The notes under the pieces: model-generated
Told to the model about the DNA's origin: nothing
The model's database searches: none
The model's input: only the letters and a program-made list of their open reading frames with translations
Made by a program: the position numbers and the translations under genes
Virus record (IMG/VR): IMGVR_UViG_3300041402_000314
Location: 140,150 to 204,149 of that record
Reading direction: 5' to 3' (one strand)
Length of the DNA: 64,000 nt
In this document: piece after piece, positions 1 to 64,000 of the stretch
Layout of the letters: each line of letters opens with the position of its first letter
Position numbering within the stretch: the first letter of the stretch is position 1

Positions 1-264
1 TGGATAATAGTTTATATATTTTCCGTTTGATGCCATAAAGGATAAATATTTCGGGTAGTGAAATCTATGAGTTACATCTTCAAAGTCCACTCCTTCAAAC
101 TGGACCTTGGTGTACTGTTTAGTTTCGTGTTTAAAGTCACTTCCTTCGAAAAACACCGAATATTTATTTTTCTTTGGAAGATATTCAACCGTAATATTAC
201 GGATGTCGCCCACCTCTATCTTTACATTTGTTGTTATATTTTCACCATCAAAAATAATCTTCAT
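1..264 (-). CDS. hypothetical protein, partial (runs off window start)
   Basis: ATG at 264 directly after the stop of the upstream ORF; frame MKIIFDGENITT... stays open to base 1. Confidence 0.6.
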   Translation of the reverse strand, partial: MKIIFDGENITTNVKIEVGDIRNITVEYLPKKNKYSVFFEGSDFKHETKQYTKVQFEGVDFEDVTHRFHYPKYLSFMASNGKYINYYP

Positions 265-265
265 T

Positions 266-586
266 TTACTGCTCCTCGTCTTCTTCGTCTATCGGATTAA
301 GAACATATTCTCTAGCCAATTCGATTTGGTTAGTGATGAGATCAGATATTTTCTTATGGGTCTCTATAGTATCATGCTCTTCTTCGACTGTCAAGTAAAT
401 ATATGAGCCGAAATGACCATTATAATCAACACTATGGATACCATCTATCTTTTCGAGAGACATATAAAGACATTTACTTGACTCATCATAAGGAATATCG
501 CCCTCGTATTTATCGATGGATAGGAACTCATCAACATCCTCTATAGCAATAGCATAGCTTTTAGAAACCATTTCAAATTTAAGCAT
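266..586 (-). CDS. hypothetical protein
   Basis: ORF 266..607; likely start at ATG 586 (MLKFE), overlapping the end of the upstream ORF. Confidence 0.65.
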   Translation of the reverse strand: MLKFEMVSKSYAIAIEDVDEFLSIDKYEGDIPYDESSKCLYMSLEKIDGIHSVDYNGHFGSYIYLTVEEEHDTIETHKKISDLITNQIELAREYVLNPIDEEDEEQ

Positions 587-785
587 CGTATTTCTCCAAG
601 AGTTCATTTTTTATTTCCATGAGCGCATCCTGCTCTCGGATGAATTCTCTGGTTTTATGGATAAGATTTGAGGTATTGTGTAATTTCGTCTTTTCGGTTT
701 CATCTTCAGTCTTACTAGCCTTATTCGAAATCATCCAATAGAATTTTTCCAGTTCCTCTAATATCTTTTCGCCTTCGAGATTCAT
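579..785 (-). CDS. hypothetical protein
   Basis: 68 aa ORF with GGAGG RBS, downstream of the promoter at 827-855. Confidence 0.7.
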   Translation of the reverse strand: MNLEGEKILEELEKFYWMISNKASKTEDETEKTKLHNTSNLIHKTREFIREQDALMEIKNELLEKYDA

Positions 786-826
786 GTCTTGCCTCCAATT
801 AAGATTATGTCTGACTTACTAAATAC

Positions 827-855
827 ATCATATCAGAACTAATCCTTCTTGTCAA
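827..855 (-). promoter_or_regulatory. sigma70-type early promoter
   Basis: TTGACA-17nt-TATGAT on minus strand. Confidence 0.8.
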
Positions 856-1498
856 GATAAATCTCAATGTTTTCGAAACCATATTTTTCTAATTCCTTGG
901 CATAGTCTTCAGCCTCATCCCTAGTCAACCCATATTTGTCTGGTCTTAGAGATATAGGATGATCACCAGTAACATACCATTTTTCTTTTCGGTCTTTGGC
1001 TTCGTGTATTACAAGATGGAAGTTCTGGGCATTAGTCTTAGCTCTTCGCTCACCATTACAGTATTTAGGGTCACAGTTACGCACAAACCAATCGGTTATC
1101 ATATCATAATCAACCATACGACTGATTGGATGCCAGAATAATACCTTGAGGTCATCTACAGTATTCCATAGAACAGAAATGTTTACAGGCATATCATTTA
1201 CTTCACCGACCTTTACCATCAGACCAGAATTATCCTGTACCCACTCATTTTTACGTTCCTGACAATCTTTCCATAGATAGAGACTTTCACAGCTATTGGC
1301 CTCAACCACAAAATCAGTTGTTTTGAATCGAGTATCTGAATGTTTAGTTAGGTCATATTCATTCACGTCTGACGGCTTTAAGGGAACTGCAATATGTCTG
1401 GGGTCTGTGTTGATATGAAACCATAGATTCCCATTATATCGAATTTTCTCTCCACAAGCAACACAAATAGCTTCTTCACCTTTTTTAGGGTCTTTCAT
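839..1498 (-). CDS. hypothetical protein with N-terminal CxxC
   Basis: 219 aa ORF in a tightly packed minus-strand operon. Confidence 0.75.
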   Translation of the reverse strand: MKDPKKGEEAICVACGEKIRYNGNLWFHINTDPRHIAVPLKPSDVNEYDLTKHSDTRFKTTDFVVEANSCESLYLWKDCQERKNEWVQDNSGLMVKVGEVNDMPVNISVLWNTVDDLKVLFWHPISRMVDYDMITDWFVRNCDPKYCNGERRAKTNAQNFHLVIHEAKDRKEKWYVTGDHPISLRPDKYGLTRDEAEDYAKELEKYGFENIEIYLDKKD

Positions 1499-1499
1499 C

Positions 1500-1715
1500 T
1501 TATTTCTCCCTCTGACTTTCTAATAGGTTTTCGAAATCGATCTGATAATTAGATAAATCAGTTAGGTCATATGGGTTTATAGGTACACCATGTCTATGAC
1601 TAGAAGTAACTCTATTTATCTTCCCTAACAATTTCTGAATACCCATCATCAACTCTTTATTTTTACAAGTATGTGTAAGGGATTCGCCTTTACAGCCTAG
1701 ACAAATTTCACTCAT
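1500..1715 (-). CDS. hypothetical protein
   Basis: 71 aa ORF, GGAGAG RBS, abuts neighbours. Confidence 0.65.
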   Translation of the reverse strand: MSEICLGCKGESLTHTCKNKELMMGIQKLLGKINRVTSSHRHGVPINPYDLTDLSNYQIDFENLLESQREK

Positions 1716-1717
1716 GA

Positions 1718-2374
1718 TTAGCTCTCCTCTCCGAGTATATTAAGGATTTCGGTCTCTTGCTCAATGAGCGTAGAGATAACTTCCTTTATCTGTTCAACAG
1801 TAAGCTCCTTATATCTGAGATATTTCGGATTCTTGCTATAATTATCATCAGAGAATTTTATTCTTTTCTCGCCATGTATGATAAAAGAATAACCTCTATA
1901 TTCGAACGTAGTCTGAAATTCTGATCTGGAATATGTTTCCAGTTCCACACCTTCGAAGTTACTGATAACGAATTTTTTGTTATCCTCTTTAATGGGTTTA
2001 TATTCTCCATCTTCTTTGAGAATCTTCGAGGCATCAGTAAGCATCTCAATGACTCTCTTATCAAGAGCGGTAACATCGACCTCGCTGAAATCCTTTCTCA
2101 GTTTATTGGCCTTGAGATCATCTAACTTACCGTTATAACCAGCTACCGCACTAACCTTTAGTCTGATAGCATGTTTATTTTCACGTATCCATGATTCTGT
2201 AAATACTCTTTCCCTGTGGATAGTGACGACAGCATTTTTTCTATAATCAATGATGTTGGTCCTGATTTCGCTACCGTCAAGCTCATAAATGTTATTGATG
2301 GCATTCAATCTTAATAGAAGGTTTTCCCATCTCAGTTGTAACGCCTCTTGTTCTGCTCTCGCTTGATCATTCAT
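1718..2374 (-). CDS. hypothetical protein
   Basis: 218 aa ORF, GGAG RBS, first gene after promoter 2415-2443. Confidence 0.75.
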   Translation of the reverse strand: MNDQARAEQEALQLRWENLLLRLNAINNIYELDGSEIRTNIIDYRKNAVVTIHRERVFTESWIRENKHAIRLKVSAVAGYNGKLDDLKANKLRKDFSEVDVTALDKRVIEMLTDASKILKEDGEYKPIKEDNKKFVISNFEGVELETYSRSEFQTTFEYRGYSFIIHGEKRIKFSDDNYSKNPKYLRYKELTVEQIKEVISTLIEQETEILNILGEES

Positions 2375-2414
2375 TTTGATTCTCCATATAAAGTTAATTC
2401 CGATTTATGAATAC

Positions 2415-2443
2415 AGCATATCAGAACATAACCTAGATGTCAA
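2415..2443 (-). promoter_or_regulatory. sigma70-type early promoter
   Basis: TTGACA-17nt-TATGCT. Confidence 0.75.
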
Positions 2444-2673
2444 GTATTATTATTTAATATTTTCTCATATTCCCTAATTGGTCTGGTAACGAGTAAATCC
2501 GCCCTGAGATTCATACCAATATTTTGTATATTATTCATAGCTTCACCAGCATATGATATATCTCCACTATCTCTCATACTACGAGCTGTACGATCAAGAT
2601 CAATCGCATAGTCTCTTAATTGGTTTGCCATACGATCAATAACTTCCGCTGTTGGTTCTACATCTATTTTCAT
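2440..2673 (-). CDS. hypothetical protein
   Basis: 77 aa ORF with GGAGG RBS. Confidence 0.7.
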   Translation of the reverse strand: MKIDVEPTAEVIDRMANQLRDYAIDLDRTARSMRDSGDISYAGEAMNNIQNIGMNLRADLLVTRPIREYEKILNNNT

Positions 2674-2819
2674 GATATTTCCTCCGCTTGTTCTATTAAA
2701 CGTTTAGCACGTTGTAATGATGATTCATAAAGAGAAATGAATCCTTCAGCATTAAACCATATAGCCATTTTCAATTCCTCTTTAGCTAGAATTAATAATA
2801 TGCGTTTTCTGGTAGACAT

Positions 2820-3092
2820 TTAAAAATGCTCCTCTGAGTCATCACCAATACAATCATATGCTTTCCTATCATAACTAGAACTAAATCCTAGAAATAAAGA
2901 ATTTAAAACAGCCGTGATGAGTATAAATGGAAATAGATAAAATAAAGATTCTAAATCTCTAACGGTAACTACATCAAAATTCATAGTTGCTAAGACAATT
3001 AAGCCTAAGATTAACCCACCGAACATTCCAAAGAAAGTGATGATAGTAAGTCTTTTAAATATCCGAGATTTATTAAGATAGTTTTCAAACAT
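2820..3092 (-). CDS. small two-TM membrane protein
   Basis: two long hydrophobic segments. Confidence 0.65.
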   Translation of the reverse strand: MFENYLNKSRIFKRLTIITFFGMFGGLILGLIVLATMNFDVVTVRDLESLFYLFPFILITAVLNSLFLGFSSSYDRKAYDCIGDDSEEHF

Positions 3093-3093
3093 T

Positions 3094-3357
3094 TTATTTC
3101 TCCTTCTTTCTTTTAGATGAATATAATACTTTTTCTTGGTCTACTGTTTTCCACCATTTATTCCAATACTTTTGAAAAATATCAAGTGAGAAAAATAAGA
3201 GAACAAAAAGAAGTGTAAAGAATCCTAACATCCCAACTTCCAATATAAATGGTATATCTTTGACTTTAATTTCTCCAGCATCATTTAATATAATAATACT
3301 ACTACCAATGATTCCAGAAAGCAACCATAAAATTGCAATTAAAATAAAATCAATCAT
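3094..3357 (-). CDS. small two-TM membrane protein
   Basis: two hydrophobic segments and a basic tail; GGAGG RBS. Confidence 0.65.
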   Translation of the reverse strand: MIDFILIAILWLLSGIIGSSIIILNDAGEIKVKDIPFILEVGMLGFFTLLFVLLFFSLDIFQKYWNKWWKTVDQEKVLYSSKRKKEK

Positions 3358-3361
3358 TGTA

Positions 3362-3748
3362 TTAATCCTCCATTAATTCAAGACATTGATTAAGTGTTAT
3401 TAAGGCAAAAGGCATATCTAATTTATATTTAGCGCAATCTCTTACTACAAGACCACGTTTAAGACAGCTCTTAGCTGGTGAACCTATTTTACAGTCATTA
3501 TCTTTGCCTCCACCTTCACAGGTATATTCTATTAATCGGTATATACCATCTGCTCTAGTCTTACCCTCTCTTATCCACCACGTAGGTATAAAAACAAGTT
3601 CTGAAGGGATTACTTCACCTGATATAAGATGAGTTGTGATACCATCTGTCAATTCGGCAAATTTAATACCAGTCAACTTACTTATCTTGATCATCTTCGT
3701 TAGTTTATCTTTCATCAGACTTCTCCTTTTCAATCGCCTGTTTGACAT
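3362..3748 (-). CDS. hypothetical protein
   Basis: ORF in operon; start may be the internal MKDKL. Confidence 0.6.
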   Translation of the reverse strand: MSNRRLKRRSLMKDKLTKMIKISKLTGIKFAELTDGITTHLISGEVIPSELVFIPTWWIREGKTRADGIYRLIEYTCEGGGKDNDCKIGSPAKSCLKRGLVVRDCAKYKLDMPFALITLNQCLELMED

Positions 3749-4232
3749 CTTCTTCCATCCCTAATACACATTCTTTAACAAACCTCTTCTTTAAATATAT
3801 TTCACCGCAAGGTTTCTTCATTGGTTGTACACCGACTATTTCATTTTTGTATAACTGAGGAAATACCCTTCTAACAGGTAACTCTATTAACTGCCAATGA
3901 TTGAATAGTTCTTTGAGTAATCTTATCGCCCTTTCTAAAGCCGATTCTTTATTATGTTTTCCTTTTGGCGGATAAGGTATTTCTTCATATGTACCATCTG
4001 GCAACACATTCCAAACTTTATCACTATCAAAATTGGTTTCTGATGCATCTGGATTAAGATGTATATGATTATGACCTCTAGGGTTTATCCAGAATACATG
4101 TTCTTTCGGATTCCTTAAACAAACATATACAGAATTTCCATCCATTACTCTACGCCAACTTTCTTGTCTTTCTATTAGACTTTGACAAATAGGGCAATGT
4201 CGCATACCTGTTATTCTGGAAGCTTCATTCAT
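3705..4232 (-). CDS. hypothetical protein with N-terminal CxxC and an embedded gp23 (Gol-like) capsid peptide
   Basis: LPVRRVFPQLYKNEIVGVQPMKKPCG matches the T4-like major capsid motif VRRxxPxLxxxxIxGVQPMxxPxG. Confidence 0.7.
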   Translation of the reverse strand: MNEASRITGMRHCPICQSLIERQESWRRVMDGNSVYVCLRNPKEHVFWINPRGHNHIHLNPDASETNFDSDKVWNVLPDGTYEEIPYPPKGKHNKESALERAIRLLKELFNHWQLIELPVRRVFPQLYKNEIVGVQPMKKPCGEIYLKKRFVKECVLGMEEDVKQAIEKEKSDER

Positions 4233-4235
4233 TTG

Positions 4236-4451
4236 TCAAGCTCCCTTAAAGATAATAGCATTGATTTCTTTAATTCGCTCCAAATACAATTCAGTCATTT
4301 TCTTTCCGTGAGCATCATCACCGAGTCCATCATGTCTCAAATCCAAAGCCATATGATTTAAAGCTGCTCTTATGGTCATGGCATGAGCATCATTTAACAC
4401 TATATTATTAACGGTGATTTTAGGTTCTTTATATATGTTACCCATTTTCAA
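4236..4451 (-). CDS. hypothetical protein
   Basis: 71 aa ORF in operon. Confidence 0.65.
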   Translation of the reverse strand: MKMGNIYKEPKITVNNIVLNDAHAMTIRAALNHMALDLRHDGLGDDAHGKKMTELYLERIKEINAIIFKGA

Positions 4452-4774
4452 ACTCCCTCTAACTTATCTATAAGTTTCTGGTTTTCAAATATTTCAATAT
4501 GTGGTGTTGTTTCATGTGGGCATACATCAGGAAGAATCAAAACCGAGTTACCATGTTGTTCAAGAACTGCAAGCAATGCCTCTTGATTCCTCTTTAGAGC
4601 CTCTAACAATTCCAATGCTACAAGAGCGAGTCTATCTTTACCACCAAAACAATTATCACAGTAACAATTTTCTCTTGCTATCGGTGTATCATCCTCATCG
4701 TATATGTCACTATACATTGGGTTACGTTTATCTTTATAACAAAGATCATCATATAGTTTACTCATCACAACCAC
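4448..4774 (-). CDS. hypothetical protein (CxCxxC motif)
   Basis: CYCDNCFGG; first gene after promoter 4807-4835. Confidence 0.7.
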   Translation of the reverse strand: MVVMSKLYDDLCYKDKRNPMYSDIYDEDDTPIARENCYCDNCFGGKDRLALVALELLEALKRNQEALLAVLEQHGNSVLILPDVCPHETTPHIEIFENQKLIDKLEGV

Positions 4775-4806
4775 CTTTAATTAGTGTTTCAATTGATTAT
4801 GAGTAC

Positions 4807-4835
4807 AGCTTATCACAGGTAAATATGAATGTCAA
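4807..4835 (-). promoter_or_regulatory. sigma70-type early promoter
   Basis: TTGACA-17nt-TAAGCT; flanks similar to those of the promoter at 6100. Confidence 0.7.
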
Positions 4836-5005
4836 GAACTATTTTAATTAAATTTATTATTTAAGGTATGAGCCTAATAAATATGCAACGGCTATTACTG
4901 CACTGAAAATACCACCAACACATAAAGACTTCATATCCATATCCATTCCGAGACCTATGACTATTCCTGAAATGATAATCCATGCTGCTAATTTTATATA
5001 TAAAT

Positions 5006-5248
5006 TCATTTTACTCTCCTTAAAGCACTCTTTTTGATTCCCAGAAATTGAGCTGTAGACGCATTTGATTTACATACTGTCCTAAAAGATGAATCGAAGT
5101 GATGACCAACCACTTCACTATTCATAACGCCAGAAATGAGACGAACTATCGTTCCTTTCTTAACGCCCGAATGACCGTTAGTTAAAACTTCATATTCATC
5201 ATCACTTAAATTATGTAATTTACCATCATATCCCTTTATCTGTTTCAT
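5006..5248 (-). CDS. hypothetical protein
   Basis: likely start MKQIKG at 5248 after GGGAGA RBS. Confidence 0.6.
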   Translation of the reverse strand: MKQIKGYDGKLHNLSDDEYEVLTNGHSGVKKGTIVRLISGVMNSEVVGHHFDSSFRTVCKSNASTAQFLGIKKSALRRVK

Positions 5249-5249
5249 T

Positions 5250-5489
5250 TTATTCTCCCTCTCTGCCGAAGTAATCAAGGCTAAACCAACTACCATTATC
5301 CACTAACTCTGTATACAGTCCGTCTATTGATGTTTCCAAGCAATAAAGACTATCTCTTTCTGAATAGAAAAACCTTTGGCCTTTAGCACCTAATCTTTTC
5401 AACATGTTATTCGCTAACTTACATTGCTCTTCAGCATGTTCTTTGTTCTCAATCTTTACCAGTTCAATCCATACTTTAGTTTTAGTCAT
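5250..5489 (-). CDS. hypothetical protein
   Basis: 79 aa ORF with AGGAG RBS. Confidence 0.65.
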   Translation of the reverse strand: MTKTKVWIELVKIENKEHAEEQCKLANNMLKRLGAKGQRFFYSERDSLYCLETSIDGLYTELVDNGSWFSLDYFGREGE

Positions 5490-5713
5490 TTGATCGCTCC
5501 TTTATATTTGATAATTTACCAACCTTAGATACCATATGTCTCGATTGCTTTATTCATTTGATCTTTAGTAATCAACCGAACCTCAAAACCAGCGTCATTC
5601 CATGCCTTTACAGTTACTAATGATATTGACACATTTTTTGGGTCTGCACTGACGATTCCTAAAATTTTCTCACCCATTAGAGGGAATGCACAATAATACA
5701 TATTATTTCTCCT

Positions 5714-6058
5714 TTATGAAGTAATTCTACCAGCTTTCGAAGCGTCTTCAGCGTATATACTGAGAGGAAAGTTAAACGATGCGTACCTATCTCTTTCGAC
5801 ACCCAGACCAAATGGTGGGAATCTCATTGCTTCGAGTTCATCCCTAGAAACGTATCCTAACTCAGGGAACCCTTGCCCAAGATCACAGAGACCGAAGAAC
5901 ATTCTGCTCTCCTCGTCATATTCCGTAATTAACCATGTACATGCTCCGCCACCGAAAAACTTAACTACTGGTATGAAGTCAGACTCCCCACCAGACTCTT
6001 GATTGATCTTAGAGTTCCTAACCAGCTTATCTTCGATTATCTTAGTCATTAGTTTCAT
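5714..6058 (-). CDS. DUF2958-family protein
   Basis: PVVKFFxxGACTWLITE...FFGLCDLGxGFPELGYVSxxEL...GLGVERD signature. Confidence 0.85.
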   Translation of the reverse strand: MKLMTKIIEDKLVRNSKINQESGGESDFIPVVKFFGGGACTWLITEYDEESRMFFGLCDLGQGFPELGYVSRDELEAMRFPPFGLGVERDRYASFNFPLSIYAEDASKAGRITS

Positions 6059-6099
6059 TTCGATCTCCTTTAATTAATGTTTCTCTTAATTATGAGTAC

Positions 6100-6128
6100 A
6101 GCTTATCATAGGTAGATGTGGAAGTCAA
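6100..6128 (-). promoter_or_regulatory. sigma70-type early promoter
   Basis: TTGACT-17nt-TAAGCT. Confidence 0.7.
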
Positions 6129-6140
6129 GAACTATTTTAT

Positions 6141-6176
6141 AAAAAAAGGTAGGCCGAATTAACGACCCACCTTTTT
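6141..6176 (-). terminator. intrinsic terminator of the PspA operon
   Basis: GC hairpin flanked by A7 and T5 tracts. Confidence 0.7.
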
Positions 6177-6197
6177 GATACCATATATTTATTATTG

Positions 6198-6959
6198 TTA
6201 CTTCTTAAGAGCAGCTAAACGATCTTGAATACTCATAGTGGAAGTATCATCTCCACCACCCATAGCAGCCGTGATATTGGGGTCTTCATCGAGTCCACCA
6301 GTAGGCTTCAGAAGACGTGCTTTCATTGTTGATGCATCGGCAGACGCTTTGGCATCATCAGTACGTTTCTGCATGGCTTCGATAGCAGTATTGATACCAC
6401 CTGTCTTGCTCCTAATACCACTGGCAAGCTCGGCACGTTTCGCCTTCTTCTTAGCACGTTCCTCTGCCAGTTGTGCTTTCTGCATACCCTGTTTTGCCTT
6501 CTTAAGTTCGGCACGAGCATCTTTGAGAGTATCAGCCGCTTCAGAAGCGGTAGCTTCGAGTTCATCCAACATTTCCTTGGCATCGATAGCTTCTTGCTTC
6601 TCACGCTCGACATCATCTCCCATTTCTTCGAGAAGACCAAGAAGGGTTCCGAGACTAGCGGATAGAGAGGCAACCTTTGTATCATCGTCTCCTGCTTCTG
6701 CTATCTGATTCTGAAGAGTCTCGGCAGCTTGTAACCTCTGATTATAGAGCTTGACGATTTCATCCGCTTCCCTCTGCTCCTTTCCATGCTCGACTCTCGC
6801 CTGACCAGCTTCTTTAAGAATCTGATTTAGGTTATCATCCATCATTTTGATGGTGGCTTCAGTAGCTCCCTCGGTATCGTATCTAACGATAGCACCAGCA
6901 AGAGCCTCACCCGCATCTTCGATTTTTGTTTTTGTAAACGCTGATAGAAATTTTAACAT
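6198..6959 (-). CDS. PspA/IM30-like coiled-coil protein
   Basis: amphipathic N-terminus, long heptad coiled coil, C-terminal QDRLAALKK; next to a DUF2491-like gene as in yjfJ-yjfK. Confidence 0.7.
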   Translation of the reverse strand: MLKFLSAFTKTKIEDAGEALAGAIVRYDTEGATEATIKMMDDNLNQILKEAGQARVEHGKEQREADEIVKLYNQRLQAAETLQNQIAEAGDDDTKVASLSASLGTLLGLLEEMGDDVEREKQEAIDAKEMLDELEATASEAADTLKDARAELKKAKQGMQKAQLAEERAKKKAKRAELASGIRSKTGGINTAIEAMQKRTDDAKASADASTMKARLLKPTGGLDEDPNITAAMGGGDDTSTMSIQDRLAALKK

Positions 6960-6978
6960 TTTATTTCTCCTTTTTATT

Positions 6979-7659
6979 TTAGATTATTGATAGTGACATA
7001 GGATGAATTGTAAATCCTTTATATATGACTATATTAGCAAATACCTCACCCATATCATCTTCCAGATCGAATTCGACTGCTACCAGTAGATATTCTGTTT
7101 CATCGCTGTTGAGAAACCTGTTGAATAGCATAGCATCACTATTATATTCGCCTTCTTCGGCTTCAGATTGTTCACCAGTTATTTCAATATCTTCCACAAT
7201 ACTGACTGGAGATGACCATTCACCGCTACCCCAAAGTCGTAAATAGGTTTCATCGTCTGGAGTCTCAATATCGGAATAGCCTATTAGACCGTCATCCGTA
7301 TCAAGCCAATCACTCCAATCTTCATCCGATTGAGGCTCAAACCCATAAGTCTGTTTGAAGAGAATAACTTCAGAACCATCCTTATTGAGTTGCATGAATA
7401 CTTCATTATCGTTTTCCGTATTCTTCATGTAGACTCTATAAGTCTTATCTCCGAATATCTTGAGTCGGGAAATTGCGAGGACGGTGTATTTACCGCCCTC
7501 GAACCATTCCAATTCAGGATTTAAGAGAGATGGGGTATCATCCAAAGTTATCAGGCTGTTTAATCTGATTCCTAGAGGAGCATCATCATGGACAATACCC
7601 TTTTTGGAATCCTTACGTTCCTTTAACTTATGTTTGAAGTAATCACCGACAAAACTCAT
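6979..7659 (-). CDS. DUF2491 (YjfK-like) protein
   Basis: PLGIRL, WxxWL..GLIG, YxRxW, AMLFxR, EYLLV motifs. Confidence 0.7.
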   Translation of the reverse strand: MSFVGDYFKHKLKERKDSKKGIVHDDAPLGIRLNSLITLDDTPSLLNPELEWFEGGKYTVLAISRLKIFGDKTYRVYMKNTENDNEVFMQLNKDGSEVILFKQTYGFEPQSDEDWSDWLDTDDGLIGYSDIETPDDETYLRLWGSGEWSSPVSIVEDIEITGEQSEAEEGEYNSDAMLFNRFLNSDETEYLLVAVEFDLEDDMGEVFANIVIYKGFTIHPMSLSII

Positions 7660-7661
7660 GA

Positions 7662-9266
7662 TTATCTCCCACTCGCCTGATTTCTGATAGAGGGTATAAC
7701 ACTATTTATCTCTTCCAGAAGGGCATCAAATACGGCTGGATTTTTATTCTTCCATTTGTTGGAAATGATCATATCCATATCAACGGTAATGGTATCGATA
7801 TCACTGCTACCAAGCCATCCAGATTGGAGTTTACCGTAAGTACCTGCCTTGATAGTACCGAACTTATAAATTGGCTTATTACCGGGGTCTTTCAGATTAT
7901 CAAGACTACCATCTTCGATATTAGCCAATTTAAGTTCACCTCTACTACCAAGTTGTACGGCATTCCTCATGCTTCTGGCATTGATACCAGTAACAGCCAG
8001 TAAACAATCGGCTTGCCCATTAGTAACCTTAAGTACATTACCGCTCATACTCTTAGAGACCTTTACATTCACATCAGCATAATCGCTATTCTCGGCAACG
8101 AAATTTGCCCATGTCAGATAAGAACCAGAGTTTTCATAACCCACGAGAACCGTATTACCTGAGTCGAGGTCATCAATAGAATTGATATCGGCTTCAGTGT
8201 TACAAATAAGATGAGCATACTCGGTATATACAGACGGTATCCTTGAATAATTTAGCTTAGAGTTGTTCTTCTGAGCATGAATCCAGTAACCGTCTCTTTG
8301 TACAAATGCAGCATCACAATGACCAGCATCTATTTTCTTGAGGTTATCCATAGTACCTTCTGTACGAAGAACCTTTCCGTCTACGCTCATAGTAGCATTA
8401 GAAATCACGTTACCTGCATAGTAATACATACCGTCTGTTCCACCTGTACAAATAGTTAGTGTAGGCTTAACGGCATTTGTTACGTCCTGAGATAGTGCAA
8501 TATCAGCATCAACGCCTTCAGGAAGATAATTGGTATCGCGTGTACCGCTCATCTGAGATACTTCACGATCAAGACGATCAAGCTTTGCTCTTAGCTCGGC
8601 ATTCTCTCTTGCTTGCATATTAGCTTCCTGTCTCCAACCCTGATAACCAGCATTGTTATATTGGTTATATGCAAAACTATTATTTGAATTATCTAGCATC
8701 ATGTAAAGGAACATCGCATCCCACATACCGTAGCTCGAAGAACCGTAATATACATATGATGGCGCATTGTAGCCACTATAATATGAAGTCCTTCTGGTAT
8801 CATAAGTTCTCGGATTATAATTAGAAGTCCTTTGGGCAATTTTATTATTACTATATTTTCTCTTCAGCTTTGAAGTACGTACTGCTTTCTGCTTAGAGGT
8901 CTGAGTCTTCTTATTCGACTTCTTGAATTTAGAAGTATACGCAGCACTACGCTTCTTCGCTACAGTCTTCGGTGCTTTATTTTTAGCCCTTTGCTTACTA
9001 ATCTTTGTCTTAGATGAGGTAGTCTTTGAGACTGCCTTCATTTTTCTCTTCGGCCTAGAAGTTGTTACGGTCTTAGACCTTGAAGAACTTCTCTTTCTTG
9101 CGTTTGAGAAAGAGCTTTTTGAACTACCCCAACTCTTTGAACTTGAGAAGCTTTTGGATGAAGAAAAACTCCTTCCGCCTCCACCCCTCCGAGCCTCTAC
9201 TTCAACATAAGTCCATGTTGATATGAGAATCAATGCCAGTGCTATAATACTCAATTTGGTTTTCAT
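7662..9266 (-). CDS. exported protein: Ser/Lys/Arg-rich low-complexity N-terminus fused to a TAXI-type TRAP solute-binding domain
   Basis: signal peptide; TGGxxGxYY, TxGTxDNL, AFVQxD, YxExxHL motifs. Confidence 0.75.
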   Translation of the reverse strand: MKTKLSIIALALILISTWTYVEVEARRGGGGRSFSSSKSFSSSKSWGSSKSSFSNARKRSSSRSKTVTTSRPKRKMKAVSKTTSSKTKISKQRAKNKAPKTVAKKRSAAYTSKFKKSNKKTQTSKQKAVRTSKLKRKYSNNKIAQRTSNYNPRTYDTRRTSYYSGYNAPSYVYYGSSSYGMWDAMFLYMMLDNSNNSFAYNQYNNAGYQGWRQEANMQARENAELRAKLDRLDREVSQMSGTRDTNYLPEGVDADIALSQDVTNAVKPTLTICTGGTDGMYYYAGNVISNATMSVDGKVLRTEGTMDNLKKIDAGHCDAAFVQRDGYWIHAQKNNSKLNYSRIPSVYTEYAHLICNTEADINSIDDLDSGNTVLVGYENSGSYLTWANFVAENSDYADVNVKVSKSMSGNVLKVTNGQADCLLAVTGINARSMRNAVQLGSRGELKLANIEDGSLDNLKDPGNKPIYKFGTIKAGTYGKLQSGWLGSSDIDTITVDMDMIISNKWKNKNPAVFDALLEEINSVIPSIRNQASGR

Positions 9267-9293
9267 GTTACTTTATCCTCCTATATTTCCTTA

Positions 9294-10328
9294 TTAGTTT
9301 AAATGTAGTTTTAAAATATTGCTCCACCTTGAACATGACGTATAATCAATTACACTCCGATTCACCTCCTCCCTCAATTTACTATTCTGTTTAAATAATA
9401 TTCCATAACTTTCTATATTGAAGTTAGCTTTATGTAAGGTAACACTATTGTTATCCTTTGTCAAGTGTTTTAATGTAGCATAGTCATAAAATACCACATC
9501 ATGTAAACCTGCCTCCAGAGATTCGAGAGCATCTTCAGCGGAATCGAGACTTGAATATTGTACTCCCAGACTAGATAAAAGTTTACTACTGGCAGTATAT
9601 GACGATGTAGCTATCTTCCCTTTATTACTTAACCACTTCACTGACTTATTGGTTTCGCTGATATTACTTAATGTAGCAGTAGCCGCCAGAGTAGCTATAA
9701 ATGAACTGACTAAGATCAGTGCAATATACATCCAGACGGTAGTAGCAAGACGGCCTTTTGCTGTTTTGGGAGCTTTATCACCTAGTCCGACAGTAGTAGC
9801 TACCACATGAGTAAACCAATATGTATTGAGCCAACCCTTAAAGCCTTTTCCAAAATCAGGATTATTACGCTCAAAATACCATATAACGGTAGCGATGAAA
9901 CCGACAATAATTAAATAATTGATACAGGCGATTATAAAATCTACAGATATTAAGTTACTGATTACCATTAAGAATGTATTATCGGATTTTGTGGCTATTC
10001 CAGACGGTGAAGAAAAGTAAGGGTGTGAGAAATCATATTCCTTTTCTCTCTCGGATGTAATTGTGATAGCGGATAGACCGACATCGACCTCACCAGTTTT
10101 GATTTGAGAAAGTATATCTGTTAAAGAAAGTTCCTTTATATCGTAAGTATAACCATTCCTAGAAGCAACTGCTTTCCAGAGGTCTATTGTGATTCCATAC
10201 CAGATACCTCTCTCATCCTTCATAGAGAAAGGTGGCATCTCATCTGTAGCCACTACCAAATGGGTTTGGGCATTAGCAGTAGATGTAATGCTTAGAATTA
10301 ATAGTATGTAAATAAGTAGTCTTTTCAT
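9294..10328 (-). CDS. GluR0-like ligand-gated K+ channel (SBP_bac_3 halves flanking a 2TM pore)
   Basis: signal peptide; PPF...GITIDLW; AITITSERE.xDFSxPYF; pore TTVGLGDKAP; C-terminal YGI...LRxxVN. Confidence 0.85.
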   Translation of the reverse strand: MKRLLIYILLILSITSTANAQTHLVVATDEMPPFSMKDERGIWYGITIDLWKAVASRNGYTYDIKELSLTDILSQIKTGEVDVGLSAITITSEREKEYDFSHPYFSSPSGIATKSDNTFLMVISNLISVDFIIACINYLIIVGFIATVIWYFERNNPDFGKGFKGWLNTYWFTHVVATTVGLGDKAPKTAKGRLATTVWMYIALILVSSFIATLAATATLSNISETNKSVKWLSNKGKIATSSYTASSKLLSSLGVQYSSLDSAEDALESLEAGLHDVVFYDYATLKHLTKDNNSVTLHKANFNIESYGILFKQNSKLREEVNRSVIDYTSCSRWSNILKLHLN

Positions 10329-10338
10329 GATTGTCTCC

Positions 10339-10367
10339 ATTATACCTAATTATAATTTATTTGTCAA
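10339..10367 (-). promoter_or_regulatory. sigma70-type promoter of the channel/TAXI/PspA operon
   Basis: perfect TTGACA-17nt-TATAAT. Confidence 0.8.
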
Positions 10368-10729
10368 GCTTTATTTTCAATTTCCCTTATGGAATGTTCC
10401 ATACTTTTAATTCCATTATTGTTTTCTTTTCTTATCTCGAAGAAATTTTCCATCGACAAATCTCTATACATTAAAAGTCTAGCATATATTGAGGTGAAGT
10501 CATTATTAATTTTGAATACATCACCTGTTGTTTTTAAGTCCTGATTAAATCTAATTACATATATAATAGCTTGGGCAGAATATTTCTTTCTACCTGCTTT
10601 CTTCATTTTATATGCTAGTTGTTTAAATTCCTTAAAGATATGTGGATTTTCTTGGTGGAATTCTTTAAACCGTTTTAAGGTCCTTTTTGAATAATGTCCA
10701 AATAACCCATTCCATTTTTCGTCTTTCAT
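10364..10729 (-). CDS. conserved phage hypothetical protein (paralog of 17183..17524)
   Basis: FHxxNPxI..F, GRKxYS, IR, FKxxNDxxxxYARL shared between the two. Confidence 0.75.
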   Translation of the reverse strand: MKDEKWNGLFGHYSKRTLKRFKEFHQENPHIFKEFKQLAYKMKKAGRKKYSAQAIIYVIRFNQDLKTTGDVFKINNDFTSIYARLLMYRDLSMENFFEIRKENNNGIKSMEHSIREIENKA

Positions 10730-10748
10730 TTTATTTCTCCCTTGGTTA

Positions 10749-10979
10749 TTAATGTTTCACATACTGATTATAATGTACTATGTCAAAATAAGGAATCCAT
10801 CTTGTAAACTCACAACCGCAATCTATTCCTATTAGTGGCAACCTCTCAGGGTCTAAACTTACAACTTTACCAATATATTCTGGCCTGTCTTGACAATCAT
10901 AAGTTTTTCTGGAAAAATGCTTTACGCTATCACCGATATTTAATTCGATGTCGTTTCTGTCTGATGTTTTCATTACCAA
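10749..10979 (-). CDS. hypothetical protein
   Basis: 76 aa ORF after promoter 11021-11049. Confidence 0.65.
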   Translation of the reverse strand: MVMKTSDRNDIELNIGDSVKHFSRKTYDCQDRPEYIGKVVSLDPERLPLIGIDCGCEFTRWIPYFDIVHYNQYVKH

Positions 10980-11020
10980 TCTCCTATCTCTATTGAAGTT
11001 AACTCCGACTTACTGATTAC

Positions 11021-11049
11021 ATCATATCAAGCCCTACTAAAAAAGTCAA
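11021..11049 (-). promoter_or_regulatory. sigma70-type early promoter
   Basis: TTGACT-17nt-TATGAT. Confidence 0.75.
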
Positions 11050-11065
11050 GAAAAAAAGTTAGGTG

Positions 11066-11073
11066 TATAAATA
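11066..11073 (+). promoter_or_regulatory. T4-type late promoter
   Basis: TATAAATA upstream of the terminase RBS. Confidence 0.8.
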
Positions 11074-11093
11074 ATTATAGATTATAGGAGAAT

Positions 11094-12719
11094 ATGGCTA
11101 AAAAAGATTATTATTTGGACGAAGAGGGAAACCCTGTTTTACCGTCCAATACAACATTACTTCCCAAAATCGCGCGATACGATGGCAAGCCTAAAATCAA
11201 ACGTGCTGGCATTAAAATGGAGCTTACTAGAGATCAGCTAGAAGAGATGGCTAAATGCTCTGCTGACGTAGAATACTTCATGTCAAGATATTGTTATATC
11301 GTTCACCCAGACAAGGGTAAACATAATATAGAGCTATATCCTTTTCAGTATGACTTTGTTAATCACCTAAGAGATAATAGATTTTCTATTGTATTGGCTC
11401 CCAGACAATGCGGTAAATCTACAATTACTGCAATGTATGTACTCCACTATATTCTTTTCAATGATGATAAGAAAGCTATTATCATGGCTAACAAGCTAAA
11501 GATAGCCAAAGAGATATTCCAGAAAGTTAGGATTGCCTATGAGTATCTACCGATTTTCCTTCAGGCTGGTGTCGTAGAATGGGCAAAGACTAGCTGTACC
11601 CTAGAGAATGGTTCTGGATGTTCTGCTGAAGCGACTAGCGCAGACGGTATGAGGGGTATATCTGGAAACCTTATTATCCTTGATGAGTTTGCTTTCCTCA
11701 AGAAGAATATAGCTGATGAATTCTTTACATCCATGTATCCGACTATATCAGCATCCAAAGAGGCGAAACTTATAATCATCTCTACTCCGAATGGTATGAA
11801 CCACTATCATTCGATATGGAATAAAGCGGTTAAAAAGAAGAATACATTTGCGCCATTCAAGGTTAAATGGAATGATGTACCTGATCGTGATGAAGATTTC
11901 AAAGAAGAAACAATTAAGAATATTGGTAAGCTTAAATGGAATCAGGAATATGAGTGTTCCTTTATAGGTAGTTCTAAAACATTAATTAAACCAGAAATTC
12001 TTGAGCAGTTAGAATCCGCAGACCCTATAGAGATTATAGATAACTGTTTTAAGATATACGAACAACCTATTGCTGGAAATACCTATGTTGTAGGTGCAGA
12101 CTCCGCTAAAGGTACTGGTGGTGATTATTCTGTTTCTCAAGTCATAGATATTACAGCCTTTCCATTTAGACAAGTTGCCGTCTATAGGAATAATGAGATA
12201 AGCACAAATAAGTATGGTGATAAAGTATATGAAATAGCTATGAAGTATAATGAAGCTTTTGTCATGTGCGAGAATAACGATGTCGGTCAAGCAGTAGTGA
12301 ATAAATTATGGCATGACTTAGAATACGAGAATCTAGTCAACTATGCTGCTACTAAAGCTGGTAGAAAAGATATAGGTATTAGAGCTACCAAGAAAACTAA
12401 ATCTATGGGATGTGATCTACTTCAGGAATTCTTTGAGGATTTCTTAATAGAGATATTTGACTTAGATACCATATATGAAATATCTAAATTCGAGGAAACA
12501 TCTACTGGTATATTCAAGGCAGAAGATGGAGAACATGACGATACTGTTATGGCTCTTCTCTGGGCATTGTTTATTATAAAGACTAATTATATTGACCGAG
12601 AAGATGATATCAGGGCTTCTAGGGATAGTGATGAAGACCAATATGATGATGAACCACTAGCACCCATCATAATCGATGGGGCTGGTGAAGAAGACGGTAA
12701 TTTTTTATTCCATAACTAA
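11094..12719 (+). CDS. terL: terminase large subunit (T4 gp17-like)
   Basis: Walker A APRQCGKST, Walker B LIILDEFAF, ISTPNG, nuclease GADSAKG...HDDTVMAL. Confidence 0.97.
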   Translation: MAKKDYYLDEEGNPVLPSNTTLLPKIARYDGKPKIKRAGIKMELTRDQLEEMAKCSADVEYFMSRYCYIVHPDKGKHNIELYPFQYDFVNHLRDNRFSIVLAPRQCGKSTITAMYVLHYILFNDDKKAIIMANKLKIAKEIFQKVRIAYEYLPIFLQAGVVEWAKTSCTLENGSGCSAEATSADGMRGISGNLIILDEFAFLKKNIADEFFTSMYPTISASKEAKLIIISTPNGMNHYHSIWNKAVKKKNTFAPFKVKWNDVPDRDEDFKEETIKNIGKLKWNQEYECSFIGSSKTLIKPEILEQLESADPIEIIDNCFKIYEQPIAGNTYVVGADSAKGTGGDYSVSQVIDITAFPFRQVAVYRNNEISTNKYGDKVYEIAMKYNEAFVMCENNDVGQAVVNKLWHDLEYENLVNYAATKAGRKDIGIRATKKTKSMGCDLLQEFFEDFLIEIFDLDTIYEISKFEETSTGIFKAEDGEHDDTVMALLWALFIIKTNYIDREDDIRASRDSDEDQYDDEPLAPIIIDGAGEEDGNFLFHN

Positions 12720-12732
12720 AAGGAGAAATAAA

Positions 12733-12831
12733 ATGTTTTATTGTAAACTATGTACAACCACTTTTAATCTGTTGGGTGACTCATCTAGTATTGCATTGAT
12801 ACTATGTGCGACTTTAACAGTATTAGGATAA
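12733..12831 (+). CDS. small peptide (32 aa, CxxC, hydrophobic tail)
   Basis: AGGAG RBS directly after the terminase stop; MFYCKLCTTT...LILCATLTVLG. Confidence 0.4.
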   Translation: MFYCKLCTTTFNLLGDSSSIALILCATLTVLG

Positions 12832-13071
12832 CGTTTTAGTTTTACTGATATGATCTTCCAATAACTCATAAGCCTTTTTTAAATTATCTAAAAGAGGCTT
12901 ATGAGATGGAGTCATAATATAGAGTTCCTTACTATCGGAAGTCTCAGGGATAACTACGTTTAACGCATTATCTGGACAGCCTTTAATTTCAGCATTAATG
13001 CTATTGGCTAGTTTCTTTAAATTAGTGATAGCTTCTAAGGCTTCACTAGCCTTTTCTTTTCCTGTTTTCAT
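12823..13071 (-). CDS. hypothetical protein
   Basis: TAATG coupling to the upstream gene. Confidence 0.65.
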   Translation of the reverse strand: MKTGKEKASEALEAITNLKKLANSINAEIKGCPDNALNVVIPETSDSKELYIMTPSHKPLLDNLKKAYELLEDHISKTKTLS

Positions 13072-13613
13072 TACTGCTCCTTTGGTATCTTGAGAATCAC
13101 TTTCATATAGGGTGTATCTCCATCTTTACATAAAAGATTTTCCACTATATAGTCCATAGTTTCTACATTACACGCGAGATAGTTTTGTATTCCGTCAAAA
13201 AGATGAGCCTGTTCTATCACTATAGTTTCTACGTTCTCATCCTCATCTTCAACTGGCGGTCTGGTTCTCTTCCATCCATTTTTCCCATGAATGATTTCTT
13301 TATCTACTTTACTGATATATCCAGTTATTCCAATTGTACGCAAACCATTAACACTATCACAGATAGTAAATAATAGTGCGCCAGATTTTTCCCATAGTTC
13401 ACCCTCATTATCAGGTCTGATTTCTCTCTCTTTATAATAAGGTCGCCAACCAGCATTGTTTATATTACTCAATCCTATAGGTTCTCTTCTGACATCACCA
13501 AATCTATCAAACCAATATACTGCATCATTATGAAAATCTTTTCTAGCATATAGATTTTCATAATCTGATAAAATTGCCTTTCCAGTTTCTTCTAAAGCGG
13601 ATTCTATATTCAT
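13071..13613 (-). CDS. paralog family A member (possible DUF2829/Tad2-like N-terminus)
   Basis: MNIESALEETGKA...WRPY...IRPDNEGELWEK...IIHGKNGW; likely start 13613 by ATGA overlap. Confidence 0.7.
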   Translation of the reverse strand: MNIESALEETGKAILSDYENLYARKDFHNDAVYWFDRFGDVRREPIGLSNINNAGWRPYYKEREIRPDNEGELWEKSGALLFTICDSVNGLRTIGITGYISKVDKEIIHGKNGWKRTRPPVEDEDENVETIVIEQAHLFDGIQNYLACNVETMDYIVENLLCKDGDTPYMKVILKIPKEQ

Positions 13614-14026
13614 GATACTAATTTTTTCCTCGTAGCGTCCCAATATGAATCGCGATAACCAGTATCACAATAATAATCATTAGATTGAACTTTGGAGAAT
13701 ATCTGACTGATTTTAATATCATTCGAACCAAGGATATTGATAAACCAATTACCTTCTTTCGTTTCAGGTAGAGCAGACTCAATCTTTTTCCAAAGTAGAT
13801 ACTTATTCACATGTATATTATACTCATCGTCACGATAAGCGTCATAGAGAGCAAGTATATTCTTAACCGAGGCATCGGGTACAGTTAGAACCGTTCGGTT
13901 CTTCTCCTGCAATCTACGGGCTTCTATTTCCTGTTCCCTCTTTTCTATTCTAGCCTGTATTTCTGCTTTTTGTTTTGCTTTCTCTTTTCTCTTCTTCTGT
14001 ACATATTTAAAGATCATCGGTTCCAT
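13610..14026 (-). CDS. hypothetical protein
   Basis: 138 aa ORF overlapping both neighbours. Confidence 0.65.
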   Translation of the reverse strand: MEPMIFKYVQKKRKEKAKQKAEIQARIEKREQEIEARRLQEKNRTVLTVPDASVKNILALYDAYRDDEYNIHVNKYLLWKKIESALPETKEGNWFINILGSNDIKISQIFSKVQSNDYYCDTGYRDSYWDATRKKLVS

Positions 14027-14670
14027 TCCTCCACTTGTCTTAAAATTTCAATAGCAATTCCTTCTTTTTCCATACAGGTTGTTGCGCCTTCATTAGTTAC
14101 GATATGAGCGACATGACAATTTTCTCTAATCATTTCCTCTTTATCATTGGTAACAACCATATCACAGCCATTTTTATCTATAGATTCATACCCAAGATTA
14201 ACTAGCTCTCTATAAGACGCTCCTACCTCAAACTTAAACCCAACAAGGTAAGCTTCTGGATTCCATTTCTTTATATAGGAAATCACCTTTGGAGTCTTTC
14301 TGATATTATCTCTCATATAATCTATGAAAGCATCAGCATCATTAGACTTCACCTTAACAGGATTCTCTCTATTGAATGTGAAATCGGATACAGCCATAGC
14401 ATGGATAATAACATCAGCTTTGGGAACATATCTTTCCATTTTCTCCATAAGGTCTTTAGTGTCTTTAACATCAATAAACCATAGTCTTTCATCGTTATAA
14501 TACGGGTTTGGTAATATGGAATTTCTACCATGTATAAAAAATACATCATGTCCGTCTTTCAAAAATGTTTCAGCTATAATAGCACCTAATTTCCCTGTAC
14601 TGATATTAGTAAGGACTCGGACATCATCGATATATTCAGTTGTCCCACCAGATGTAATTAATATTTTCAT
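14014..14670 (-). CDS. coaB: phosphopantothenate-cysteine ligase (stand-alone CoaB)
   Basis: ILITSGGTTEYIDDVRVLTNISTGKLG, HAMAVSDF, LVGFKFE motifs. Confidence 0.9.
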   Translation of the reverse strand: MKILITSGGTTEYIDDVRVLTNISTGKLGAIIAETFLKDGHDVFFIHGRNSILPNPYYNDERLWFIDVKDTKDLMEKMERYVPKADVIIHAMAVSDFTFNRENPVKVKSNDADAFIDYMRDNIRKTPKVISYIKKWNPEAYLVGFKFEVGASYRELVNLGYESIDKNGCDMVVTNDKEEMIRENCHVAHIVTNEGATTCMEKEGIAIEILRQVEEWNR

Positions 14671-15227
14671 CGTTGCCTCGCTATGTCTATTAGGATTTGT
14701 GTAGGGTCTACCAGATAATCTGGTAGATGCTCACCAAGTTTCCAAGGTATACCAGTAGTCATATAGGATTTAAGAGCTAAGTGAAGCATAGTCGTAGGCC
14801 GACCCTTATCTGTTTTCAACACTCTTCTAACGTCACCTAGATATGTTCCAGTTACAACCCTATCTCCTATCTTTAACATCCTATCTATTTTTATTTCACC
14901 ATAACAGAATATACCAGACTCCCCTCTAATGTATATTCCTTCGGTCTCTTCCCACCAAGGACAATCAGCATTGGCTCCAGTGAAAGCCTCCATCAGAACT
15001 ACTGTACCGTCTTCAATAGAATATACTGGCGTATGCTCTGGACAATATAAATCTATTCCTTTATGGATATCATGTTTTCTATCGACTCCAAATGCGCCTA
15101 CATGACTATCTACAGGAATTTCTACCTCTTTCGTTATATCGATATCTTGGAAACTCATCGAATTTCCAGTAATACCCTTATATATCATATTTAGTGGAAA
15201 TGTCTTATTCATAAAACTCATCCTCAT
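14667..15227 (-). CDS. M23-family peptidase-like protein
   Basis: HKGIDL (HxxxD), PVYSIEDGTV, GDRVxTG; the HxH motif reads MLH. Confidence 0.75.
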   Translation of the reverse strand: MRMSFMNKTFPLNMIYKGITGNSMSFQDIDITKEVEIPVDSHVGAFGVDRKHDIHKGIDLYCPEHTPVYSIEDGTVVLMEAFTGANADCPWWEETEGIYIRGESGIFCYGEIKIDRMLKIGDRVVTGTYLGDVRRVLKTDKGRPTTMLHLALKSYMTTGIPWKLGEHLPDYLVDPTQILIDIARQR

Positions 15228-15750
15228 TTTTCATAATTTCAGAGACTATAACATCTACTGGAGCCAACTTACCTCTCCCTATATCTCCACACGCAAGACG
15301 GCCTTCTACTGGACGAATTATAACAATCCCATCCTCGATAAGCCGATCTATATTTCTTTTATTAGCTGGAGCATAATACATAACTGTATTCATGGCAGGA
15401 CAGACTATAACAAATCTCTTTTTCATAGCCATATATGTCGTGCTGATCAGATCATCGGCTATACCATTTGCCATCTTACCGATAATATTGGCAGTAGCAG
15501 GAGCTATGACCATTTTATGCGCCCACTCTTGAGCGTATTGTATATGAGATATTTCACCGTTACTATCATCGAAGGTATTAGTAATGACACCCTCACCAGA
15601 CAATGCAGCCAAAGTACATTCACCTATCATATATTTGGCATTCTCCGACATCATAACTTTCACATTACAATCATTCTTTCTGAGTAGGTTAATAAGGTCA
15701 CATGCCTTGTATGCTGATATGCTACTGGTAACTGCTAAAAGTATGTTCAT
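15205..15750 (-). CDS. coaC: phosphopantothenoylcysteine decarboxylase (stand-alone CoaC, HFCD flavoprotein)
   Basis: SISAYKA, HI, APATANIIGKMANGIADD, PAMNTVMY, LACGDIGRG. Confidence 0.92.
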   Translation of the reverse strand: MNILLAVTSSISAYKACDLINLLRKNDCNVKVMMSENAKYMIGECTLAALSGEGVITNTFDDSNGEISHIQYAQEWAHKMVIAPATANIIGKMANGIADDLISTTYMAMKKRFVIVCPAMNTVMYYAPANKRNIDRLIEDGIVIIRPVEGRLACGDIGRGKLAPVDVIVSEIMKNEDEFYE

Positions 15751-15752
15751 TC

Positions 15753-16034
15753 TTACTCCTCAAATAAATTATAACATTTTGGTCTGTTAGCTAGGTCTGA
15801 TAATACATCACCATGACAACTATTTGGCTTACACCAACACCCTAATATTTTACCCTCTAGTTCTGGTAAGGAATTCATGAGGTCTGGTTGATCGAGAATC
15901 CAAGCCCTATATTTATCAATGACTTCCTTTCTGGTTCCGTCCTTACCTATGATAAATGGATTACTCCACTTAGAAGGTCGGCCTATATAAAGATCGAATC
16001 TATCCTTCTCACAATGGACTACTAAATTATCCAC
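15753..16034 (-). CDS. DUF4326-family protein
   Basis: YIGRPSKWSNPF...ELEGKILGCWCKPxxCHGDVL. Confidence 0.9.
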   Translation of the reverse strand: MDNLVVHCEKDRFDLYIGRPSKWSNPFIIGKDGTRKEVIDKYRAWILDQPDLMNSLPELEGKILGCWCKPNSCHGDVLSDLANRPKCYNLFEE

Positions 16035-16632
16035 GTTCTACTTTTTCACAATCATCGACCACTATTAAAGACACCTCATCATCTACAATATATCTATTCT
16101 TGTCTTCGAACCCCCATCCATACTCTATATCTTCTATGCCAATTATTCTATATGCTCTGCCTATTTTATCTTTATACCAAAAATTATCATTCGAACAATC
16201 TGTTATTTTTACCCAGAAAGGAAATTCAGGTTCCATATTCTCCAAAACCCTATCAGCATATTCCTTCATTGATTCCTCTACGGCTGGACAGAGACGTGTC
16301 CATCCATTTTTACCATGAATAACATCTGACCCTAACTCTTTATTATTTCCATCAACAAAGCATATGTCATCAACGCAATATTTGACAGTAAAATATTTAT
16401 TACCATCTTTCTCCCACATTTCTTCTGCATCTTCTGGCCTTATCTTTTCATCTTCGACATAAGGCAACCACTCGGTATTCATTATGGGATGTATAGATAC
16501 CCTAAACGTCTTTTCATTAGTCCCATAATTAAACCAATAAAGGTCATCTTCGAATATAGTAACATATCCACCACAATCATCATTCACTGGAATAGCTTTC
16601 CCTGTTGGTATCAGGGCATCTTTAATATTCAT
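16027..16632 (-). CDS. paralog family A member
   Basis: MNIKDALIPTGKA...WLPY...IRPEDAEEMWEK...VIHGKNGWTR. Confidence 0.75.
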   Translation of the reverse strand: MNIKDALIPTGKAIPVNDDCGGYVTIFEDDLYWFNYGTNEKTFRVSIHPIMNTEWLPYVEDEKIRPEDAEEMWEKDGNKYFTVKYCVDDICFVDGNNKELGSDVIHGKNGWTRLCPAVEESMKEYADRVLENMEPEFPFWVKITDCSNDNFWYKDKIGRAYRIIGIEDIEYGWGFEDKNRYIVDDEVSLIVVDDCEKVERG

Positions 16633-17183
16633 TTCTTCTCCTCCGCTGGTATTATGAGTATCATTTTCATAGGTGGTTTCATGGTTAATTCAGTATGTTG
16701 AAAGTAAGTCATATCACTTTTTGAATTGACTAAATCAGGATAGAAATAGACTTCATTATGGATTTCTTTTCTTTTCCATTTTACCCCTTCAATCTCTATC
16801 CTCTCCACATTCTCATCTTTTACTTTGGGATATTCACGAATCCAACCGTCTTTGCTATGAATAGCCCTTGCTATACCCGTAACGCTCTGACCACTCTCGT
16901 TAACGAACTCTAATGAAGCACCAGAAATCCGAATAGTAAAATATTTATAAGCACCTCTCTTCCATAATTCAAATGCATTCTCAGGAACTATCTCTTCGAC
17001 TTCATGGTATGGTTCCCAATCACCTTCTAAGATATCTAAGTGTCCGACTTCTCTATCACAAGCTCCTGATCTTACATCCACCCACCAAAGAGTATCATCA
17101 AACCATTTAACATATTCAACTTTTTCACCATCCAATACCAATACTACTTTCCCTGTTGGTTCTAAAGCATCTTTAATATCCAT
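16629..17183 (-). CDS. paralog family A member
   Basis: MDIKDALEPTGKV...DILEGDWEPY...PENAFELWK...IHSKDGWIREYP. Confidence 0.75.
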   Translation of the reverse strand: MDIKDALEPTGKVVLVLDGEKVEYVKWFDDTLWWVDVRSGACDREVGHLDILEGDWEPYHEVEEIVPENAFELWKRGAYKYFTIRISGASLEFVNESGQSVTGIARAIHSKDGWIREYPKVKDENVERIEIEGVKWKRKEIHNEVYFYPDLVNSKSDMTYFQHTELTMKPPMKMILIIPAEEKK

Positions 17184-17524
17184 TATTTCCCTCTCACTCT
17201 TTTCATTTTCTTAAATTTAAAGAATCCATACATTTCAGGATTTCTATATACAACCAATCTAGCATATAAGGCTATCAGATCATTAGATAGCTTGAACTCA
17301 CTACCTTGAGTCTCTATAGTCGTATACCATCTTATTCTTTGAGCAACCGCCCAATGACTATAGTGTTTCCTGCCTGTTTTAAATGCTTCTAAGGAAAACT
17401 TTTCAAATGATTTATAGATATCAGGATTCTTCTTATGATATCCCATAAAGGTTTTCATAAGCCCTTTATCTGCACCACCAAACAATTCCTGTTTTAATGT
17501 CAATCTCTCATTGGAGACTTTCAT
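17183..17524 (-). CDS. conserved phage hypothetical protein (paralog of 10364..10729)
   Basis: shared motifs; likely start 17524 by ATGA overlap. Confidence 0.75.
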   Translation of the reverse strand: MKVSNERLTLKQELFGGADKGLMKTFMGYHKKNPDIYKSFEKFSLEAFKTGRKHYSHWAVAQRIRWYTTIETQGSEFKLSNDLIALYARLVVYRNPEMYGFFKFKKMKRVRGK

Positions 17525-17910
17525 TTCTTCTCCAGAAGTTTTTGTGCGCCCATCCATATCTCTCTAGCCCAAAAACTCTTTTCTTTGGGGTCATGGGTAC
17601 GTACCCATTTCGCATAAGGAGATTTTCTATTTTCACAAGGCATTTCCACACATTCTATTTTAGGATAAGACCATAGCTCATAAAGAGAACAATAAGCTTT
17701 ACAATTCTTTTCATCCCCATCTACCATCGCCTTAGATTTTCTCCTTGTGAATTCACAGCAAGAGCAACTACAATTCATATAGTCATACTTTCTCCATTCA
17801 GGCCAACTACTTTTTTGAGCCACTGGATTTTCCTCTAACCATTTCCATAGCTCAATAGTTATTTCAATTGATTTCTTTTTCGTCAGTCTATATTTTATAA
17901 ATTCTTCCAT
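17521..17910 (-). CDS. Cys-rich hypothetical protein
   Basis: LWKWL...CSCCE...CxxxC. Confidence 0.7.
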   Translation of the reverse strand: MEEFIKYRLTKKKSIEITIELWKWLEENPVAQKSSWPEWRKYDYMNCSCSCCEFTRRKSKAMVDGDEKNCKAYCSLYELWSYPKIECVEMPCENRKSPYAKWVRTHDPKEKSFWAREIWMGAQKLLEKK

Positions 17911-18134
17911 TAGTCTACTCCTTCAAAACATCCATAATCTTCCATAGCTTCTCTTAAAAGAAGATGTACCATAGGGTCAAAACTTTTATGAAGCATACCA
18001 TAATATTTTATTATCTGTTTTGCGTCCACATCGCCTTCTTCTGCCTTTAGACCAATCTTCTTACCATGTTCTATTAATATCGGAAGCGTTGATGCATCAA
18101 ACATATCCCTGTCTATTTGCCAACTTGTATTCAT
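17910..18134 (-). CDS. hypothetical protein
   Basis: 74 aa ORF, GGGAG RBS, TAATG coupling. Confidence 0.65.
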   Translation of the reverse strand: MNTSWQIDRDMFDASTLPILIEHGKKIGLKAEEGDVDAKQIIKYYGMLHKSFDPMVHLLLREAMEDYGCFEGVD

Positions 18135-18298
18135 TTAGTCTCCCTTCAAAGCTTTCATAATTACTTCATATTCTGCTCTGGTTATACGACAACCAGAACA
18201 CTTAATTGAATTACCCGAAGTCATTTTCTGTCTAAGGCTTTCTATTACATCTTCCTTAGTCAGTTCCTTATCTATTATATCACTCATCATAACCTCAT

Positions 18299-18327
18299 AT
18301 TATATCATTAAAAGAATTCTTTGTCAA
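18299..18327 (-). promoter_or_regulatory. sigma70-type promoter
   Basis: perfect TTGACA-17nt-TATAAT. Confidence 0.75.
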
Positions 18328-18787
18328 TAACTGTTTCACCGTCTCTGATTCCCATCAAGAGTTTACCTAATAGATTCTTACCCTCAGTAAGGAGACAATT
18401 AATACACACACAATCGCCCCAGATATTATCATGCCAGTTATTCCATTCTACTATCTCACCTTCGGTCTCATCCAGACGTTTACGCCATTCAGTACCTTCA
18501 GCGAATTTATGTCTGAGAGCCATCATCATAACACCTACTTTGATGTTCTCCCAATCATCTCTTATAATCAATTTACGTCCAGCTCTTTTAGATTTAGCTG
18601 CTGACATCTCACCAACGACTGATCTTAGATAACGGTCTTTTGTTTTCATGGACTGATAGAATGCTTCGGGAGTTTTGGATACAATACCATCATAATCCAT
18701 TGGTGTTTCAAATGGTTCAAAGTTACTAAACCAATTATATACGTAGCCATTTCTATAGGATATATTACTTGGAACTTTTCTTCTCAT
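18308..18787 (-). CDS. NADAR family protein
   Basis: FSNF, EAFYQxxK, DWExxKxxxM, KF, DNIWG, GKNLLGKLLMxIR. Confidence 0.9.
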   Translation of the reverse strand: MRRKVPSNISYRNGYVYNWFSNFEPFETPMDYDGIVSKTPEAFYQSMKTKDRYLRSVVGEMSAAKSKRAGRKLIIRDDWENIKVGVMMMALRHKFAEGTEWRKRLDETEGEIVEWNNWHDNIWGDCVCINCLLTEGKNLLGKLLMGIRDGETVIDKEFF

Positions 18788-18970
18788 TCAGTCTTCTCCC
18801 ATTAACCAGCTTTTACATCTTTCCTCATCATGAATTATGACATTAAAGAAATGGTCACGATCTCTCTTATATCTCTTTTCACATTCTTCAGAACAGGCAA
18901 AGTCACCATCAACACCTAAAAGAATAGCTCCGTATTCTGGTACATCTCCTTTACATACCCAACATTTCAT
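18788..18970 (-). CDS. small Zn-finger-like protein
   Basis: CxxC...CSxxC. Confidence 0.65.
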   Translation of the reverse strand: MKCWVCKGDVPEYGAILLGVDGDFACSEECEKRYKRDRDHFFNVIIHDEERCKSWLMGED

Positions 18971-18972
18971 TA

Positions 18973-19410
18973 TTACTCCTCGATCACATGTCTTTCAGTA
19001 AACAGCTCCATTGCCTTGTCCTGATCTTCCTGATAGAATATGATGGAGTCAGTAATCAAAAATAGATTACAAAGGAATTGGCCTAGTCTTATTTGAGGAT
19101 GTTTAACAACATACTTAGTGAAATAAAGCTGGATAGCATCGGTATATTGTGTTTCATTGACTTTTGGATTCTCCATCATTATTCTCCATTCACAATCAGC
19201 ATAGTGATTTTCGACTATACCATTAATTTCTGGTGCAGACCTTTTACAATCGGCACATCGCTGATATGGATTACCGCCACCAATTGGCTCGGAAGGATAA
19301 TCAAAATTTAACTTTTTATCTTCAAACTTTTTGAATCTAACCTCGGCCTGATAATCATCAGGATTAAAATGTCGGCTTTCCATATCACCACTCATAATAC
19401 ATTCCTCCAT
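18973..19410 (-). CDS. hypothetical protein
   Basis: first ORF after promoter 19423-19451. Confidence 0.7.
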   Translation of the reverse strand: MEECIMSGDMESRHFNPDDYQAEVRFKKFEDKKLNFDYPSEPIGGGNPYQRCADCKRSAPEINGIVENHYADCEWRIMMENPKVNETQYTDAIQLYFTKYVVKHPQIRLGQFLCNLFLITDSIIFYQEDQDKAMELFTERHVIEE

Positions 19411-19422
19411 TATTTAAACCCT

Positions 19423-19451
19423 ATTATAACAGAATGGAACTCTTCTGTCAA
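19423..19451 (-). promoter_or_regulatory. sigma70-type early promoter
   Basis: TTGACA-17nt-TATAAT with extended -10 TG. Confidence 0.8.
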
Positions 19452-19466
19452 GAAAAATCCTGAAAG

Positions 19467-19474
19467 TATAAATA
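19467..19474 (+). promoter_or_regulatory. T4-type late promoter
   Basis: TATAAATA upstream of sheath. Confidence 0.8.
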
Positions 19475-19514
19475 ATTAAAACATTAAGAACTATTATTTT
19501 AAGGAGATAGATTT

Positions 19515-21155
19515 ATGCCACAATTACTTTCACCCGATGTAAACATAGTCGAAAGAGATTTAAGTGCTTTTGTTGCGTCTGTAGCTACCAGTATAGCAGT
19601 ATATGTAGGTAGGGCTACTAAAGGACCAGTATGGGAAAAGACACAGGTTTCCAATGAAAGACAGTTTGCAGAACTATTCGGTGAGCCGACATCAACTGAT
19701 TATGAGGATTTTTTTACCGCTGCTGGATTCCTTCAGTATGGTAACACCTTGTATTACACAAGAGTCGTTGATACCGCAACTGCTAAAAACTCACAATTAA
19801 ACGTAAGCACTGGTGCTGCTCCTTCTGCTGGAGATGGTGATTATGTTGCTGATTGGGAAGAATATACGCCCTCATTCGGTGCTGAGAAAATGCAAGTGTA
19901 CGCTAAGTATCCGGGAGCTTACGGTGACACTGATTTCAAAGTAGCAATGATCAGTAATACAGATTGGGCTACTATAGGTACATCACCTACTCTCTCTGGT
20001 TATGAGTCTGTCATCGATCAAGGTCCAGAGCTTGCTACAGAATTCCTTGTTATCGTATCTGCTCTACAGTCAGATGGAGAATATGAAATCCTCGAAACTT
20101 ACCTTGTTTCTGATACCGAAGGAACTAAGGACTTCGAAGGCAATAACATGTATGTCGATGAGGTCATTAATAAAGGCTCAAACTACATACTAGTATTCAA
20201 TAATACTGGCGTGTCCGCTGAACTACAGTCGTTTGCTGAGACTGCTCCTGCTAATGGTGCGGACGGTGATATAAATGAAGCCGATATCGTACTAGGATAT
20301 GATCTTTATGATAACCCTGAAGAAATCGAAATCAACTATGTGATAGGTGGTAGTCATACTACTGTTGCAACTGCAAATGCTATTCTTGCGCTATGTGTTG
20401 CAAGAGCAGACTGTTTTGCGATTCTCGATGTTCCTAAATCTGATGTTGTAGGTATTGCTAGTATTTCAACCGCTGTAAGTAATGTAGTAGACTATAGAAA
20501 GACGGAACTTAATGCTAATACTTCTTACGGTGCGCTATATGCTAACTGGCTTTATATCTATGATAAATATAACGATACAAACAGATGGGTTCCGAGTGGT
20601 GGTCATGTAGCTGGTATCTATGCCCATACTGCTAATGTAGAGGATGCATGGTTCGCTCCTGCTGGACTTAATAGAGGTATTTTGAGTAACGTTATTAAGC
20701 TGGCTATGAATCCGGGTAAATCTTATAGAGATACGCTATATAAGAATCAAATCAATCCATTGGTTAGTTTCCCCGGTCAAGGAATTAGTGTTTGGGGTCA
20801 AAAGACTCTCCAGACTAAACCTTCTGCATTCGATAGAGTTAATGTTAGATTACTCTTTCTATACATGGAAAAAGCTATTGGTAGAAGTGCAAAATATGTT
20901 GTTTTCGAACAAAATGATCAGCTTACTAGAAGTATCTTTAAGAACCAGATTGAACCATTCCTTGATGATATCAAAGGCAGAAGAGGTATATATGACTTCT
21001 TAGTATTGGTAGATGAATCCGTTAATACGCCCGAAAGAGTGGACAGAAATGAGTTTCATTGTGAAATTTTCGTAAAACCAGTTAAGAGTGCAGAATTTAT
21101 CGTACTTCGTTTCACTGCGACAAAAACTGGTGTAGACTTTAGTGAGTTAACTTAA
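19515..21155 (+). CDS. gp18: tail sheath protein (T4 gp18-like)
   Basis: LSPxVxxxExD N-terminus, WFAPAGLNRG, WGQKT...AFDRVNVRLLF, FEQND, IFVKP. Confidence 0.96.
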   Translation: MPQLLSPDVNIVERDLSAFVASVATSIAVYVGRATKGPVWEKTQVSNERQFAELFGEPTSTDYEDFFTAAGFLQYGNTLYYTRVVDTATAKNSQLNVSTGAAPSAGDGDYVADWEEYTPSFGAEKMQVYAKYPGAYGDTDFKVAMISNTDWATIGTSPTLSGYESVIDQGPELATEFLVIVSALQSDGEYEILETYLVSDTEGTKDFEGNNMYVDEVINKGSNYILVFNNTGVSAELQSFAETAPANGADGDINEADIVLGYDLYDNPEEIEINYVIGGSHTTVATANAILALCVARADCFAILDVPKSDVVGIASISTAVSNVVDYRKTELNANTSYGALYANWLYIYDKYNDTNRWVPSGGHVAGIYAHTANVEDAWFAPAGLNRGILSNVIKLAMNPGKSYRDTLYKNQINPLVSFPGQGISVWGQKTLQTKPSAFDRVNVRLLFLYMEKAIGRSAKYVVFEQNDQLTRSIFKNQIEPFLDDIKGRRGIYDFLVLVDESVNTPERVDRNEFHCEIFVKPVKSAEFIVLRFTATKTGVDFSELT

Positions 21156-21157
21156 GA

Positions 21158-21165
21158 TATAAATA
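21158..21165 (+). promoter_or_regulatory. T4-type late promoter
   Basis: TATAAATA. Confidence 0.7.
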
Positions 21166-21170
21166 TTTAA

Positions 21171-21228
21171 GGAAGGACAGTGGGTAGCTCCCATTGATGA
21201 TGTGTTTACTCCATATCATCTTACTTCC
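21171..21228 (+). promoter_or_regulatory. structured 5' leader (three-way junction)
   Basis: GGAAG/CTTCC closing CAGTGGG-TAGCT-CCCATTG and ATGATGTG/CATATCAT hairpins. Confidence 0.55.
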
Positions 21229-21258
21229 ATACATAACTTAAATAATGGAGTAAACATT

Positions 21259-22239
21259 ATGAAAGAAAAAATAATTTGTCATATTTGCTATAAAGAATTT
21301 AATTCTATTCTTAGTTTATCGAGACACATCAAACCCGCTCACAGTATATCAAGTAAAGATTATTTTGATAAATTTATCAAAAAAGAGAAAAGTGGTTTAT
21401 GCTCAGTATGTTCAAATCCTACTCGTTTTGTTAATTTCGGTATAGGATACAAAAAATATTGTTCAAATAGCTGTCATAACAGAGATAAGAAAGCTCTGAC
21501 AGATATAAGAGATGCACTTATCTATGAAGAAAAAATAAAAACCGAAACGATAGTTTTTGACTGTGAGATTTGCGGATATAAAATTTTTAATAACTATCAT
21601 GGTATTGGTTCTCATCTAAAACATAAACATAACTTATCTATACAAGAATATTATGATAAATATTATTTAGAAAATATATTAGATAAGAAATGTAACATTT
21701 GTGACCGAGAAACATCATTTCGCTCTTTAGAAGTTGGGTATACTAAATATTGCTCTATTTCTTGTAGTAACAAGGAAGAGGTTAACATATTAGCAAGAAA
21801 GAAAGGTATAAATAAGAAAGAAGTAAAGGAGAGACAGTCTCGTAATTTATCACAGAGAATTTTAAATGGGACTTTTAATCCATTCGCTAAAAAATTTAAA
21901 ACTGGATATTTTTATTCTGAGAAAAATCAGAAAGATTTGTATTACCGTTCATCATATGAATTAAAAGCATATCAAATGTTGGAACAGATGTCTTTAGTTA
22001 ACATATATGAAACTGAACCATTTAGAATACCTTATAAGGATATGAAAGGTGTAACTAGAAATTATATACCTGATATTTTGATTATCTATGAAGATGGTAT
22101 GAGAGAATTGGTAGAAGTGAAACCAGAAAATTTATTAAAGGATGAAACCATTCAAATAAAAACAGAATCTGCCAAACAGTATTGTAAAGCCAATAACATG
22201 TCCTTTAATATATGGACTGAAAAATTCCTAGAACTATAA
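21259..22239 (+). CDS. TnsA-like PD-(D/E)xK endonuclease with two tandem Zn-binding repeats (free-standing endonuclease or gp4-like)
   Basis: RSSYE, EPxxIPY, YIPD, LVEVKP, WTE; duplicated CxxC..H...H / CxxC...GYxKYCSxSC; ATG 21259 has a GGAG RBS. Confidence 0.8.
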   Translation: MKEKIICHICYKEFNSILSLSRHIKPAHSISSKDYFDKFIKKEKSGLCSVCSNPTRFVNFGIGYKKYCSNSCHNRDKKALTDIRDALIYEEKIKTETIVFDCEICGYKIFNNYHGIGSHLKHKHNLSIQEYYDKYYLENILDKKCNICDRETSFRSLEVGYTKYCSISCSNKEEVNILARKKGINKKEVKERQSRNLSQRILNGTFNPFAKKFKTGYFYSEKNQKDLYYRSSYELKAYQMLEQMSLVNIYETEPFRIPYKDMKGVTRNYIPDILIIYEDGMRELVEVKPENLLKDETIQIKTESAKQYCKANNMSFNIWTEKFLEL

Positions 22240-22242
22240 ATA
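22235..22242 (+). promoter_or_regulatory. T4-type late promoter
   Basis: TATAAATA. Confidence 0.7.
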
Positions 22243-22257
22243 ATTAAAAAGGATAAT

Positions 22258-22512
22258 ATGAGTACCATAGATAAGATAGATAGTCTATTAGAAGCGAAGA
22301 AACCTCTAAAAGGAAAAGTGGTGGACTTAGCTAAAAAATTCAAGAAAGGTGATATTGTCAAAAGGAAAGATGGTAAGCCCTTTCTTGATACAGGAAGCCA
22401 TGAATTAAATCCAGCATATCGACTAAAAGTACGTGATGTTGAAGAAGGTAAAATATGGATTGAATATTCAATCGGGTGGATTAACCCAGAAAAATTAATA
22501 AAAACCAAATAG
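22258..22512 (+). CDS. small late protein, possible internal head protein
   Basis: own late promoter; N-terminal IDSLLEA resembles T4-like prohead-protease-cleaved leaders. Confidence 0.55.
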   Translation: MSTIDKIDSLLEAKKPLKGKVVDLAKKFKKGDIVKRKDGKPFLDTGSHELNPAYRLKVRDVEEGKIWIEYSIGWINPEKLIKTK

Positions 22513-22554
22513 AGTTAACATAAAAATATATAGATAAATAAGGAGAAATAAAAC

Positions 22555-23064
22555 ATGCCTTTCAATGTTTCAGAATTTAGAGCAAAAGTAAGGGATTTTG
22601 CTAGACAATACCTATTCGAGATGGAGATTCTTTTTCCACAACCAGTAGGTAAAGGCGAAATCGCTAACTGGACGGTAGAAGCGTCCGCAATACCCGGAAG
22701 AATCATCGAGCCAATTGATGTTCCTTTCATGGGACAGCAATATAAAATAGCTGGAATGGTGTCATATGACCCTTGGAATATAACCTTTAGAATGGATGAT
22801 GGCTATGAAGTATATAAGCTTTTCAGAGCATGGTCTGAGTTAGTTCATGGTACTGAGTCTAATATCGCTGCGTTCCCTGCACAATACAAGTCTAACCCGA
22901 TTGTATACCAATTGGATTCTGCTGGAAATAGACTGAATGCAATCACTCTTAACGGTGCGTGGCCTTCAACTGTTAGTGAAATCGCCATTACTCAAGGTGA
23001 TTCTGCTGTACAGACATTTGATGTAACATTCGATTATGACTTCAGTAAATTTGAAGTCCTTTAA
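22555..23064 (+). CDS. gp19: tail tube protein (T4 gp19-like)
   Basis: FAR.YLF, ASAIPG..I..I.VPFMG, YDPWNITF, GAWP..VSEI, FDVTFDY. Confidence 0.92.
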   Translation: MPFNVSEFRAKVRDFARQYLFEMEILFPQPVGKGEIANWTVEASAIPGRIIEPIDVPFMGQQYKIAGMVSYDPWNITFRMDDGYEVYKLFRAWSELVHGTESNIAAFPAQYKSNPIVYQLDSAGNRLNAITLNGAWPSTVSEIAITQGDSAVQTFDVTFDYDFSKFEVL

Positions 23065-23080
23065 TATCAACTAATAATTA

Positions 23081-23112
23081 CCTGTGAGGGTAGGCAATCT
23101 TACCCTCACAGG
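23081..23112 (+). terminator. strong hairpin after the tail tube gene (terminator or stability element)
   Basis: CCTGTGAGGGTA/TACCCTCACAGG inverted repeat; no clear U-tract. Confidence 0.55.
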
Positions 23113-23178
23113 AATATTCTCTTCCCCCCATTACTTCCAGCTACACCCTCTGACGTAAATCTCTGCGTCCACTACCTA

Positions 23179-23204
23179 TATAAATAATTGAAAAACTATA
23201 AATA
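23179..23204 (+). promoter_or_regulatory. two tandem T4-type late promoters
   Basis: TATAAATA at 23179 and 23197. Confidence 0.7.
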
Positions 23205-23225
23205 CTTAAAATGGGAGAACTGTAA

Positions 23226-23981
23226 ATGAGTAAACTTGATGATGTGTTAAATCATATGGAGGAAACCACCTATTCTTTTAATGTACCGCTACTTAGTAAC
23301 AAGAAAGAAAAGGTAGAGTTTAGACCTCTTAAAACTAAAGATCAGAAATTATTGGCGGTAGAAGGTGCTGATGGAACGAGTAAATTTGATAATTTCACAA
23401 TAATGCTCAAACTTCTCGATAGCTGTCTCCGTAAAAACAAAACATCTCTAGGTAGTATGCTACTGGAAGATTTTTATTGGTTGATTATAAATCTAAGAAT
23501 AAAGTCTTTGGGTAACACACTGGAATTATATGGTACTTGCGAACAATGTAATACTAATAAAATTCCTTTCGTATTAGATTTGGAAAAGGATATGGAGATA
23601 ACTTATTTAGACGGTATCAAGAATAACGAATTAAAAATATCCGATAAATTAACTTTATTCCTTAAGCACATATGCCTTGAAGACATGTTAGAAATTCTTA
23701 AAAGAGAAGAAGATACTGATGGCGGTGGTATGGAATTATCACTGGCTTACATGATTGATTATATAGAATTTAATGAAGAGATAATCGATGTAGATAATAC
23801 CGATAGTAGAATAGCATTGATGGATGAATTATCTGCTGATCAATTAAAGTATTTTAAAACATTCCTCGAAGAAAATGCTTTTGGTATGAAAGTAAAAAAG
23901 AGTTTCAAATGTACTAATGAAAAATGTGGAGAGGAAACTAAAGTAGAATTAGAAGGTTTTGATATAATTGATTTTTTTTAA
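23226..23981 (+). CDS. gp26: baseplate hub assembly protein (T4 gp26-like)
   Basis: FRPL..KDQK.L, D..W..I.LR.KSLG, CxxC, C-terminal Cys motif and LEG..DFF. Confidence 0.85.
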   Translation: MSKLDDVLNHMEETTYSFNVPLLSNKKEKVEFRPLKTKDQKLLAVEGADGTSKFDNFTIMLKLLDSCLRKNKTSLGSMLLEDFYWLIINLRIKSLGNTLELYGTCEQCNTNKIPFVLDLEKDMEITYLDGIKNNELKISDKLTLFLKHICLEDMLEILKREEDTDGGGMELSLAYMIDYIEFNEEIIDVDNTDSRIALMDELSADQLKYFKTFLEENAFGMKVKKSFKCTNEKCGEETKVELEGFDIIDFF

Positions 23982-24160
23982 TAACTGTTCAAGGCGAAGT
24001 GACATTTGAAGACCTCTTATATGAAATACACTATCTAAGTACCCATTGTAATATGGATTCGAGGTATGTAGAGAATCTACCTATATTCGAAAGAGAATTC
24101 CATATACACACACTAATAGCTAGATTAAAGAAGGAAGCTGATGCCAACGAAGGAAAGTAA
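23972..24160 (+). CDS. gp51-like hub chaperone ORF in the -1 frame, probably reached by frameshift
   Basis: FFLITVQGEVTFEDLLYEIHYLSTHCNMDSRYVENLPIFEREFHIHTLIARLKKE...; ExLPxxER motif; opens at the T8 run. Confidence 0.7.
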   Translation, partial: FFLITVQGEVTFEDLLYEIHYLSTHCNMDSRYVENLPIFEREFHIHTLIARLKKEADANEGK

Positions 24161-25796
24161 AGAAATAGGGAAAGAAATTAAGAATGCCTTTAAAGTGCCG
24201 TCTGAAGAGATGGTTAAAGTCATTACTGAAATCAATAGGACTACAGAGAATAAAATTGCCGATCTATCGAAATCGCAAAAAACGTTCTTAAAGGGTTTTG
24301 TTGAAAAAGAATCTCCTCTATTAGACAAAACATTCAAATTCTTCAAAGAAGGTAAGAAGCGAGAAAAAATAAAGGCGATTCTACAGGCTAAGACTATGGG
24401 ACCAGTAATGGTGAAAGGTCTTTCTCTCGGTCTACTTAAATTCGGAATTGGTGGTGCTTTAGGCGCAGCTAAAATATTTGACGTAACTGAAAAATATCAG
24501 GATTATGTTAAAGATGCGGATGCCGAGAAAAAACAAGAAATGGTTAACCTTGTCGATGAATTGAGAAGTGGTGAAAATCCTAAGACTATGGAAGAGATCG
24601 AAAAGACCTTGAAGAAGCAAGGTGTTAAGGGCTTCGAGTTAACTGCTATCATGAAGGATTATTCTAAGATACTCGATGATCGCATGAGGGAAGTAGTTAC
24701 TCAGGGTCTTGAATCTAAAAAAGAAACAAATTCGATTCTTTCCGAACTAGTAGAAAAAGGCGTTATAAGTAAAGGAGATTTAAAAGCTCAAGAAGATGTT
24801 AAGCTAAAAGTTCAAAAGGCTAAGAAGAAACAAATACCTGCTACTAAAGTAGAACAGAAGACTTCCGATACTCTCCAGAAATTAACCAATGTAACTGGTG
24901 TTGTTGGTGACGAGAATAAAGAAAAATTAGTCGAGATAGCTCAAGCCATAGATAAGAATCGTTATGAGATTGTTAATGTACAGGAATATCTTAATTTGAT
25001 GGTCGATACTCAAAAAGATAGTAATAAAGTAGCTATCGAGAGAGCGACCATTGACGATAAGAGATTAAATCTCGAAAAGCAAGTAGAACAGAATGATCAA
25101 CTAAGACATCTCGAACTTATGAAAGCTGGTGAAGATGGTGGAGATGGTAAGGGTGGTCTATTTGAAGGCTTCAAGGGATTTAAAACAGCCTTATCAAGTG
25201 CTATTCCTCTTATAAAGGGTTTGGGTACTGCTGGTCTAGTTGCTGGTGCTGCATTTGCTGGATTTAAAATTGGTGGGGAAATCAATAAAGGTATTAATAG
25301 TATGGTCTCTTTCCTAACTGGTAAAGAAGGTGATACATTTGGTGGATGGTTATATGATATAACTCATCCTAGCGAAGATAGAGTTGAAGTAGAAGCAAAA
25401 GCTGGAAAAAAGACTACTGGTGTTATAGCTGAAATGAATGAACTTAGAAAGACATTTGGTTCTGGGTTTCAGAGAAAATTAAAGGCTCGTGGATATACAG
25501 GACCGATGACTCGCAAATCAGTTACCGAGTTCTTTGAATCTCAAAAGAAACCTTCCCTTCAGAAAGAAGTGGAGAAAGCTGAAGCAACAAAGATTAAAAT
25601 GGAAAAGGAACGCAAACAAAAGGAAATGGCTATATTTGAGAGAATGTCAGATGAAGATGCCATTAGTGCAATAACAGCAAAAGCATTGGCTGAGATGAAT
25701 ATTAATGTGGGCGGTGGCGTTAGTAAATTGGATAAGATACCTTCCAATTCTGATGATCTACCACTAGCATATGCAGCTAAAGGAGGAACTTCTTAA
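24141..25796 (+). CDS. putative tape measure / hub protein
   Basis: long helical K/E-rich protein with Gly/Ala hydrophobic patches, between gp26/gp51 and the gp48-like gene. Confidence 0.7.
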   Translation: MPTKESKEIGKEIKNAFKVPSEEMVKVITEINRTTENKIADLSKSQKTFLKGFVEKESPLLDKTFKFFKEGKKREKIKAILQAKTMGPVMVKGLSLGLLKFGIGGALGAAKIFDVTEKYQDYVKDADAEKKQEMVNLVDELRSGENPKTMEEIEKTLKKQGVKGFELTAIMKDYSKILDDRMREVVTQGLESKKETNSILSELVEKGVISKGDLKAQEDVKLKVQKAKKKQIPATKVEQKTSDTLQKLTNVTGVVGDENKEKLVEIAQAIDKNRYEIVNVQEYLNLMVDTQKDSNKVAIERATIDDKRLNLEKQVEQNDQLRHLELMKAGEDGGDGKGGLFEGFKGFKTALSSAIPLIKGLGTAGLVAGAAFAGFKIGGEINKGINSMVSFLTGKEGDTFGGWLYDITHPSEDRVEVEAKAGKKTTGVIAEMNELRKTFGSGFQRKLKARGYTGPMTRKSVTEFFESQKKPSLQKEVEKAEATKIKMEKERKQKEMAIFERMSDEDAISAITAKALAEMNINVGGGVSKLDKIPSNSDDLPLAYAAKGGTS

Positions 25797-26854
25797 TGGC
25801 AACAGCGAATAATCCTAATGAAAATAGAATAGCTACAGTTCCTAGAAATTGGAAAACCATGTTCGGAAACAAGAACGATGGTGACATTAATAATATGTTT
25901 CTGGTTATTGAAGCATGGTCCCCGCCGTCAATTAAGGTTCTCACTACCGATCTGACTAATATATATAATTATGCGTCCTCAGAGTTCCTAGAAGGCTTTA
26001 GATTCTTTTATCCGAGGGATAACATACAAGAACAGATTAAACACTCCTATAGCGAATCCTCGTCCACCTACAGCGAAGCTATAGCTGGATTCAGAGGCGG
26101 ACTTACTAAAAATCTTACTGCGGTAGTAGAAGCTAGTACAGGTGCAACAGGCGGAGCATTAACTGAAGAACCTCATATTTTTACTAAATCAGAAAGAAGA
26201 TCATTCTCTATTAATATACCACTAATAGCTTATGATGATTTGGAAAAGGATATATATGCGATAACTAAGTTTTTTAGAAAAAATTCTTATCCGAGAAGAT
26301 CAAATGATTCTGGGGGAAAAGCTCTTCTTAATACAATTCAATATCCTAGCGTATTTAAAATAAGAGGTGGTTTGTTCGATACAAACCAACCCGCGAAAGG
26401 TAGCACATTTGTATTAGAAGATTGTACGTTCGACTATAATCCAAATGTCAAGTCATTTATAAAAGGATTACCAACAGAAGTTGTTTTAACATTAGGCTTT
26501 ACTGAGTTGAATCTTTTATTTGGTGAAGATTTTGACGCTACTCCAGTGAATGTAAATATTGGAGAATCTGGTGGTGCATCTACACTACCATCCAAGAACA
26601 AATTCAATGAAGGGGCGATTGGTATGAGAGGGGAAACTGCTCTTATAACTGATGTTAGTGAATATCTCAGAAAGTCTAAATTAGCTAAGAGAATTACTAA
26701 TTTACCAGAAACAATAGAAGGTAAATTAAAGGACGAGGCAAGAAGTATAGTTCAAGAAAGTTCGTTGTATAAAAAAGTTACGGCACTGACTGATAATGAC
26801 CCTGTACATCTTGCCGAAGTAAAGGCAATATTGGGTAAGATAAGAGGATTATAA
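25796..26854 (+). CDS. baseplate-tube junction protein (gp48-like)
   Basis: RSFS, FFR..SYP, YP..F.I, L.DC..DY.P, P.EV.LTL.F.EL; synteny. Confidence 0.7.
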   Translation: MATANNPNENRIATVPRNWKTMFGNKNDGDINNMFLVIEAWSPPSIKVLTTDLTNIYNYASSEFLEGFRFFYPRDNIQEQIKHSYSESSSTYSEAIAGFRGGLTKNLTAVVEASTGATGGALTEEPHIFTKSERRSFSINIPLIAYDDLEKDIYAITKFFRKNSYPRRSNDSGGKALLNTIQYPSVFKIRGGLFDTNQPAKGSTFVLEDCTFDYNPNVKSFIKGLPTEVVLTLGFTELNLLFGEDFDATPVNVNIGESGGASTLPSKNKFNEGAIGMRGETALITDVSEYLRKSKLAKRITNLPETIEGKLKDEARSIVQESSLYKKVTALTDNDPVHLAEVKAILGKIRGL

Positions 26855-26855
26855 T

Positions 26856-27191
26856 ATGGCTAAAAAAATAAGAAGCGGTACAAAGTCAATTATAAATATT
26901 TTAGGGTATACGGAATATAACGGCGAGACCATTACTAATATATTCCAAAAATTTAGCATCAAGCAAAGTAATTTACTTAACGTTAACTTCTATGATGAAT
27001 ATATCGTACAAAGTAGCGATAGATGGGACAGTATTTCATATAAGTTTTACAATACTACAACTCTTTGGTGGATGATAGCTAATTATAATGGAATATTTGA
27101 CCCTTTCGAAGAATTGGTAGTAGGTGAAAAAATTAAAATAGTTAAACCAGAATTGGTATCAAGTCTAATTCTAGGATTGAGAAATAGATAA
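26856..27191 (+). CDS. gp53: baseplate wedge LysM protein (gp53-like)
   Basis: Y.VQ.SDRWDSISYKFY....WWMIA..N.I.DP. Confidence 0.85.
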   Translation: MAKKIRSGTKSIINILGYTEYNGETITNIFQKFSIKQSNLLNVNFYDEYIVQSSDRWDSISYKFYNTTTLWWMIANYNGIFDPFEELVVGEKIKIVKPELVSSLILGLRNR

Positions 27192-27193
27192 AA

Positions 27194-28438
27194 ATGGCAG
27201 AACATAAAATAACATATAAATTAAAGGGCATTAAACCGCCTTATGTTGGTGGAGAAATAGAAATTAATCCAACTGCGGTTGTTCAATTTTACTTCATAGA
27301 AAGTATAGAAAACATGTTTCTAACTGGTAAGATAGAAATAGAAGATATTGGAGGTCTCTTAGAAAAACTCCCATTGACAGGAGAAGAAACACTAGAAGTT
27401 ATTATAGAGCAAGACTTAAAAGGCGATACCGAAATAATTTCTCTAAAGACACTGGAATTTGAATTCTATAATATTGAATTGGGAATTACTGATAGAATTA
27501 AAACAACTAAGTATATATGTCATCTAGTGGAAAAAGGTTTTTTTGATTTTGTTAATAAGAGTTATAGTAAGTCGTATAAAGAGAAACACGTAAGCGATAT
27601 AGTTGAAGATATATGTAAAAATCAACTCGGTTTAGAAAGCGATCAATATGATGTAGAAGATACTTCAGATAAAGTAAATTTTATAATTCCGTATTGGAAA
27701 CCTCTTACTTCATTGAAATATTTTACGAGGATTGCAAGGAGAAAACAAAGCCCAACTGAAAGCGGTTATCTTTTTTACTCTACTACAGGCGATGAGGATA
27801 CTGAGAATCCTATCAAAAAATTCGTTTCTTTCGCTACTCTATTAGAAGTAAAACCAGATACAAGTGCAGAAAAAAAATATTACTTTAAGAAGAATAGTAT
27901 CAATCCTAATTTTATCAATAACTTTCAAGATGTTAAAAATCCTAATTTTAAGAATAGAAAGATACTGAAAGATGGTGTTTCTGGAAAGAAATATTACGGT
28001 GTGGATTTTGTAACTGATAAGACACTCTATACCGTTGAAAAGAAATATAGTGAATTTGTAGCCAGTGCTAAAATGTCTGGGAATGTATCATATCTTTCTA
28101 TTGGATTAGATGACGTGGATAGCGAAGTAGAATTTATGGGCTATCCAGATAGAAAATTAATAGAGGCACGACAAGATTTTAGATTTAGAATGTCTTTAGA
28201 GAGCTTTAATAAAAGAGAAGTTCTTGTTGATGGAGCATTGAATAGAAATTGCGGAAAGACCATATATGTCGAACAGGCAACCGATAATCCAGATGAGCTA
28301 CATAATGTCGAACATTCTGGTACATGGTTAATAAAAACTATTACTCATAGCTTCATGATAAAATCTTATGATCAGAAACTTGTAATATTAAAGGACGCTT
28401 ACGAGTCCACTGAAGTAGAAGGTCATGATAGTGTATAA
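27194..28438 (+). CDS. baseplate hub protein (gp27-like)
   Basis: ESI...FLTG.I...D, LPLTGEE, IPYW.P, YLFY, SG.WLI..ITH. Confidence 0.8.
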   Translation: MAEHKITYKLKGIKPPYVGGEIEINPTAVVQFYFIESIENMFLTGKIEIEDIGGLLEKLPLTGEETLEVIIEQDLKGDTEIISLKTLEFEFYNIELGITDRIKTTKYICHLVEKGFFDFVNKSYSKSYKEKHVSDIVEDICKNQLGLESDQYDVEDTSDKVNFIIPYWKPLTSLKYFTRIARRKQSPTESGYLFYSTTGDEDTENPIKKFVSFATLLEVKPDTSAEKKYYFKKNSINPNFINNFQDVKNPNFKNRKILKDGVSGKKYYGVDFVTDKTLYTVEKKYSEFVASAKMSGNVSYLSIGLDDVDSEVEFMGYPDRKLIEARQDFRFRMSLESFNKREVLVDGALNRNCGKTIYVEQATDNPDELHNVEHSGTWLIKTITHSFMIKSYDQKLVILKDAYESTEVEGHDSV

Positions 28439-28441
28439 ATA
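28434..28441 (+). promoter_or_regulatory. T4-type late promoter
   Basis: TATAAATA upstream of the gp5-like gene. Confidence 0.7.
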
Positions 28442-28460
28442 TTCATAAGGAGAAAAAATA

Positions 28461-29444
28461 ATGTTTAGTCATGAAACTTTCAATCAGACAGAAACTAATT
28501 TCAATCATATTTATTTAGGTGTTGTAGAAGATAATAACGACCCTGATAAAGCAGGAAAGGTACAGGTAAGAATAGCTGGTTTACATACACCTAAGAAATC
28601 TCAGTCAAATACTGAGGGTATTCCAACAGAAGAATTACCTTGGGCTTTGCCGATGATGCCAATTACAAGTGGTGCGGTAAGCGGTCTAGGATATAATGGT
28701 GTTCCTGTACAGGGTGATTGGGTAGCTCTTTTCTTTATCGGTGGTAATCACAATAATCCTGTTTATTTTGGAACATTAAAAAGTAAACCTGTTACTCCTG
28801 TAGATAGTAGCAAGGGATTTAATGACCCTAAAGGTAAATATCCTCTGGAAACAGATAAAGCCGATTGGAATAAAGAGGCTAGATATGATGGCTCAGAAGA
28901 ACTAAAATCATTAAAGGATGGAAATGTTGAAACCTTTGAACCTTCATCACCAGCGGAACCAGTTTATCCGAACAACACTGTATTTGAGACTCCAGATGGC
29001 GGTATTGTTGTTGAATATGATTCAACTCCTACTAAAGAAAGATGGCATGTTTTTCATAAGGCTTCAAAGTCATATATTGAGATTGGTCCGAATGGTGATA
29101 TGGTAATGAAAAGCACTGGTGATAAATATGAGATATCAGCAAAAGGTAGAAAAATATTTGTAAAGGACAATGATGTTCAACAGATAGATGGTAATCTCAC
29201 TATAACTGTTGCTGGTGATGCTACATTAGAAGCGACTAATATTAAGCTTGATGTATCAACAGTTATAGATGCATTAGCAGCTACTATAAATTTAGGTTCG
29301 GGTGCTGAAAAGGCTGTTTTAGGTGATACCCTTGCAATTTTATATGCAGCACATACGCATTTAACAACATCACCCGGAAACCCGACAAGTATACCGAGCA
29401 ACGTCTTAACTACAGCATTATCAAACAAGGTAAATTTAGATTAA
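28461..29444 (+). CDS. gp5: baseplate spike (gp5 OB domain plus beta-helix, no lysozyme)
   Basis: GVVEDNNDP...GKVQVRIAGLH, LPWA, YPNN, EYD.TP..ER; C-terminal HTH...PT..P. Confidence 0.9.
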   Translation: MFSHETFNQTETNFNHIYLGVVEDNNDPDKAGKVQVRIAGLHTPKKSQSNTEGIPTEELPWALPMMPITSGAVSGLGYNGVPVQGDWVALFFIGGNHNNPVYFGTLKSKPVTPVDSSKGFNDPKGKYPLETDKADWNKEARYDGSEELKSLKDGNVETFEPSSPAEPVYPNNTVFETPDGGIVVEYDSTPTKERWHVFHKASKSYIEIGPNGDMVMKSTGDKYEISAKGRKIFVKDNDVQQIDGNLTITVAGDATLEATNIKLDVSTVIDALAATINLGSGAEKAVLGDTLAILYAAHTHLTTSPGNPTSIPSNVLTTALSNKVNLD

Positions 29445-29459
29445 AAAGGTATATAAGAT

Positions 29460-29954
29460 ATGACAACTAATATTTCAACAGCACATCCAACTAAATTTAG
29501 ATTAGTATTTCCTTTTCTTCCTTTCTTAGGAGAGAACGAGAAAGGAGATGCCTTAATATTATATTGTAGTGAAGTAACACTACCCGATTTAAGTATGGAA
29601 CCAGATATTATACCTAATCAAATGTATGATAGTAAATTCGCTACAAAAAATCTAAGTTATGGTGATATGGAGGTAGTATATACTATCGATGAGAAATTCA
29701 CCAACTATAAATTGCTATTTGAGTGGATGATGTATCTTAAAGACCCTGAAAGATTTGAAGTTAGAAATGAAAAGATAGATGCCAGTCTTATGATCTATAC
29801 TAATAATGATAACCCTACATTCAAGTTTAATTTGAAAAGTATATTCCCCATTAATCTTAGTGGAATTAACTTCAGCAAGAAAACTGCTGATACTGAGGAT
29901 ATGGAAAATAATGTAACATTCGCAATGGAATATTACTTAATAGAGGAAGTATAA
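29460..29954 (+). CDS. tail-tube-fold protein (gp3/gp54-like)
   Basis: VTLP, Y..L/M.V...IDE...NY..L..W, FP..LS.I.F. Confidence 0.75.
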   Translation: MTTNISTAHPTKFRLVFPFLPFLGENEKGDALILYCSEVTLPDLSMEPDIIPNQMYDSKFATKNLSYGDMEVVYTIDEKFTNYKLLFEWMMYLKDPERFEVRNEKIDASLMIYTNNDNPTFKFNLKSIFPINLSGINFSKKTADTEDMENNVTFAMEYYLIEEV

Positions 29955-29955
29955 T

Positions 29956-30342
29956 ATGGCTAATGGAGATAGTATATATTCTGATTTAGACATGAAATGG
30001 AGAAAGTTGACCAGCGGTGATGTTTATAAGGTGTTTGATGAGACAGCTATAAACCAAGCACTTCTTTCCCTTTTTAGTACCTTTAAGGGTGAAAGATATT
30101 TCAACCCTACATATGGCTCACGGATACCTTTTCTTCTCTTCGAACCTTTTGATTCGTTGACGGCACAGCTTATTGTAGAGGACATTCAGGAATCCGTAAG
30201 AGTATGGGAACCTAGAGTAGAAATAACAGATTTGGATATTGATATGGATTTCGATAAACAAGTTTATAACGTAACAATGGTTTATAGAATAAAATCAACT
30301 ACAGAAACAGGTCTTTTCGAAACCATACTAAAAACAAAATAA
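29956..30342 (+). CDS. gp25: baseplate wedge protein (gp25-like)
   Basis: YSDLD, AI.QAL..L..T.KGERYFNP.YG, LFEP, EPRV. Confidence 0.92.
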   Translation: MANGDSIYSDLDMKWRKLTSGDVYKVFDETAINQALLSLFSTFKGERYFNPTYGSRIPFLLFEPFDSLTAQLIVEDIQESVRVWEPRVEITDLDIDMDFDKQVYNVTMVYRIKSTTETGLFETILKTK

Positions 30343-30350
30343 TATAAACA

Positions 30351-30358
30351 TATAAATA
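30351..30358 (+). promoter_or_regulatory. T4-type late promoter
   Basis: TATAAATA. Confidence 0.75.
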
Positions 30359-30394
30359 ATTACATAGATTCCAAACTATTATAAAGGATTATAC

Positions 30395-31927
30395 ATGGCA
30401 TTACAACTAAACTATTCGTCTTTCGATTTCAACACTATCAAACAAAATTTGATTACCTTACTCGAAAATGACCCTGTTTTCAAAGACTATAATTTTGGAG
30501 GGAGTAATATCAATACCTTCATCGAATTGATTTCTGGTATTGGAGACCTATTCAATTTTTACATCAATGCGATGGCTGATGAATCATACATCCAATCTTC
30601 TGAATTATATGAAACTGTGAATAAATTGGTAAACCTTATAGGTTACAATCCTAGTGGCTATACGGCTTCTTCTCTTACTGTAGATTTATCGGCATCTATA
30701 GATTTTTCTAATGATGATGACTACTTTGAGATACCCAAATGGACTGGTTTTAGTGTTTTCTCGACTTCTCCAGAAGGTGAAGATATAAAATATACCAATC
30801 CTTCTAAGGTAATATCCGTAGGTGTTGCCGGAACTAATATATTTGATGATAGTGTTTTTCTAATTCAGGGTATAAAGGAAGTATCAGACCCTTATATAGG
30901 TACAGGTAATGCCTTTCAGACTATAGAAATAGAAGAAGATAAAGCTATTGAGGGATATATAGAAGTAACTATAGATGATGTAGTATGGACTTATGTTGAA
31001 AACTTACATAGAAATGTAGATAGTACCTCGAAAGTATTCACCACTAGATATAACAAAAACAAGAAAGTCGAACTCTCTTTTGGAGATGGAGTTTTTGGCG
31101 TTATTCCTCCAATGAGTTCGGAAATTATTGTTACCTATATCAAAACATTGGGCGTGGATGGACAGATAGGAGCCAATGAAGTAACTGAAATGGACACTCC
31201 TATAGTAATTACTTTAGCTAACGGTACACCTACTGAAACAGAAATAGATTTTATTATTACTCAAACAGACGCTTCAGATGGAGGTAGGATACCTCTTAGT
31301 ATTGAAGAAGTGAGAGAGTATGGTCCTAAATCATTCAGAACTCAAGATAGAGTAGTTACATCTCAAGATCATGAAGATATATTAATTTCGGAGTTTAGTG
31401 AATATGTCTTACAGGCAATAGTATTAAGCAGTGATGATTATTTTGATTTATCGGGCGAATCTCCATCTACTAGCGGTAATTATTATAACAATGCTTATCT
31501 ATATGTTTTACCTATAACAGGAAACACCATTACAGGTAACTTACAACAAGAGATGTTAGACTTCTTAGAAGATTATAAAATGGCTACCCTACATTATAAT
31601 CTAAAGAATGTGGATTTTAGGGATATAGATACTGATATCAGCTTTAAGAGACAGCCAGAAACCGTTAGAACTGTATTGGAAGTTAGCACCGATATCGAAA
31701 CCACAGTAAAGGGATATTTTAGTAGATCAGAAAGAAAAATAAGTGAGGATTTGAAATATTCAGACCTTCTCAGTCAATTACAGAGTATAGAGGGAATATC
31801 TAGTTTAACTCTTTCACTCAGTTCTGATTTAGAAGCTGGCCTTAAGTATGAAAACATAGAGATGGGATTAGTACAATTCCCTATATTAAACAATTTAACT
31901 ATAGCCTCCGCTGGAACAGGAGAATAA
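30395..31927 (+). CDS. gp6: baseplate wedge protein (gp6-like)
   Basis: DF..IK..L, FKDYNF.GS, IGY.P, FGDGVFG..P, Q.RVVT..D. Confidence 0.92.
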   Translation: MALQLNYSSFDFNTIKQNLITLLENDPVFKDYNFGGSNINTFIELISGIGDLFNFYINAMADESYIQSSELYETVNKLVNLIGYNPSGYTASSLTVDLSASIDFSNDDDYFEIPKWTGFSVFSTSPEGEDIKYTNPSKVISVGVAGTNIFDDSVFLIQGIKEVSDPYIGTGNAFQTIEIEEDKAIEGYIEVTIDDVVWTYVENLHRNVDSTSKVFTTRYNKNKKVELSFGDGVFGVIPPMSSEIIVTYIKTLGVDGQIGANEVTEMDTPIVITLANGTPTETEIDFIITQTDASDGGRIPLSIEEVREYGPKSFRTQDRVVTSQDHEDILISEFSEYVLQAIVLSSDDYFDLSGESPSTSGNYYNNAYLYVLPITGNTITGNLQQEMLDFLEDYKMATLHYNLKNVDFRDIDTDISFKRQPETVRTVLEVSTDIETTVKGYFSRSERKISEDLKYSDLLSQLQSIEGISSLTLSLSSDLEAGLKYENIEMGLVQFPILNNLTIASAGTGE

Positions 31928-31937
31928 TAAATAAGAC

Positions 31938-33941
31938 ATGGCATTTAATCCTATTACAACAGGTTCACCTTTTGATGGTTTTTTCGAAGAACATCTTCCC
32001 AAATTCTTCTTCGAAAAATTCAAAGGAAATGACTTAATTAGAATTCAGAGTATCCTATCTAATTTGGAAATAGCTTTCGATAATATTTATCAGAAAACAA
32101 AAGAATTTCCAGATAATTTGGATATTGATATTGCTGAAGTAAAATATCTTTTTCATCTAGGGTCATTATTGGGCATTCCCGATATTGAGGATTTAAGTAA
32201 ATATTTCGATAGTGATGGAAATTTAGATACCGCATTAATAAATCAGAGTCAGTATGATAAGTTATATGTCCATCAAAGAACTCAAATTGCGGATGCTGTT
32301 GCTGGCTATCTATTAAAAGGAACTAAAGAAAGCATCATAAGATTATTACAAAGTTATGGAATAATTACAGATGTTAGGGAGCTATGGGCGGAGAATATCA
32401 TAGAAGGACCGTATTTTGAATATGAAAATTCATTAATAACTAGATATGGAAGTGCTATAACTGGTTCAGTATCGGGAGACGTATATACTGAAGACGAGCC
32501 TATTGATATAATTTCGGAGATTTCGGCTACGGTTCCATCGATAACAGGAATAGGCGATATTGAACAATTCGAAATGAATAACTATGGGTACAAATATTTA
32601 TTGGATGATAATAATACGCTTTATTATAAAACATCTACAGTAGCCGAAATATCTGGAAGTACAGAAGACACATGGTACGAATATGATTCATCCACATTGA
32701 CTATAAGTGGGGATATTATAGAGTTTAAATTATTAAACGATAAAATTTATCTAAGAACAGATGCCTATGATCTAGCGGTTTTAGATTATCATCTTGACGA
32801 TCTAACCATTACCCCAGATTTCAGCATTGATAATAATGATCTAATATTCTTTGATTTCATCGAAAATGGAACATATATCTTCTTGGATAGGGACTCTAAA
32901 CTAGAAGTAAGAAACGTTGATGATTATCAGCGTCTAGCTAATAGTATTGATAAGCCTGTAAGCAATACCGAAGATATCAATCAAATATTATTAAAAGAAG
33001 ATAAAGAGTATCTGATTATAAATACTAACAAGAAAGGATATATTTTAAACGTTGATACGAACGGAGGAACTTATAATCTAAATTCTCCTGCTACCGTATA
33101 TGATTTATTAATAGACTCGGACGAAATCAACTATAAAGGTTTTCGTATTGAAGACAACTCTTTCACTATTTTAAAATACAATACTTCTGATATTGCTTTA
33201 ACTGGTAGTTATTTTAGTTTTGATGACGATGATAATATGTCGATCACAACCCCAACCGTTTCAATTGCTTTCACTGAAGTAAATGATTACCACCAACATT
33301 TGGAACGTGTTTTGGTATTAGGTGACACTAATTTTGGAATTTTTAACTTAAAAGATAAATCTATAGTTGTTTATAATTATGTGACAACAGGCTACGATTA
33401 TAAAAAAGTTTTTGATTTGGATTTGTTTTACTTCTTAAGATTTAGTGGGTCTGATTTAGACCTAACAAAAATAACTGGATGGAACTCTTTTAAAGAATTT
33501 CTATACAAAACACATTATTTTGATTTAACCGTTGGTGAAGATATTTTAGATGGAGTTATCGATTTTACCATTACTACCTCTTCATTAAGAACATTTGTAG
33601 AAGATTTACTATTATTAGTTAAACCCATTCATACTGAATTAAGAGCGTTAACTACGATATTTGCTAATTATTTAGAAGATAGTATTACTGTTACTAATAA
33701 TGATTTATTATCGGAAGTTCCTGTCGTTTCGGGCGGCCCTGAATTCTCATTAATAATGTTAGCGAAATATAATGGTATACATCCTTGGAAACGAACAAAT
33801 GCACAACCTCTTAAATATAATAACGATGGGATTGGCGGAAATCCGACATTCAAATATGGTGATACCACCTTCAATTTTGAAATTGATACCGATAATACCG
33901 ATTTAGATAATTTAGTGTATTATAACACATCTTTACCATAA
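31938..33941 (+). CDS. baseplate wedge protein (gp7 / P2 gpI-like)
   Basis: YL..L..LLG, Y..KGT..SI, C-terminal VKPIHT. Confidence 0.75.
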   Translation: MAFNPITTGSPFDGFFEEHLPKFFFEKFKGNDLIRIQSILSNLEIAFDNIYQKTKEFPDNLDIDIAEVKYLFHLGSLLGIPDIEDLSKYFDSDGNLDTALINQSQYDKLYVHQRTQIADAVAGYLLKGTKESIIRLLQSYGIITDVRELWAENIIEGPYFEYENSLITRYGSAITGSVSGDVYTEDEPIDIISEISATVPSITGIGDIEQFEMNNYGYKYLLDDNNTLYYKTSTVAEISGSTEDTWYEYDSSTLTISGDIIEFKLLNDKIYLRTDAYDLAVLDYHLDDLTITPDFSIDNNDLIFFDFIENGTYIFLDRDSKLEVRNVDDYQRLANSIDKPVSNTEDINQILLKEDKEYLIINTNKKGYILNVDTNGGTYNLNSPATVYDLLIDSDEINYKGFRIEDNSFTILKYNTSDIALTGSYFSFDDDDNMSITTPTVSIAFTEVNDYHQHLERVLVLGDTNFGIFNLKDKSIVVYNYVTTGYDYKKVFDLDLFYFLRFSGSDLDLTKITGWNSFKEFLYKTHYFDLTVGEDILDGVIDFTITTSSLRTFVEDLLLLVKPIHTELRALTTIFANYLEDSITVTNNDLLSEVPVVSGGPEFSLIMLAKYNGIHPWKRTNAQPLKYNNDGIGGNPTFKYGDTTFNFEIDTDNTDLDNLVYYNTSLP

Positions 33942-33953
33942 CAGGAGATTAAA

Positions 33954-34478
33954 ATGATAGAAATTAAAGATGAAAGCAGTTCAATATTAAAAGGCGAACT
34001 CCATATTAAAATGTTTGACCGCGATGAACTAATTTTTGAAGGCTCGGAAAGAAATTTGGTAGTGGATAATAGTCAAATAATAGTAACTGGTTTGATTGCT
34101 TCAGATTTTGCGAATTATACTATATCACAAATAGGATTCGGTGATGGTACAACTCCTGCTATATCAGGCGATGCTATACTTCAAGGAGATTATACTAGAA
34201 AGAAAGATGCTGATATAGGCGATAATGTAATATTTGGAGCTAATATAGCACAGGTTTATTGGAATGTTGACTATGATAATGATATAGGTGGAAAAACATT
34301 CGAGGGCGGTATAGGCGGTACTTGGACTGATGGCGACCCATTTACAATAAAGGAATTTGGATTATTTTCTACTAATAATAATATATTCAATAGAATTGTT
34401 TGGACAGGACCAGATTTAGTTATGGATGTGGGTATACAAATCGAAGGGCATTTCGCAATAACAGTAAACATAACTTAA
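33954..34478 (+). CDS. tail-collar / fibre attachment protein
   Basis: NLVV, IGFGDGT, I.EFGLF, FNR pattern. Confidence 0.7.
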   Translation: MIEIKDESSSILKGELHIKMFDRDELIFEGSERNLVVDNSQIIVTGLIASDFANYTISQIGFGDGTTPAISGDAILQGDYTRKKDADIGDNVIFGANIAQVYWNVDYDNDIGGKTFEGGIGGTWTDGDPFTIKEFGLFSTNNNIFNRIVWTGPDLVMDVGIQIEGHFAITVNIT

Positions 34479-34494
34479 AAATAAGGATTATAAC

Positions 34495-35637
34495 ATGGCG
34501 ATAATTAGCGATACTTCAATAACACCAATATTGAGTTCAGACGATGTAACCGCTGAGACTGCGAATACTGCTCACGATGAATTGAAAGTCCATATAGAAA
34601 CTTTAAATACTTATCTTTCTGCACAAGTCGAGGATTGGATTGTTATCGATTCCGAAGGCGATTATGCAACATTAACGGCTTATCTTGCAGATGCACCAGC
34701 GGCAGGAGATAGAATACTTGTTAAGGAAGATCAAACCGTTACCGTCCAGACGGGTATCCCTTCAGATGTAACTATAAAGTTTCTGGATGGCGCGAACCTT
34801 TTAAGCTCGACCGCAATTGCTACATCATTATTGAAGATGGGAAGCAACGTTATAATTGAAGGCGTATTAAATATTGTTATGAATCAAGCCGGAACAACTG
34901 CAAAAGCAGTTGAGTTTGATGGAGACAATGTAGTTGGTAAAATAAATGTTTCTAATGTATCGTCAGGTATAGTGACAACTGCTTATCACATCAATGGTAA
35001 TAAAACAGGAAATAGAATTGATGGGTTTGTTCAAAATACAGGAGGCGGTACATTAACAAATTACTTTATTGATAATTCTACTGAGGATTCAAACCTATTG
35101 ATACTTGTGGACGCTGCAAATAATATAATTAGAACTAACGGAACTGCTTTTGTTGATTTATTGAATCCACAAGATATTGCAGGAGAAAAAACATTGCTTT
35201 CTAGCCCCATATTAAAAGGCACGGCTCCATCTTTGAGACTTGAAGAAACTGGCGTAGCTGCGGATAATGGAAAATGGGCTATCGCTGCCAACGGTGAAAT
35301 ATTAACTTTAGCTGTGGTCAATGATGCTGAATCGAGTTCGTCTACCGCGTTAGCTATAAGCAGAACTGATACAACAGTTGATACAATTAATTTATTACCA
35401 ACTAATTTACAACACAATGGAACAAAAATACCTACTGTCAGCAGTACAGATACATTGTCAAATAAATCCTTTTCCGATTTGCCTGTATGCGATGTTGGAA
35501 TAACTCTAGTTCCGGGAGGCACTACTACCCCAACGCATAGTGCGCCGCTAGGGACTTTATGGGTTGGTTCTAATGCTACTTTATGGATAAATGAAAACGG
35601 TGCTACACAGTGGATAATTGTTGGACTTCAAAATTAA
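34495..35637 (+). CDS. tail fibre / receptor-binding protein
   Basis: beta-rich; Q.I.G.KT and T.TL.NK fibre motifs, AP.GTLW. Confidence 0.7.
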   Translation: MAIISDTSITPILSSDDVTAETANTAHDELKVHIETLNTYLSAQVEDWIVIDSEGDYATLTAYLADAPAAGDRILVKEDQTVTVQTGIPSDVTIKFLDGANLLSSTAIATSLLKMGSNVIIEGVLNIVMNQAGTTAKAVEFDGDNVVGKINVSNVSSGIVTTAYHINGNKTGNRIDGFVQNTGGGTLTNYFIDNSTEDSNLLILVDAANNIIRTNGTAFVDLLNPQDIAGEKTLLSSPILKGTAPSLRLEETGVAADNGKWAIAANGEILTLAVVNDAESSSSTALAISRTDTTVDTINLLPTNLQHNGTKIPTVSSTDTLSNKSFSDLPVCDVGITLVPGGTTTPTHSAPLGTLWVGSNATLWINENGATQWIIVGLQN

Positions 35638-35776
35638 TATTTCGATTTAATGGCTGTTAAAAGTGAAGATGAGAGTATAGCACATATAAATTGGCAATGT
35701 CCTAATTATATTTGTCAAGATATTCCTGCAAAATTAGTAGTGGAAACTTTTAATCAAGAAATTTTTAAATGAGTGT

Positions 35777-35816
35777 AAAACATGAGAAGTTATCCCTAGA
35801 ACTTCTCATGTTTTTT
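35777..35816. terminator. bidirectional intrinsic terminator
   Basis: AAAACATGAGAAGTT/AACTTCTCATGTTTT between convergent genes. Confidence 0.8.
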
Positions 35817-35827
35817 GATTTATCTTT

Positions 35828-36214
35828 TTAAAAGTTTAATCTTCCTTCAAGTATATTAAATTTACCTGCATTATTACTTGCGTACCTACCATCTACAGCG
35901 TGTTGGCATTCATGCCTAAACTTTATCTCAAAGTTACCAACTTCTTTTTTAATCCCTAAAGCATAGTTAATTTGCTTAGGGTATGCTCCACGCTCATCTA
36001 TATCTCTCATTAATGTTGTCTCTTTAATAAAGAGTGTAGGCCACTTCTTAGATTTGATCTCTATATATATTCCTGCGTAGTAAGATATGTCTCTACCCTC
36101 TAAACCGATTTTCCCATAATTAAGATACTTTCCTAAAAACAAATATCCCGATGTTTCAGCAAAACATGTAGACGGAAATAGTAGTAATAATAAAAGTAAG
36201 ATCATTTTTTTCAT
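35828..36214 (-). CDS. secreted, probable small outer-membrane beta-barrel protein
   Basis: SPI signal peptide (CFA-E), alternating beta-strands, terminal Phe (EGRLNF). Confidence 0.65.
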   Translation of the reverse strand: MKKMILLLLLLLFPSTCFAETSGYLFLGKYLNYGKIGLEGRDISYYAGIYIEIKSKKWPTLFIKETTLMRDIDERGAYPKQINYALGIKKEVGNFEIKFRHECQHAVDGRYASNNAGKFNILEGRLNF

Positions 36215-36259
36215 TTTATCCTCTCCTCCATTAAAGTTATCTCACTCACTTATAATTAC

Positions 36260-36288
36260 ATCATACCACAACCATTCAGTAAAGTCAA
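36260..36288 (-). promoter_or_regulatory. sigma70-type early promoter
   Basis: TTGACT-17nt-TATGAT. Confidence 0.75.
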
Positions 36289-36314
36289 TCATTTTTTCAA
36301 TAAAAAGTAAAAGA

Positions 36315-36322
36315 TATAAATA
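36315..36322 (+). promoter_or_regulatory. T4-type late promoter (lysis operon)
   Basis: TATAAATA. Confidence 0.75.
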
Positions 36323-36364
36323 ATTGAAAGTAATTTTATTTCATTTAAGGACAAATTATAAACC

Positions 36365-36739
36365 ATGACTGAAGAAGAAAAATTAGAAAGGAGAGAGTCA
36401 TTGAGTGAAGATGCTATCGAAGACGTAGTTAGAAAAACTTTACAGCGGATGAACGGCGAGAAAGACATCATTGCTAATAGAGCCACTGATAGAATTGTCA
36501 AGGAAATGAGTAAAAAATTCCATCTTGACTTCGAGGACGAAGAAGAAAAGAAGCAATTTAAAGCATCTATACCACAATTAATTGAACTAAATAAATATCT
36601 TAATACTACCAAAAAAAGTGCTAGATGGATAGTCCTGCTTTTATTAGCATGGGCGTTACAAGATGTTTTCGCATGGGTTTGGGAAACTTCCAAAGCTTTA
36701 TACGATTGGATAGAAGTATTAAAAATTAGCGGGAAATAA
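36365..36739 (+). CDS. single-TM lysis-module membrane protein (holin/antiholin candidate)
   Basis: C-terminal hydrophobic segment; directly precedes the endolysin. Confidence 0.55.
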   Translation: MTEEEKLERRESLSEDAIEDVVRKTLQRMNGEKDIIANRATDRIVKEMSKKFHLDFEDEEEKKQFKASIPQLIELNKYLNTTKKSARWIVLLLLAWALQDVFAWVWETSKALYDWIEVLKISGK

Positions 36740-36741
36740 TT

Positions 36742-37299
36742 ATGATAGTTTATTGGAGCGTAGGACATGACGCAAAGCGAAAAGGCGCATATAATGAGAA
36801 ATATAACATATATGAATATGATGTATGTGTTGAACTAACTCAATATTGCATCGAGGAAGCACTAGGATTGGATATAGACAGCGAAAAAGTTTATTCCGAC
36901 TGTCTGGGTGCAGCAATAAAAGAAATCAATCAGAAGGCAAATACGGACGATATAGCTATAGAGGTTCATGTTAACTCCATCTCTGCTCAACATGCGGATA
37001 GAATTCATGGTTGTGAAGTCGAATACTATAAAGGCAGTAAGCGAGGAAAAAAATTAGCATATTATGTCCAGAACTCAATAAAGGCTTTTCATAAATTGAG
37101 AGATTGTAAGAACGATGCTAGAGACGATCTTGGATTTTTAGAGAAGACTAAATGTACTGCTATCATCCCAGAACCTTTCTTTCTTTCGAGTGATCAAAAT
37201 GTACAGCGATTTCTAATAGGCGATAGAGAAGCAAAATTACGAGGTCTTGCATATACGATAGCTTTAGGCGTAAAACAATTTATAGATCAGGAGACGTAA
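36742..37299 (+). CDS. endolysin, N-acetylmuramoyl-L-alanine amidase (Amidase_3)
   Basis: GH...E...HVN...G.E...L.FL..T...AII.E..F. Confidence 0.9.
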   Translation: MIVYWSVGHDAKRKGAYNEKYNIYEYDVCVELTQYCIEEALGLDIDSEKVYSDCLGAAIKEINQKANTDDIAIEVHVNSISAQHADRIHGCEVEYYKGSKRGKKLAYYVQNSIKAFHKLRDCKNDARDDLGFLEKTKCTAIIPEPFFLSSDQNVQRFLIGDREAKLRGLAYTIALGVKQFIDQET

Positions 37300-37592
37300 T
37301 GGCTGAAGAAAAGAAATTAGGATTTTGGGGATACTTTAAACCATTGGTTTGTGATAATGATAGTGGATTGTCATTAGGGAGGATATCTTTCTGGATAGTT
37401 CTTTATAAGGCTCTAAGCATATGGGAAGTTATCGTAAGCACTAAGGGAGAGGTGTCTATAGTAGATATACCACCATATTTATTTTATCTATTAGGCGCAT
37501 TACTAGCTTATGGATGTTATAAAAAATTAACAGACCCGAAATCCATCATATTAATTAAAGCGTGGAAAGGAACGGATAAAGAAAATGTTTAG
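37299..37592 (+). CDS. putative holin
   Basis: two TM segments, SLGRI motif, IP...L..LL.Y...KK. Confidence 0.7.
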   Translation: MAEEKKLGFWGYFKPLVCDNDSGLSLGRISFWIVLYKALSIWEVIVSTKGEVSIVDIPPYLFYLLGALLAYGCYKKLTDPKSIILIKAWKGTDKENV

Positions 37593-38007
37593 TGCAATAA
37601 TAGATATTTTTAAGAACTTAACAGCCATTATAAAGAATCTGAATCTAACTAGAGAACAGACTATTATAGCCTTATGTGTCTTTGCGTTAGCGGGGAGCTT
37701 ATGGGCAGTCAGTCATTATAAAGGTGAGGCCAATAAATTTGAAATAGATTTACTTTCTACTCAAAAAGAATTGTTCATCGAAAGAAATAATCCGACAATC
37801 GATACTAATATCAAAGAGAAGAAACAGCTACAGTCTGAATTGAATAATAAGAACAAAGAATTAGTAATGCTTTATAAAAAATATAACGATCTTCTGAGTA
37901 GTGGAATCACATACACAGAAGCAATGGAGGGATTAGGTGATATCAACAATACGCAAGACATCTGTGATGCTTGGGTTCGTCTTGGTTTCTATATTTGTGA
38001 CGAATAG
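37585..38007 (+). CDS. putative i-spanin (Rz-like)
   Basis: N-proximal TM, coiled coil, two C-terminal Cys. Confidence 0.6.
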   Translation: MFSAIIDIFKNLTAIIKNLNLTREQTIIALCVFALAGSLWAVSHYKGEANKFEIDLLSTQKELFIERNNPTIDTNIKEKKQLQSELNNKNKELVMLYKKYNDLLSSGITYTEAMEGLGDINNTQDICDAWVRLGFYICDE

Positions 38008-38359
38008 CGCATTTGCCGAAGAAGATAAAAAAGTACATTTAAACGTTCCACATTCTATGAATGCTCTCATAACTTTTCAACATTGTAAAGTAAATTCAAA
38101 AGTCAAAGATGAAAAGATAATTGTCCTCAGTGATATTATAGCAAAGGAAGAAGAAAAAGTCAAGAATCTTTTTGATCAGAATAGATTATCTATTGAGAAT
38201 AGTGATATGCATAAGAAGCAAGCTAAAGAATGGAAGAAAGAATATAAACAATGTACAAAGGAATTGATAGATGCTAAAGACTGGCCTATATGGAAATTCG
38301 ATTTTAAAAGTATAAGTGTAGGTTCAATATTAACATTACTTGCAATATTAGTAATTTAG
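37937..38359 (+). CDS. putative spanin partner, overlapping the Rz-like gene
   Basis: signal peptide AFA-EE, coiled coil, C-terminal hydrophobic tail. Confidence 0.55.
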   Translation: MISTIRKTSVMLGFVLVSIFVTNSAFAEEDKKVHLNVPHSMNALITFQHCKVNSKVKDEKIIVLSDIIAKEEEKVKNLFDQNRLSIENSDMHKKQAKEWKKEYKQCTKELIDAKDWPIWKFDFKSISVGSILTLLAILVI

Positions 38360-38370
38360 GAGATAAATAA

Positions 38371-38874
38371 ATGCTTAAAAAATCAAATGTAGAAATAGTA
38401 TATCAAATTGAAAGATATACACCAGATATCAAAACAAAGACCGTTAATGTAGAGATAGCAACGGGTACTATTTTAGATGGTATTTTCGTGTCAGATAACA
38501 GAGGACTAACTTTTCTTTCAATATCTAATATCCCCGATAAAACTATACAAAAATCAGAATCTTTGATTGTTGATGTAAATGGTCAAGTAACCCTATCAGA
38601 AACGCCAATCGATAATAATGACATAGAAGTCGGTGGAGTAGCACAAGAACCCATTACAGGCCAATTAGTAACTTGTTCTGGTTATGTAGAAAATGATATT
38701 GTGGCTGTTAGTTATTACCATATTGTGGCAGGTAGAAATTGGTTTAATGAAGCAGCTAATTTTGTTAAAGAAGATAATCCTGAATACGCAGGATTAGATG
38801 ATTATCAATATAACGCTAAAAGATTATGGTCTATACTTATTGAAATGGGATTAATATCAGGAGCGATTGTATAA
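38371..38874 (+). CDS. putative virion structural protein
   Basis: beta-rich late ORF. Confidence 0.6.
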   Translation: MLKKSNVEIVYQIERYTPDIKTKTVNVEIATGTILDGIFVSDNRGLTFLSISNIPDKTIQKSESLIVDVNGQVTLSETPIDNNDIEVGGVAQEPITGQLVTCSGYVENDIVAVSYYHIVAGRNWFNEAANFVKEDNPEYAGLDDYQYNAKRLWSILIEMGLISGAIV

Positions 38875-39516
38875 ATGGCAATAACTTACGCCACATGGAA
38901 TCCTGCTGATAAAGGACCGAGGATAGGTACTAGCGGGGGTGATCTTACTGCATATAAAACTGCAACTGTCCCATGGAACGCAATCAGGGCGACACAAGGG
39001 AAGTCTTCAGGAAAATGGTATTTTGAGGTAACATTAGGGGCAGGGGCTTTAGATGATGTAGTTTTGGGATTTGGGACTATTGATTCATACCTTGGTGATG
39101 CTGCTGCCATCCATGGCCTTCCGGGTTTTGATACTTCTCCTGATTATAGTTGGGGATGGTTTGCTGGAGATGGTAAGCAAAGATATTATAATAGAGTTAC
39201 CGGAGCATTAATATTTACTGCTGTAGGTAGTGATATTATTCGTTTAAAAGTTGATTTAGATAGTGGGTATGCTTATATAGCAAAAAATGGAGGAGCGTTT
39301 AGCGCAACAACACTTAACAATACGAGCATGGCAGGATTAGATATATACCCTATGGCTGGATTATATACCCAGAACCACTATTGTATCGCTAATTTCGGGG
39401 CATCATCTTTTACCTATTCTGTCCCTGATGGATATAATTCAGGATGGTATGAAGGCGAAGAACCTGCTGGAAATAGGCGAAGAAAAGTAATACAAACAAG
39501 ACAATTAGGAAATTAA
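38875..39516 (+). CDS. SPRY/concanavalin-like domain virion protein
   Basis: TWNP.DK, SSGKWYFEV, GD.I...DLD.G, ANFGAS.F.YSVP.GY. Confidence 0.85.
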   Translation: MAITYATWNPADKGPRIGTSGGDLTAYKTATVPWNAIRATQGKSSGKWYFEVTLGAGALDDVVLGFGTIDSYLGDAAAIHGLPGFDTSPDYSWGWFAGDGKQRYYNRVTGALIFTAVGSDIIRLKVDLDSGYAYIAKNGGAFSATTLNNTSMAGLDIYPMAGLYTQNHYCIANFGASSFTYSVPDGYNSGWYEGEEPAGNRRRKVIQTRQLGN

Positions 39517-39517
39517 T

Positions 39518-40027
39518 ATGTGGAAATTACAAGCAACCGCAACAATAAATCTAAAAATTCCATTAATTAATAGTGATGGTACACAAGCTATAGGGGAGAC
39601 TTCTGGCCTATTCACTAAAATTATAGCTCCAGACGGAAGCGTTATAAGCGGATACACAGAAGCAACTTTTAGTGAGCCGAATAGCGATGGTGTATATAAT
39701 GTGTCTTTTCCTTCTAATGCTCCTACGAAAGCGTTTTTACTTGAAGATCAAGCCAATCCATATAGTGTAACTCTCGATAGTTCAACCGCAGATGTTGAAT
39801 CTATGACTATTAATGTATGGATAACCTCTGTATATCCTTGGGAAACATCTTTAGAATCTACACTAGAAAGTATTAGTGGAGATATCCAAGATATAGAATT
39901 TGATACTACTGGTTTAGCCTTAGAATCTACCTTAGAATCTGTCAGTGGTGATATAAATAGTATTAAGGGTACAGGTTATGATGAAAATATACACAGTCTT
40001 AAAGAAATTAAAAATAGAATAGGATAA
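39518..40027 (+). CDS. putative virion structural protein
   Basis: GVY motif; duplicated LESTLES(I/V)SGDI. Confidence 0.6.
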   Translation: MWKLQATATINLKIPLINSDGTQAIGETSGLFTKIIAPDGSVISGYTEATFSEPNSDGVYNVSFPSNAPTKAFLLEDQANPYSVTLDSSTADVESMTINVWITSVYPWETSLESTLESISGDIQDIEFDTTGLALESTLESVSGDINSIKGTGYDENIHSLKEIKNRIG

Positions 40028-40030
40028 TAC

Positions 40031-40588
40031 ATGGCTGGAATAAATATAGTAGATAGTGTAAAAATATTAGGCAATGATGATGCTTCTGAAGCTATCGTAG
40101 ACCAATACAATAAAGCTTTAGCTGTTATTACTACCGAACATGAAAAAATCCATGAAGGAAAGGGATATACAGTTAGTTTAGATTTTATAGTTCCTGAAAA
40201 CGGATTTGTTGATATTTTAATGGTTAATCCTGCTCTAAATTGGCCTCACTTAAGATATTATGCTAGTGAAACAACTGGTGCGCCATGTCAAATATGTTTT
40301 TTTAGAGAGCCAACTGTAAATGATAATGGTTCATTGGCATCTAGTAGAAATAATAATTTTAATTCCGACAATATATCCAATATGCAAGTGTATTCCGCTC
40401 CTGATATTGCTGATGTTGGCGATGAACAAGATTGTGATTATATTGTAGGCGGAAAGTTTGAAGGTGGGTCAGTATCACCAGCAATAAATGAATGGGTATT
40501 AGTTCCTTCAGAAAAATATTTGCTACGATTTGAAAATAAATCAGGAATACCAGTAGACTTAAATATACACCTATTTTATTATGAATAA
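40031..40588 (+). CDS. putative virion structural protein
   Basis: HEKIHEG...EWVL.P..KYL...YE; late operon. Confidence 0.6.
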   Translation: MAGINIVDSVKILGNDDASEAIVDQYNKALAVITTEHEKIHEGKGYTVSLDFIVPENGFVDILMVNPALNWPHLRYYASETTGAPCQICFFREPTVNDNGSLASSRNNNFNSDNISNMQVYSAPDIADVGDEQDCDYIVGGKFEGGSVSPAINEWVLVPSEKYLLRFENKSGIPVDLNIHLFYYE

Positions 40589-40600
40589 AAGGAGAATTAA

Positions 40601-41329
40601 ATGAGAGGTTGGTCAAATATACAAGCTATAGGAGAAAGAGATAGTATAGCTGTAGTTTCTCAAGGTAGTGATTTATGGCATCATCCCACTATAACTTCTA
40701 TAACTACTCCGCCTAGTGGTGGAGAGCAGATGGAAATATACAGCACTGATGATGAAGATAATATTATAGGTACTGGTATCAGACAAATTTATCTTCATTA
40801 TTTAGATTCTGCTGGTGATGCTGCTTATGAAATATTAGATATGGATGGGACTACGCCTGTTGCTACCAGTGCTGATGATATACGATTTATACAAGACATA
40901 CATTCTATATCTAATGGCGATAATGGAGTAGCAGTAGGGAATATATTTATAAGAAGCATAGCCAATCCAACAACAAACATATATGACTTTATAGAATTGG
41001 GTGGAAATATGTCATTAACTATTCAAAAAATGGTTCCTGCTAATAAGACTTTATATATAACTCATTGGCATGGTTCGGCATCTGGAAAAAATTCTGTAGC
41101 TATGAGGCTTAGAAGTACCGATCATCATGGCGAATTATTTGAAAATACATTTATATTTAAAGATACTGTCGCTCTTGAAAACTCGTCTTTTAGTAGAACT
41201 TGGAGCAAAGAAGAATGGGTTCCTATTCCAGAATTCTCTATTGTAAAGATTTCTGTTTGGACTTCTGGAGCTGGAGCAAATGTAGCTGGCGGTTGGAATG
41301 GTGTCTTAATAGATAAAACAAGCACATAA
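40601..41329 (+). CDS. putative virion structural protein
   Basis: D...GTG.R....YLD, GN........VPA.KT.YI. Confidence 0.65.
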   Translation: MRGWSNIQAIGERDSIAVVSQGSDLWHHPTITSITTPPSGGEQMEIYSTDDEDNIIGTGIRQIYLHYLDSAGDAAYEILDMDGTTPVATSADDIRFIQDIHSISNGDNGVAVGNIFIRSIANPTTNIYDFIELGGNMSLTIQKMVPANKTLYITHWHGSASGKNSVAMRLRSTDHHGELFENTFIFKDTVALENSSFSRTWSKEEWVPIPEFSIVKISVWTSGAGANVAGGWNGVLIDKTST

Positions 41330-41341
41330 AGGATATTATAA

Positions 41342-42274
41342 ATGCAATCATATTTTAAACATGGCATGGGTGATGCCTTAACACTATATTTCGAAATCTT
41401 CAGAAATAATGTTGGTCAAACTGGCGAGACACCTACTGTAGCCATCCAGAAAAAATCTAATGATGAATGGCTAAATGATACTCTCGATGGATGGCAAGCA
41501 GAATATAATGATATTGCTTTATCTGAAGCCTCTTCTGCTGATCTACCCGGTATATACAATATTAATATTTCCCATATAGATGCTACTGCCGAAACATACA
41601 ATTGCTATTTCAAAAATACTGGCGATAATGCTGGAAGTGATTTTGAAGCTCATGTATTCACTGGAGCAGTTTATGTTCCTTCAAGTTCTGCATATGCGTC
41701 TGAAACTGTTCTAGGCCACTTGGATGATATCAAACACAAAGATGGTAATAAGACCTTTGACAATACTACAGATTCCTTAGAGGCTATTGTTGATAATGGT
41801 GTGAGTTCTGCCGACTTAGACTTGATCGCTAAAGAGGCTACTCTACTTGGCGTATCTGGAGACATAGAAGATATTAATTCTGGATTATTTGATGTAGGCG
41901 GAGACATAGCCAAAGTTATCGTTCAACCAGTACAAGGTAATTTCGATTATACTAGCATCAAGAATCAGAGAGTTGAGATCAAACGTGGTTCTAGTGCCGA
42001 TATACCTTATTCTCTAAGTCAAAATATCAGTGGTTATGACGTATATTTCGGAGTTAAGAAGGACTTTAGAAGCGATACCTTTGATATCCTAGAGAAAGAC
42101 ATTACGGCATATGTATCAGACTTCGAGACTGGTACAGGAACTATAAACTTAACTGTTGCCGAAACTGACCTAGAAGATGGTGACTACATAGGTGAAATGA
42201 GACTAGAGCAAGGCGATGAAGTAGTTAAGCCTGTCGAATTCAGACTACGAATACTACCGACTATTTTCACATAA
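41342..42274 (+). CDS. virion structural protein with BppU-like C-terminal domain
   Basis: FD.TTDSLEAI; C-terminal RG...., G.I.L...ET.L..G.Y..E. Confidence 0.65.
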   Translation: MQSYFKHGMGDALTLYFEIFRNNVGQTGETPTVAIQKKSNDEWLNDTLDGWQAEYNDIALSEASSADLPGIYNINISHIDATAETYNCYFKNTGDNAGSDFEAHVFTGAVYVPSSSAYASETVLGHLDDIKHKDGNKTFDNTTDSLEAIVDNGVSSADLDLIAKEATLLGVSGDIEDINSGLFDVGGDIAKVIVQPVQGNFDYTSIKNQRVEIKRGSSADIPYSLSQNISGYDVYFGVKKDFRSDTFDILEKDITAYVSDFETGTGTINLTVAETDLEDGDYIGEMRLEQGDEVVKPVEFRLRILPTIFT

Positions 42275-42279
42275 CTACC

Positions 42280-42322
42280 GACTCCTTTGTGATATAAATA
42301 ATTAAAATATCACAAAGGAGTC
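42280..42322 (+). promoter_or_regulatory. RBS-sequestering hairpin containing a late promoter
   Basis: perfect 16-bp inverted repeat GACTCCTTTGTGATAT/ATATCACAAAGGAGTC; TATAAATA 42293-42300; AAGGAG in the 3' arm. Confidence 0.85.
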
Positions 42323-42324
42323 TT

Positions 42325-43080
42325 ATGTCTGATCAAAGAGTTTCCATTATTATCCCGAATAAAAATAGTTATGAAATGTTAAAGGATTGCATTGATTCTA
42401 TTTTCCTTACCACCTCTTATCCCAACTACGAGATAGTCATTGTAGAAAATGGGTCAACAGAGGAAGATATATTTGAGTATTATGAAATCTTGAAAAAGAA
42501 TCATAGTAATCTCAGAGTATTCACCTATAAAGAACCTTTCAATTTTTCCGCTATAAACAATTTTGCTGTCCGACAAACAAACAGTGAATTCCTGTTATTT
42601 CTCAATAATGATACCAAAATAATCAATGAAGATTGGCTAATCGCTATGGTTCGCATTCTTAAGAATAAAAAGAATGGCGTAGCTGGTGCTACTCTCCTTT
42701 ACGATGATGATACTGTCCAACATGCAGGAATAGCAACAGACCCTAAATGGATAGCATACCACATCAACCATAAAATTACAAGAGAAAACATTCCGACTAA
42801 ATCAATGACGGTTGATGCTGTTACTGGCGCATGTTTATTAACTACAACCGATATATTCAATAAGGTGGGTGGCTTCGATGAGAACCTTCCTATTGCATAT
42901 AATGATGTCGATTTCTGTCTAAAGGTAAGAGATAGAGGCTACAAGATTAAATGGACTCCGAATTCTCTACTATATCATTACGAATCTAAGACAAGAGGAT
43001 TGGATGACGGAACAGAGAAGAGAGCTAGACTTAAACGTGAATCTGAATACATGAGGTCAAAATGGAAGACAAAACTTTAG
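42325..43080 (+). CDS. GT2 glycosyltransferase
   Basis: VSIIIP, VENGS, FNFSAINN, FLNND, AVTGACL, GGFDE, DVDFC, HYESKTRG. Confidence 0.92.
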   Translation: MSDQRVSIIIPNKNSYEMLKDCIDSIFLTTSYPNYEIVIVENGSTEEDIFEYYEILKKNHSNLRVFTYKEPFNFSAINNFAVRQTNSEFLLFLNNDTKIINEDWLIAMVRILKNKKNGVAGATLLYDDDTVQHAGIATDPKWIAYHINHKITRENIPTKSMTVDAVTGACLLTTTDIFNKVGGFDENLPIAYNDVDFCLKVRDRGYKIKWTPNSLLYHYESKTRGLDDGTEKRARLKRESEYMRSKWKTKL

Positions 43081-43847
43081 TCAATTTAGTAATAGTCACA
43101 TTTAATCGTTGGGAATATACCGAACAGTGTATACCGAGTATAAGAGAAACCGCTTCTGATAATATTCCATACATAATAACCGTTGTCGATAATGGCTCGA
43201 CTGATGGGACTCCAGACAAATTAAAGGAAATGTATAATGCTGGTCTCATAGATCATCTTATATTACTCAAAGAGAATATCGGTATCTCTAAGGCTCAAAA
43301 TCTAGGGTGGAAATGTCATGAAGAAGTTCCTTTCTATGCTAAGATAGATAATGATATTATATTCAATAAAAATGGCTGGTTAAATGGCATTATAAATACT
43401 TTTGAGAAGACCACCAATATCGGTGCTTTAGGTTATCAATGCTCTGATGACGGTGCTGAATACCCTGCTGTTATAGATAACGGAGTCGAGTATAGAGTTA
43501 AGAATGGCAATATTGGCGGAGCCTGTTTCTTCGTACCGAAACATATCAATGAGGAACTAGGATATTGGTGTGAGGAATATGGCAAGTATGGTGAAGAGGA
43601 TGCCGACTATGGGATGCGTATTACCGTCTCAGGCCACTTAAATTGTTATATGATGGATAGGTCTACCATTACCCATTTACCAGACGAGAAAGGCGATTAT
43701 AGGTCTTTCAAGGATAATGAGAGAGAAGAGAACTTGAAGGGAAATTTCTGGAATCTGATCAAGGAATATAGAGCTGGAAAAAGACCTTTGAAAATAGAGA
43801 CAAATATTTTAGATGAAGCTGATATCGAAGGAGAATATATAAGATGA
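43062..43847 (+). CDS. GT2 glycosyltransferase
   Basis: IVTFNR, VVDNGSTDGT, N.G...A.N, IDND, G.EDAD. Confidence 0.9.
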   Translation: MEDKTLVNLVIVTFNRWEYTEQCIPSIRETASDNIPYIITVVDNGSTDGTPDKLKEMYNAGLIDHLILLKENIGISKAQNLGWKCHEEVPFYAKIDNDIIFNKNGWLNGIINTFEKTTNIGALGYQCSDDGAEYPAVIDNGVEYRVKNGNIGGACFFVPKHINEELGYWCEEYGKYGEEDADYGMRITVSGHLNCYMMDRSTITHLPDEKGDYRSFKDNEREENLKGNFWNLIKEYRAGKRPLKIETNILDEADIEGEYIR

Positions 43848-44281
43848 AAATACCTGAATTGATAGACGAATATTTTGAAATTCTTGATAGATTGATTGAA
43901 ATTAATAAATTAAGAAGAGAGGAAATCCATGTTAACATAAAAAATATGATAGGTTCCCAATATTACATTGATGAATACTGTACAATTAAATGTGATATTG
44001 GGAGACAAACTGGAAAGTCTGAATATGTTAGGAGAAGAGGTAATAAAAATACATTAGTAATTGTAACTAAGTCCGCATATAAGGCACATTATAAAGATTT
44101 TGAGGGAACGGTAATGTCACCAATAGAGATTATGAACGGTAAGATACGTGGAATTGAAAGATTCGAAACCATATTTATAGAGGAACCTTCTTTTACTCTT
44201 AAGAATGTTTCTAAAGATCAATTATATAATGAGTTGGTGGATAATACGAAAGAACAAACCTTTATTATATTAGGAATGTAA
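43844..44281 (+). CDS. small protein with terminase-ATPase-like Walker motifs
   Basis: GRQTGKS and RG...TIFIEE in only 145 aa. Confidence 0.65.
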   Translation: MKIPELIDEYFEILDRLIEINKLRREEIHVNIKNMIGSQYYIDEYCTIKCDIGRQTGKSEYVRRRGNKNTLVIVTKSAYKAHYKDFEGTVMSPIEIMNGKIRGIERFETIFIEEPSFTLKNVSKDQLYNELVDNTKEQTFIILGM

Positions 44282-44282
44282 G

Positions 44283-44660
44283 ATGAAGAAAGAATATGCT
44301 CATGAAATTGATATGACTCACCTAGTACCACCATATAAGGCAAAAGAAAGCGATCTTATTTTTAATAATAGACCTACTCAGGAAGATGTTATTAAAGCTG
44401 AAAGGGATGATAAACTTATTATTATATTATTAGAAGTTCCTGAATTGACTTGTGATGAGCTGATTGCGTTTACAAAGGGATATCTAAATTGTTTAGGAAT
44501 TGAAGAATCTAGCCTTAACATACAAACATATGTGGTATCTGAAATAATAGATTATGATGGTTGGAAAGAGAGTTTTCTTAAAAATTATTTACTGATTAAC
44601 GAAATGCATGAGCCTTGGTTTGCTCCTGCTGGATTTAATAGAGGTATGATAAAAAAATGA
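44283..44660 (+). CDS. small protein ending in a tail-sheath signature motif
   Basis: PWFAPAGFNRG at the C-terminus. Confidence 0.65.
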   Translation: MKKEYAHEIDMTHLVPPYKAKESDLIFNNRPTQEDVIKAERDDKLIIILLEVPELTCDELIAFTKGYLNCLGIEESSLNIQTYVVSEIIDYDGWKESFLKNYLLINEMHEPWFAPAGFNRGMIKK

Positions 44661-44696
44661 AAATTGGACTTGTAGATTAAGGCGACAAACTAACGA

Positions 44697-44704
44697 TATA
44701 AATA
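44697..44704 (+). promoter_or_regulatory. T4-type late promoter
   Basis: TATAAATA upstream of the methyltransferase/GT operon. Confidence 0.75.
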
Positions 44705-44736
44705 CTTAAAATAATAGCTTATAGGAGAAAGAAAAA

Positions 44737-45294
44737 ATGGAATACGAATTAGGTGAACCAGCTAAAATTATATTGAAGGAACTGACTGATAGAGGACATT
44801 TAGATAAAGATAATTTACCTAAAATATGGATAGAAACAGGTACGTATAAAGGTCATAGTACAAAAAGTTTCGCAGAAGTATTTGACCATGTTTATACTAT
44901 TGAAATCAAACCAGAATTAACCGAAGAGGCTAAAGAATATTGTAAAGACTTTGATAACATTACATATTTGAATGGTCCTTCTCCCACAGTATTGAATGAG
45001 CTATTACCTACCTTAAAAGAAACTTATGCTATATTCTTAGATGCTCATCATAGTGGTGGTGATACTGGTCTTGATGAGAAATACGGAGCGCATGGAACGC
45101 CTCTTGAAGAGGAACTAGCCATTATAGGGAAATACAGTAAAGACGGTCTTATCGTAATCGATGATTGTGTAGACCTTGGCTCTTATAATTACCCAACTCC
45201 TCAAAAATTAGAAACTGTTATGAAGGGTATTAATGGTAACTATAAGGTGGAGTTCATGGAAATACTTAGACGTATAGGCGTATGCTACACGTAA
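44737..45294 (+). CDS. class I SAM-dependent methyltransferase
   Basis: IETGTYKG, VYTIE, FLDAH.SGG.T, PL.EEL, VIDD. Confidence 0.85.
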   Translation: MEYELGEPAKIILKELTDRGHLDKDNLPKIWIETGTYKGHSTKSFAEVFDHVYTIEIKPELTEEAKEYCKDFDNITYLNGPSPTVLNELLPTLKETYAIFLDAHHSGGDTGLDEKYGAHGTPLEEELAIIGKYSKDGLIVIDDCVDLGSYNYPTPQKLETVMKGINGNYKVEFMEILRRIGVCYT

Positions 45295-45312
45295 GATAAA
45301 ATCTTAGGAGAA

Positions 45313-46047
45313 TTGAAAATGAAATTAGCTTTATTGTGTCCGACAAGAGAAAGAGTAGGGAGTGTTAGAAGATTAGTCGATTCTATTTTAGCGACAACTA
45401 CCGATACCAACAACATAATTCTTTATCTAGGAATAGATGATGACGACCCTACTAAAGGGGAAGTGGAAGAAATGGTTTCAGAATATTCTTTTGTTAAAGT
45501 AATCACTGTTCCTAGTGACGGCACAGGAGAATTCATAGGGTTGGGAAAAATATGGAATCATATGGTAACAGAAGTACCCGATGAAATATTTGCTATGATA
45601 GGCGATGATATGGTTTTCGAAACCAAAAATTGGGATGTCGAGATACTAGGGGAATTTGAAAGAAGTGCAGATAAGATAATTCTCGTCCATTGTAATGACG
45701 GTATGAGAGGTATCAATGAGCCTTTGGCTGTCAATTCGTTTATATCCAGAATATATTATGAAACATTTGGACAATATGTGAGAGAAGAATGGAAACATGA
45801 GTATCATGATACATGGTTACATGATGTTTTCACTAGGTTAGGAAGAAGAATCTATAGACATGATATAGTTTTATTCCATCACCATCCATGCAATCCAAAT
45901 TCAGAGGCAGTTGGTGATAAAACCACCGAAAGATTGGATTCTTCAAGAACTCATAATAATGATGCGAACCCACATAAATCGTTCGAAGACTTAATTCCAT
46001 TAAGAGTAGCAGAAGTGGCTAAATTACAGGAGATTATCAATGGTTAA
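45313..46047 (+). CDS. GT-A fold glycosyltransferase
   Basis: PTR.R, IDDDD, GDD..F....WD, D.W. Confidence 0.8.
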   Translation: MKMKLALLCPTRERVGSVRRLVDSILATTTDTNNIILYLGIDDDDPTKGEVEEMVSEYSFVKVITVPSDGTGEFIGLGKIWNHMVTEVPDEIFAMIGDDMVFETKNWDVEILGEFERSADKIILVHCNDGMRGINEPLAVNSFISRIYYETFGQYVREEWKHEYHDTWLHDVFTRLGRRIYRHDIVLFHHHPCNPNSEAVGDKTTERLDSSRTHNNDANPHKSFEDLIPLRVAEVAKLQEIING

Positions 46048-46606
46048 ATTATCCTTATTAATATGTACATTGGAAAATCGAAAAGACTTTCTAGCTAAAT
46101 TAATGGCTTGTATTGATAAGCAAAAGACAGATGAAGTGGAGGTGCTATTTTCTCTTGATAATGGGGATAAGACAACAGGGCAGAAAAGAAACGAATTGTT
46201 AGAGCAAGCTCAAGGCGAATATACGGCTTTCTTGGACGATGATGATATGATATCAGATGACTATGTTTCGTTAGTCTTGGATGCTATCAATAAAAGCAAT
46301 CCTGATGTAATAGGTATGCATCTCTTAATGACCGTAGATGGTGAGAACGAAGAACGTACATATCATGCCCTGAAGTATGATCATTGGTGGGATGAACCAG
46401 ACCCAGAAAGACCGGGTAGAACCAGATATTTTAGAAATCCAAATCATCTCAATCCAGTAAAAAAAGAATTAGCTTTAAAAACAAAATTCATAGATACTGA
46501 TTGGGGCGAAGACCTTGAATATAGTAAAGGATTGCTCCAGTATCTCAAAACCGAAGAATATATCGAATCTCCGATATACTACTATCTCTGTAGGAGCAAT
46601 AAATGA
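46040..46606 (+). CDS. GT2 glycosyltransferase
   Basis: LSLLICT, G.KRN.L...A.GEY..F.DDDD, GED. Confidence 0.88.
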   Translation: MVKLSLLICTLENRKDFLAKLMACIDKQKTDEVEVLFSLDNGDKTTGQKRNELLEQAQGEYTAFLDDDDMISDDYVSLVLDAINKSNPDVIGMHLLMTVDGENEERTYHALKYDHWWDEPDPERPGRTRYFRNPNHLNPVKKELALKTKFIDTDWGEDLEYSKGLLQYLKTEEYIESPIYYYLCRSNK

Positions 46607-47283
46607 ACATAAGAATTGACCAGTCCGCAGGTTTTGGCGATATCTTTTTCTGTCAAAAAATAGGAAGGAGATTGATCGAGCTTGGACATACGGTATATTG
46701 GCCTATTTTTCATGGATATAGTTATGTATCCCAATATATACCTGAATTCCGTTGGTGTGAACCACCAGCGAACGAAGGTTTTGAAAATTTAAACCTCGGA
46801 CAGGCAAGCATTTTAATCGGATGGGATGACCCTAGTGATATCGATGATAAGGTCATGGAATCCAAATACGATTACGCTAATACTCTTTATGATATTGGCG
46901 ACTATTCGGATTGGCCTGATTATCTCAAAATAAACAGATATCACGACAAAGAGAAATTATTATCTGATAAGGTTCTTAAAAATGTTCCCGATGAATTTTG
47001 TGTCATAAATAGACATTTCGCAACTGAATGTTTATTTCTTGAAGAAGAGATAAAATCAGATTTGCCTATAGTAGAGATAAACAAACTACCCGGATTTACC
47101 TTATTTGATTGGTGTGGAGTCTTGGAGAAGGCGACTGAGATTAGGATTCCCGATTCCAGCTTTCCATATCTCGTAGAAATGTTAGATACTACCGATGACC
47201 TTTACATGTATAATCGTACAGGGGAACCCTATATAAGAACTAAAAAGATTTGGAAGAAAAAATGGAGGTTTATGGATTCATGA
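46603..47283 (+). CDS. putative GT-B-type glycosyltransferase
   Basis: Q..GFGDI.F, LFDW..VLE.A.EI...DSS. Confidence 0.6.
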   Translation: MNIRIDQSAGFGDIFFCQKIGRRLIELGHTVYWPIFHGYSYVSQYIPEFRWCEPPANEGFENLNLGQASILIGWDDPSDIDDKVMESKYDYANTLYDIGDYSDWPDYLKINRYHDKEKLLSDKVLKNVPDEFCVINRHFATECLFLEEEIKSDLPIVEINKLPGFTLFDWCGVLEKATEIRIPDSSFPYLVEMLDTTDDLYMYNRTGEPYIRTKKIWKKKWRFMDS

Positions 47284-48224
47284 AATTTTTAATAACAGGC
47301 GTAGACGGATTTGTAGGTAAACATTTAGCTGATGTCCTTCTCGGAAAGGGTTGTGAAGTATATGGTCTCACCAGAAGAACGAAACACGATGAATCGAACA
47401 TAACGTATTTATTCGAAGATATAAACGATAAGGTGGGAATATATAAGCTATTCAAAGAACATTCTTTTGATGGTGTATTCCATCTAGCAGGATTAACCCA
47501 TCCACCGACATCATTTAAAGAACCAGTACAATATTTTGAGACCAATGCTTTAGGGTCTATAAATATATGTGATGCTATACAGAAGACAAATAAAGAATGT
47601 GTGTTGATGCAATGTTCTACTCCAGAAGTTTATGGTATATGTCCTAGTGATAAAGAGATAGATGAATCCTTTCCACTTAGACCTATGAACCCTTATGGAG
47701 TTTCTAAAGCAGGAGCAGATTTATATATTTTAGAAAGAGCTAGAAATAACGAGATAAAGGCATTCCTTACCAGAAGTGGTTCGCATACTGGTCCGGGTAG
47801 ACCTGCTAATTATTCAATATCTTCAGATGCTATTCAGATAGCTAAAATATTGAAAGGCGAGCAAGAGCCTAAAATAAGAGTGGGCAACTTATCATCTCAA
47901 AGAGCCGTATTGGACGTAAGAGATATAGCGGATGCTTATTACGAATTAATGGTAAGCTTTTTAGCTGGTGATATACCCAATGGAGAGATTTTCCATGTCA
48001 GCGGTAAGAATCTTCAAGAGATAGGATATTACCTAAATATCATGTTAGATGCTTATGGTCTGGAAGTTGAAAAGGTAAAAGATAGCAGACTATATAGAAA
48101 AATAGATATACCTATACAAATCTTAAATAGCGACAAGTTAACAAAATATATCGACTGGACTCCTAACATACCTATAGAGGATACCTTAAGAGATTTAGTT
48201 GAATACTGGATGGAGAGAATATAA
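47280..48224 (+). CDS. GDP-mannose 4,6-dehydratase / GDP-4-keto-6-deoxymannose reductase family SDR
   Basis: LITG.DGFVG, HLAG, ST.EVYG, PYGVSK, H.GP.R, VGNL...R...DVRD; start ATG 47280. Confidence 0.88.
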   Translation: MKFLITGVDGFVGKHLADVLLGKGCEVYGLTRRTKHDESNITYLFEDINDKVGIYKLFKEHSFDGVFHLAGLTHPPTSFKEPVQYFETNALGSINICDAIQKTNKECVLMQCSTPEVYGICPSDKEIDESFPLRPMNPYGVSKAGADLYILERARNNEIKAFLTRSGSHTGPGRPANYSISSDAIQIAKILKGEQEPKIRVGNLSSQRAVLDVRDIADAYYELMVSFLAGDIPNGEIFHVSGKNLQEIGYYLNIMLDAYGLEVEKVKDSRLYRKIDIPIQILNSDKLTKYIDWTPNIPIEDTLRDLVEYWMERI

Positions 48225-49273
48225 TGAGTGTTAAAGATGTAGATTCACATAAATTAGGTTATCATCCAGAAAGAGTTGTCGAATGGAAACAAAACGGTAT
48301 TTGTTTTCCTCTTCATATCGAAGTAGGTTTAACCAATAAATGTAATCATGCTTGTATACAATGTACATTGGATTGGATTAATCATAAAAGTGATATCATA
48401 GAGACTGAAGTATTTCTGAAGACGCTTGAAGATGCTGCTAAGATGGGTGTCAAGTCAATTTATTTTGCTGGAGAAGGTGAGCCAACATTACATAAGGACT
48501 TACCTTTATTCGTTAAAAAGGCTTATGATCTTGGTATGAAAATTTCATTGGCTACCAATGGCTCTAAATTGGATAGGGAAATGTCTGAGAAGATCATGCC
48601 TTATTTATCTTGGATAAGATTCAGCGTAGATGCTGCAACTAAAGAGACCTTCAGTAAGATACATAGAGTAGGCATCAACGAATTCGATAAGGTAGTTGAT
48701 AATATAAAGACTTGTATCGAAGTTAATGGTTCTGGGTGTCAAGTAGGTATCCAGACTTTACTTATGCCTGAGAATGTCCACGAAATAGAAGATTTGGCTA
48801 AGATGTCTAAAGAGTGGGGAGCGCATAATATTCAGGTTAAACCAGCTCATACACATCCAAAAAGCTCATATCAAGCTGGTATTTATCTTTATTCTCAAGA
48901 AGAATTACAGACACGTTTAGAAACGTTAAGTGATGAGAATTTCACTGCCATCGTAAGACTGAAGAGCATGGAGAGATTATTAGAGCCTAGAACGTATCGA
49001 GAATGCCACGCATTCCACTTTTATTGCCTAATTGATGCATATGGTCAAGTTACACCTTGTAATATCTTCTACAGCGACCCTGAGTTCATATTCGGTAATA
49101 TACATGAAGAATCTCTAACCGATATTTGGATGGGCGATAAGAAGAAAGAAGTTATAGAGAAAATAACCGAGACCAACCATTCAAGATGTGATGAATATAG
49201 ATGTAGACAAGACGTTATGAATAGGTATCTCGAAAGAGTAAAGAATCCAGAACTTAATGACGAGTTTATTTAA
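48224..49273 (+). CDS. radical SAM protein with SPASM/twitch domain
   Basis: CNHACIQC, GEGEPTLH, TNG, C-terminal C...G.V.PC...GNI....L..IW. Confidence 0.92.
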   Translation: MSVKDVDSHKLGYHPERVVEWKQNGICFPLHIEVGLTNKCNHACIQCTLDWINHKSDIIETEVFLKTLEDAAKMGVKSIYFAGEGEPTLHKDLPLFVKKAYDLGMKISLATNGSKLDREMSEKIMPYLSWIRFSVDAATKETFSKIHRVGINEFDKVVDNIKTCIEVNGSGCQVGIQTLLMPENVHEIEDLAKMSKEWGAHNIQVKPAHTHPKSSYQAGIYLYSQEELQTRLETLSDENFTAIVRLKSMERLLEPRTYRECHAFHFYCLIDAYGQVTPCNIFYSDPEFIFGNIHEESLTDIWMGDKKKEVIEKITETNHSRCDEYRCRQDVMNRYLERVKNPELNDEFI

Positions 49274-49892
49274 TATGAAATTACCTGATATCATAGAAGA
49301 ATATAGAGCTGAAGAGGGCAACAAACATTTCTATAAAATAGACGATGTTTGGGTTTGGCCTATGCAGAACAACCAGATATTTCCGCTTTTCGAAAAGTTA
49401 TTTAAGGATAATAAATTTGAAAGGATTGTAGAGATAGGTACTGCATATGGTGGACTTCCGATTCTATTAAGAGCTATGGGATTCGAAGGCGATATAATCA
49501 CTTATAATATTCATGATGAATTGAAAAATGATGTAGCAACATTGTTTAATAAATTCGTCATATATCGAATAATACAAGATGTGTTTGCTAATGAGAAAGA
49601 ATTAGGTGAAAGGATTTCAGCCAAAGGCGGAACCTTGATTATCTGTGATGGTGGCGATAAACCTAGAGAGGTTAATATATTTTCAAAATATTTGAAAACA
49701 GGTGATGTCATCATAACCCATGATTATTTCGATAGCGAAGAGAAATTTGAATCAGGTGAGTTAAGTGAATATTGGGGTGTATGTGAAATCACCTATAAAG
49801 ATATTGAGCAAGCTTGTGTTGATAACGGAATAGAACAAATAGAATCAACTTTATCAGAACGTGCAGCGATGTATGTAGGGAGGAAGAAATGA
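49257..49892 (+). CDS. SAM-dependent methyltransferase (CmcI-like)
   Basis: IVEIGTA.GG, CDGG.K..E, LK.GD.I..HD. Confidence 0.78.
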   Translation: MTSLFNMKLPDIIEEYRAEEGNKHFYKIDDVWVWPMQNNQIFPLFEKLFKDNKFERIVEIGTAYGGLPILLRAMGFEGDIITYNIHDELKNDVATLFNKFVIYRIIQDVFANEKELGERISAKGGTLIICDGGDKPREVNIFSKYLKTGDVIITHDYFDSEEKFESGELSEYWGVCEITYKDIEQACVDNGIEQIESTLSERAAMYVGRKK

Positions 49893-50317
49893 AAATAAAA
49901 GAAGCATTAAAGTTAGGAAATGGTAAAGCACAACTGTCTGAGTATGCAGAAGGAATATATGCAGAATTGGGTGTCAATGAGACTTTATTTTGTGGTGTCG
50001 TACCAATACCATTTAAAGATATTATCGGTGAAGATTGGCTACCCTTCTATGACGGAATTGTAGTGATTCCTAAAAATGGCGGAGAGGTCTGGAAACGCGA
50101 CTCTGGGGAAAAGCTTTTCATTTTAGAAGGAAAGGCGCAGAAAGAACCTTTCATAGCTAGTGAAGCCGTAGATTCATCTGGAAGAATTCATTGTTTAACT
50201 TCTATAAATACCTATGACGATGATGTTAGAATACTTGGTCGTGGAGGTATTCTTTTAGTTCACGGCTATGACGGTTGGACTAGAGAATACCCCATAATAG
50301 ATGAGAAGGAGCAATAA
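49889..50317 (+). CDS. paralog family A member inside the glycosylation island
   Basis: MKIKEALKLGNGKA...DIIGEDWLPF...PKNGGEVWK...VHG.DGWTREYP. Confidence 0.7.
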   Translation: MKIKEALKLGNGKAQLSEYAEGIYAELGVNETLFCGVVPIPFKDIIGEDWLPFYDGIVVIPKNGGEVWKRDSGEKLFILEGKAQKEPFIASEAVDSSGRIHCLTSINTYDDDVRILGRGGILLVHGYDGWTREYPIIDEKEQ

Positions 50318-51328
50318 ATGAAAAGAGCATTAGTATGTGGTGCTGGTGGATTCATCGGTAGCCATCTAGTAAAAAGACTTAAGAATGAAGGATATTGGGT
50401 TAGGGGTGTTGACCTCAAACAACCAGAATTCTCGGAGACTGAAGCAGATGATTTTTATGTCGGTGATCTTAGAAATCCTAATGTCTGTAGCACTGTTCTA
50501 CATTATAATACAACTCATGAGAAGGACTTCGATGAGGTCTATCAATTAGCTGCTGATATGGGCGGAGCTGGTTTCGTATTCTCTGGAGAAAATGATGCTG
50601 ATATCATGCATAACTCAGCACTGATCAATCTCAATATACTTAATCTGCACCATAAGTTTAAAAAGATTTTCTATAGTAGCTCGGCTTGTATGTATCCAGA
50701 ACATAATCAGCTCGACCCAGACAATCCTAATTGTACTGAGGATTCGGCATATCCAGCTAATCCAGATAGTGAATATGGATGGGAAAAACTATTCAGCGAA
50801 AGACTCTTCCTCGCATATGCTAGAAATAAAGGTGTAGATGTTAGAATAGCGAGATTCCATAATATCTTCGGTGAAGAGGGTACATGGGATGGTGGACGTG
50901 AGAAAGCTCCTGCTGCTCTATGTAGAAAGATCATAAAAACATATGGCGGAATCGAGATGTGGGGAGATGGTAAACAGACACGCTCATTCCTATATATCGA
51001 TGAGTGTGTTGAAGGAATAAGACGTTTAATGGAATCTGATTTCAAAGAACCTGTTAATATTGGTTCTGAGGAAATGGTATCTATTAAGGATTTTGCTATA
51101 CTGATAGCAACTATCGAGGATAAAGATATTGTGATTACTCATATAGACGGACCGATTGGTGTTGCTGGAAGGAATTCTGATAATACACTGATTCAGGAGA
51201 AGCTAGGTTGGAAGCCATCATTCCCATTGTTGTATGGAATTACGAAAACCTATTTCTGGATAAAAGAACAGGTACGTTTATCGGACATGGCGAAGGTAGA
51301 GATAGCTAGTGTGGATGAGAACGTATAA
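50318..51328 (+). CDS. GDP-mannose 3,5-epimerase-like NAD-dependent epimerase
   Basis: GAGGFIG, LAADMGG.GF, SSSACMYP, YGWEK, RFHNI.G, GGREKAPAA.CRK, WGDG.QTRSF. Confidence 0.9.
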   Translation: MKRALVCGAGGFIGSHLVKRLKNEGYWVRGVDLKQPEFSETEADDFYVGDLRNPNVCSTVLHYNTTHEKDFDEVYQLAADMGGAGFVFSGENDADIMHNSALINLNILNLHHKFKKIFYSSSACMYPEHNQLDPDNPNCTEDSAYPANPDSEYGWEKLFSERLFLAYARNKGVDVRIARFHNIFGEEGTWDGGREKAPAALCRKIIKTYGGIEMWGDGKQTRSFLYIDECVEGIRRLMESDFKEPVNIGSEEMVSIKDFAILIATIEDKDIVITHIDGPIGVAGRNSDNTLIQEKLGWKPSFPLLYGITKTYFWIKEQVRLSDMAKVEIASVDENV

Positions 51329-51389
51329 TATGATACCATCACAAAGGTTGTACTATTAAGATCGCTTAAAAGCGAAATATGAGCGTCAA

Positions 51390-51397
51390 TATAAATA
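51390..51397 (+). promoter_or_regulatory. T4-type late promoter
   Basis: TATAAATA. Confidence 0.65.
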
Positions 51398-51413
51398 TTT
51401 AAAAGGAGAAAAT

Positions 51414-51581
51414 ATGACAGAAAAAGAAAAAGAAATATCTGAGCTATTATTAGAAGATATTGAAAAATCTGATATGAAAGTGATAAGAGATAGTTCAACA
51501 GTTAGATATGGTCGAACGACTAGATCAATAGCTATTGAAAACTATGTATATTTTATGGAGGCCACTAAAAATACAGATTAA
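51414..51581 (+). CDS. small late protein (55 aa)
   Basis: AAGGAG RBS after the late promoter; MTEKEKEISELLLEDIEK... Confidence 0.6.
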   Translation: MTEKEKEISELLLEDIEKSDMKVIRDSSTVRYGRTTRSIAIENYVYFMEATKNTD

Positions 51582-51583
51582 TG

Positions 51584-51618
51584 AAAAAGGAGAGCTAAGA
51601 TAATTTAGCTCTCCTTTT
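51584..51618. terminator. bidirectional intrinsic terminator
   Basis: AAAAGGAGAGCTAA/TTAGCTCTCCTTTT at the convergence of late and early blocks. Confidence 0.85.
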
Positions 51619-51620
51619 GT

Positions 51621-51803
51621 TTATTCTTCTGGGAGAAAATGTATTGTCAAGTTCGTCAACTGCCCATCATTTTGTTTCTGCCAACTAATAGCGTCAACTG
51701 AGCATAAATTTATACCCATATGATTCGGTATTACTTCAAGTGGGAGTGGACATTTTTCTTCGCTTTCAATCAAGTCCTTTACTTTTTTGAAATAAGTTTC
51801 CAT
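51621..51803 (-). CDS. hypothetical protein
   Basis: 60 aa ORF, GGGAG RBS. Confidence 0.65.
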   Translation of the reverse strand: METYFKKVKDLIESEEKCPLPLEVIPNHMGINLCSVDAISWQKQNDGQLTNLTIHFLPEE

Positions 51804-51816
51804 AATATTACTCCCT

Positions 51817-52152
51817 TTATCCTTCTTCCTGTTCTTCTTCGTAATCCTCTTCTACTGGAGTTTCTTCGTTCTCGTCTGGGTCTTCTATAATCTCGGTAGA
51901 AGGCTCTTCCATAATCTCGTCATTCTGTTGCGCTGCTGTCGCTTTCTCTACTTCCAAGGTAATTCTCTCATCAATTTCTTCATTAGTCATAATACCTTTC
52001 TCGACTAGTAGATTTTTAACTGCATTGAAAGAGATTACGAGTGTATTGAAATGATTTGAGGATTCATGAGCAAACTTATTTAATGCCATATTCCCCATGA
52101 TTGTCTTTCTTTCTAATTCTCCGAACATCTGAAATATTTTCTGATCTGTCAT
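51817..52152 (-). CDS. hypothetical protein with acidic tail
   Basis: AGGAG RBS; LLVEKGI.T.EE motif. Confidence 0.7.
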   Translation of the reverse strand: MTDQKIFQMFGELERKTIMGNMALNKFAHESSNHFNTLVISFNAVKNLLVEKGIMTNEEIDERITLEVEKATAAQQNDEIMEEPSTEIIEDPDENEETPVEEDYEEEQEEG

Positions 52153-52188
52153 ATTTTTCTCCTTTTGTTTTATAAAATTTTATTTTGC

Positions 52189-52440
52189 CTACATCCACTT
52201 GTCCTTTAGTTTACCCACTATAACCGAACCGTTTGTTTTATAGAAATTTATAGTATCTAATAACGTAAAATATTCTTCACAACCACAACATTTTTCACAA
52301 TCAACTAAATCGTTTATATTATCACATTCTTTTTTAAGATCGGTTATAAATTTACCTATCGCTCGATTCAATTCCTTACGATTTTCGATTTGATAAATAT
52401 CACCAAATTCTAACTTTCTACCACATAGAATATTTTCCAT
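52189..52440 (-). CDS. hypothetical protein
   Basis: TAATG coupling. Confidence 0.6.
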   Translation of the reverse strand: MENILCGRKLEFGDIYQIENRKELNRAIGKFITDLKKECDNINDLVDCEKCCGCEEYFTLLDTINFYKTNGSVIVGKLKDKWM

Positions 52441-52925
52441 TAAAGTAATTCCTGACCTAAATCAGTATTCTCCTCTACGACAACCTGTCCTTTAAGCATA
52501 TCAACCGTATTATCAAATGCTTTCTTCAGGACTTCAGGTTTTATATCCAATGGGTAAACTTCACCAGTCCTTCCCATTCCAGCCATAACACAATCCACAA
52601 TCATTTCCATTACATCAACTAGGTTTACATCTGCTGGTACTCCATCATCTTGTAATAAGTGATGACGATTTACAATCCTGTGATTATCCCACCATATTGT
52701 CTGTTTGAATCCTGTCTTGAAGTCTTCATGGAATTGATCAATATCGGTTAGCTTATCGAAATCATGCTTCTCTGCTGCTTCATCAAGCATATCTTTGAAA
52801 AGTATCATAGCTTTTTTCACATCGTTAATATGCTGTACGCTACTCTCAAATAATTGCTCTTTCGATACCTTGGAAAAATCACAGGAACGAGTATCGGCTG
52901 TCTTACTTTTTTGAATCGTTATCAT
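52440..52925 (-). CDS. HD-like protein (DUF5662-like)
   Basis: H...V, HD.DK, H...NRHH, D..EM..D. Confidence 0.7.
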   Translation of the reverse strand: MITIQKSKTADTRSCDFSKVSKEQLFESSVQHINDVKKAMILFKDMLDEAAEKHDFDKLTDIDQFHEDFKTGFKQTIWWDNHRIVNRHHLLQDDGVPADVNLVDVMEMIVDCVMAGMGRTGEVYPLDIKPEVLKKAFDNTVDMLKGQVVVEENTDLGQELL

Positions 52926-52936
52926 ATCTCTTCTCC

Positions 52937-54004
52937 TTAAAATCCGAATATTTCGCGATATTTCTTAACGCCTGCTGTTTCAAGCCAATATTTATCTAGC
53001 CATTTCCTTTGCTTTTGAATTATCTCTTCTTTCTTTTGCTTATTCTGGAAGATATCAATAATAGTATCTCTATCAGTTTTCCAATCTCCACTAAAGAATA
53101 ATTGCGATTCTTTATAAGGTGTAAGTTTAGAACTTATAGATATAATATCAGCACTGGCATAGTCCAAATTTTTTATATTCGATTTGCATTGATTAAATGC
53201 ATTATTAAGTAATGGAGCTACACCAAAATCACAATTAAGTTCTTTTAATACCGTAGGGTATTGATACATGCTACCTATCCAGCCGGGCATTTCTATTTTG
53301 TCCTCGTATGGTTTTAACCAAGTTGGACATTCACGAATACCTAATATCACCCACTCGAATTCGTCTATGGTATTTTTTATTAGATCAAAAATAATACCAA
53401 AATCACCTTTATCATATTGATTAAAATGCGTGGGCGAACCAGCGTAAAGGATTCTAGGCTTTTTATTCTCTTTCTTTATGAAATCATACGGCCTATACAT
53501 ATACTTAGCTAAATAGTTAGGCACTATTTTAACCTTACAGGAACCGCCGAATGCCTCTATTTTCTTCTTTAATGGATATGTGGAGACAGTAAAGATATCA
53601 ACTAAATTAGTTACTTTCTTCAAATTCTCTACTGAATGAGGGTCATTGTAAGTCTTTGACGCAAAGTTATAATTAGGTACTTCTCCGATAAGATCATCCA
53701 GATCATATATTATTTTATAATCTACTTGAGGTGATTTCTCTTTAATTTCACGAACTAATTCAATAAATTGTAAATGATGATCGGTAGTCTGTCTTTGGAA
53801 ATGGATAACCTTTATTTTTGGAAAAAGTCTATCTGGTATATACATCCTACTAGATACTATACCTTCATATAATTTCTTTCTGGAATGGGCAAATTGTGAA
53901 TTTAACTCGTTGTTAGGAATAATCGTTCTAAGTTGTCCGCAACCTGCGAAATCGGATTGGAATTGATATGTTAAACATGGGTCTTCGACTTTCTCTTTAT
54001 TCAT
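52937..54004 (-). CDS. GT-B glycosyltransferase
   Basis: GCG..R...P, FQR, YDLDD, TVST..L, VPN, GS.TH, APL..N.FN.CKS.IK. Confidence 0.85.
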   Translation of the reverse strand: MNKEKVEDPCLTYQFQSDFAGCGQLRTIIPNNELNSQFAHSRKKLYEGIVSSRMYIPDRLFPKIKVIHFQRQTTDHHLQFIELVREIKEKSPQVDYKIIYDLDDLIGEVPNYNFASKTYNDPHSVENLKKVTNLVDIFTVSTYPLKKKIEAFGGSCKVKIVPNYLAKYMYRPYDFIKKENKKPRILYAGSPTHFNQYDKGDFGIIFDLIKNTIDEFEWVILGIRECPTWLKPYEDKIEMPGWIGSMYQYPTVLKELNCDFGVAPLLNNAFNQCKSNIKNLDYASADIISISSKLTPYKESQLFFSGDWKTDRDTIIDIFQNKQKKEEIIQKQRKWLDKYWLETAGVKKYREIFGF

Positions 54005-54028
54005 ATATTTCTCCTGAACTCTTTCAAT

Positions 54029-54036
54029 TACTTATA
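54029..54036 (-). promoter_or_regulatory. late promoter variant
   Basis: TATAAGTA between a terminator and the GT RBS. Confidence 0.5.
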
Positions 54037-54041
54037 CCAAT

Positions 54042-54081
54042 AAAAAAAAAGGCTCGATCAGCAAATAAGCCAATCGAGCCT
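54042..54081 (-). terminator. intrinsic terminator
   Basis: AGGCTCGAT/ATCGAGCCT hairpin followed by a U-run on the minus strand. Confidence 0.8.
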
Positions 54082-54153
54082 ATAAAAGTACGTCTGAGAT
54101 ATTTTAACTTATGGAGGAAAAATTCTCAATCAGACGTAACGGAAACGGACTTT

Positions 54154-54471
54154 CTAAGAATATTTATTTTCTCCCCAAGCATTCCAATCAAAATCACATT
54201 CACAAAGCTGAGAGTCCATGTCGCAGTTAGGACAAAGAGGAATACTTAAAACCACCCTAGTACCTGCTGGAAATGCTTCAGGATTGAATTCTAAAGATTC
54301 CTTAAAATTTAATTGATCACTATCATGATCACCATCCACGTAAACAGACCAATATGGTTCTTTTTCGTTACACTTATCACCTTGATAGCAATCTAATTTA
54401 TTTTCAGCCCATATTATTTCTCTTAAACTATCTTTAGACAATTTCATCTCCTTCTTCAGCAAAATAAGCAA
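54154..54471 (-). CDS. hypothetical protein with C-terminal Cys cluster
   Basis: CPNC...CECDFDW..W...YS; start probably MKLSK. Confidence 0.65.
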   Translation of the reverse strand: MLILLKKEMKLSKDSLREIIWAENKLDCYQGDKCNEKEPYWSVYVDGDHDSDQLNFKESLEFNPEAFPAGTRVVLSIPLCPNCDMDSQLCECDFDWNAWGENKYS

Positions 54472-54670
54472 AATGTATTATTTTCGTGGTCTCGTTATAT
54501 CCGTAAATACTACGAGGTTGATCTTCTGGAGTTTCTTCGGCTATTGCTGAAACAGCATCTAGTTTCTTAAAAGAAAGACCTAGAAGCTTAAATTGTTCAT
54601 TAGATTTTAAACTTTCGAAAAATTCACATGCTCCATATTCTTCTAGGTATGAACTGTTATCAATTTTCAT
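54434..54670 (-). CDS. hypothetical protein
   Basis: 78 aa ORF in operon. Confidence 0.55.
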   Translation of the reverse strand: MKIDNSSYLEEYGACEFFESLKSNEQFKLLGLSFKKLDAVSAIAEETPEDQPRSIYGYNETTKIIHFAYFAEEGDEIV

Positions 54671-55016
54671 TCTTTATCCTTATGTTATCATAGGCATGGT
54701 CTATTGCTTCACCGAAACCACAGCCGCCATTATAATACTTGACTTCGAATTCAATAGTTCCATCTGAATATAAAACAGCTTTAAATAGGCTACTATCAGG
54801 GTCTAATTCCTTTTTCTCCACTTCATAAATTTTATCATCTAGGACAACATATCCCTGATAATAATTATCCTGAAGACATTCGAGATAATCATCATAACAA
54901 TCGTCAAATTCTATGTTGTGGTGATCTAAAATTCTTTTAGCGATGTCTTGTATTGTCTCACCTTCATTCGGCAAGACCCTAGTTAAGATGCCTTTATAAT
55001 GTACTGTTTCACTCAT
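54660..55016 (-). CDS. conserved phage hypothetical protein
   Basis: MSETVHYKG...F.V.YYNGG.GF.EA. Confidence 0.75.
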   Translation of the reverse strand: MSETVHYKGILTRVLPNEGETIQDIAKRILDHHNIEFDDCYDDYLECLQDNYYQGYVVLDDKIYEVEKKELDPDSSLFKAVLYSDGTIEFEVKYYNGGCGFGEAIDHAYDNIRIKNEN

Positions 55017-55193
55017 TTTTACTTGCCTATCAAATATTCAGGTTTAACCATTTCACGGATAGTCTGCTCTACCATGCCTTCATAGAAGATGGCATAACTT
55101 ACTGATTTTGCTATCCAATAACAACCATAAACGGCAGATATGGCTAAAAGGACTGCGCCGATTATAAGTCCTGCTGTTTTCAAGTTTTTCATG

Positions 55194-55379
55194 TTATATC
55201 TCCTTCAATTCAGTAATTTGTAGTTCCTTCATTTCAATATAAAGGTCAGTTCGTTCTCTATCAATCTCAGCTCTTCTTTCATCGAATCTGGTCTGAGCAT
55301 CAAATTCTTCTTTATTAAGCTGTGTTTCTTTTATATCAAGCTCTAATCCTCTTATCTCAATCTGTTTCATTGCTGCCAT
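55194..55379 (-). CDS. small coiled-coil protein
   Basis: 61 aa ORF. Confidence 0.55.
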   Translation of the reverse strand: MAAMKQIEIRGLELDIKETQLNKEEFDAQTRFDERRAEIDRERTDLYIEMKELQITELKEI

Positions 55380-55419
55380 AATATTATTTCCTTATGTTAT
55401 TTTGGTAATATCCTCCAAT

Positions 55420-55456
55420 AAAAAGGCGGTGGGATAAGTGACTAGCCTATCCCACC
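55420..55456 (-). terminator. intrinsic terminator
   Basis: GGTGGGATA/TATCCCACC hairpin and U-tract. Confidence 0.7.
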
Positions 55457-55523
55457 AATAATAAAGGAGGTGTTACACTATGAACTAAGAATATCACTGA
55501 CATTCTCAGGAATAGCCTTATTG

Positions 55524-55913
55524 TTACAGACTTTCTGCCATTTTAGTAAGCTCGTCAACACTCTTACCTTGAAGTTCCTCATTCTGCTTGGTATTGATGA
55601 TACTCAAGATTGTCGCTTTCTTGGTTTTGTTTTCCGCAGCCTTTTCAGCTACATCGGCCTCATCCATCTTGACCTTGATGATATGCTTAACAATATCAAA
55701 CTTTAGTTCAAGAACAGCATTTTTGGCGGTTCTCTTCTGAACAAAGCTTTCCTCGCCACTTTCCTTAACAGCCTTACTTAAACTCTTGGCTACGGTATCG
55801 AGGTCAAAACCATTTCTACTTGTGAGCTTTAAGTCCCACAAATCCTCTACAGTAATCAATCCTTTTGTGGTATCGAACCTTAATTGTAACCTACTCGCTT
55901 TTTCAAAATTCAT
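55524..55913 (-). CDS. conserved large-phage hypothetical protein
   Basis: FEKA.R..LRF....G..TVEDLWDL.L, ESF, LKF.IV..II..K. Confidence 0.8.
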   Translation of the reverse strand: MNFEKASRLQLRFDTTKGLITVEDLWDLKLTSRNGFDLDTVAKSLSKAVKESGEESFVQKRTAKNAVLELKFDIVKHIIKVKMDEADVAEKAAENKTKKATILSIINTKQNEELQGKSVDELTKMAESL

Positions 55914-55939
55914 AATATATCTCCTTTATTTTTAATGTT

Positions 55940-56374
55940 TTATATATTTTTCCACGTTATATTTCTAACTACTTTATGTATTAAATTGAGACTAACCCCA
56001 TACTTTTTTGCTATATCTAATTGCGGTTCTCCATCAGAAAATAATTTTCTTATTTGTATGACTTTTTCTTCATTTAATTTTGTTGACCTTTTATTACGTG
56101 CCTGATTATTAACAGAAGCCCAAATACAATTTTCTGGAGAATAACCAAGTGAGTTATCAATACGATCTACGGAATGTTTTATTGTAGGTCTTCGACCCAT
56201 ATCTCACAAAAATGATGTATATGAATTTCGCCATCTATCACATACCTTTATACCTCTTTCTCCATAATATGAGTACATAGGATTATTGGGATTATTACAT
56301 CTCTGAATCATTCCAGCCCACGATCTATATTCAATCGTTTGTGGCCTTTTAGCCTCTCCATGCCTCTCAAACAT
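55940..56374 (-). pseudogene. HNH homing endonuclease with an in-frame TGA
   Basis: W..M..RC.NP...Y..YG.RGI.VC.RW..S...FL*DMG.RP...S.DRIDN..GY.P.NC.WA...Q..N; TGA at 56204-56206. Confidence 0.85.
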
Positions 56375-56388
56375 TATTTGTGTTATTT

Positions 56389-58398
56389 TTAAAAGTTAAT
56401 TTTTATTGTACGGTTGAAACTTCCACCTACCTTACATAAAACATGACTCTTTTGTGTAGATGAGAATCCCAAACCGCTTAGTTGATCGTCTGATTTCTCG
56501 GTTTTCATCTTAGAACCAAGTACCTCAAATACTTTCCTGTGGTCTCTCAGTCCTTCATCAAGGAATTCATTAAAGAATCCTCTGGCCTTACTATCGTTTT
56601 TACATCCATCGAGGATAAAGAACCAGTGTTTGTTACCTGTCTTTTTTCCGTCCCAATGATTAGGTGAATTCATAATCATGGAAACTTTCCTGAATTTCTG
56701 GGTTGGTATATCCCATACTTCCTTAGATGCCTGAGTCGATGGTAATGACTTGATGAATTTGATTCCTGTCTTATGGGAATACTCGAAGGTAGCTACCGCC
56801 ACATTACTACGATTTGCTACTCTCTTATCGTAATGGAATGTATGGATAACACCATCAAATTCAATTTCGACATCAAAACCAACATCCTTTGTTTCTCTTT
56901 GAGAGTAGTTATTGACATAGATTTCATATTTACCCTCTTCCATCTTGGCTTTATTAGCCCATGTGATGTTTTCTACAGCACTTCTTGATGTACCAGAACC
57001 AGCATTCATATCAACATCTAGTTTTCCGCCTGTTGAATGTGAATGTTTACTACCATAATAAATGTGATTCCCATTAGGCTCTTTGCAGTGAATATCAAGG
57101 TCATCATGATTAAACCATGACAATGAAGCCCTGAGATCGCCAGTTACGTTTCCACCAGCTCTCTTCACACGTTCCTTGATGGAATCTGCGACTTCTCCAG
57201 TATAAGCCCATGAGAAGTTATTATCCCATTTGAAGATATGTTTAGAATCTTCATGTGCTGGAGCTATAAGACTCATCAAGTTATTAACTTGACTGTTTTC
57301 AAACATCAACTCGATACTATCAGCCTTTGGTAGTATTTTTTCAAAGAAAGTATCGGCATCAACCTCATCAACCTTCTTTAGACTCGCTGTTTTTACAGGC
57401 GCATCTTCTACCATTTCATCAAAGACATTCATTGCCTTTTTGACAGACCGATCAGCGAAGAGAACATTGGTAATTGAAATATCTTTTGCTACAGCATAAC
57501 GTCTCTGTAATGAATCACCGATACCAAGCTCTTCAACCTTCTTCTGAGCGTTTCTAATCATGGACTGAGTAACAAGAGCGGTAGTACGCTTATAATTGGT
57601 TGGAGCAACCTTTGATTCGAAGCTCTTCACTGCTTTATCAAGCTCCACACCGTCAGATATATCAGTCATCAATGTTCCGATTACAGAATTTCTCATCCTA
57701 GATGCGCCACCAAGAGTAGCAGAAGCAAGCCAACAATAGTTGTCCTTCTCTTCTTCATCTTCAATGGCATCGAATTTAGCCTTGTGAGTCTGGAGCAATT
57801 CTACAGTTGATTTATGCTCCTCTCCTCTATATATTGACTTCTGTTCAATAAGCTCAAGAACAGTTTCGATAGCTTCAGAAGAAATCTCTACTAAGCCACG
57901 CTTAAATACCTCTTTACCGCTGAAAGCTTTTGAAGTGGCTGTTCCGATATCAACTCCGCTCTTTACGAACTCCATTGGAAGTTCGATATAGAAATGTTCC
58001 CACTTTTTCAAACCGTTATCATTCATTTCATGGTTGAAGTCAGTTCCGACTTTTGACTCTCTATGAATGAAAATATTGCGTATTTTCGCAGATGTTACCA
58101 GTTCCGCCATCGCATCGGCAACAACTTGATAATGTCCACCTATCATAACATCCCAGATAGACACTTTCCTGTTATCGACAATAGCTACCATACTACCACA
58201 AGCCCTAATGAACTGCTTGCAACACTGGCAATCATGTTCGGTACGCTCACGTAAGATAGGATTACTACCTTCTGGAAAGCTATTAAGATAAGTATCCCAG
58301 ATAACATCTTTATCGATGTCAGTCTTGAATAACTTACCTCCTTTCATAGTTTTGAATTGTGCTTGTAGTGCTGTTTTGAACTTGTTAAAATCAGTCAT
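56389..58398 (-). CDS. conserved large-phage protein with YfaP/DUF2135-like domain
   Basis: HDCQCC..F; SLSW.N.DDLD.H..EP.G..IY...G.LDVD.N...VENI.W...G.Y...V.NY. Confidence 0.8.
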   Translation of the reverse strand: MTDFNKFKTALQAQFKTMKGGKLFKTDIDKDVIWDTYLNSFPEGSNPILRERTEHDCQCCKQFIRACGSMVAIVDNRKVSIWDVMIGGHYQVVADAMAELVTSAKIRNIFIHRESKVGTDFNHEMNDNGLKKWEHFYIELPMEFVKSGVDIGTATSKAFSGKEVFKRGLVEISSEAIETVLELIEQKSIYRGEEHKSTVELLQTHKAKFDAIEDEEEKDNYCWLASATLGGASRMRNSVIGTLMTDISDGVELDKAVKSFESKVAPTNYKRTTALVTQSMIRNAQKKVEELGIGDSLQRRYAVAKDISITNVLFADRSVKKAMNVFDEMVEDAPVKTASLKKVDEVDADTFFEKILPKADSIELMFENSQVNNLMSLIAPAHEDSKHIFKWDNNFSWAYTGEVADSIKERVKRAGGNVTGDLRASLSWFNHDDLDIHCKEPNGNHIYYGSKHSHSTGGKLDVDMNAGSGTSRSAVENITWANKAKMEEGKYEIYVNNYSQRETKDVGFDVEIEFDGVIHTFHYDKRVANRSNVAVATFEYSHKTGIKFIKSLPSTQASKEVWDIPTQKFRKVSMIMNSPNHWDGKKTGNKHWFFILDGCKNDSKARGFFNEFLDEGLRDHRKVFEVLGSKMKTEKSDDQLSGLGFSSTQKSHVLCKVGGSFNRTIKINF

Positions 58399-58429
58399 TT
58401 TTACTCCTCCCTTATACTTTATTCAAAAA

Positions 58430-58504
58430 TGGTGTAGTGAACTGGATTTGATACCAATATCGCCCAAGCTGGTGCAAGGGAGTTCTAACTTAAACTACCA
58501 CTAC
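58430..58504 (-). ncRNA. tRNA-like RNA 1 (degenerate anticodon arm)
   Basis: GUAGUGG/UCACUAC-A-CCA acceptor, GUUU/GAAC D stem, AUUGG-UAUCAAAU-CCAGU T arm. Confidence 0.75.
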
Positions 58505-58511
58505 AAATTTG

Positions 58512-58658
58512 TTTAACTGCTTATTGTGAGAGAGGGCTTCAACAACTGGTTACTAATCGAGGCTTTCACCAGTGAATCCTATTTGCACAAAGCCTCTATA
58601 GCGACTAAGACTTCAAGTGTTATATTCGTCTAACACTCTCTCCCAATAAATAGTTAAA
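58512..58658 (-). ncRNA. structured RNA A (long terminal stem, possible pseudoknot)
   Basis: ~23-bp imperfect terminal stem; AGUGUUA/UAACACU and GAGGCUUU/AAAGCCUC hairpins; ACUGGU/ACCAGU pairing. Confidence 0.6.
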
Positions 58659-58730
58659 TGGTGTGGGAAGTTGGACTTGATACCAACATCGCTCGGTATT
58701 CTCCGACATCTTAACTTAGACGACTCCCAC
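58659..58730 (-). ncRNA. tRNA-like RNA 2 (short anticodon arm)
   Basis: GUGGGAG/UUCCCAC-A-CCA acceptor, GUCU/AGAU D stem, UCGG-AGAAUA-CCGA, GUUGG-UAUCAAGU-CCAAC T arm. Confidence 0.75.
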
Positions 58731-58740
58731 ATAAAACTAA

Positions 58741-58872
58741 TGGATAGTTGGTTCGGAAGCTTTTTTGAATTATAATCCTCGCCAATAAACTCGGATTCGG
58801 CTTTCATTAATCACTTGGTATTCTACAGTCGTAACCGATTGAACCCTAAGTGTTTCCTCTTCCAACTACCCA
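58741..58872 (-). ncRNA. structured RNA B
   Basis: UGGGUAGUUGG/CCAACUAUCCA terminal stem; CACUU/AAGUG and AAUCC/GGAUU stems; follows promoter and boxA. Confidence 0.6.
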
Positions 58873-58881
58873 AATCAAATT

Positions 58882-58937
58882 TTTAAAGAACTTTTACTTT
58901 ATGATACTATTATAACAAATTCAGTTTCGTATGTCAA
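58882..58937 (-). promoter_or_regulatory. sigma70 promoter with boxA-like element
   Basis: TTGACA-17-TATAAT (58909-58937) then GTTCTTTAAA. Confidence 0.85.
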
Positions 58938-58951
58938 GCTTTATTTTAAAA

Positions 58952-59120
58952 TAATTAGTGGTGTGCTATTACGCCAAAGGGAACAGGGAACAGTAACCCA
59001 AATTTACGCCTCTATACTGTTTCTTCCTTGGAGGTTCGCTGTTACGGTACGCTTCTTAATACAACATAAGAACCCACTCTTTAAAAGATGGCTGCTTCCA
59101 AGCCAACCTCCCACTAATCA
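58952..59120 (-). ncRNA. 23S rRNA L11-binding domain (H43-H44) mimic with ~100-nt insertion
   Basis: GGAGGUUGGCUUGGAAGCAGCCAUCUUUUAAAGAGU ... GCGUAAUAGCACAC closed by AUUAGUGG/CCACUAAU. Confidence 0.85.
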
Positions 59121-59121
59121 A

Positions 59122-59186
59122 TTCAAAGAACTTTTATTACTTTTACTTTATGATACTATTATAACAAATTCGATTCTGGTTGTCAA
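59122..59186 (-). promoter_or_regulatory. sigma70 promoter with boxA-like element
   Basis: TTGACA-17-TATAAT (59158-59186) then GTTCTTTGAA; 32 nt identical to 58891-58922. Confidence 0.85.
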
Positions 59187-59194
59187 GTAAAATC

Positions 59195-60127
59195 TTATAA
59201 TAATTTTTCTATAGTTAATTTTCTATATTCATAGTAAGGAATTCGTATTAACCGTATATTATTATTTTTACAATATTCATCTTTTAATTTATCATTTTCT
59301 AGTTGTTTCAAAAATCTTTTTTGCCCACCAAAATATTTTATTGGTTTGTAATGCTGCTGTCCATCATACTCTATCATATGTGATATAGTATTACTACCAA
59401 AGATAGCAAAATCAAACATTAATTTCTTTTTATTTTTTAAATCTCCAAAAGAATATTGCGTTTCATATCTAATTTTATTTTCATCGAGAAGTTTTTTAAT
59501 CTTTTTTTCGCCCTTACTAAAATTACAATATATACACCCACGACTACGTAATGATCTTGCTTCCTTCTTCTCTCCACAATTTCCACATATGACACACTTA
59601 TACGCGATTGGCATGTTACCACTAATATATTCAGATGTCAATTCTATAGTATTGTTGTGTTCTATATTTATTTCTTCAAGAAACTGAGGATGCTTTTTTC
59701 TAACTTTTTTTGTCTGTGCTTCTCTACCACACTTAGAACAACCAAACCCCTGTTTTAAATATGTTGGCTTTGCTCTCCACGTGTGACGGCATATTTTACA
59801 CTTAATCTTTATATATTCATTACACCCCGTATAATCATCTATAAATTCTATCTTACTTTTTATATTATCGCCAAGTCTATCCATATATTTTTCGGTATCA
59901 AGATTCCATTTTACAGTATCTTTTGCTTTTTTTAATCCGCAAGCGGGACACCCACATCCTTTACTCTTGGTTAAAGTTGATGCAATAGGATTCCAAACAG
60001 TAGTACATTTGGTACACTTAACTTTTATTCTATCTCTACCTGTTACATATATTGTTAAAAACTTATAGATATTTCCATGAATTCTTATTACTTTTTGTTT
60101 AAATTCTTTATGTGTTAGCTTTCGCAT
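59195..60127 (-). CDS. free-standing endonuclease: three Zn-ribbon repeats plus Vsr/DUF559-like domain
   Basis: repeated Y......I..KCxxC...W.......GCxxC; SKGE, FDF, IEYDG.QHY, D..K..YC, LIRIPY. Confidence 0.85.
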   Translation of the reverse strand: MRKLTHKEFKQKVIRIHGNIYKFLTIYVTGRDRIKVKCTKCTTVWNPIASTLTKSKGCGCPACGLKKAKDTVKWNLDTEKYMDRLGDNIKSKIEFIDDYTGCNEYIKIKCKICRHTWRAKPTYLKQGFGCSKCGREAQTKKVRKKHPQFLEEINIEHNNTIELTSEYISGNMPIAYKCVICGNCGEKKEARSLRSRGCIYCNFSKGEKKIKKLLDENKIRYETQYSFGDLKNKKKLMFDFAIFGSNTISHMIEYDGQQHYKPIKYFGGQKRFLKQLENDKLKDEYCKNNNIRLIRIPYYEYRKLTIEKLL

Positions 60128-60181
60128 AGTTTAGATATCACAATCCATATTTTATTCTCTCCCTATCATTAACGGTTATTC

Positions 60182-60212
60182 TGAACAGTAACCTCCGACA
60201 CGTTACTGTTCA
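60182..60212. repeat. 11-bp inverted repeat upstream of the endonuclease gene
   Basis: TGAACAGTAAC-9nt-GTTACTGTTCA. Confidence 0.7.
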
Positions 60213-60258
60213 TTTTCTTTGTTAATTATGTATCTATAATGACATATGAGGTTTCTCC

Positions 60259-61242
60259 TTAAAATATTTTATCAATGAGTGTAGTAAGATAAGAGTCATC
60301 CAATTTCCAATCAGGCTCATCAGTTCTTTTCTTATCTATCGCACTAATCACTTCCGCAAAATATGCAGAATCGACACCCACTAGCTGATCTCTCAGAACT
60401 TCGACACTCTCTAAATCGAGTTTGCTTACTTGAAAACACATTTTAAAATACTGTCCAGCATTTATCTTCCATCCTCGTTGGATGAACTTTCTAGTTCGGA
60501 TGATAGAGGCTAGTGGGTATTTAGAACCGTTATATTTCAATTCCTTAGTGAGAGTACATTCCAAGGCATCTGCATTCACATGAACTTCCCTATCACTAGA
60601 CAACCAATAATTAGTACAATGAACGAAGTCATAGTTCTCATGTATCTCTTCAGGTTCACCATAAAAGCGTATAACGAGCTGTATATCATTACTTAAGGTG
60701 ATAGCATTGCTGGACAAGAATACTGGCCTGTATGCGTCTTCTGAGCCGTCTAACTGGTCTAATTCTTTAGCTCCAATATCATCTGCTTCAGAAATCATTA
60801 AGTCTGGAGTGGTTGCTAGAGTTTTCACTTTAGTATCTTCCAATACTTCAGTGGCAGCATCCAGATAATCGGTTCCTTTTTGTTGATCTAAGGTTTCGAA
60901 ATATCGATAAGTTCCTTCTTTATCGCCTTCACTAACCACACCAGCCGATTGAACTTTAATGGCTATTCTGCCGTTAGTATCCGTTACAAGAGCGGTCAAT
61001 TTATTGGGGTGTCTTTTAGCAAAATCTTTAGCATAATATTTCGCCACCTCTAAACATGTTTCTTTATTGGTGAAGTAATAATCATAGTCATTTACCTGTT
61101 CTCCCTGAAACATAGATACTATGGCTCCACCAGTGATGATAGAATTCTCATTTACGAGTCTTCTTACCTTCTCATCAGTAATCGAGGCTATAAATTCCTT
61201 ATGTTTTGCGAGAAGATTTTTCTCAATTCTTTTTCTATTCAT
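60259..61242 (-). CDS. Pol-beta-superfamily nucleotidyltransferase-like protein
   Basis: ITGGAI......VNDYDYYF, NAITL, QL, YDFVHC, R..KF..RG. Confidence 0.75.
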   Translation of the reverse strand: MNRKRIEKNLLAKHKEFIASITDEKVRRLVNENSIITGGAIVSMFQGEQVNDYDYYFTNKETCLEVAKYYAKDFAKRHPNKLTALVTDTNGRIAIKVQSAGVVSEGDKEGTYRYFETLDQQKGTDYLDAATEVLEDTKVKTLATTPDLMISEADDIGAKELDQLDGSEDAYRPVFLSSNAITLSNDIQLVIRFYGEPEEIHENYDFVHCTNYWLSSDREVHVNADALECTLTKELKYNGSKYPLASIIRTRKFIQRGWKINAGQYFKMCFQVSKLDLESVEVLRDQLVGVDSAYFAEVISAIDKKRTDEPDWKLDDSYLTTLIDKIF

Positions 61243-61254
61243 TCGTTAAACTCC

Positions 61255-62145
61255 TTAACTGTTATAATTTTCAATGACGTTTTGAATATCCTTCAGTGCT
61301 TGAGTAGCCTTATCAGGATTAACCACACATTTATCTAAAGAACCATAATACTCTTCAAGGCAGTTTAGAAGTAAATTCTTGATAGCTCCCTCATCAGGAG
61401 AATGGGGCAGCTTAGAATTAAGATACAAAGTTTCTAATTCAGCTTCTTTCTTTTGAAAATAATTTTTAATATCATCAATAGACCATTCGCCCTTTCTGAT
61501 GGCTTTCAACTGTTCTCGATTCCTTTCTAAATCTAAATCCCCTTCCATCATAATTTGTTCCACTTCTCCGAGAAGACGTGGAACGTGATAAGCAAATTTA
61601 GTGTCAAATCCATGACGGTCTACTAAATCCTTTCGCTTTCCTGCTTTGGGTTTTTTAATTTCCATTTTATGTAATTGACTATAACTATAACCTTTGAAGC
61701 GATGCCACGCTCCTTTATGAAGAAAATCCTTTCGTTTCTCTCTAATCATATTACCTATTTTAGTTGAATGTGTAATACATCTAATAGGGACGAAGAGAGC
61801 ATCTATAACATTAGGATTATTATCCATACAAAGTTGAAAGAACTTAATAATGGAAAAAACTTGAAAATCGTATTCCTTTTCTCCGTCTTGCGACTTCACA
61901 TGATGTTCTTGATAGGTGTCAAATCTTTTTATCTGCCTTCCGAAACCTTGAATTTCTCCATTGAGATGTGGAAAAATCATATCTTTATGTGGGATACATA
62001 CTCCGTATACATCTACATCAGAGGTATCATTAGAAACCCCATACGCAAAACTACCCATAATAACTTCATATACCATGCTATTAGGCAACCATTTAGGAGG
62101 ACTAATTAGTTTTTGTTTATCCAACTTTTGTACATAACTACTCAT
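61255..62145 (-). CDS. predicted nucleotidyltransferase (YcgL/RlaP-like)
   Basis: GS.AYG....SD.D..G, NNPN...L, GY...Q, G.DTK..YH..RL. Confidence 0.88.
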   Translation of the reverse strand: MSSYVQKLDKQKLISPPKWLPNSMVYEVIMGSFAYGVSNDTSDVDVYGVCIPHKDMIFPHLNGEIQGFGRQIKRFDTYQEHHVKSQDGEKEYDFQVFSIIKFFQLCMDNNPNVIDALFVPIRCITHSTKIGNMIREKRKDFLHKGAWHRFKGYSYSQLHKMEIKKPKAGKRKDLVDRHGFDTKFAYHVPRLLGEVEQIMMEGDLDLERNREQLKAIRKGEWSIDDIKNYFQKKEAELETLYLNSKLPHSPDEGAIKNLLLNCLEEYYGSLDKCVVNPDKATQALKDIQNVIENYNS

Positions 62146-62531
62146 TTGCTCACCACCCTCTCATAAATTATTTCATTTCCGTTTTGTTCCTTCAGCACTC
62201 TAACATATTCCCAATATTTCTTTTCGGAAATAGTAGGAGCTTCATCATTATTGAAAATTTTATATCCTACACCCCAACCCTCTTCCGCTTGACCGCATAG
62301 GCGACAAACCTTAATAGGCGGTCTCGAATAACATACAGCCGTTTCGGGAGAATAAGCCTTCTCCATAACCTCTTCTTCTGGATGGTCACATTCGTCTATA
62401 ATGGCTTTTATTAATTCGATTCTCTGTTCTTTCAGCTTATCGATTTCCTCTGAGCATTCAAATATTTTTTCTAACAACATTCGGTTAGCTGTATATTTAA
62501 TATCACTCATATTCTCACTTCTCCCAACCAA
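62142..62531 (-). CDS. hypothetical protein with Zn-ribbon motif
   Basis: CDH...CRLCG. Confidence 0.65.
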   Translation of the reverse strand: MVGRSENMSDIKYTANRMLLEKIFECSEEIDKLKEQRIELIKAIIDECDHPEEEVMEKAYSPETAVCYSRPPIKVCRLCGQAEEGWGVGYKIFNNDEAPTISEKKYWEYVRVLKEQNGNEIIYERVVSK

Positions 62532-62881
62532 TTATTGGTTTCACGTTGTAATATTTCCCTGATTGACCCATTCCCAACGGCCTTTTTAGCTCTTAAAAAT
62601 CCATACTGGTCGTTAGGTTGGGAACCAGCATTATCCCATTCTTCGCCAGTTATGATAATTCCTTTACCGCAACTTTTATTGTTATAATCGCAAACAAATT
62701 CACCCTCTTCGATATGACCTTCCCATGCACCATTAATCACCCACCAAGAATTATCGCTCTGCTCTCTAGCTACTATATCATCTTCGATATATAGATGTCT
62801 AGGTGTTTTATCTGGTTCGGTGTGATAACCTTCTTCATAGTCATCATATTCAAATGAATCAAACGATACTAAACTACTCAT
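62507..62881 (-). CDS. hypothetical protein
   Basis: WVINGAW motif; ATGA coupling. Confidence 0.65.
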   Translation of the reverse strand: MSSLVSFDSFEYDDYEEGYHTEPDKTPRHLYIEDDIVAREQSDNSWWVINGAWEGHIEEGEFVCDYNNKSCGKGIIITGEEWDNAGSQPNDQYGFLRAKKAVGNGSIREILQRETNNWLGEVRI

Positions 62882-63210
62882 CTTCTCATGATCTCTTCTT
62901 CAAATTCTTCATGCTCTCGCCAGATACGCCTTGAAACCGCATCATAGTATAATATCTTCCTCTCAGACCTGAAGAATCTTTTTATTCTAGGAATACTAAA
63001 CAATGAAGATACCTTTAACCTATCTGTACCAAAATCTTGACGGTGAATAGCAGCTCGTTCTTTCATCAGACTTGCTATTTTATCCGCTACTTCCCTATCA
63101 GCACGAAGAATATATTCACATAATTCTTCTCTCTCATCCGTCCAAGGGAAGACTATGTAGCCGTCTATAATTTTATATTTAGGCTCACAATACCCATCAA
63201 TTAAAGCCAT
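62878..63210 (-). CDS. hypothetical protein
   Basis: 110 aa, TAATG coupling. Confidence 0.65.
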   Translation of the reverse strand: MALIDGYCEPKYKIIDGYIVFPWTDEREELCEYILRADREVADKIASLMKERAAIHRQDFGTDRLKVSSLFSIPRIKRFFRSERKILYYDAVSRRIWREHEEFEEEIMRR

Positions 63211-63348
63211 TATAACATCACTCCCATATCCACGCCTATTCCAGCTAATAAGGGTATTAATAATCCCTTACAATGTAGAAAAATACCAACCACAATAATC
63301 CAAAATATTAGTGATATATTTAAAGCCCATAAATCCATTATAACACTC

Positions 63349-63534
63349 CTAGTCTTGTTTATTAGCCCACGCTCTAAACCTGATATAAAAATCATCGAAT
63401 TTATTTCTAGCATCTTCGAAGTCCTCCGAAGCTTCACTTGGTAATTTTTCATCCACATATAACCCTATTTCATCCAAGAGGTTCTTCACTATTTCACTAT
63501 GCGTATCAATATAAGTGGCTACATCTAATTTCAT
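63349..63534 (-). CDS. hypothetical protein
   Basis: 61 aa, GAGG RBS. Confidence 0.55.
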   Translation of the reverse strand: MKLDVATYIDTHSEIVKNLLDEIGLYVDEKLPSEASEDFEDARNKFDDFYIRFRAWANKQD

Positions 63535-63566
63535 AATCTTATCCTCATCTCATTTTTAACACGATA

Positions 63567-64000
63567 TTAGAAGAACTCTCCCATATCGTCTTTATTGGTT
63601 TTGACACCCATCAATGGTTTCAAAGACTCGTGAATCATGGTACAATCTTCGCCTAATTTCCGAAGCTTATGTCTCATGAGAAACCTCATTAAATCCATTC
63701 CGCCTATCTGGTTTATTTCACAGTCATTATAGCGGTCTAATATCCGTTGCTGTATCTTCTTAGGGATACAACCCATGTCTATCAGTCGCTTGTTTCTGTT
63801 GTAGTTTTTCCTTACAGAATGTATTTTTCCCACCATCTCGCATTTTTCACAAGTAGCAACATCGGAATCAACACACTCATCGATTTCCCAATCATGCTTA
63901 CATTTAGTTTTCTCTTTTGGTACTACATAGAAAGAATCCAATAGTTCCTCTAGGGCTTTCTCATCATCCAGAAGCTTTATAGCGGTCTTCTCACCTATAA
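63567..64000 (-). CDS. rnh: T4-like RNase H (5'-3' exonuclease), C-terminal part; runs off window end
   Basis: frame open to the window end: IGEKTA.KLL (H3TH) ... NY.RN..LID...IP..I...I...Y. Confidence 0.8.
   Translation of the reverse strand, partial: IGEKTAIKLLDDEKALEELLDSFYVVPKEKTKCKHDWEIDECVDSDVATCEKCEMVGKIHSVRKNYNRNKRLIDMGCIPKKIQQRILDRYNDCEINQIGGMDLMRFLMRHKLRKLGEDCTMIHESLKPLMGVKTNKDDMGEFF

Follow-up and report, generated by a model that had tools for sequence, protein, structure and literature searches.

An apparently undescribed phage RNA family resembling the GTPase-associated centre of 23S rRNA, and a cluster of five structured RNAs that holds one of its members

The GTPase-associated centre of 23S rRNA (H42-H44, E. 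coli 1051-1108) is the site bound by uL11 and by thiostrepton. That one RNA may mimic rRNA is established for the leaders of ribosomal protein operons, where RNAs of the L10 leader type bind a ribosomal protein and act in cis on the cellular operon. Phages, for their part, encode tRNAs, tmRNA and a small number of unexplained stable RNAs. In phage T4, species 1 and 2 (rnaC and rnaD) are stable RNAs encoded with the phage tRNAs and derived from a common precursor, the former having a tRNA-type T arm and the latter ending in CACCA. The bacterial Y RNAs (YrlA), finally, contain a tRNA-like domain and have Ro60/Rsr proteins as partners (PMC4201824). The locus described here has something of each of these systems. 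Its main interest lies in one of its RNAs, RNA1, which belongs to a widespread phage family that, as far as sequence and covariation allow us to judge, mimics the GTPase-associated centre and apparently has not been described so far.

The window, by which we mean the whole stretch of DNA that was analysed (64,000 nucleotides, IMGVR_UViG_3300041402_000314:140150-204149), makes up the final 64 kb of a 204-kb contig and comes from marine-sediment and cold-seep metagenomes, and no close relative at the DNA level was found among the phages of the GenBank collection. Over its whole length ARAGORN at default settings and Rfam at curated thresholds gave zero matches. The minus strand between 58430 and 59186 is confirmed as a non-coding, promoter-driven cluster of five structured RNAs, and what had been a gap without annotated genes now holds ten defined features (Table 1). 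A preliminary description of this DNA had spoken of some 760 nt without a credible ORF, and this stands: in the RNA region only three ORFs reach 40 aa, 58613-58807 (-), 58963-59190 (+) and 58316-58516 (+), and the one that runs on the same strand as the RNAs is disrupted in a close relative by scattered indels of 1-2 nt (net -7). The two promoters are as perfect as had been stated and are, in addition, both TG-extended; they are the sole 12/12 matches to TTGACA-17-TATAAT within 54-64 kb, and the TG-extended pattern with at most one mismatch occurs seven times in the window, always on the minus strand, against an expectation of 0.12. The identical block of 32 nt that had been noticed (58891-58922 = 59140-59171) is part of a run of 33 identical bases (58890-58922 = 59139-59171), itself placed inside a 67-nt repeat of 82% identity. 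The motif GTTCTTT(A/G)AA does follow each promoter, and the five RNAs lie in the order that had been given for them, each with a closing or acceptor stem. The feature is therefore real and largely as claimed; its interpretation, as we shall see, was right only in part.

Table 1. Features of the RNA cluster and of the gene that follows it, in order of transcription (positions counted from the first nucleotide of the window).
Feature	Position	Strand	Description
Promoter P1	59158..59186	-	TTGACA, 17 nt, TGnTATAAT; 12/12 match, TG-extended
boxA-like motif 1	59122..59131	-	GTTCTTTGAA; 26 nt past the P1 -10
RNA1	58952..59119	-	closing stem 59118-58954; mimic of 23S rRNA H42-H44
Promoter P2	58909..58937	-	TTGACA, 17 nt, TGnTATAAT; 12/12 match; duplicate of P1
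boxA-like motif 2	58882..58891	-	GTTCTTTAAA(AATTTGAT); 17 nt past the P2 -10
RNA B	58741..58872	-	132 nt; 11-bp closing stem, two hairpin arms
tRNA-like 2	58659..58730	-	cloverleaf: 7-bp acceptor stem, encoded ACCA, 8-nt T loop, 6-nt 'anticodon' loop
RNA A	58524..58646	-	123 nt; 8-9-bp closing stem
tRNA-like 1	58430..58504	-	cloverleaf, encoded ACCA end; paralogue of tRNA-like 2
669-aa gene	56389..58398	-	DUF8224 / phrog_1735; start at 58398, own ribosome-binding site

RNA1 had been proposed to be an rRNA mimic, and this proposal is now upheld by an Rfam match, by alignment to an rrn operon and by a covariance model. In a permissive Rfam scan the segment 59110-59067 aligned to positions 1097-1144 of the LSU_rRNA_bacteria model (E=2.6e-4), a segment that we take to be the GTPase-associated centre, E. 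coli 1051-1108; the other elements of the cluster stayed unmatched at E values up to 10. Locally aligned to an E. coli rrn operon, RNA1 scored 56, where shuffled sequences did not exceed 34, with identity at 34 of the 38 aligned bases. The H44 loop is found as GCGUAAUAGCACAC at the 3' end of RNA1, a helix domain of ~96 nt is lodged between 1090 and 1091, and there is a G at 1067. The closing stem is formed by AUUAGUGG and CCACUAAU, and the base of the inserted helix by GGG/CCC. The thermodynamic z-score of the molecule is unremarkable (-1.23).

RNA1 is not alone. Scanning IMG/VR with an H43 18-mer gave 29 stretches and, with the 3' motif, at least 120 viral contigs; among 185,579 species genomes the 3' motif was present on just 69 contigs, mostly MAG contigs. 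The family is phage-associated. Its plan, established on a comparison set of 66 unique members, runs from a closing stem through GGAUGU(U/A), a GGCUURGAAGCAGCC hairpin, the junction UAAAGAGU, an inserted helix domain and UUUGG-CGUARYAGCACAC to the return strand of the closing stem, and RNA1 carries the whole of it. The conserved motifs stand 65-470 nt apart, and the insert, from ~35 to ~450 nt long, differs by lineage, some motifs such as GGCACCCCGGAAACGGUAAGGCUGAA being common to subfamilies. There are also insert-less versions of ~58 nt (loci L050/L066 and L065), the neighbours of which (DnaJ, GIY-YIG) are uninformative. Pairing in the closing stem is found in 448 of 528 cells over the 66 members, compared with 256 +/- 10 when partners are shuffled, and all six types of pairs are used at most positions. 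RNAalifold, applied to 24 members, predicted 21 pairs, 11 of them with compensatory changes, which include 1057:1081, 1058:1080 and four at the base of the inserted helix. Positions 1059-1060, 1062-1066, 1068-1077, 1091-1095, 1098-1100 and 1102-1103 show little or no variation, which is due in part to the search patterns; 48 members have A at position 1067, as in rRNA, and 18 have G, as in the window. Two further features were considered and set aside: repeated H44-type loops, present in 10 of the 66 members against 5.4 +/- 2.1 in shuffles, are unconvincing as a general property of the insert, and a pairing of AAAG with CUUU on either side of the insert was dropped, since changes of AAAG to AAGG or AAUG go without compensation.

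A covariance model (R1), built from 24 other phages with the window excluded, matched 58952-59119 (-) over positions 1-170 of 170 with 103.1 bits (E=2.8e-29), its sole match in the window. RNA1 is thus a member of a large family of structured phage RNAs. In this family the loops of H43 and H44, together with the junction, are copied nearly to the base: of the 23S centre one finds there, with hardly a change, the H43 stem-loop, the junction UUAAAGAGU and, as the H44 loop, GCGUAAYAGC, and the pairs 1057:1081 and 1058:1080 covary as a helix. The family departs from rRNA in that a freely covarying closing stem of arbitrary sequence takes the place of H42 and a variable helix is inserted in H44, at 1090/1091. 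The 23S centre, moreover, lies within the 23S gene, whereas the family consists of free-standing phage RNAs of ~110-600 nt. Rfam 15 holds no family for RNAs of this type, and full-text searches of the literature turned up no account of phage RNAs that mimic the GTPase-associated centre, one elsewhere being possible; the family is, apparently, undescribed.

A tRNA on the same strand lies at most 300 nt away in 34 of the 66 members, many of which sit within arrays of 5-26 tRNAs on contigs of 140-520 kb. Cultured phages are among the carriers: Pseudomonas phage pf16 has an unannotated RNA of the RNA1 type between tRNA-Asn and tRNA-Pro, predicted at about 29,590-29,400 of NC_041881, Aeromonas phage 4_4572 has one, likewise unannotated, upstream of tRNA-Met, Pseudomonas phages Astolliot and Milchi also match, and Cronobacter phage GAP32 probably carries one as well. 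The core of the family is shared by phages that infect hosts of many phyla. ARAGORN finds no canonical tRNA in the window itself, where two tRNA-like units are present 220-610 nt downstream of RNA1.

These two units had been recognized as tRNA-like, and they are indeed real cloverleaves. In its minimum free energy structure each has D, anticodon and T arms and an acceptor stem of 7 bp, and each ends in a discriminator A with an encoded CCA. The 3' halves of the two share 81% identity, and comparing 17 pairs of the acceptor, D and T stems between them showed six double changes, which are compensatory, three single changes and no broken pair. The loops tell another story. The T loops have 8 nt (UAUCAARU) and the D loops read AAGUUA without GG in both units; the 'anticodon' loop of tRNA-like 2 is a 6-nt AGAAUA and the corresponding arm of tRNA-like 1 is irregular, so that neither unit has a 7-nt anticodon loop with U33, a 7-nt UUCRANY T loop or G18G19. 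ARAGORN at its defaults gives zero genes for them and detects them only at -ps80, a setting with many false positives, and there is no match to RF00005 up to E 10. From their architecture we conclude that the units are not decoding tRNAs. The tRNA-like 2 of a cold-seep relative has diverged heavily, against 97-98% identity in RNA A and RNA B; the rewritten unit keeps its acceptor stem (G5-C becoming U-A, and G7.U becoming G-C), its T arm and ACCA. The conserved part, to judge by this comparison, is the minihelix made of acceptor stem and T arm, with ACCA. Such a minihelix with CCA is the minimal shape for RNase P and for enzymes acting on the CCA end. As real cloverleaves with an encoded ACCA, the units are plausible sites of processing; lacking a canonical T loop and the GG of the D loop, they make recognition of the elbow by RNase P uncertain. 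Homologues were found on their own contig only, when searching 2.1 Mb of phage loci with nhmmer and blastn and scanning the viral collection for the shared T-arm motif; a blast match of tRNA-like 2 at 15640-15659 lies within an ORF and was discarded. Alignment to rRNA gave scores inside the range of shuffles.

RNA A and RNA B are structured orphan RNAs. RNA B folds with z = -3.46, none of 200 shuffles being equally stable, and its five substitutions in the cold-seep relative are all at unpaired positions; for RNA A, which is conserved at 97-98% in cold-seep relatives, the fold is weaker (z = -1.8). Two short blocks, AACACUU and UGAAAGCC, are common to both. No homologue of either was found beyond their own contig (nhmmer and blastn, 2.1 Mb of phage loci), and with no distant homologues their structures rest on the folding of single sequences and on a near-identical relative. 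The preliminary description had taken the cluster as a set of mimics of the translation apparatus; RNA A and RNA B have no Rfam match up to E 10 and, aligned to the E. coli rrn operon, score inside the shuffle range, so that the label holds for RNA1 only.

The motifs placed behind the promoters, which had been taken for boxA, closely resemble the rrn boxA, a NusB/NusE site. The match is nearly complete between GCTCTTTAAAAATCTGGAT, from the spacer of the E. coli rrn operon, and GTTCTTTAAAAATTTGATT, from the P2 unit of the phage, the forms to be compared being TGCTCTTTAACAA in the rrn leader, TGCTCTTTAAAAATCTGGAT in the rrn spacer and AGTTCTTTAAAAATTTGATT in the P2 unit; GUUCUUUGAAAA is, presumably, the Firmicutes form of boxA. 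Like an rrn-type boxA, the phage site is GCUCUUUAA-like, is located just past a promoter and precedes an untranslated structured RNA. GTTCTTTRAA occurs six times in the 64-kb window against 0.67 expected; of the four sites outside the cluster three were read, and these lie antisense within plus-strand ORFs. The motif also recurs upstream of RNA1 relatives in three phages, GTTCTTTGRA standing 28-41 nt ahead of the H43 motif in three unrelated members (L044, L057 and L068), and an exact boxA-like motif is present upstream in only 4 of 25 family members. A structured and untranslated transcript of ~760 nt would be of the type that needs a Nus-type shield from Rho.

Downstream, the cluster leads to the 669-aa gene, the product of which is DUF8224 / phrog_1735, present in 543 phage records; for its function Pfam, NCBIfam, AlphaFold2 with Foldseek against the PDB, and the ESM Atlas gave only this assignment. 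No terminator was found between tRNA-like 1 and this gene, which is therefore probably co-transcribed with the RNAs. Synteny, which had been put forward as a way to find the same RNA set again upstream of homologues of the gene, is not borne out: motif, nhmmer and ARAGORN searches found the set at none of the 118 homologue loci (38 viral, 80 metagenomic), so that the 669-aa gene is not a conserved partner. A few of its homologues have ordinary tRNAs upstream. Genes upstream of the RNAs code for an HNH homing endonuclease, for a phrog_4400 protein and, 2 kb away, for a predicted nucleotidyltransferase of the RNA-repair type (RlaP).

How might such a cluster work? The reading that we prefer, to which we give about an even chance (roughly 0.5), is that of an rrn-style, Nus-protected operon of stable RNAs that is cut at its tRNA-like units, with RNA1 as a decoy that, away from the ribosome, captures a ligand of the GTPase-associated centre. 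P1 and P2, strong duplicated sigma-70 promoters, would each drive transcription across a boxA-type site on which the Nus antitermination complex of the host would be loaded, and this complex would shield the untranslated structured transcript from Rho and from pausing while transcription runs on into the 669-aa gene. The primary transcripts would then be cut into separate RNAs at the two cloverleaves, RNase P cutting on the 5' side of each and trimming on the 3' side proceeding up to the encoded ACCA. RNA1, once released, would adopt the fold of the ribosomal centre and compete for its ligand. Free uL11 would be the simplest candidate, because its C-terminal domain binds exactly the rRNA of the GTPase-associated centre; the alternative would be a host toxin aimed at H43/H44. 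In the family, however, position 1101 is A where rRNA has U, and the window copy also has G1067; since the extra helix interrupts H44 and A replaces U1101, neither the native tertiary fold nor the binding of uL11 is guaranteed.

Should the ligand be a toxin, the family would consist of counter-defence decoys for H43/H44 toxins rather than of uL11 sponges, and the tRNA-like minihelices would absorb toxins directed at acceptor stems or CCA ends. This would suit Tre23, which ADP-ribosylates 23S H44 at 1095-1098 and has thus exactly such a target (PMC8661411). It would also suit the position of the family within phage tRNA arrays, which are proposed as devices against translation-directed defences (PMC10264068, PMC11464382). 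Conservation within the family is highest in the loops, which fits this idea, as does the contrast between the diverged tRNA-like 2 and the nearly unchanged RNA A and RNA B of the relative, which would reflect an arms race or a swap. Fast divergence may, however, equally reflect relaxed constraint, and a stoichiometric decoy directed against an enzyme requires a very high copy number. We know of no anti-phage defence system that targets the GTPase-associated centre, and no element of the loci ties the RNA to a particular defence, which makes us see this alternative as unlikely, if still the most serious. We place somewhat lower the idea that the rRNA-like core is a folding scaffold, or a handle for processing or protection, the insert being the lineage-specific functional part and RNA A and RNA B cargo devoid of scaffold. 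The broad range of insert sizes and the motifs shared within subfamilies are what would be expected in that case; the versions that have no insert are not, and near-identity to rRNA at exposed loop bases is more than a mere scaffold needs.

Two other explanations do away with independent RNAs altogether. With no terminator ahead of the ribosome-binding site of the 669-aa gene, hence with the gene probably on the same transcript, the whole region could be a long structured 5' leader through which that gene is controlled in cis, with a protein or a metabolite, for instance, as its ligand. Yet RNA1 relatives occur in at least 180 contigs unrelated to the 669-aa gene, mostly among tRNAs, the 118 homologue loci of the gene that were searched are devoid of the RNAs, and two promoters, closing stems proper to each RNA and encoded ACCA ends suggest discrete products; a cis-acting leader is improbable on these grounds. 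Least probable of all, with hardly any weight left to it, is that the elements are functionless remnants in decay, a captured fragment of host 23S rDNA together with two tRNA pseudogenes. The failure of the tRNA-like units with the ARAGORN defaults and with the Rfam tRNA model, and the want of distant homologues for RNA A and RNA B, would agree with decay, but a core that persists in phages with hosts from many phyla, showing abundant compensation in three helices, tRNA-like stems maintained by six double changes and zero broken pairs, and promoters both perfect and duplicated do not; covariation alone already disfavours it.

If we return to RNA1 as a decoy and extend this view from the cluster to the family, the existence of the latter suggests that many phages may interfere with the GTPase-associated centre by RNA mimicry. 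That tRNA-array phages of many host phyla carry a trans-acting copy of this RNA, whether for titration of uL11 or as a decoy for H43/H44 toxins, is a generalization that we put forward tentatively, with rather less assurance than our reading of the cluster itself. Were uL11 stripped or titrated, RelA-dependent stringent signalling would be blunted or ribosomes retuned. The family would then stand for a previously unrecognized class of viral RNAs aimed at the factor-binding site of the ribosome, and RNA A, RNA B and the minihelix decoys might be further tools of the same kit. A free-standing and widely conserved phage RNA that copies the domain of uL11 and of the thiostrepton loop would be a new viral route onto the translation machinery. 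The family may account for part of the non-tRNA space in phage tRNA arrays that has had no explanation, and it is an addition for RNA databases. With unannotated copies in cultured phages (pf16, 4_4572 and, probably, GAP32) the idea is directly testable.

It remains to place the cluster among known systems. Leaders of ribosomal protein operons such as the L10 leader (RF00557) imitate, as RNA1 does, the protein-binding site of rRNA in the stalk region. RNA1 differs from them in being encoded by a phage, in belonging to a family that sits among tRNAs and in having no ribosomal protein gene downstream; none is present in the neighbourhood, and no Rfam leader family matched. T4 rnaC and rnaD were considered as relatives and rejected, as they have no rRNA-like core and resemble none of the five RNAs in sequence. 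Y RNAs also use tRNA-like modules, and the RlaP-type gene upstream of the cluster adds to the likeness; the neighbouring proteins include no TROVE domain, the cluster has no match to the Rfam Y RNAs, and its tRNA-like units are complete and separate cloverleaves ending in ACCA. In its organization the cluster may also be compared with the rrn operons. The phage RNAs are 70-170 nt long and are not rRNAs, the tRNA-shaped units are non-decoding, and the closing stems, of 8-11 bp, are below the size of the classical RNase III sites that rrn operons have. In both cases, nevertheless, a strong promoter is followed by a GYUCUUUAA boxA-like site and then by stem-closed RNAs that alternate with tRNA shapes.

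The two promoters of the RNA cluster, P1 and P2, do not stand alone: the pattern TTGACA-N14-TGNTATAAT, allowing at most one mismatch, is found seven times in the window, where 0.12 occurrences would be expected, and the five sites beyond P1 and P2 lie without exception on the minus strand. The set probably represents the promoter class that this phage reserves for host sigma-70. In run X2, one of the runs containing cold-seep relatives, contig depth at the P2 block rises several-fold above that of its flanks, which suggests that the block is present repeatedly in related genomes. Within RNA1, the phage RNA that copies the GTPase-associated centre of 23S rRNA, the H43 hairpin and the UCUUUUAAAG that follows it were flagged as terminator-like; a weak terminator at this place, if such it is, would give a reason for the boxA-like motif upstream.

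In the cold-seep relatives (contigs of runs X2 and X3) the place of tRNA-like 2 is taken by a 66-nt version that has diverged strongly; on either side of it, RNA A and RNA B remain 97-98% identical. This contrast points to a tRNA-like 2 that was locally swapped or is, alone among its neighbours, evolving very fast. Just upstream of the ACCA-ended RNAs of the cluster lie the genes of an RlaP-family nucleotidyltransferase and of a phrog_4400 protein, between which comparison found no detectable relationship; from this position, a link of their products to repair of, or addition to, RNA 3′ ends is conceivable. Two ORFs that adjoin the 669-aa gene (DUF8224) directly on its downstream side match the same families of HNH endonucleases in consecutive portions and are the pieces of a single HNH gene split by a stop or a frameshift. 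With a further HNH gene on the other side of the cluster, the RNAs and the 669-aa gene are bracketed by homing endonucleases.

Features of the window and of viral loci (L-numbers) carrying the RNA1-type mimic
Feature	Position	Strand	Remark
Promoter	827-855	-	
Promoter	10339-10367	-	
Promoter	18299-18327	-	
Promoter	19423-19451	-	
Promoter	38135-38163	-	
Epimerase-like stretch	about 50660-50800		132 nt
ORF, 86 aa	55940-56200	-	following part of HNH families
ORF, 56 aa	56204-56374	-	N-terminal part of HNH families
tRNA-like 2	58659-58730	-	
H43 hairpin and UCUUUUAAAG	59089-59105	-	
HNH gene	59195-60127		
phrog_4400 protein	60259-61242	-	weak nucleotidyltransferase match
RlaP-family protein	61255-62145	-	RNA-repair-type, Pol-beta
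Mimic, pf16	L069:2495-2690		
Mimic, Aeromonas 4_4572	L070:2480-2790		
tmRNA	L041:2083-2433		
CUA-anticodon tRNA	L041:332-407		

The mimic itself includes subfamilies. One, comprising pf16, Aeromonas 4_4572, L087, L193 and L107, has in common the insert motif GGCACCCCGGAAACGGUAAGGCUGAA, just ahead of the UUUGG-H44 segment; a second (L056, L143, L108, L250) shares GAUGUGCCGAUGGGUAAUA. An Rfam scan of the pf16 and Aeromonas 4_4572 loci returned no family match for these insert motifs. Six loci (L077, L109, L133, L179, L100, L174) carry another insertion within the 3′ strand of H43, right behind GCAGCCA, so that the core tolerates expansion at two sites. At L041 the mimic sits in a tRNA array that also holds a tmRNA and a CUA-anticodon tRNA, of the amber suppressor type, a second case of which occurs in L058.

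Only one stretch of window 40-58.4 kb, 132 nt long, gave a megablast match to any GenBank phage: it shares 83% identity with Synechococcus phage S-T4, in that phage's nucleotide-sugar epimerase gene.

Follow-up and report, generated by a model that had tools for sequence, protein, structure and literature searches.

Along the minus strand of the window, the whole 64,000-nt stretch of viral DNA that was analysed, lies a compact array of four or five unannotated RNAs with two consensus promoters (Table 1). Read 5' to 3' on that strand, a single promoter (P2) is followed by a structured RNA (module A), a tRNA-like element (tL2), a second structured RNA (module B), another tRNA-like element (tL1) and a DUF8224 gene whose start codon lies 31 nt past the tL1 CCA; no terminator-like site was found between P2 and that gene. 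RNA1 belongs to the same RNA cluster, although it falls outside the region covered by a preliminary description of the two tRNA-like elements. DNA metagenomes containing this sequence come from marine sediment and cold seeps.

Table 1. Features of the RNA array and of the genes next to it (positions in the window)
Feature	Position	Strand	Description	Basis
DUF8224 gene	56389..58398	minus	669 aa; PF26675, phrog_1735; downstream of tL1	
tL1	58504..58430	minus	non-decoding tRNA-like gene, 75 nt	sequence
Module B	58505..58658	minus	structured RNA of ~150 nt between tL2 and tL1	alignment, RNAalifold
tL2	58730..58659	minus	non-decoding tRNA-like gene, 72 nt	sequence
Module A	58731..58890	minus	structured RNA of ~160 nt, core ~58872..58741	alignment, consensus fold
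Promoter P2	58909..58937	minus	TTGACA, 17 nt, TATAAT, extended -10 TG	12/12 consensus match
RNA1	58956..59116	minus	mimic of the 23S rRNA GTPase-associated centre (helices 42-44, L11 site)	
Promoter P1	59158..59186	minus	near-identical copy of P2, ahead of RNA1	12/12 consensus match
HNH-type homing endonuclease	59195-60127	minus	upstream of the array	Pfam/PHROG scans
phrog_4400 protein	60259-61242	minus	nucleotidyltransferase-like	homologues carry a precomputed Pfam Gad2 match
RlaP	61255-62145	minus	RNA-repair nucleotidyltransferase	Pfam/PHROG scans

The two tRNA-like elements share most of their architecture. Each has an acceptor stem with 7 of 7 pairs and a G7-U66 wobble (GUAGUGG/UCACUAC in tL1, GUGGGAG/UUCCCAC in tL2), a discriminator A73 and an encoded CCA. 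The D arm is a 4-bp stem closed by the 6-nt loop AAGUUA, without the GG; GCGAU precedes the T arm, in which a 5-bp stem carries an 8-nt loop (UAUCAAAU in tL1 and UAUCAAGU in tL2, with UAUCAARU in common). Neither element has a canonical elbow, that is, G18G19 and a 7-nt T54-Psi55-C56-R57-A58 T-loop. In each of the phage's 28 real tRNAs the T-loop has 7 nt and is of the TTCRAnT type, and it is the D arms of these tRNAs, minus their GG part, that the D arms of tL1 and tL2 resemble. The anticodon arm of tL1, CCC-UUGCACCAGCUU-GGG, consists of three G-C pairs and U.U mismatches, with a loop of 8-12 nt and an A at '33', and that of tL2, UCGG-AGAAUA-CCGA, of 4 bp and a 6-nt loop; a decoding tRNA combines a 5-bp anticodon stem with a 7-nt loop, U33 and a purine at 37, and neither element does so. 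The preliminary description had listed these stems, loops, A73-CCA ends and anticodon arms, and all are present, on the minus strand.

Standard annotation (ARAGORN, Rfam) overlooks these elements. At default settings ARAGORN reports 0 tRNAs across the whole window. At the 80% threshold (-ps80) it draws both cloverleaves, reading tL1 as 'Trp(cca)' with a mismatched anticodon stem (C-G, C-G, U+G, U.U, G+U) and A at 33, and tL2 as undetermined, with an 'anticodon' of 2 bases. Applied at gathering score to the whole window, Rfam matched none of the tLs, the two modules and RNA1; at E<=10 over positions 57500-61500 it again matched none of them and gave no tRNA match, and elsewhere in the window it returned only chance-level CyaR and group II matches. 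The minimum free energy structure of both elements is nevertheless the cloverleaf (ViennaRNA; z -1.7 for tL1 and -3.1 for tL2), and the 21-nt T-arm word that they share occurs 2 times in the window, where 0.01 occurrences are expected.

Covariation also supports the fold. A covariance model built from seven elements, tL1 and tL2 themselves among its training set, gives 86.7 bits to tL1 (E ~1e-21) and 79.1 bits to tL2 (E ~1e-19). Across the seven local elements the acceptor, D and T helices are 97.3% paired and 5 of 16 pairs are changed on both sides; 0 of 500 shuffles attained this level of pairing or this covariation score, and in slid controls pairing was 36-53%. In a model-fitted alignment of 18 elements from 12 loci, pairing is 97.9%, with 14/16 pairs changed on both sides and 0/500 shuffles equal to it. 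The earlier proposal that compensatory changes hold the fold while decoding is lost thus agrees with both the covarying stems and the lack of a proper anticodon loop.

Comparison with related phages shows which parts of the elements are held constant. Orthologues of tL1 in L006 and L008 are 92-99% identical, against 0.76-0.85 at the four-fold sites of the adjacent gene, an estimate drawn from three close relatives. Between L006 and L008, tL1 is 99% identical and silent sites are 76% identical; cassette exchange could inflate the apparent constraint in such a pair. Changes between orthologues include A3-U70 to G3-C70 and G7.U66 to G7-C66, and in the anticodon-arm loop of tL1 ACCAG is replaced by AACCG when phages with 93% identity in the neighbouring protein are compared. 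The odd D- and T-loops are unchanged in tL1 orthologues, and the random decay that would have spoken against a maintained design is not seen there. Elements of the tL2 type in L007 and L008 show an identity of 0.80, compared with 0.47 at silent sites of the adjacent gene. These two counterparts have the acceptor and D arm in common with tL2, yet carry tetraloop T-arms (6-bp T stem, 4-nt loop) and the D-loop AAUGUA, and among relatives the element that follows module A may also take a 66-nt or a 114-nt form. What remains constant at this locus is the acceptor stem, the T stem, U(-1) and RCCA. The shared elbow that had been described therefore holds for tL1 and tL2 as a pair and fails as a requirement of the locus, since the element after module A is freely swapped, a degree of freedom that an element serving only for processing would allow.

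The other members of the array are also structured. P1 and P2 form a 40-nt repeat, and the P2 promoter cassette also directly precedes a tRNA-Asp of the same phage (G000 9956). Module A, which begins just past P2 and ends at the 5' end of tL2, is 75-93% identical in a five-phage alignment, as compared with 47-85% at silent sites of the neighbouring gene; its consensus fold contains 40 pairs, of which 4 show compensatory changes, and is closed by an 11-bp helix. A module A pattern had 0 matches in IMG/VR, and its 6 matches in JGI metagenomes were set aside as unrelated, being mostly GC-rich and without the rest of the module. The ends of module B pair in a ~20-bp helix that places the 3' end of tL2 beside the 5' end of tL1, and the module is 82-90% identical to its counterparts in L006 and L008 (RNAalifold consensus of 43 pairs, 3 with compensatory changes). 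RNA1 contains 38 nt at 89.5% identity to E. coli 23S rRNA (all 5426 genomes), and a 91-nt insertion interrupts its helix-44 strand. Pseudomonas phage pf16, Aeromonas phage 4_4572 and 10 IMG/VR loci have homologues of RNA1, most of which lie within tRNA clusters; their closing helix covaries and their insert ranges from 75 to 294 nt. No paralogue of modules A and B or RNA1 was found within the genome. When the whole 821-nt region was compared by blastn with 50,697 phage records, the 23S-like part alone matched, and no tL or module homologue was found in these cultured phages. When the phage genome was screened for antisense targets of the loops in the tL anticodon arms, only chance 9-mers came up.

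The search for homologues of the T-loop, suggested in the preliminary description, was productive: the 8-nt loop recurs in other cloverleaves of this phage and in unrelated phages. A third element with the T-loop UAUCAAAU was recovered by the covariance model from the phage's own tRNA cluster (G000 14862-14932). The bare 14-nt T-arm word gives mostly chance matches and became usable once a CCA anchor was added. The exact T-arm word with CCA lies in model-confirmed cloverleaves at 7/51 other viral loci and in 0/80 bacterial and archaeal loci; as the search was conditioned on that word, T-loop invariance follows by construction, and the evidence is the recurrence of the cloverleaf. The exact 21-nt tL word has 0 matches in IMG/VR. 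The elements of L199, L204 and L207 sit between real tRNAs and are co-oriented with them. We propose a class comprising tL1, tL2, the third element of this phage, L049 315-388, L098, L118, L194, L199, L204, L207 and L222. Its traits are a cloverleaf, an acceptor stem with NCCA, a short GG-less D-loop starting with AA, a non-standard anticodon loop (5, 6 or 8 nt, and in one case 7 nt without U33) and the T arm GG-UAUCRAAU-CC. Because so odd a design recurs in unrelated phages, it probably represents a non-decoding type of tRNA mimic specific to viruses. Searches of the open-access literature on phage mimics of the GTPase-associated centre, on phage tRNA-like decoys and on odd T-loops brought up no description of these RNAs. 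The 8-nt T-loop word provides a practical handle for finding further members.

Signals of tRNA maturation surround the elements. U(-1) is present in 11/12 tRNA-like elements and in 22/28 real tRNAs of the phage, and the tLs share with these tRNAs AAATTT/ATATGT-type leaders, the trailer context and the encoded CCA. As in t-elements, we find U-1, G1-C72 and A/G73-CCA in elements placed between modules A and B and an mRNA. It is probable that tL1 and tL2 are conserved, processed, non-decoding tRNA mimics. From the layout, we propose that host RNA polymerase would start at the sigma-70-type P2 and produce a single precursor running from module A through the DUF8224 mRNA. At each tL, RNase P would cleave the 5' border and 3' trimming would stop at the CCA, as suggested by the maturation signals that each carries (U(-1), G1-C72, a 7-bp acceptor stacked on a 5-bp T stem, and R73-CCA). 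Such cutting may yield 72-75-nt CCA-ended RNAs, free modules A and B and a new mRNA 5' end.

The predicted mature tLs would retain the 'top half' of a tRNA (acceptor, T arm and CCA). Their elbow is remodelled, lacking G18G19 and with one extra T-loop base, and the anticodon loop is in no case a proper 7-nt loop with U33; such RNAs should therefore be unable to read codons and would probably stay outside translation. By mimicking the acceptor and CCA end, a mature tL may serve as a decoy or competitor for a factor that modifies or binds to the 3' end or top half of tRNAs, candidate targets being a host tRNA-directed toxin or an uncharged-tRNA sensor. Recurrence of the T arm in tRNA clusters, where punctuation is not needed, makes us favor some action in trans as well, and the decoy step itself, which the preliminary description had raised for tRNA-modifying toxins, is put forward tentatively. 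To the chain as a whole, from promoter-driven precursor through excision by the tRNA machinery to non-decoding mimics acting in trans, we assign a probability of roughly 0.45. In a broader and rather doubtful extension, a previously undescribed, virus-specific family of CCA-ended mimics in large phages and the neighboring L11/GTPase-centre mimic might be joint decoys of the translation apparatus. They would soak up host factors directed at tRNA 3' ends and at the base of the ribosomal stalk, whether to attack or to sense them, such as toxins that modify tRNA ends or the stringent-response machinery that depends on uncharged tRNA and L11.

Among the functions suggested at the outset, that of processing module is the best anatomical fit: a single promoter precedes the run from module A to the DUF8224 gene, no terminator breaks it, each structured module is followed by a tL, and the tLs carry maturation signals, leaders and trailers like those of the real tRNAs. 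In its strict form, the tLs act purely in cis: they would only mark RNase P and 3' cuts in the precursor, fixing the borders of both modules and of the DUF8224 mRNA, and the excised RNAs would be by-products. The modules are conserved and structured, and so have the look of cargo; the features that are invariant at the locus are those of cleavage (acceptor, T stem, U(-1), RCCA), and the bodies are swapped among relatives, tetraloop T-arms included. However, punctuation leaves unexplained why the 8-nt T-loop and the GG-less D-loop recur within the tRNA clusters of unrelated phages, where real tRNAs already supply cleavage sites. It does not account for L008, in which one tL directly follows another, or for L049, where module B has no tL after it. 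RNase P recognition by the S domain favours a canonical tRNA elbow, which would have made a better substrate. Overall we regard an exclusive role in cis as somewhat unlikely. Should it be the only role, the tLs would bound two new structured RNAs, and modules A and B would then be the main objects of interest.

A second alternative, which we consider improbable and which takes up the nucleotidyltransferase substrates of the preliminary description, is that the tLs are dedicated substrates for RlaP, the phrog_4400 protein, the CCA-adding-type enzyme or a PTH2 peptidyl-tRNA hydrolase, or charged carriers in a non-ribosomal reaction. Non-proteinogenic tRNAs, which are used in cell-wall synthesis, likewise have an altered elbow and are thereby kept from the ribosome. 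RlaP and the second nucleotidyltransferase-like gene lie immediately upstream, and Pfam labels place PTH2 among the corresponding genes of relatives. Equipment for tRNA upkeep is ample in this phage, which has 28 tRNAs, RlaP, RtcB and a CCA-adding-type enzyme, the genes for the last two sitting elsewhere in the genome. RNA 3' ends are the site of action of RlaP, which adds 1-2 NMP to damaged ones (PMC12776372). Against this reading, class members elsewhere stand in ordinary tRNA clusters with no fixed protein neighbor, and different homing endonucleases break the gene order in different relatives. No synthetase identity set can be recognized, G3-U70, G-1/C73 and a long variable arm all being absent. 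We also considered an ancestry from tRNA-Glu or tRNA-His, given the Glu-like G1-U2 and UC-GUCU D arm and the His-like GUGG; these features are not class-wide, and the idea was dropped together with that of synthetase identity.

The protein encoded downstream was likewise considered as a specific partner of the tLs. Its AF2 model (pLDDT 82) matches only a TerD/YfaP-like beta-sandwich, over residues 411-556. Homologues of 40-74% identity at 38 IMG/VR and 3 metagenome loci have no such RNAs upstream, which led us to reject a specific partnership; ordinary tRNAs are found near only 3 of these loci.

That the tLs are decaying pseudogenes left in a large tRNA-gene region appears very improbable. The phage does encode several further tRNA-like remnants besides its 28 tRNAs, and a D arm from which the GG part has been deleted could be taken as a sign of decay. 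Yet pairing in the stems reaches 97-98%, many compensatory changes are seen, the elements are 0.80-0.99 identical where four-fold sites are 0.47-0.85 identical, CCA, U(-1) and promoter are all intact, and the non-canonical T-loop arose or persisted in many lineages. Still less credible is the Y-RNA-like function raised in the preliminary description, by which the tLs, as YrlA-type RNAs, would link a Ro60 ring with a nuclease. A tRNA-like domain does form part of YrlA, which is found alongside repair genes of the RtcB type (PMC4201824), and RtcB is present here. But the 204-kb record, estimated to be 89% complete, gave no match to Ro60/TROVE (PF05731), whereas the Deinococcus and Bacteroides controls matched, so that this reading is unsupported; moreover, the tL acceptor stems are open and CCA-ended rather than a 5'/3'-end Ro-binding helix, and no Rfam match was obtained. 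Equally hard to sustain is the idea of unusual working decoders that use 8-nt anticodon loops, for instance as quadruplet or frameshift-suppressor tRNAs. An 8-nt loop can be drawn for tL1, low-threshold ARAGORN reads CCA in it and the phage has a CUA suppressor tRNA. But the tL1 loop sequence varies between close relatives, U.U mismatches interrupt its anticodon stem and U33 is absent, sister elements have 5- and 6-nt loops, and the T- and D-loops are missing the contacts that tRNAs make on the ribosome.

Current interpretations treat phage tRNA genes chiefly as helpers of codon usage or as replacements for tRNAs cut by host defence systems. A conserved non-decoding class would mean that RNAs with a different task are also housed in phage tRNA clusters. 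These RNAs keep precisely what RNase P and CCA-end-directed enzymes recognize, together with a specific non-canonical elbow. If the tLs are indeed decoys or competitors, they would be RNA-based factors of counter-defence or host takeover.

Several known systems resemble the tLs in part. In plant mitochondrial t-elements and in the T4-type arrangement, with stable RNAs inside phage tRNA transcription units, tRNA-shaped structures that do not decode lie within longer transcripts, where RNase P and the 3' machinery probably cut them and so set the ends of the RNAs beside them. The tLs are like them in layout, in U(-1), G1-C72 and RCCA, and in the lack of terminators. They differ in being complete cloverleaves with encoded CCA and a specific, recurrent 8-nt T-loop, and in belonging to a class also found where punctuation is unneeded; cleavage of the tLs is proposed from their signals. 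The mascRNA of MALAT1 and the vtRNAs of murine gammaherpesvirus 68 are tRNA-like, not aminoacylated, processed by RNase P/Z and provided with CCA, and share a precursor with other functional RNAs; the vtRNAs are, in addition, virus-encoded. These are eukaryotic RNAs driven by Pol II or Pol III with canonical T-loops, whereas the tLs are bacteriophage RNAs with a sigma-70 promoter, a remodelled elbow and anticodon loops that are shortened or enlarged.

Among cellular RNAs, the non-proteinogenic tRNA-Gly of Staphylococcus works outside translation. A comparable case is tRNA-Other of Bacillus cereus, reported as a non-translational cellular tRNA (PMC3399842). These Firmicutes-type RNAs share with the tLs a tRNA shape, the absence of a translation role and ribosome-avoiding deviations, but have 7-nt anticodon loops and are aminoacylated, whereas tL loops are of 5-8 nt with no recognizable identity set, and the tL class was found in viral sequence only. 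YrlA, a non-coding RNA with a tRNA-like module found beside RNA-repair genes, is defined by an end-formed Ro60-binding helix and a neighboring Ro60 gene (PMC4201824). The tLs have neither, and YrlA, unlike them, keeps canonical contacts between D- and T-loops.

A last comparison is with phage tRNAs that evade tRNA-cleaving defences, such as T5 tRNAs facing PARIS or retron-type nucleases. Like these, the tL class is phage-encoded, occurs in tRNA clusters and may plausibly have been selected by attack on tRNA. The T5-type tRNAs, however, still decode and carry point changes in the loop under attack; since the tLs would not decode, only a role as decoy or competitor would be available to them against such defences.

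The two tRNA-like elements of the array, tL1 and tL2, are conserved cloverleaves with intact tRNA-processing signals and no decoding-competent anticodon loop, and their remodelled elbow is recurrent. All features listed for them in the preliminary description (among others an encoded CCA, a D-loop without G18G19, an 8-nt T-loop and non-standard, dissimilar anticodon arms) are found in the sequence, and the cloverleaf is the minimum-free-energy structure of both. ARAGORN made no call for either element at default settings; with the threshold lowered to 80%, it drew a cloverleaf for both, giving tL1 a weak anticodon stem (a U.U pair and two wobbles) with A at position 33, and tL2 a 6-nt loop. 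Rfam reported neither element, and no tRNA match was obtained even at E<=10. The 21-nt T-arm word common to tL1 and tL2 occurs twice in the window, versus 0.01 copies expected.

The window forms the final 64 kb of a 204-kb phage record (estimated completeness 89%) that derives from marine-sediment and cold-seep metagenomes. The array occupies 796 nt without annotation (58399-59194), flanked by a homing-endonuclease gene and the gene for a 669-aa DUF8224 protein, and every gene around it has the same, minus-strand orientation. No terminator-like site was found between promoter P2 and the 669-aa gene: conserved structured RNAs and an mRNA flank the tRNA-like elements, all within one terminator-free unit behind a consensus promoter. 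Near-perfect TTGACA-N17-TATAAT promoters, each with an extended -10, number about 17 across the whole phage record (G000), and several stand in the tRNA region. This set suggests that the host polymerase is of the sigma-A/sigma-70 type and that the RNA genes are transcribed early and strongly. Each of modules A and B is a conserved, structured RNA roughly 150-160 nt in length, closed by a long helix; a GCC...GGC / AAUCC...GGAUU pseudoknot may form in module A. Neither module has an Rfam match or a paralogue, both were seen only within a small phage clade, and the array's true cargo may be these two RNAs.

Features of the array and related elements (window numbering unless a record or contig is named; G000, whole phage record; L-numbers, contigs or loci; R1, covariance model of the local tRNA-like elements)
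Feature	Position	Strand	Remarks
HNH-type homing-endonuclease gene	59195-60127	-	upstream border of array
RlaP nucleotidyltransferase (PF10127)	within 59195-62145	-	upstream of RNAs
phrog_4400 nucleotidyltransferase-like protein	within 59195-62145	-	upstream of RNAs
P1	59186-59158	-	perfect TTGACA-17-TATAAT, extended -10
RNA1	~59116-58956	-	~160 nt, transcript from P1
P2	58937-58909	-	promoter almost identical to P1
Module A	~58890-58731	-	structured RNA
tL2	58730-58659	-	tRNA-like
Module B	58658-58505	-	structured RNA
tL1	58504-58430	-	tRNA-like
669-aa gene	56389-58398	-	start codon 31 nt past tL1; strong ribosome-binding site before start
Consensus promoters, examples	G000 1094, 3680, 9956, 15955, 27444, 29744	-	
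Consensus promoters, examples	G000 62618, 70529	+	
tRNA-like element	G000:C1:14862-14932 = L059 1501-1571	-	R1 47.7 bits; not called by ARAGORN
tRNA-like element	G000:C1:14498-14585 = L059 1137-1224	-	R1 29.9 bits; not called by ARAGORN
Relatives' tRNA-/RNA-end-related gene cluster	L006 1681-5097; L007 2654-5145		
R1-confirmed viral loci	L098, L118, L194, L199, L204, L207, L222		

The 5' half of RNA1 shares 89.5% identity over 38 nt with helix 43 of E. coli 23S rRNA; its 3' end, separated from this half by a 91-nt insertion, copies the helix-44 loop (GCGUAAUAGC), and a closing helix replaces helix 42. RNA1 is not in Rfam. Homologues with covarying closing helices and inserts of 75-294 nt are present in Pseudomonas phage pf16, Aeromonas phage 4_4572 and ten IMG/VR loci, mostly within tRNA clusters, and further matches in Pseudomonas phages Astolliot and Milchi were obtained by blastn only. 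RNA1 and its homologues look like a phage family that mimics the L11/GTPase-associated centre.

Two nucleotidyltransferase-type genes lie upstream of the RNAs. RlaP enzymes add 1-2 nucleotides to damaged RNA 3' ends in tRNA repair (PMC12776372). Homologues of the phrog_4400 protein in relatives carry a precomputed Pfam match to Gad2, which our own Pfam scan did not reproduce. A PTH2 peptidyl-tRNA hydrolase is added in the relatives' upstream cluster, and RtcB and a CCA-adding-type enzyme are encoded elsewhere in the phage genome. The downstream DUF8224 protein (PF26675, phrog_1735) belongs to a family of more than 6,700 homologues and has no specific link to the RNAs; in its AF2 model (pLDDT 82), the only recognisable part is a TerD/YfaP-like beta-sandwich. 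The family is strongly conserved, with 40-65% identity across the fetched IMG/VR loci. In two relatives at 70-74% identity (L051 ~620-796, L052 ~1330-1536), the DUF8224 gene has its own promoter, followed by a leader some 170 nt long. A terminator-like hairpin closes this leader immediately ahead of the ribosome-binding site, and the leader is possibly an attenuator or riboswitch.

The closest relatives of the DUF8224 protein (80-93% identity; contigs L006, L007, L008, also L009 and L050, and L049) share the layout of the locus: promoter, module A, a tRNA-like element, optionally module B with tL1, optionally a further tRNA-like element, and the gene. The local array is known from only five close relatives, and these RNAs are absent from DUF8224 homologues at 40-74% identity. 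Copies of tL1 in L006 and L008 (92-99% identity) depart from the window copy in the acceptor stem (A3-U70 to G3-C70, G7.U66 to G7-C66) and in the anticodon-arm loop (ACCAG to AACCG). No change affects the D arm, the variable region or the T arm, except for a single A-to-G substitution in the T-loop of L008. Each phage has a different element after module A (72 nt in the window, where it is tL2, 66 in L006, 75 in L007, 114 in L008 and 74 in L049), and every version keeps a 7-bp acceptor stem starting GUGG, U(-1), A or G at position 73, CCA and the T stem. The L007 and L008 counterparts have the acceptor and D arm in common with tL2, but their D-loop is AAUGUA and their T stem, of 6 bp, closes a 4-nt loop.

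In L006 (5152-5236) and L008 (4455-4540), the RNA1 slot is filled by another promoter-driven, irregular tRNA-like RNA. This RNA combines a canonical GG D-loop and a TTCGAGT T-loop with an 'anticodon' arm of 6 bp and a 3-4-nt loop; its acceptor stem is imperfect and lacks CCA. Because one slot holds such different RNAs, the cluster is built of exchangeable RNA cassettes. Homing endonucleases at a single spot upstream of the RNAs also differ (HNH in the window, NUMOD3 in relatives), a hint that cassette exchange has a hot spot here.

Among seven local elements, pairing in the acceptor, D and T helices is 97.3%, with five pairs changed on both sides, versus 36-53% in slid controls. As a rough neutral yardstick we used four-fold-degenerate sites of the adjacent gene, whose identity is 0.85 (window-L006), 0.79 (window-L008), 0.76 (L006-L008), 0.53-0.55 (window-L007/L049) and 0.47 (L007-L008). 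RNA identity exceeds these values, at 0.80 for the tL2-type elements of L007 and L008, 0.75-0.93 for module A and 0.92-0.99 for tL1, this last figure being possibly inflated by cassette exchange between phages, since homing endonucleases and first cassettes differ among relatives. Sequence comparison thus indicates that the tRNA-like elements are under selection and are not decaying.

The elements also resemble the phage's own 28 ordinary tRNA genes, which all lie on one strand at 5-27 kb of the record, 26 with an encoded CCA. Bacterial RNase P contacts U(-1), G1-C72 and R73-C74-C75. U(-1) is present in 11 of 12 tRNA-like elements versus 22 of 28 real tRNAs, A/T-rich leaders and trailers are alike in the two groups, and the P1/P2 promoter cassette is also found directly before tRNA-Asp at G000 9956, and at 27444. 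Scanning with R1, a short-calibrated covariance model built on the seven local elements and with rough E-values, revealed two more uncalled elements within the tRNA cluster (see table). In the higher-scoring one, acceptor stem and D arm differ, the anticodon arm is rudimentary, and the T-loop is again of the 8-nt kind, UAUCAAAU. One more tRNA-like element without an ARAGORN call lies in the same cluster at about G000 14603-14690. Outside the window, at G000:C1:5928-6001 (-), is a tRNA with anticodon CUA, of amber-suppressor type (labelled 'Pyl' by ARAGORN), one of the two phage tRNAs without an encoded CCA.

An IMG/VR search for the exact T-arm word with CCA at the right distance returned 51 loci, at seven of which R1 confirmed a full cloverleaf at the word (35-46 bits); L098 and L194, with identical scores, may be copies of one element. 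Acceptor-stem sequences of the seven are unrelated, their D stems carry short D-loops, mostly starting AAG and without GG, and anticodon loops have 5, 5, 5, 7 (no U33) and 8 nt. Six of the loci (all but L194) were scanned with ARAGORN, which gave no call for any of these elements. Those in L199, L204 and L207 stand between ordinary tRNA genes in the same orientation. As a cellular control, the pattern was also sought in bacteria and archaea, with one genome for each species; at least 120 loci were returned, and neither a rule-based filter nor R1 found a cloverleaf at the word in any of the 80 fetched, versus 7 of 51 viral loci. In 18 model-aligned sequences, an alignment fitted to the model and including one ordinary tRNA-Trp from L207, pairing in the three helices is 97.9%, with 14 of 16 pairs changed on both sides; T-loop invariance in this set is a product of the search, which demanded the exact T-loop. 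The proposal of a shared non-canonical elbow with divergent anticodon arms therefore holds as a real design, recurrent beyond one locus, given its confirmation at other viral loci, though the present locus tolerates tetraloop T-arms as well. We found no description of these elements in the searchable literature.

We propose that host RNA polymerase would transcribe the P2 unit early, and that RNase P and 3' trimming would excise the tRNA-like elements and thereby set free modules A and B as well as the mRNA. The altered elbow and anticodon loop would keep the mature, CCA-ended elements off the ribosome. The main rival reading, that they are mere processing handles, gains support from the fact that their bodies are freely swapped at this locus. 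We infer that the mature element may also work in trans through its acceptor/T-arm/CCA half, as a competitor or decoy for a factor that binds or modifies tRNA ends, because unrelated phages keep class members within tRNA clusters, in which punctuation is already available. Tests contradicted the remaining readings: pseudogenes (stems are paired and identity is above four-fold sites), the Y-RNA-like role also offered in the preliminary description (no Ro60/TROVE gene was found in the phage record) and unusual decoders.

The proposed mechanism is like that of plant mitochondrial t-elements, mascRNA and herpesviral vtRNAs, which are tRNA-like, uncharged, cut by tRNA enzymes and joined to other RNAs, and there is a further likeness to cellular tRNAs without a translational role, such as B. 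cereus tRNA-Other. What sets the elements described here apart from all these systems is that they are phage genes, found only in viral sequence, with a specific 8-nt T-loop and shortened or enlarged anticodon loops.

Follow-up and report, generated by a model that had tools for sequence, protein, structure and literature searches.

A family of phage RNAs that resemble the GTPase-associated centre of 23S rRNA and may act as ribosomal decoys

What is a short piece of 23S rRNA doing in a phage genome, away from the molecule to which it normally belongs? The minus strand of the window (the whole 64-kb stretch of DNA that was analysed) encodes a 169-nt RNA at 58952-59120, which carries one strand of a closing helix at either end and, between them, a counterpart of the GTPase-associated centre (GAC) of 23S rRNA. 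The original prediction described this arrangement, and the sequence reads as it stated. It regarded the RNA as a stand-alone mimic of helices H43 and H44 that is under selection for its structure, rather than as a decaying rRNA fragment, and this view is borne out by compensatory changes throughout a family of related elements.

The RNA gene and its surroundings in the window

Both halves of the 23S GAC are present in the window RNA, in the correct order and orientation (Table 1). A local blastn comparison with the E. coli rrn operon aligns 59115-59078 to the 5' half of the GAC with 34 of 38 identities (E 8e-8) and 58974-58961 to the E. coli 23S sequence GCGTAATAGCtCAC with 13 of 14, while an alignment with the 23S rRNAs of E. 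coli and Paenibacillus gives 34/37 identity to the Paenibacillus sequence over positions 1054-1090. In 5,426 E. coli genomes the RNA has matches at a median of 7 places per genome, and among the best matches listed all fall under annotated 23S rRNA. Rfam families are not matched at the gathering threshold anywhere in the window, and at E<=10 the element region yields nothing apart from a spurious U7. The bacterial and archaeal LSU models of Rfam give weak local matches at GAC positions in four homologues (26.4, 26.7, 29.1 and 26.1 bits), and these scores of 26-29 bits miss the 50-bit gathering threshold of LSU_rRNA_bacteria (RF02541). The part of RF02541 that comprises H43, the junction and H44 (1054-1104) is recognisable by sequence matches and by covariation.

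Table 1. Coordinates of the GAC-like RNA, its parts and the associated promoters in the window
Feature	Positions	Strand	Remarks
Promoter P1 (TTGACA, 17-nt spacer with TG, TATAAT)	59158..59186	-	12/12 consensus match
Leader 1, boxA-like GTTCTTTGAA at 59131-59122	59121..59157	-	recurs after P2
Whole GAC-like RNA	58952..59120	-	nhmmer 5'-half model of the family matches 59118-59076, E 1.4e-12
Closing helix, 5' strand (UGAUUAGUGG), in place of H42	59111..59120	-	pairs with 58961-58952
5' half, equivalent of 23S 1054-1090	59076..59112	-	H43, 1082-1086 junction pair, lower H44 5' strand
Inserted branch, 101 nt	58975..59075	-	base helix GGG/CCC; 3' end is the linker UUUG (58978-58975)
3' half, equivalent of 23S 1091-1104	58961..58974	-	upper H44 hairpin (1095 loop), A1101, C1102
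Closing helix, 3' strand (CCACUAAUUA)	58952..58961	-	complementary to 59120-59111; followed by a U-rich tract
Promoter P2, duplicate of P1	58909..58937	-	12/12 consensus match; duplicated leader

As predicted, no ribosomal sequence surrounds the element: neither rRNA nor tRNA is called anywhere in the 64-kb window, and the nhmmer match listed in Table 1 is the only one of the family model within it. The two strands of the closing helix are complementary over 10 bp, and their sequence differs from that of rRNA, again as foreseen. An uninterrupted GAC was also encountered in a record named 'Paenibacillus phage Pd_22F', which was set aside because the record holds a complete 23S and 5S and represents host rDNA.

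The insert of the window RNA lies between the equivalents of U1090 and G1091. Several helices had been drawn within it, and the complementary stretches are indeed present; comparative support is restricted to the basal GGG/CCC, since the window insert has no homologue, a search for one of its interior among the fetched loci having returned none. Nearest-neighbour folding gives a free minimum of -46.3 kcal/mol, compared with -25.6 kcal/mol when the GAC pairs are imposed, and a z-score of only -1.62. This counts against the GAC fold for this RNA, although the tertiary contacts by which the GAC is stabilised are beyond the reach of such models. The free minimum makes use of a complementarity between AACCUCC in the insert and GGAGGUU in H43. 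A conformational switch based on this pairing was considered and rejected, as complementarity between insert and core in 132 elements equals that of shuffled controls, and the pairing in the window RNA is treated as chance.

The predicted promoter is a perfect 12/12 match with a TG upstream of the TATAAT. Within 54000-64000, only two 12/12 sigma70 sites occur. The 27-nt sequence TGTTATAATAGTATCATAAAGTAAAAG is found exactly twice in the window, with 0 occurrences expected by chance, and GTTCTTTRAA occurs six times, compared with 0.67 expected. As P2 marks the start of a downstream ncRNA cluster, the GAC-like RNA appears as the first gene of an operon-like block of non-coding RNAs. The boxA-like element of the original prediction is modestly supported by the similarity of GTTCTTTGAA and GTTCTTTAAAAATTTGA to the leader sequence TGCTCTTTAACAA and the spacer sequence TGCTCTTTAAAAATCTGG of E. 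coli. Both E. coli sequences are taken to be boxA, the NusB/S10-bound signal of rrn-type antitermination leaders, and they precede the 16S gene by ~140 nt and the 23S gene by ~118 nt, respectively. The agreement of GTTCTTTAAAAATTTGA with TGCTCTTTAAAAATCTGG extends to 14 of 18 positions, with an alignment E-value of only 1.7.

Further rRNA mimicry in the downstream cluster was considered and discarded, because the other RNAs show only short, chance-level matches to the E. coli rrn operon (E 4.5-32); homologues of these RNAs are absent from the fetched loci. Two cloverleaf-like genes ending in CCA follow the element, and no canonical tRNA is present in the window. Its protein-coding neighbours are an HNH endonuclease gene directly upstream, nucleotidyltransferases and phrog_1735, and a gene of RNA-repair type, RlaP, was also noticed nearby. 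In DNA contigs of sediment and cold-seep metagenomes, only relatives and the repeated promoter were seen.

Carriers, fold and inserted branch across the family

The same architecture is found at 172 non-identical phage or MAG loci, obtained from the 187 of 204 sources that are matched by an nhmmer model of the 5' half, and 139 unique elements form the basis of the comparative analysis. Among viral contigs, 59 contain the 5' motif and at least 120 the 3' junction motif, and 32 more matches lie in genome or MAG contigs. Cultured carriers include pf16, Astolliot, Milchi, GAP32, CBB, Serratia BF, XacN1 and Aeromonas 4_4572. In all records listed, the element is either unannotated or overlapped only by a 'hypothetical protein' call. 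Each locus contains one element according to the nhmmer model; in Astolliot, a divergent upstream copy was seen only by eye.

The genomic setting is defined by tRNA genes, which are present at 126 of the 172 loci. All 1107 tRNAs found at these loci lie on the element's own strand and 0 on the opposite one, and at 107 loci a same-strand tRNA is located within 700 nt of the element. Clustering of 1821 ORFs within 3 kb reveals no protein neighbour that is conserved in more than 9 of the 172 loci, and a Pfam scan of the eight clusters that recur, each at 5-9 of the 172 loci, finds no ribosomal protein family. The lack of a regular protein neighbour fits a partner that is provided by the host, or no partner at all. 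In XacN1, a 2'-5' RNA ligase gene was observed near the element.

Within the family, covariation is seen in H43, at the 1082-1086 pair, in the closing helix and at the foot of the insert. The 1058-1080 pair is formed in all 139 elements (GC 51, UA 44, AU 30, CG 8, UG 4, GU 2), and the same holds for 1054-1105, which occurs in three pair types. Exchanges are likewise found at 1082-1086 (UA 89, CG 35, AU 12), 1057-1081 (AU 125, CG 12) and 1064-1074 (CG 128, AU 9), while 1090-1101 is U-A in the window RNA and in 134 of 139 family members. Closing-helix positions are paired in 74-100% of cases across the family, compared with 30-45% when the partner is shifted, and beyond 1054-1105 this helix varies freely in sequence and between 3 and 26 bp in length. 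For a shuffle test, 84 distinct 5' halves were used that had been identified solely by way of their 3' motif: 97.0% of cells are paired (79.7% in shuffles), 109 cells are changed on both sides (31 in shuffles) and the covariation score is 0.453 (0.109 in shuffles). None of the 500 shuffles reached the observed values of pairing and covariation, and slid controls gave 25-63%.

Several unpaired positions are invariant or nearly so, namely U1060, U1066, G1071, C1072, A1077, A1084, A1085 and A1088, all of which are identical in the 23S rRNAs of E. coli and Paenibacillus. G1093, U1094 and A1098 belong to the same group, judged by a set of elements that was not selected on them. Other positions are less constrained. 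The G predicted at the 1067 equivalent is present in the window RNA, and it proves to be a minority state, as 1067 is A in 112 and G in 22 of the 139 elements and differs from A in 19% of members. Positions 1068, 1096 and 1097 also vary. These exposed loop bases are presumably more conserved in rRNA than in the phage family, and their reduced conservation (1067, 1068, 1096, 1097) indicates that not every function of the GAC is under selection. Position 1061 varies as well (U 80, A 31, G 24), and it is known as a variable position in rRNA (PMC6239185). With both halves kept around a variable insertion in 139 unique elements, and with extensive compensatory changes, the locus very probably belongs to a large, selected family of GAC-fold RNAs.

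The insertion itself, described in the original prediction for this single phage, turns out not to be peculiar to it and is a side branch at a fixed site throughout the family. It always occupies the site 1090/1091; the linker at its 3' end reads UUUG in 116, UUUA in 19 and UUAA in 1 of the elements. The three basal pairs of this branch are formed in 138/138, 135/138 and 127/138 cases, with 5-7 pair types each. Its length ranges from 0 to 369 nt. Some inserts fall into recurrent conserved classes: class A carries a covarying 3-bp helix around ACC-[CCG-GNRA/UAAC-CGG]-UAAG, and classes B and C are each found in several unrelated contigs.

The fixed boundary recalls group I splice sites, since U1090 precedes it in 137 of the 139 elements and G is the last base of most inserts. 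Removal of insert and linker would moreover restore AAAGAGU-GCGUAAUAGC, the exact Paenibacillus 23S sequence, and homing endonuclease genes are frequent neighbours of family elements, including the HNH gene next to the window RNA. The element could on these grounds be regarded as a functionless captured rRNA fragment that contains a mobile insertion (a group I-type intron or another selfish element), or as a decaying pseudogene. This explanation is almost certainly wrong. About 20 of the 139 inserts end in A, which excludes an obligatory omega-G; inserts of 27-66 nt are too small for a group I core; and no Rfam family, introns included, matches any insert (E<=1 or E<=0.1). The closing helix, which is not derived from rRNA, covaries, which would be meaningless in a pseudogene, and the family spans phages of many host phyla under strong purifying selection. 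A group I intron or other spliced insertion was rejected on the basis of the terminal A, the inserts down to 27 nt and the lack of intron-model matches.

A different division of labour, in which the GAC fold would be a compact, nuclease-resistant handle, possibly protected by uL11, and the variable insert the real effector (sRNA, aptamer or ribozyme), could explain why inserts reach 369 nt and why classes A, B and C recur in conserved form. It is nevertheless quite improbable, because conservation is far stronger in the core than in the inserts, which also resemble no Rfam family, and because a mere handle would not need near-identity to rRNA at unpaired positions across the phages of many phyla. 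Plain hairpins of 27-29 nt form the insert in three members (L155, L074 and L108), and a fourth (L043) has no insert. The insert is a side branch, neither an intron nor essential cargo.

Candidate partners and possible roles

The ~60-nt GAC folds autonomously, and binding of L11 requires that fold (PMC6239185). L11 contacts H43, and the L10 site corresponds almost in full to helix 42 (PMC1635324). The family does not conserve helix 42 and contains a freely varying generic helix in its place, which renders the titration of uL10 that had been envisaged for the RNA unlikely. As the GAC secondary structure and the positions identical to 23S rRNA are retained, the RNA is proposed to fold like the ribosomal site. 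In the phage of the window, transcription would be driven by its own rrn-type promoter with the boxA-like leader, while in most relatives the RNA would be cut out of a tRNA array together with the tRNAs. As a free GAC copy, it would capture in trans a protein that normally recognises this site. The likeliest candidate would be host uL11, whose C-terminal domain binds the isolated, tertiary-folded GAC, and the resulting RNP would constitute a decoy of the stalk base. Such a particle might either withhold uL11 from new ribosomes or sequester factors and enzymes that dock on uL11 and the GAC.

The conservation of fold-forming positions bears on uL11 binding only indirectly; the chances that the phage RNA binds uL11 are evenly balanced, and decoying or titration as its function is conceivable and somewhat doubtful. 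The reading as a whole, i.e. a stable GAC-fold phage RNA that acts as a free rRNA-domain decoy and binds uL11, is offered tentatively, as a proposal that falls just short of even. uL11 is mostly locked in ribosomes, and a sponge would therefore act mainly on newly made uL11, which counts against the decoy; so does a second hairpin that follows A1077 in some members and may lie on the face bound by uL11. It appears rather unlikely that large phages of many bacterial phyla would express this replica of the GAC beside their tRNAs as a decoy that either strips uL11 from the supply for new ribosomes, and so reprogrammes translation or the stringent response, or shields ribosomes from GAC-directed toxins and defence enzymes.

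The protein captured need not be a ribosomal one. In the main rival reading, enzymes that attack the GAC, such as ADP-ribosyltransferase toxins, nucleases or methyltransferases of anti-phage defence or bacterial warfare, might accept the RNA as a decoy substrate or be competitively inhibited by it. A modification or cut that otherwise disables ribosomes the phage needs would then fall on the free copy. Phage tRNA arrays partly counter tRNA-cleaving defences, and the residence of the element in such arrays would suit this role, as would the RNA-repair-type genes nearby in two cases (RlaP in the window, 2'-5' RNA ligase in XacN1) and the absence of a conserved adjoining phage-encoded protein partner. 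A precedent for the attack is provided by the toxin Tre23, which modifies helix 44 of 23S rRNA by ADP-ribosylation around 1095-1098 and blocks the GTPase activity of EF-G (PMC8661411). The H44 loop is highly conserved in the family: in a set that was not selected on this loop, G1093, U1094 and A1098 are kept in 42/42 and A1095 in 39/42 elements. Protection from such enzymes is still an unlikely function, because Tre23 is a T6SS effector and we know of no anti-phage defence system that targets the GAC. A stoichiometric decoy would also demand very high expression when opposed to a catalytic enzyme, and conservation extends to the whole fold instead of being confined to the attacked loop.

Competition for factors, and not for the supply of uL11, has to be considered as well. 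The GAC and uL11 together form the docking site for translation factors and RelA (PMC6239185). A free GAC-uL11 particle might draw RelA, EF-G or release factors away from ribosomes by competition and could thereby damp (p)ppGpp synthesis or change termination, the latter being relevant for phages with recoded stop codons. The positions A1067 and A1095 are still mostly A, and a suppressor tRNA(CUA) is encoded at three loci. For factor binding, bL12, the sarcin-ricin loop and the remainder of the ribosome are also required, and an isolated GAC binds factors weakly. Together with the replacement of A1067 in about a fifth of the members and the rarity of suppressor tRNAs among the carriers, this makes competition for factors highly improbable.

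The translation components known from phages are tRNAs, tmRNA, translation factors and ribosomal proteins. A literature search yielded neither a report of a virus that encodes a copy of a functional rRNA domain nor a description of the GAC-like RNA, and no Rfam family matches it. If it does act as a decoy, it would represent the first case of an rRNA domain mimicked by a virus and would suggest that phages and hosts contend over the GAC; the RNA may be widely used by phages to interfere with translation or defence in the host. Comparative support for the family is strong and its carriers include tractable cultured phages, which makes it a testable handle on how phages act on the base of the host ribosomal stalk and on whether the GAC is a target of bacterial immunity. 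The family also supplies natural variants of a classic model of RNA folding, with helices inserted at 1090/1091 and after 1077. Annotation pipelines should recognise the element, as such regions are now left blank or occasionally called hypothetical proteins.

Comparison with known systems

Among known systems, the phage RNA is close to the 23S GAC itself (H42-H44, E. coli 1051-1108, within RF02541): the two agree almost completely in sequence at 1054-1090 and 1091-1104 and have in common the pairs of H43 and H44, the 1082-1086 junction pair, the unpaired G/A1056.A1103 and the variable position 1061. In contrast to its ribosomal counterpart, it is virus-encoded and located outside rRNA, a generic helix replaces H42 and ends the molecule, and a branch helix with a UUUR linker is placed between 1090 and 1091. 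Position 1101 is an A that pairs with U1090 in the phage family, but a U in the 23S rRNAs of E. coli and Paenibacillus, and the exposed loop bases are less strictly kept.

rRNA genes split by group I introns or intervening sequences likewise consist of conserved rRNA that is interrupted at one site by a variable insertion, often near homing endonucleases. The flanks in the phage RNA are, however, only ~50 and ~25 nt long and are closed by their own helix, and its inserts differ from group I introns in having neither an intron core nor a constant 3' G.

With the tRNAs and tmRNA of large phages, most members of the family share the niche, same-strand tRNA clusters, and the theme of translation, and they are presumed to be co-transcribed and processed with the tRNAs. 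The stable RNAs C and D of T4 are further tRNA-array RNAs of unknown function. Unlike tRNA or tmRNA, the phage RNA copies a piece of the ribosome and cannot be built into the machine that it imitates.

In its proposed action it would be analogous to 6S RNA, which mimics an open promoter and sequesters RNA polymerase, and to phage pseudo-ToxI, which are antitoxin mimics: in each case a stable RNA would imitate a nucleic-acid ligand in order to sequester a protein. The phage RNA differs from both in imitating an rRNA domain and in having a candidate partner only, and it bears no sequence or structural relation to them.

The leaders of ribosomal protein operons, such as the rplJ (L10) leader RF00557 and the L1-binding leaders, are also extra-ribosomal RNAs that imitate the site of a ribosomal protein, and they share with the proposed phage RNA the logic of competing with rRNA for that protein. 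No ribosomal protein gene is found near the element, and no Rfam leader matches it. Such leaders are cis-acting 5' UTRs on the mRNA of the ribosomal protein itself, belong to cellular genomes and imitate only the local binding surface, whereas the phage RNA is a separate gene, in most relatives within a tRNA array, and copies a whole rRNA domain nearly base for base.

The GAC-like element and its non-coding neighbourhood

The GAC-like element stands at the head of a block of non-coding genes in the window (see table). Its 5' half shares 34 of 38 positions with the E. coli rrn operon (blastn, E 8e-8) and 34 of 37 with Paenibacillus 23S rRNA in an alignment with the 23S rRNAs of both organisms, while its 3' half is identical to the E. 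coli operon at 13 of 14 positions (blastn). Across 5,426 E. coli genomes, the median number of places matched per genome is 7 and, among the matches listed, every best one lies under annotated 23S rRNA. Neither rRNA nor tRNA was called in the 64-kb window by Rfam and ARAGORN, and the element thus stands outside any rRNA context. This bears out the original prediction of a perfect sigma70 promoter belonging to the element, of two retained GAC halves and of no surrounding rRNA.

Features of the GAC-like element and of adjacent genes (window coordinates)
Feature	Position	Strand	Remarks
Three protein genes	59195-62145	-	directly upstream of RNA cluster
HNH homing endonuclease gene	within 59195-62145	-	upstream of element; PHROG 559
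phrog_4400 protein gene	within 59195-62145	-	upstream of element; faint nucleotidyltransferase signal
RlaP 'RNA repair pathway' nucleotidyltransferase gene	within 59195-62145	-	upstream of element; Pfam PF10127, E 6e-20
P1, perfect sigma70 promoter	59186-59158	-	consensus match: TTGACA, 17-nt spacer with TG, TATAAT
GAC-like element, 169 nt	59120-58952	-	after P1 and a short leader
Closing helix, 10 bp		-	UGAUUAGUGG/CCACUAAUUA, complementary strands at both element ends
5' half, 37 nt	59112-59076	-	matches 23S rRNA 1054-1090
Insert, 101 nt	59075-58975	-	between the halves; UUUG at its end
3' half, 14 nt	58974-58961	-	GCGUAAUAGCACAC; matches 23S rRNA 1091-1104
Closing helix, 3' strand		-	last part of element, after 3' half
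P2 promoter and leader, second copy	58937-58885	-	directly after element; promoter identical to P1
RNA2, candidate structured RNA	58740-58874	-	behind P2; closed by GGGUAGUUGG/CCAACUAUCC
tRNA-like gene	58658-58732	-	encoded ACCA end
RNA3, candidate RNA	58525-58649	-	between the tRNA-like genes; closed by GGGAGAGAG/CUCUCUC
tRNA-like gene	58426-58503	-	encoded ACCA end

Promoter and leader form a tandem duplication (58885-58937 and 59128-59186, minus strand) with an identical 27-nt core, and the structured RNA that follows differs between the two copies. Both leaders contain GTTCTTTRAA, a motif found at six sites in the window (0.67 expected). The boxA-like element proposed earlier stands as a resemblance of this motif to TGCTCTTTAACAA and TGCTCTTTAAAAATCTGG, which precede the E. 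coli 16S and 23S genes and which we take to be rrn boxA, but by itself this alignment is weak (E 1.7). Two further exact copies of GTTCTTTRAA (47451-47460 and 47514-47523, minus strand) lie 63 nt apart inside plus-strand ORFs. The window phage derives from marine-sediment and cold-seep metagenomes, and in sediment and cold-seep metagenomes the contig depth of the duplicated segment is several-fold above that of its flanks, which points to additional copies at other sites of this phage or in its relatives.

RNA2 has an MFE of -38.5 kcal/mol (z-score -4.05), a value that no shuffle out of 200 reaches. Rfam yields no match to it, the loci gathered contain no homologue, and its matches to E. coli rRNA are at chance level only. 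A 64-aa ORF (58613-58807) overlaps it, and no Shine-Dalgarno-like sequence is seen upstream of the ORF start. The two tRNA-like genes, not called by ARAGORN or by the tRNA model of Rfam, have in common an unusual T-arm, UUGGUAUCAARUCCA; the one adjacent to RNA2 has a cloverleaf fold (z -3.13), its 'anticodon' loop being 6 nt long. Two nucleotidyltransferase genes are found approx. 1.1-3 kb upstream of the first promoter of the cluster. Support for RNA3 as a structured RNA is weak, its z-score being only -1.77.

Distribution and genomic setting of the family

Among cultured phages, distant blastn matches to the region of the element were obtained in Pseudomonas phages pf16, Astolliot and Milchi, Aeromonas phage 4_4572 and Xanthomonas phage XacN1, the H43-like core being the sole matching part. 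In the four cultured-phage loci inspected, the DNA layout is the same as in the window; the core lies in unannotated space in all four and adjoins tRNA genes in three. Exact-pattern scans detected the 5' motif in 59 viral contigs, including that of the window phage itself (L020, 204 kb), the 3' junction motif TTTRGCGTARYAGCACAC in at least 120 viral contigs and a related pattern in 32 genome or MAG contigs from many phyla. With the E. coli GAC as query, more carriers were found among cultured phages, i.e., GAP32, CBB, Serratia BF, the Erwinia pEa_SNUABM phages, Yersinia fHe-Yen9-03/04 and Xanthomonas XaC1 and XbC2. Among the phage-genome matches listed for this query, an RNA annotation is absent throughout, and a 'hypothetical protein' call overlies two of them.

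Full-length GAC matches in the cultured-phage search were rejected as real 23S rRNA in contaminated or host-containing records. Paenibacillus phage Pd_22F (MZ092003.1, L204), deposited as a 'complete phage genome', contains an unannotated full 23S rRNA (2940 bits) plus 5S rRNA at 1273-4378, adjoining a serine recombinase gene; the most likely source is the host, by way of a prophage end or a mis-assembly.

An nhmmer model of the 5' half matches 187 of the 204 gathered sequences once each, including the window (E 1.4e-12). Removal of identical copies left 172 loci. A set of 139 unique elements was extracted and numbered according to E. coli 23S rRNA. A second, much more divergent GAC-like element with a class B insert, GGGCUUAGAAGUAGCCAUAUUAAGUGU ... 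UUUGGUGUCAUAACACGCC, is present immediately upstream of the canonical copy in Astolliot (L004, 1165-1495); the model misses it, and the family is therefore broader than these counts.

tRNA genes are present in 126 of the 172 loci, within a mean of 8.5 kb, and in 107 loci within 700 nt of the element; all 1107 tRNAs share the strand of the element. Elements often occupy the gap between two tRNAs, as in locus L007, and are therefore presumably released by tRNA processing. Three carriers (L036, L058, L063) encode a tRNA with the anticodon CUA (tRNA-Pyl in ARAGORN), i.e., of the amber-suppressor type, which hints at stop-codon recoding in some carriers. The 172 loci have no regular protein-family neighbour; the biggest cluster is a GIY-YIG homing endonuclease (9 loci), and a CCA-adding enzyme occurs in 5 loci. 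In XacN1, the element comes after a 2'-5' RNA ligase gene.

Conservation of the fold and variation of the insert

The GAC-like fold of the phage RNAs is under selection, as originally proposed. Pair 1058-1080, U-A in E. coli, is formed in all 139 unique elements by all six pair types, and compensated exchanges are also found at 1082-1086 (UA 89, CG 35, AU 12), 1057-1081 (AU 125, CG 12) and 1064-1074 (CG 128, AU 9), while 1054-1105 shows three pair types and zero mismatches. The outer closing helix (1048-1053) is 74-95% paired with 5-6 pair types, compared to 30-45% with the partner shifted; G/A1056 and A1103, G and A in E. coli, remain unpaired. Covariation was tested on 84 distinct 5' halves, which are unbiased at the tested columns because they were found only through their 3' motif. 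Of their cells, 97.0% are paired versus 79.7% in shuffles, 109 versus 31 are changed on both sides, and the covariation score is 0.453 versus 0.109; none of 500 shuffles attains the observed values, and slid controls reach 25-63%.

In the first set, the search patterns fixed columns 1069-1088, and in the second set columns 1091-1104; each region is therefore quoted from the set in which the search left it free. U1060, U1066, G1071, C1072, A1077, A1084, A1085 and A1088 are invariant or nearly so and G1093, U1094 and A1098 are invariant, all being unpaired and identical in both real 23S rRNAs. Position 1061, which is free in rRNA (PMC6239185), is free in the phage family as well. The exposed bases 1067 (A 112, G 22, C 4, U 1; G in the window) and 1095 (A in 39 of 42 unbiased elements) are mostly but not always kept. 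Thermodynamic folding alone does not recover the GAC fold of the window RNA (-46.3 kcal/mol for the free MFE versus -25.6 kcal/mol with GAC pairs imposed; z-score -1.62), as is to be expected where tertiary contacts and ions hold a fold together, yet this is no positive evidence.

Homologues with both halves around a variable insertion, on which the original prediction depended, were found: all elements except L043 carry extra sequence between U1090 and G1091, of 27 to 369 nt (median 135). The three outermost base pairs between its two ends are formed in 138, 135 and 127 of 138 cases, with 5-7 pair types each, and a four-base linker follows the branch (UUUG in 116 elements, UUUA in 19). The 3' strand of H44 is continuous; lower and upper H44 can therefore still stack, and the insert would project as the third arm of a junction. 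Several insert classes recur, i.e., class A, ACC-[CCG-GNRA/UAAC-CGG]-UAAG with a covarying 3-bp helix, in pf16, Astolliot, the Aeromonas phage and many contigs; class B in XacN1 and others; and class C in four contigs (L021, L051, L040, L036). The window insert is unique among the loci compared, and the inserts match zero Rfam families. About ten members, among them L106, L127, L159, L136, L187, L196, L090, L160 and L180, have a second hairpin after A1077 of H43. The existence of short hairpin-only members and of the insert-less member argues that the core, rather than the branch, is the essential part.

Possible function and relation to known RNAs

The GAC of approx. 60 nt folds autonomously, and L11 binds only after that fold has formed (PMC6239185). 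L11 and thiostrepton contact H43, while L10 needs nearly all of H42 (PMC1635324). The phage RNAs retain the GAC part and drop H42; they may adopt the GAC fold and bind uL11 without binding the uL10 stalk, and would then act as a free stalk-base decoy. Such a decoy could titrate newly made uL11 or compete for factors whose docking site is uL11 and the GAC, e.g., RelA or release factors. A serious alternative is that the decoy soaks up enzymes that attack the GAC, and the tRNA arrays of phages serve in part for counter-defence themselves. One toxin is documented to ADP-ribosylate H44 at positions 1095-1098 (PMC8661411).

Zero Rfam 15 families match the element, a large survey of phage structured RNAs reported no rRNA-like candidates, and a full-text search of the literature found no comparable RNA. 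The nearest known systems are the cis-acting leaders that mimic r-protein binding sites and protein-sequestering RNAs such as 6S; a virus-encoded, putatively trans-acting, near-exact copy of an rRNA domain represents, as far as can be told, a new class.
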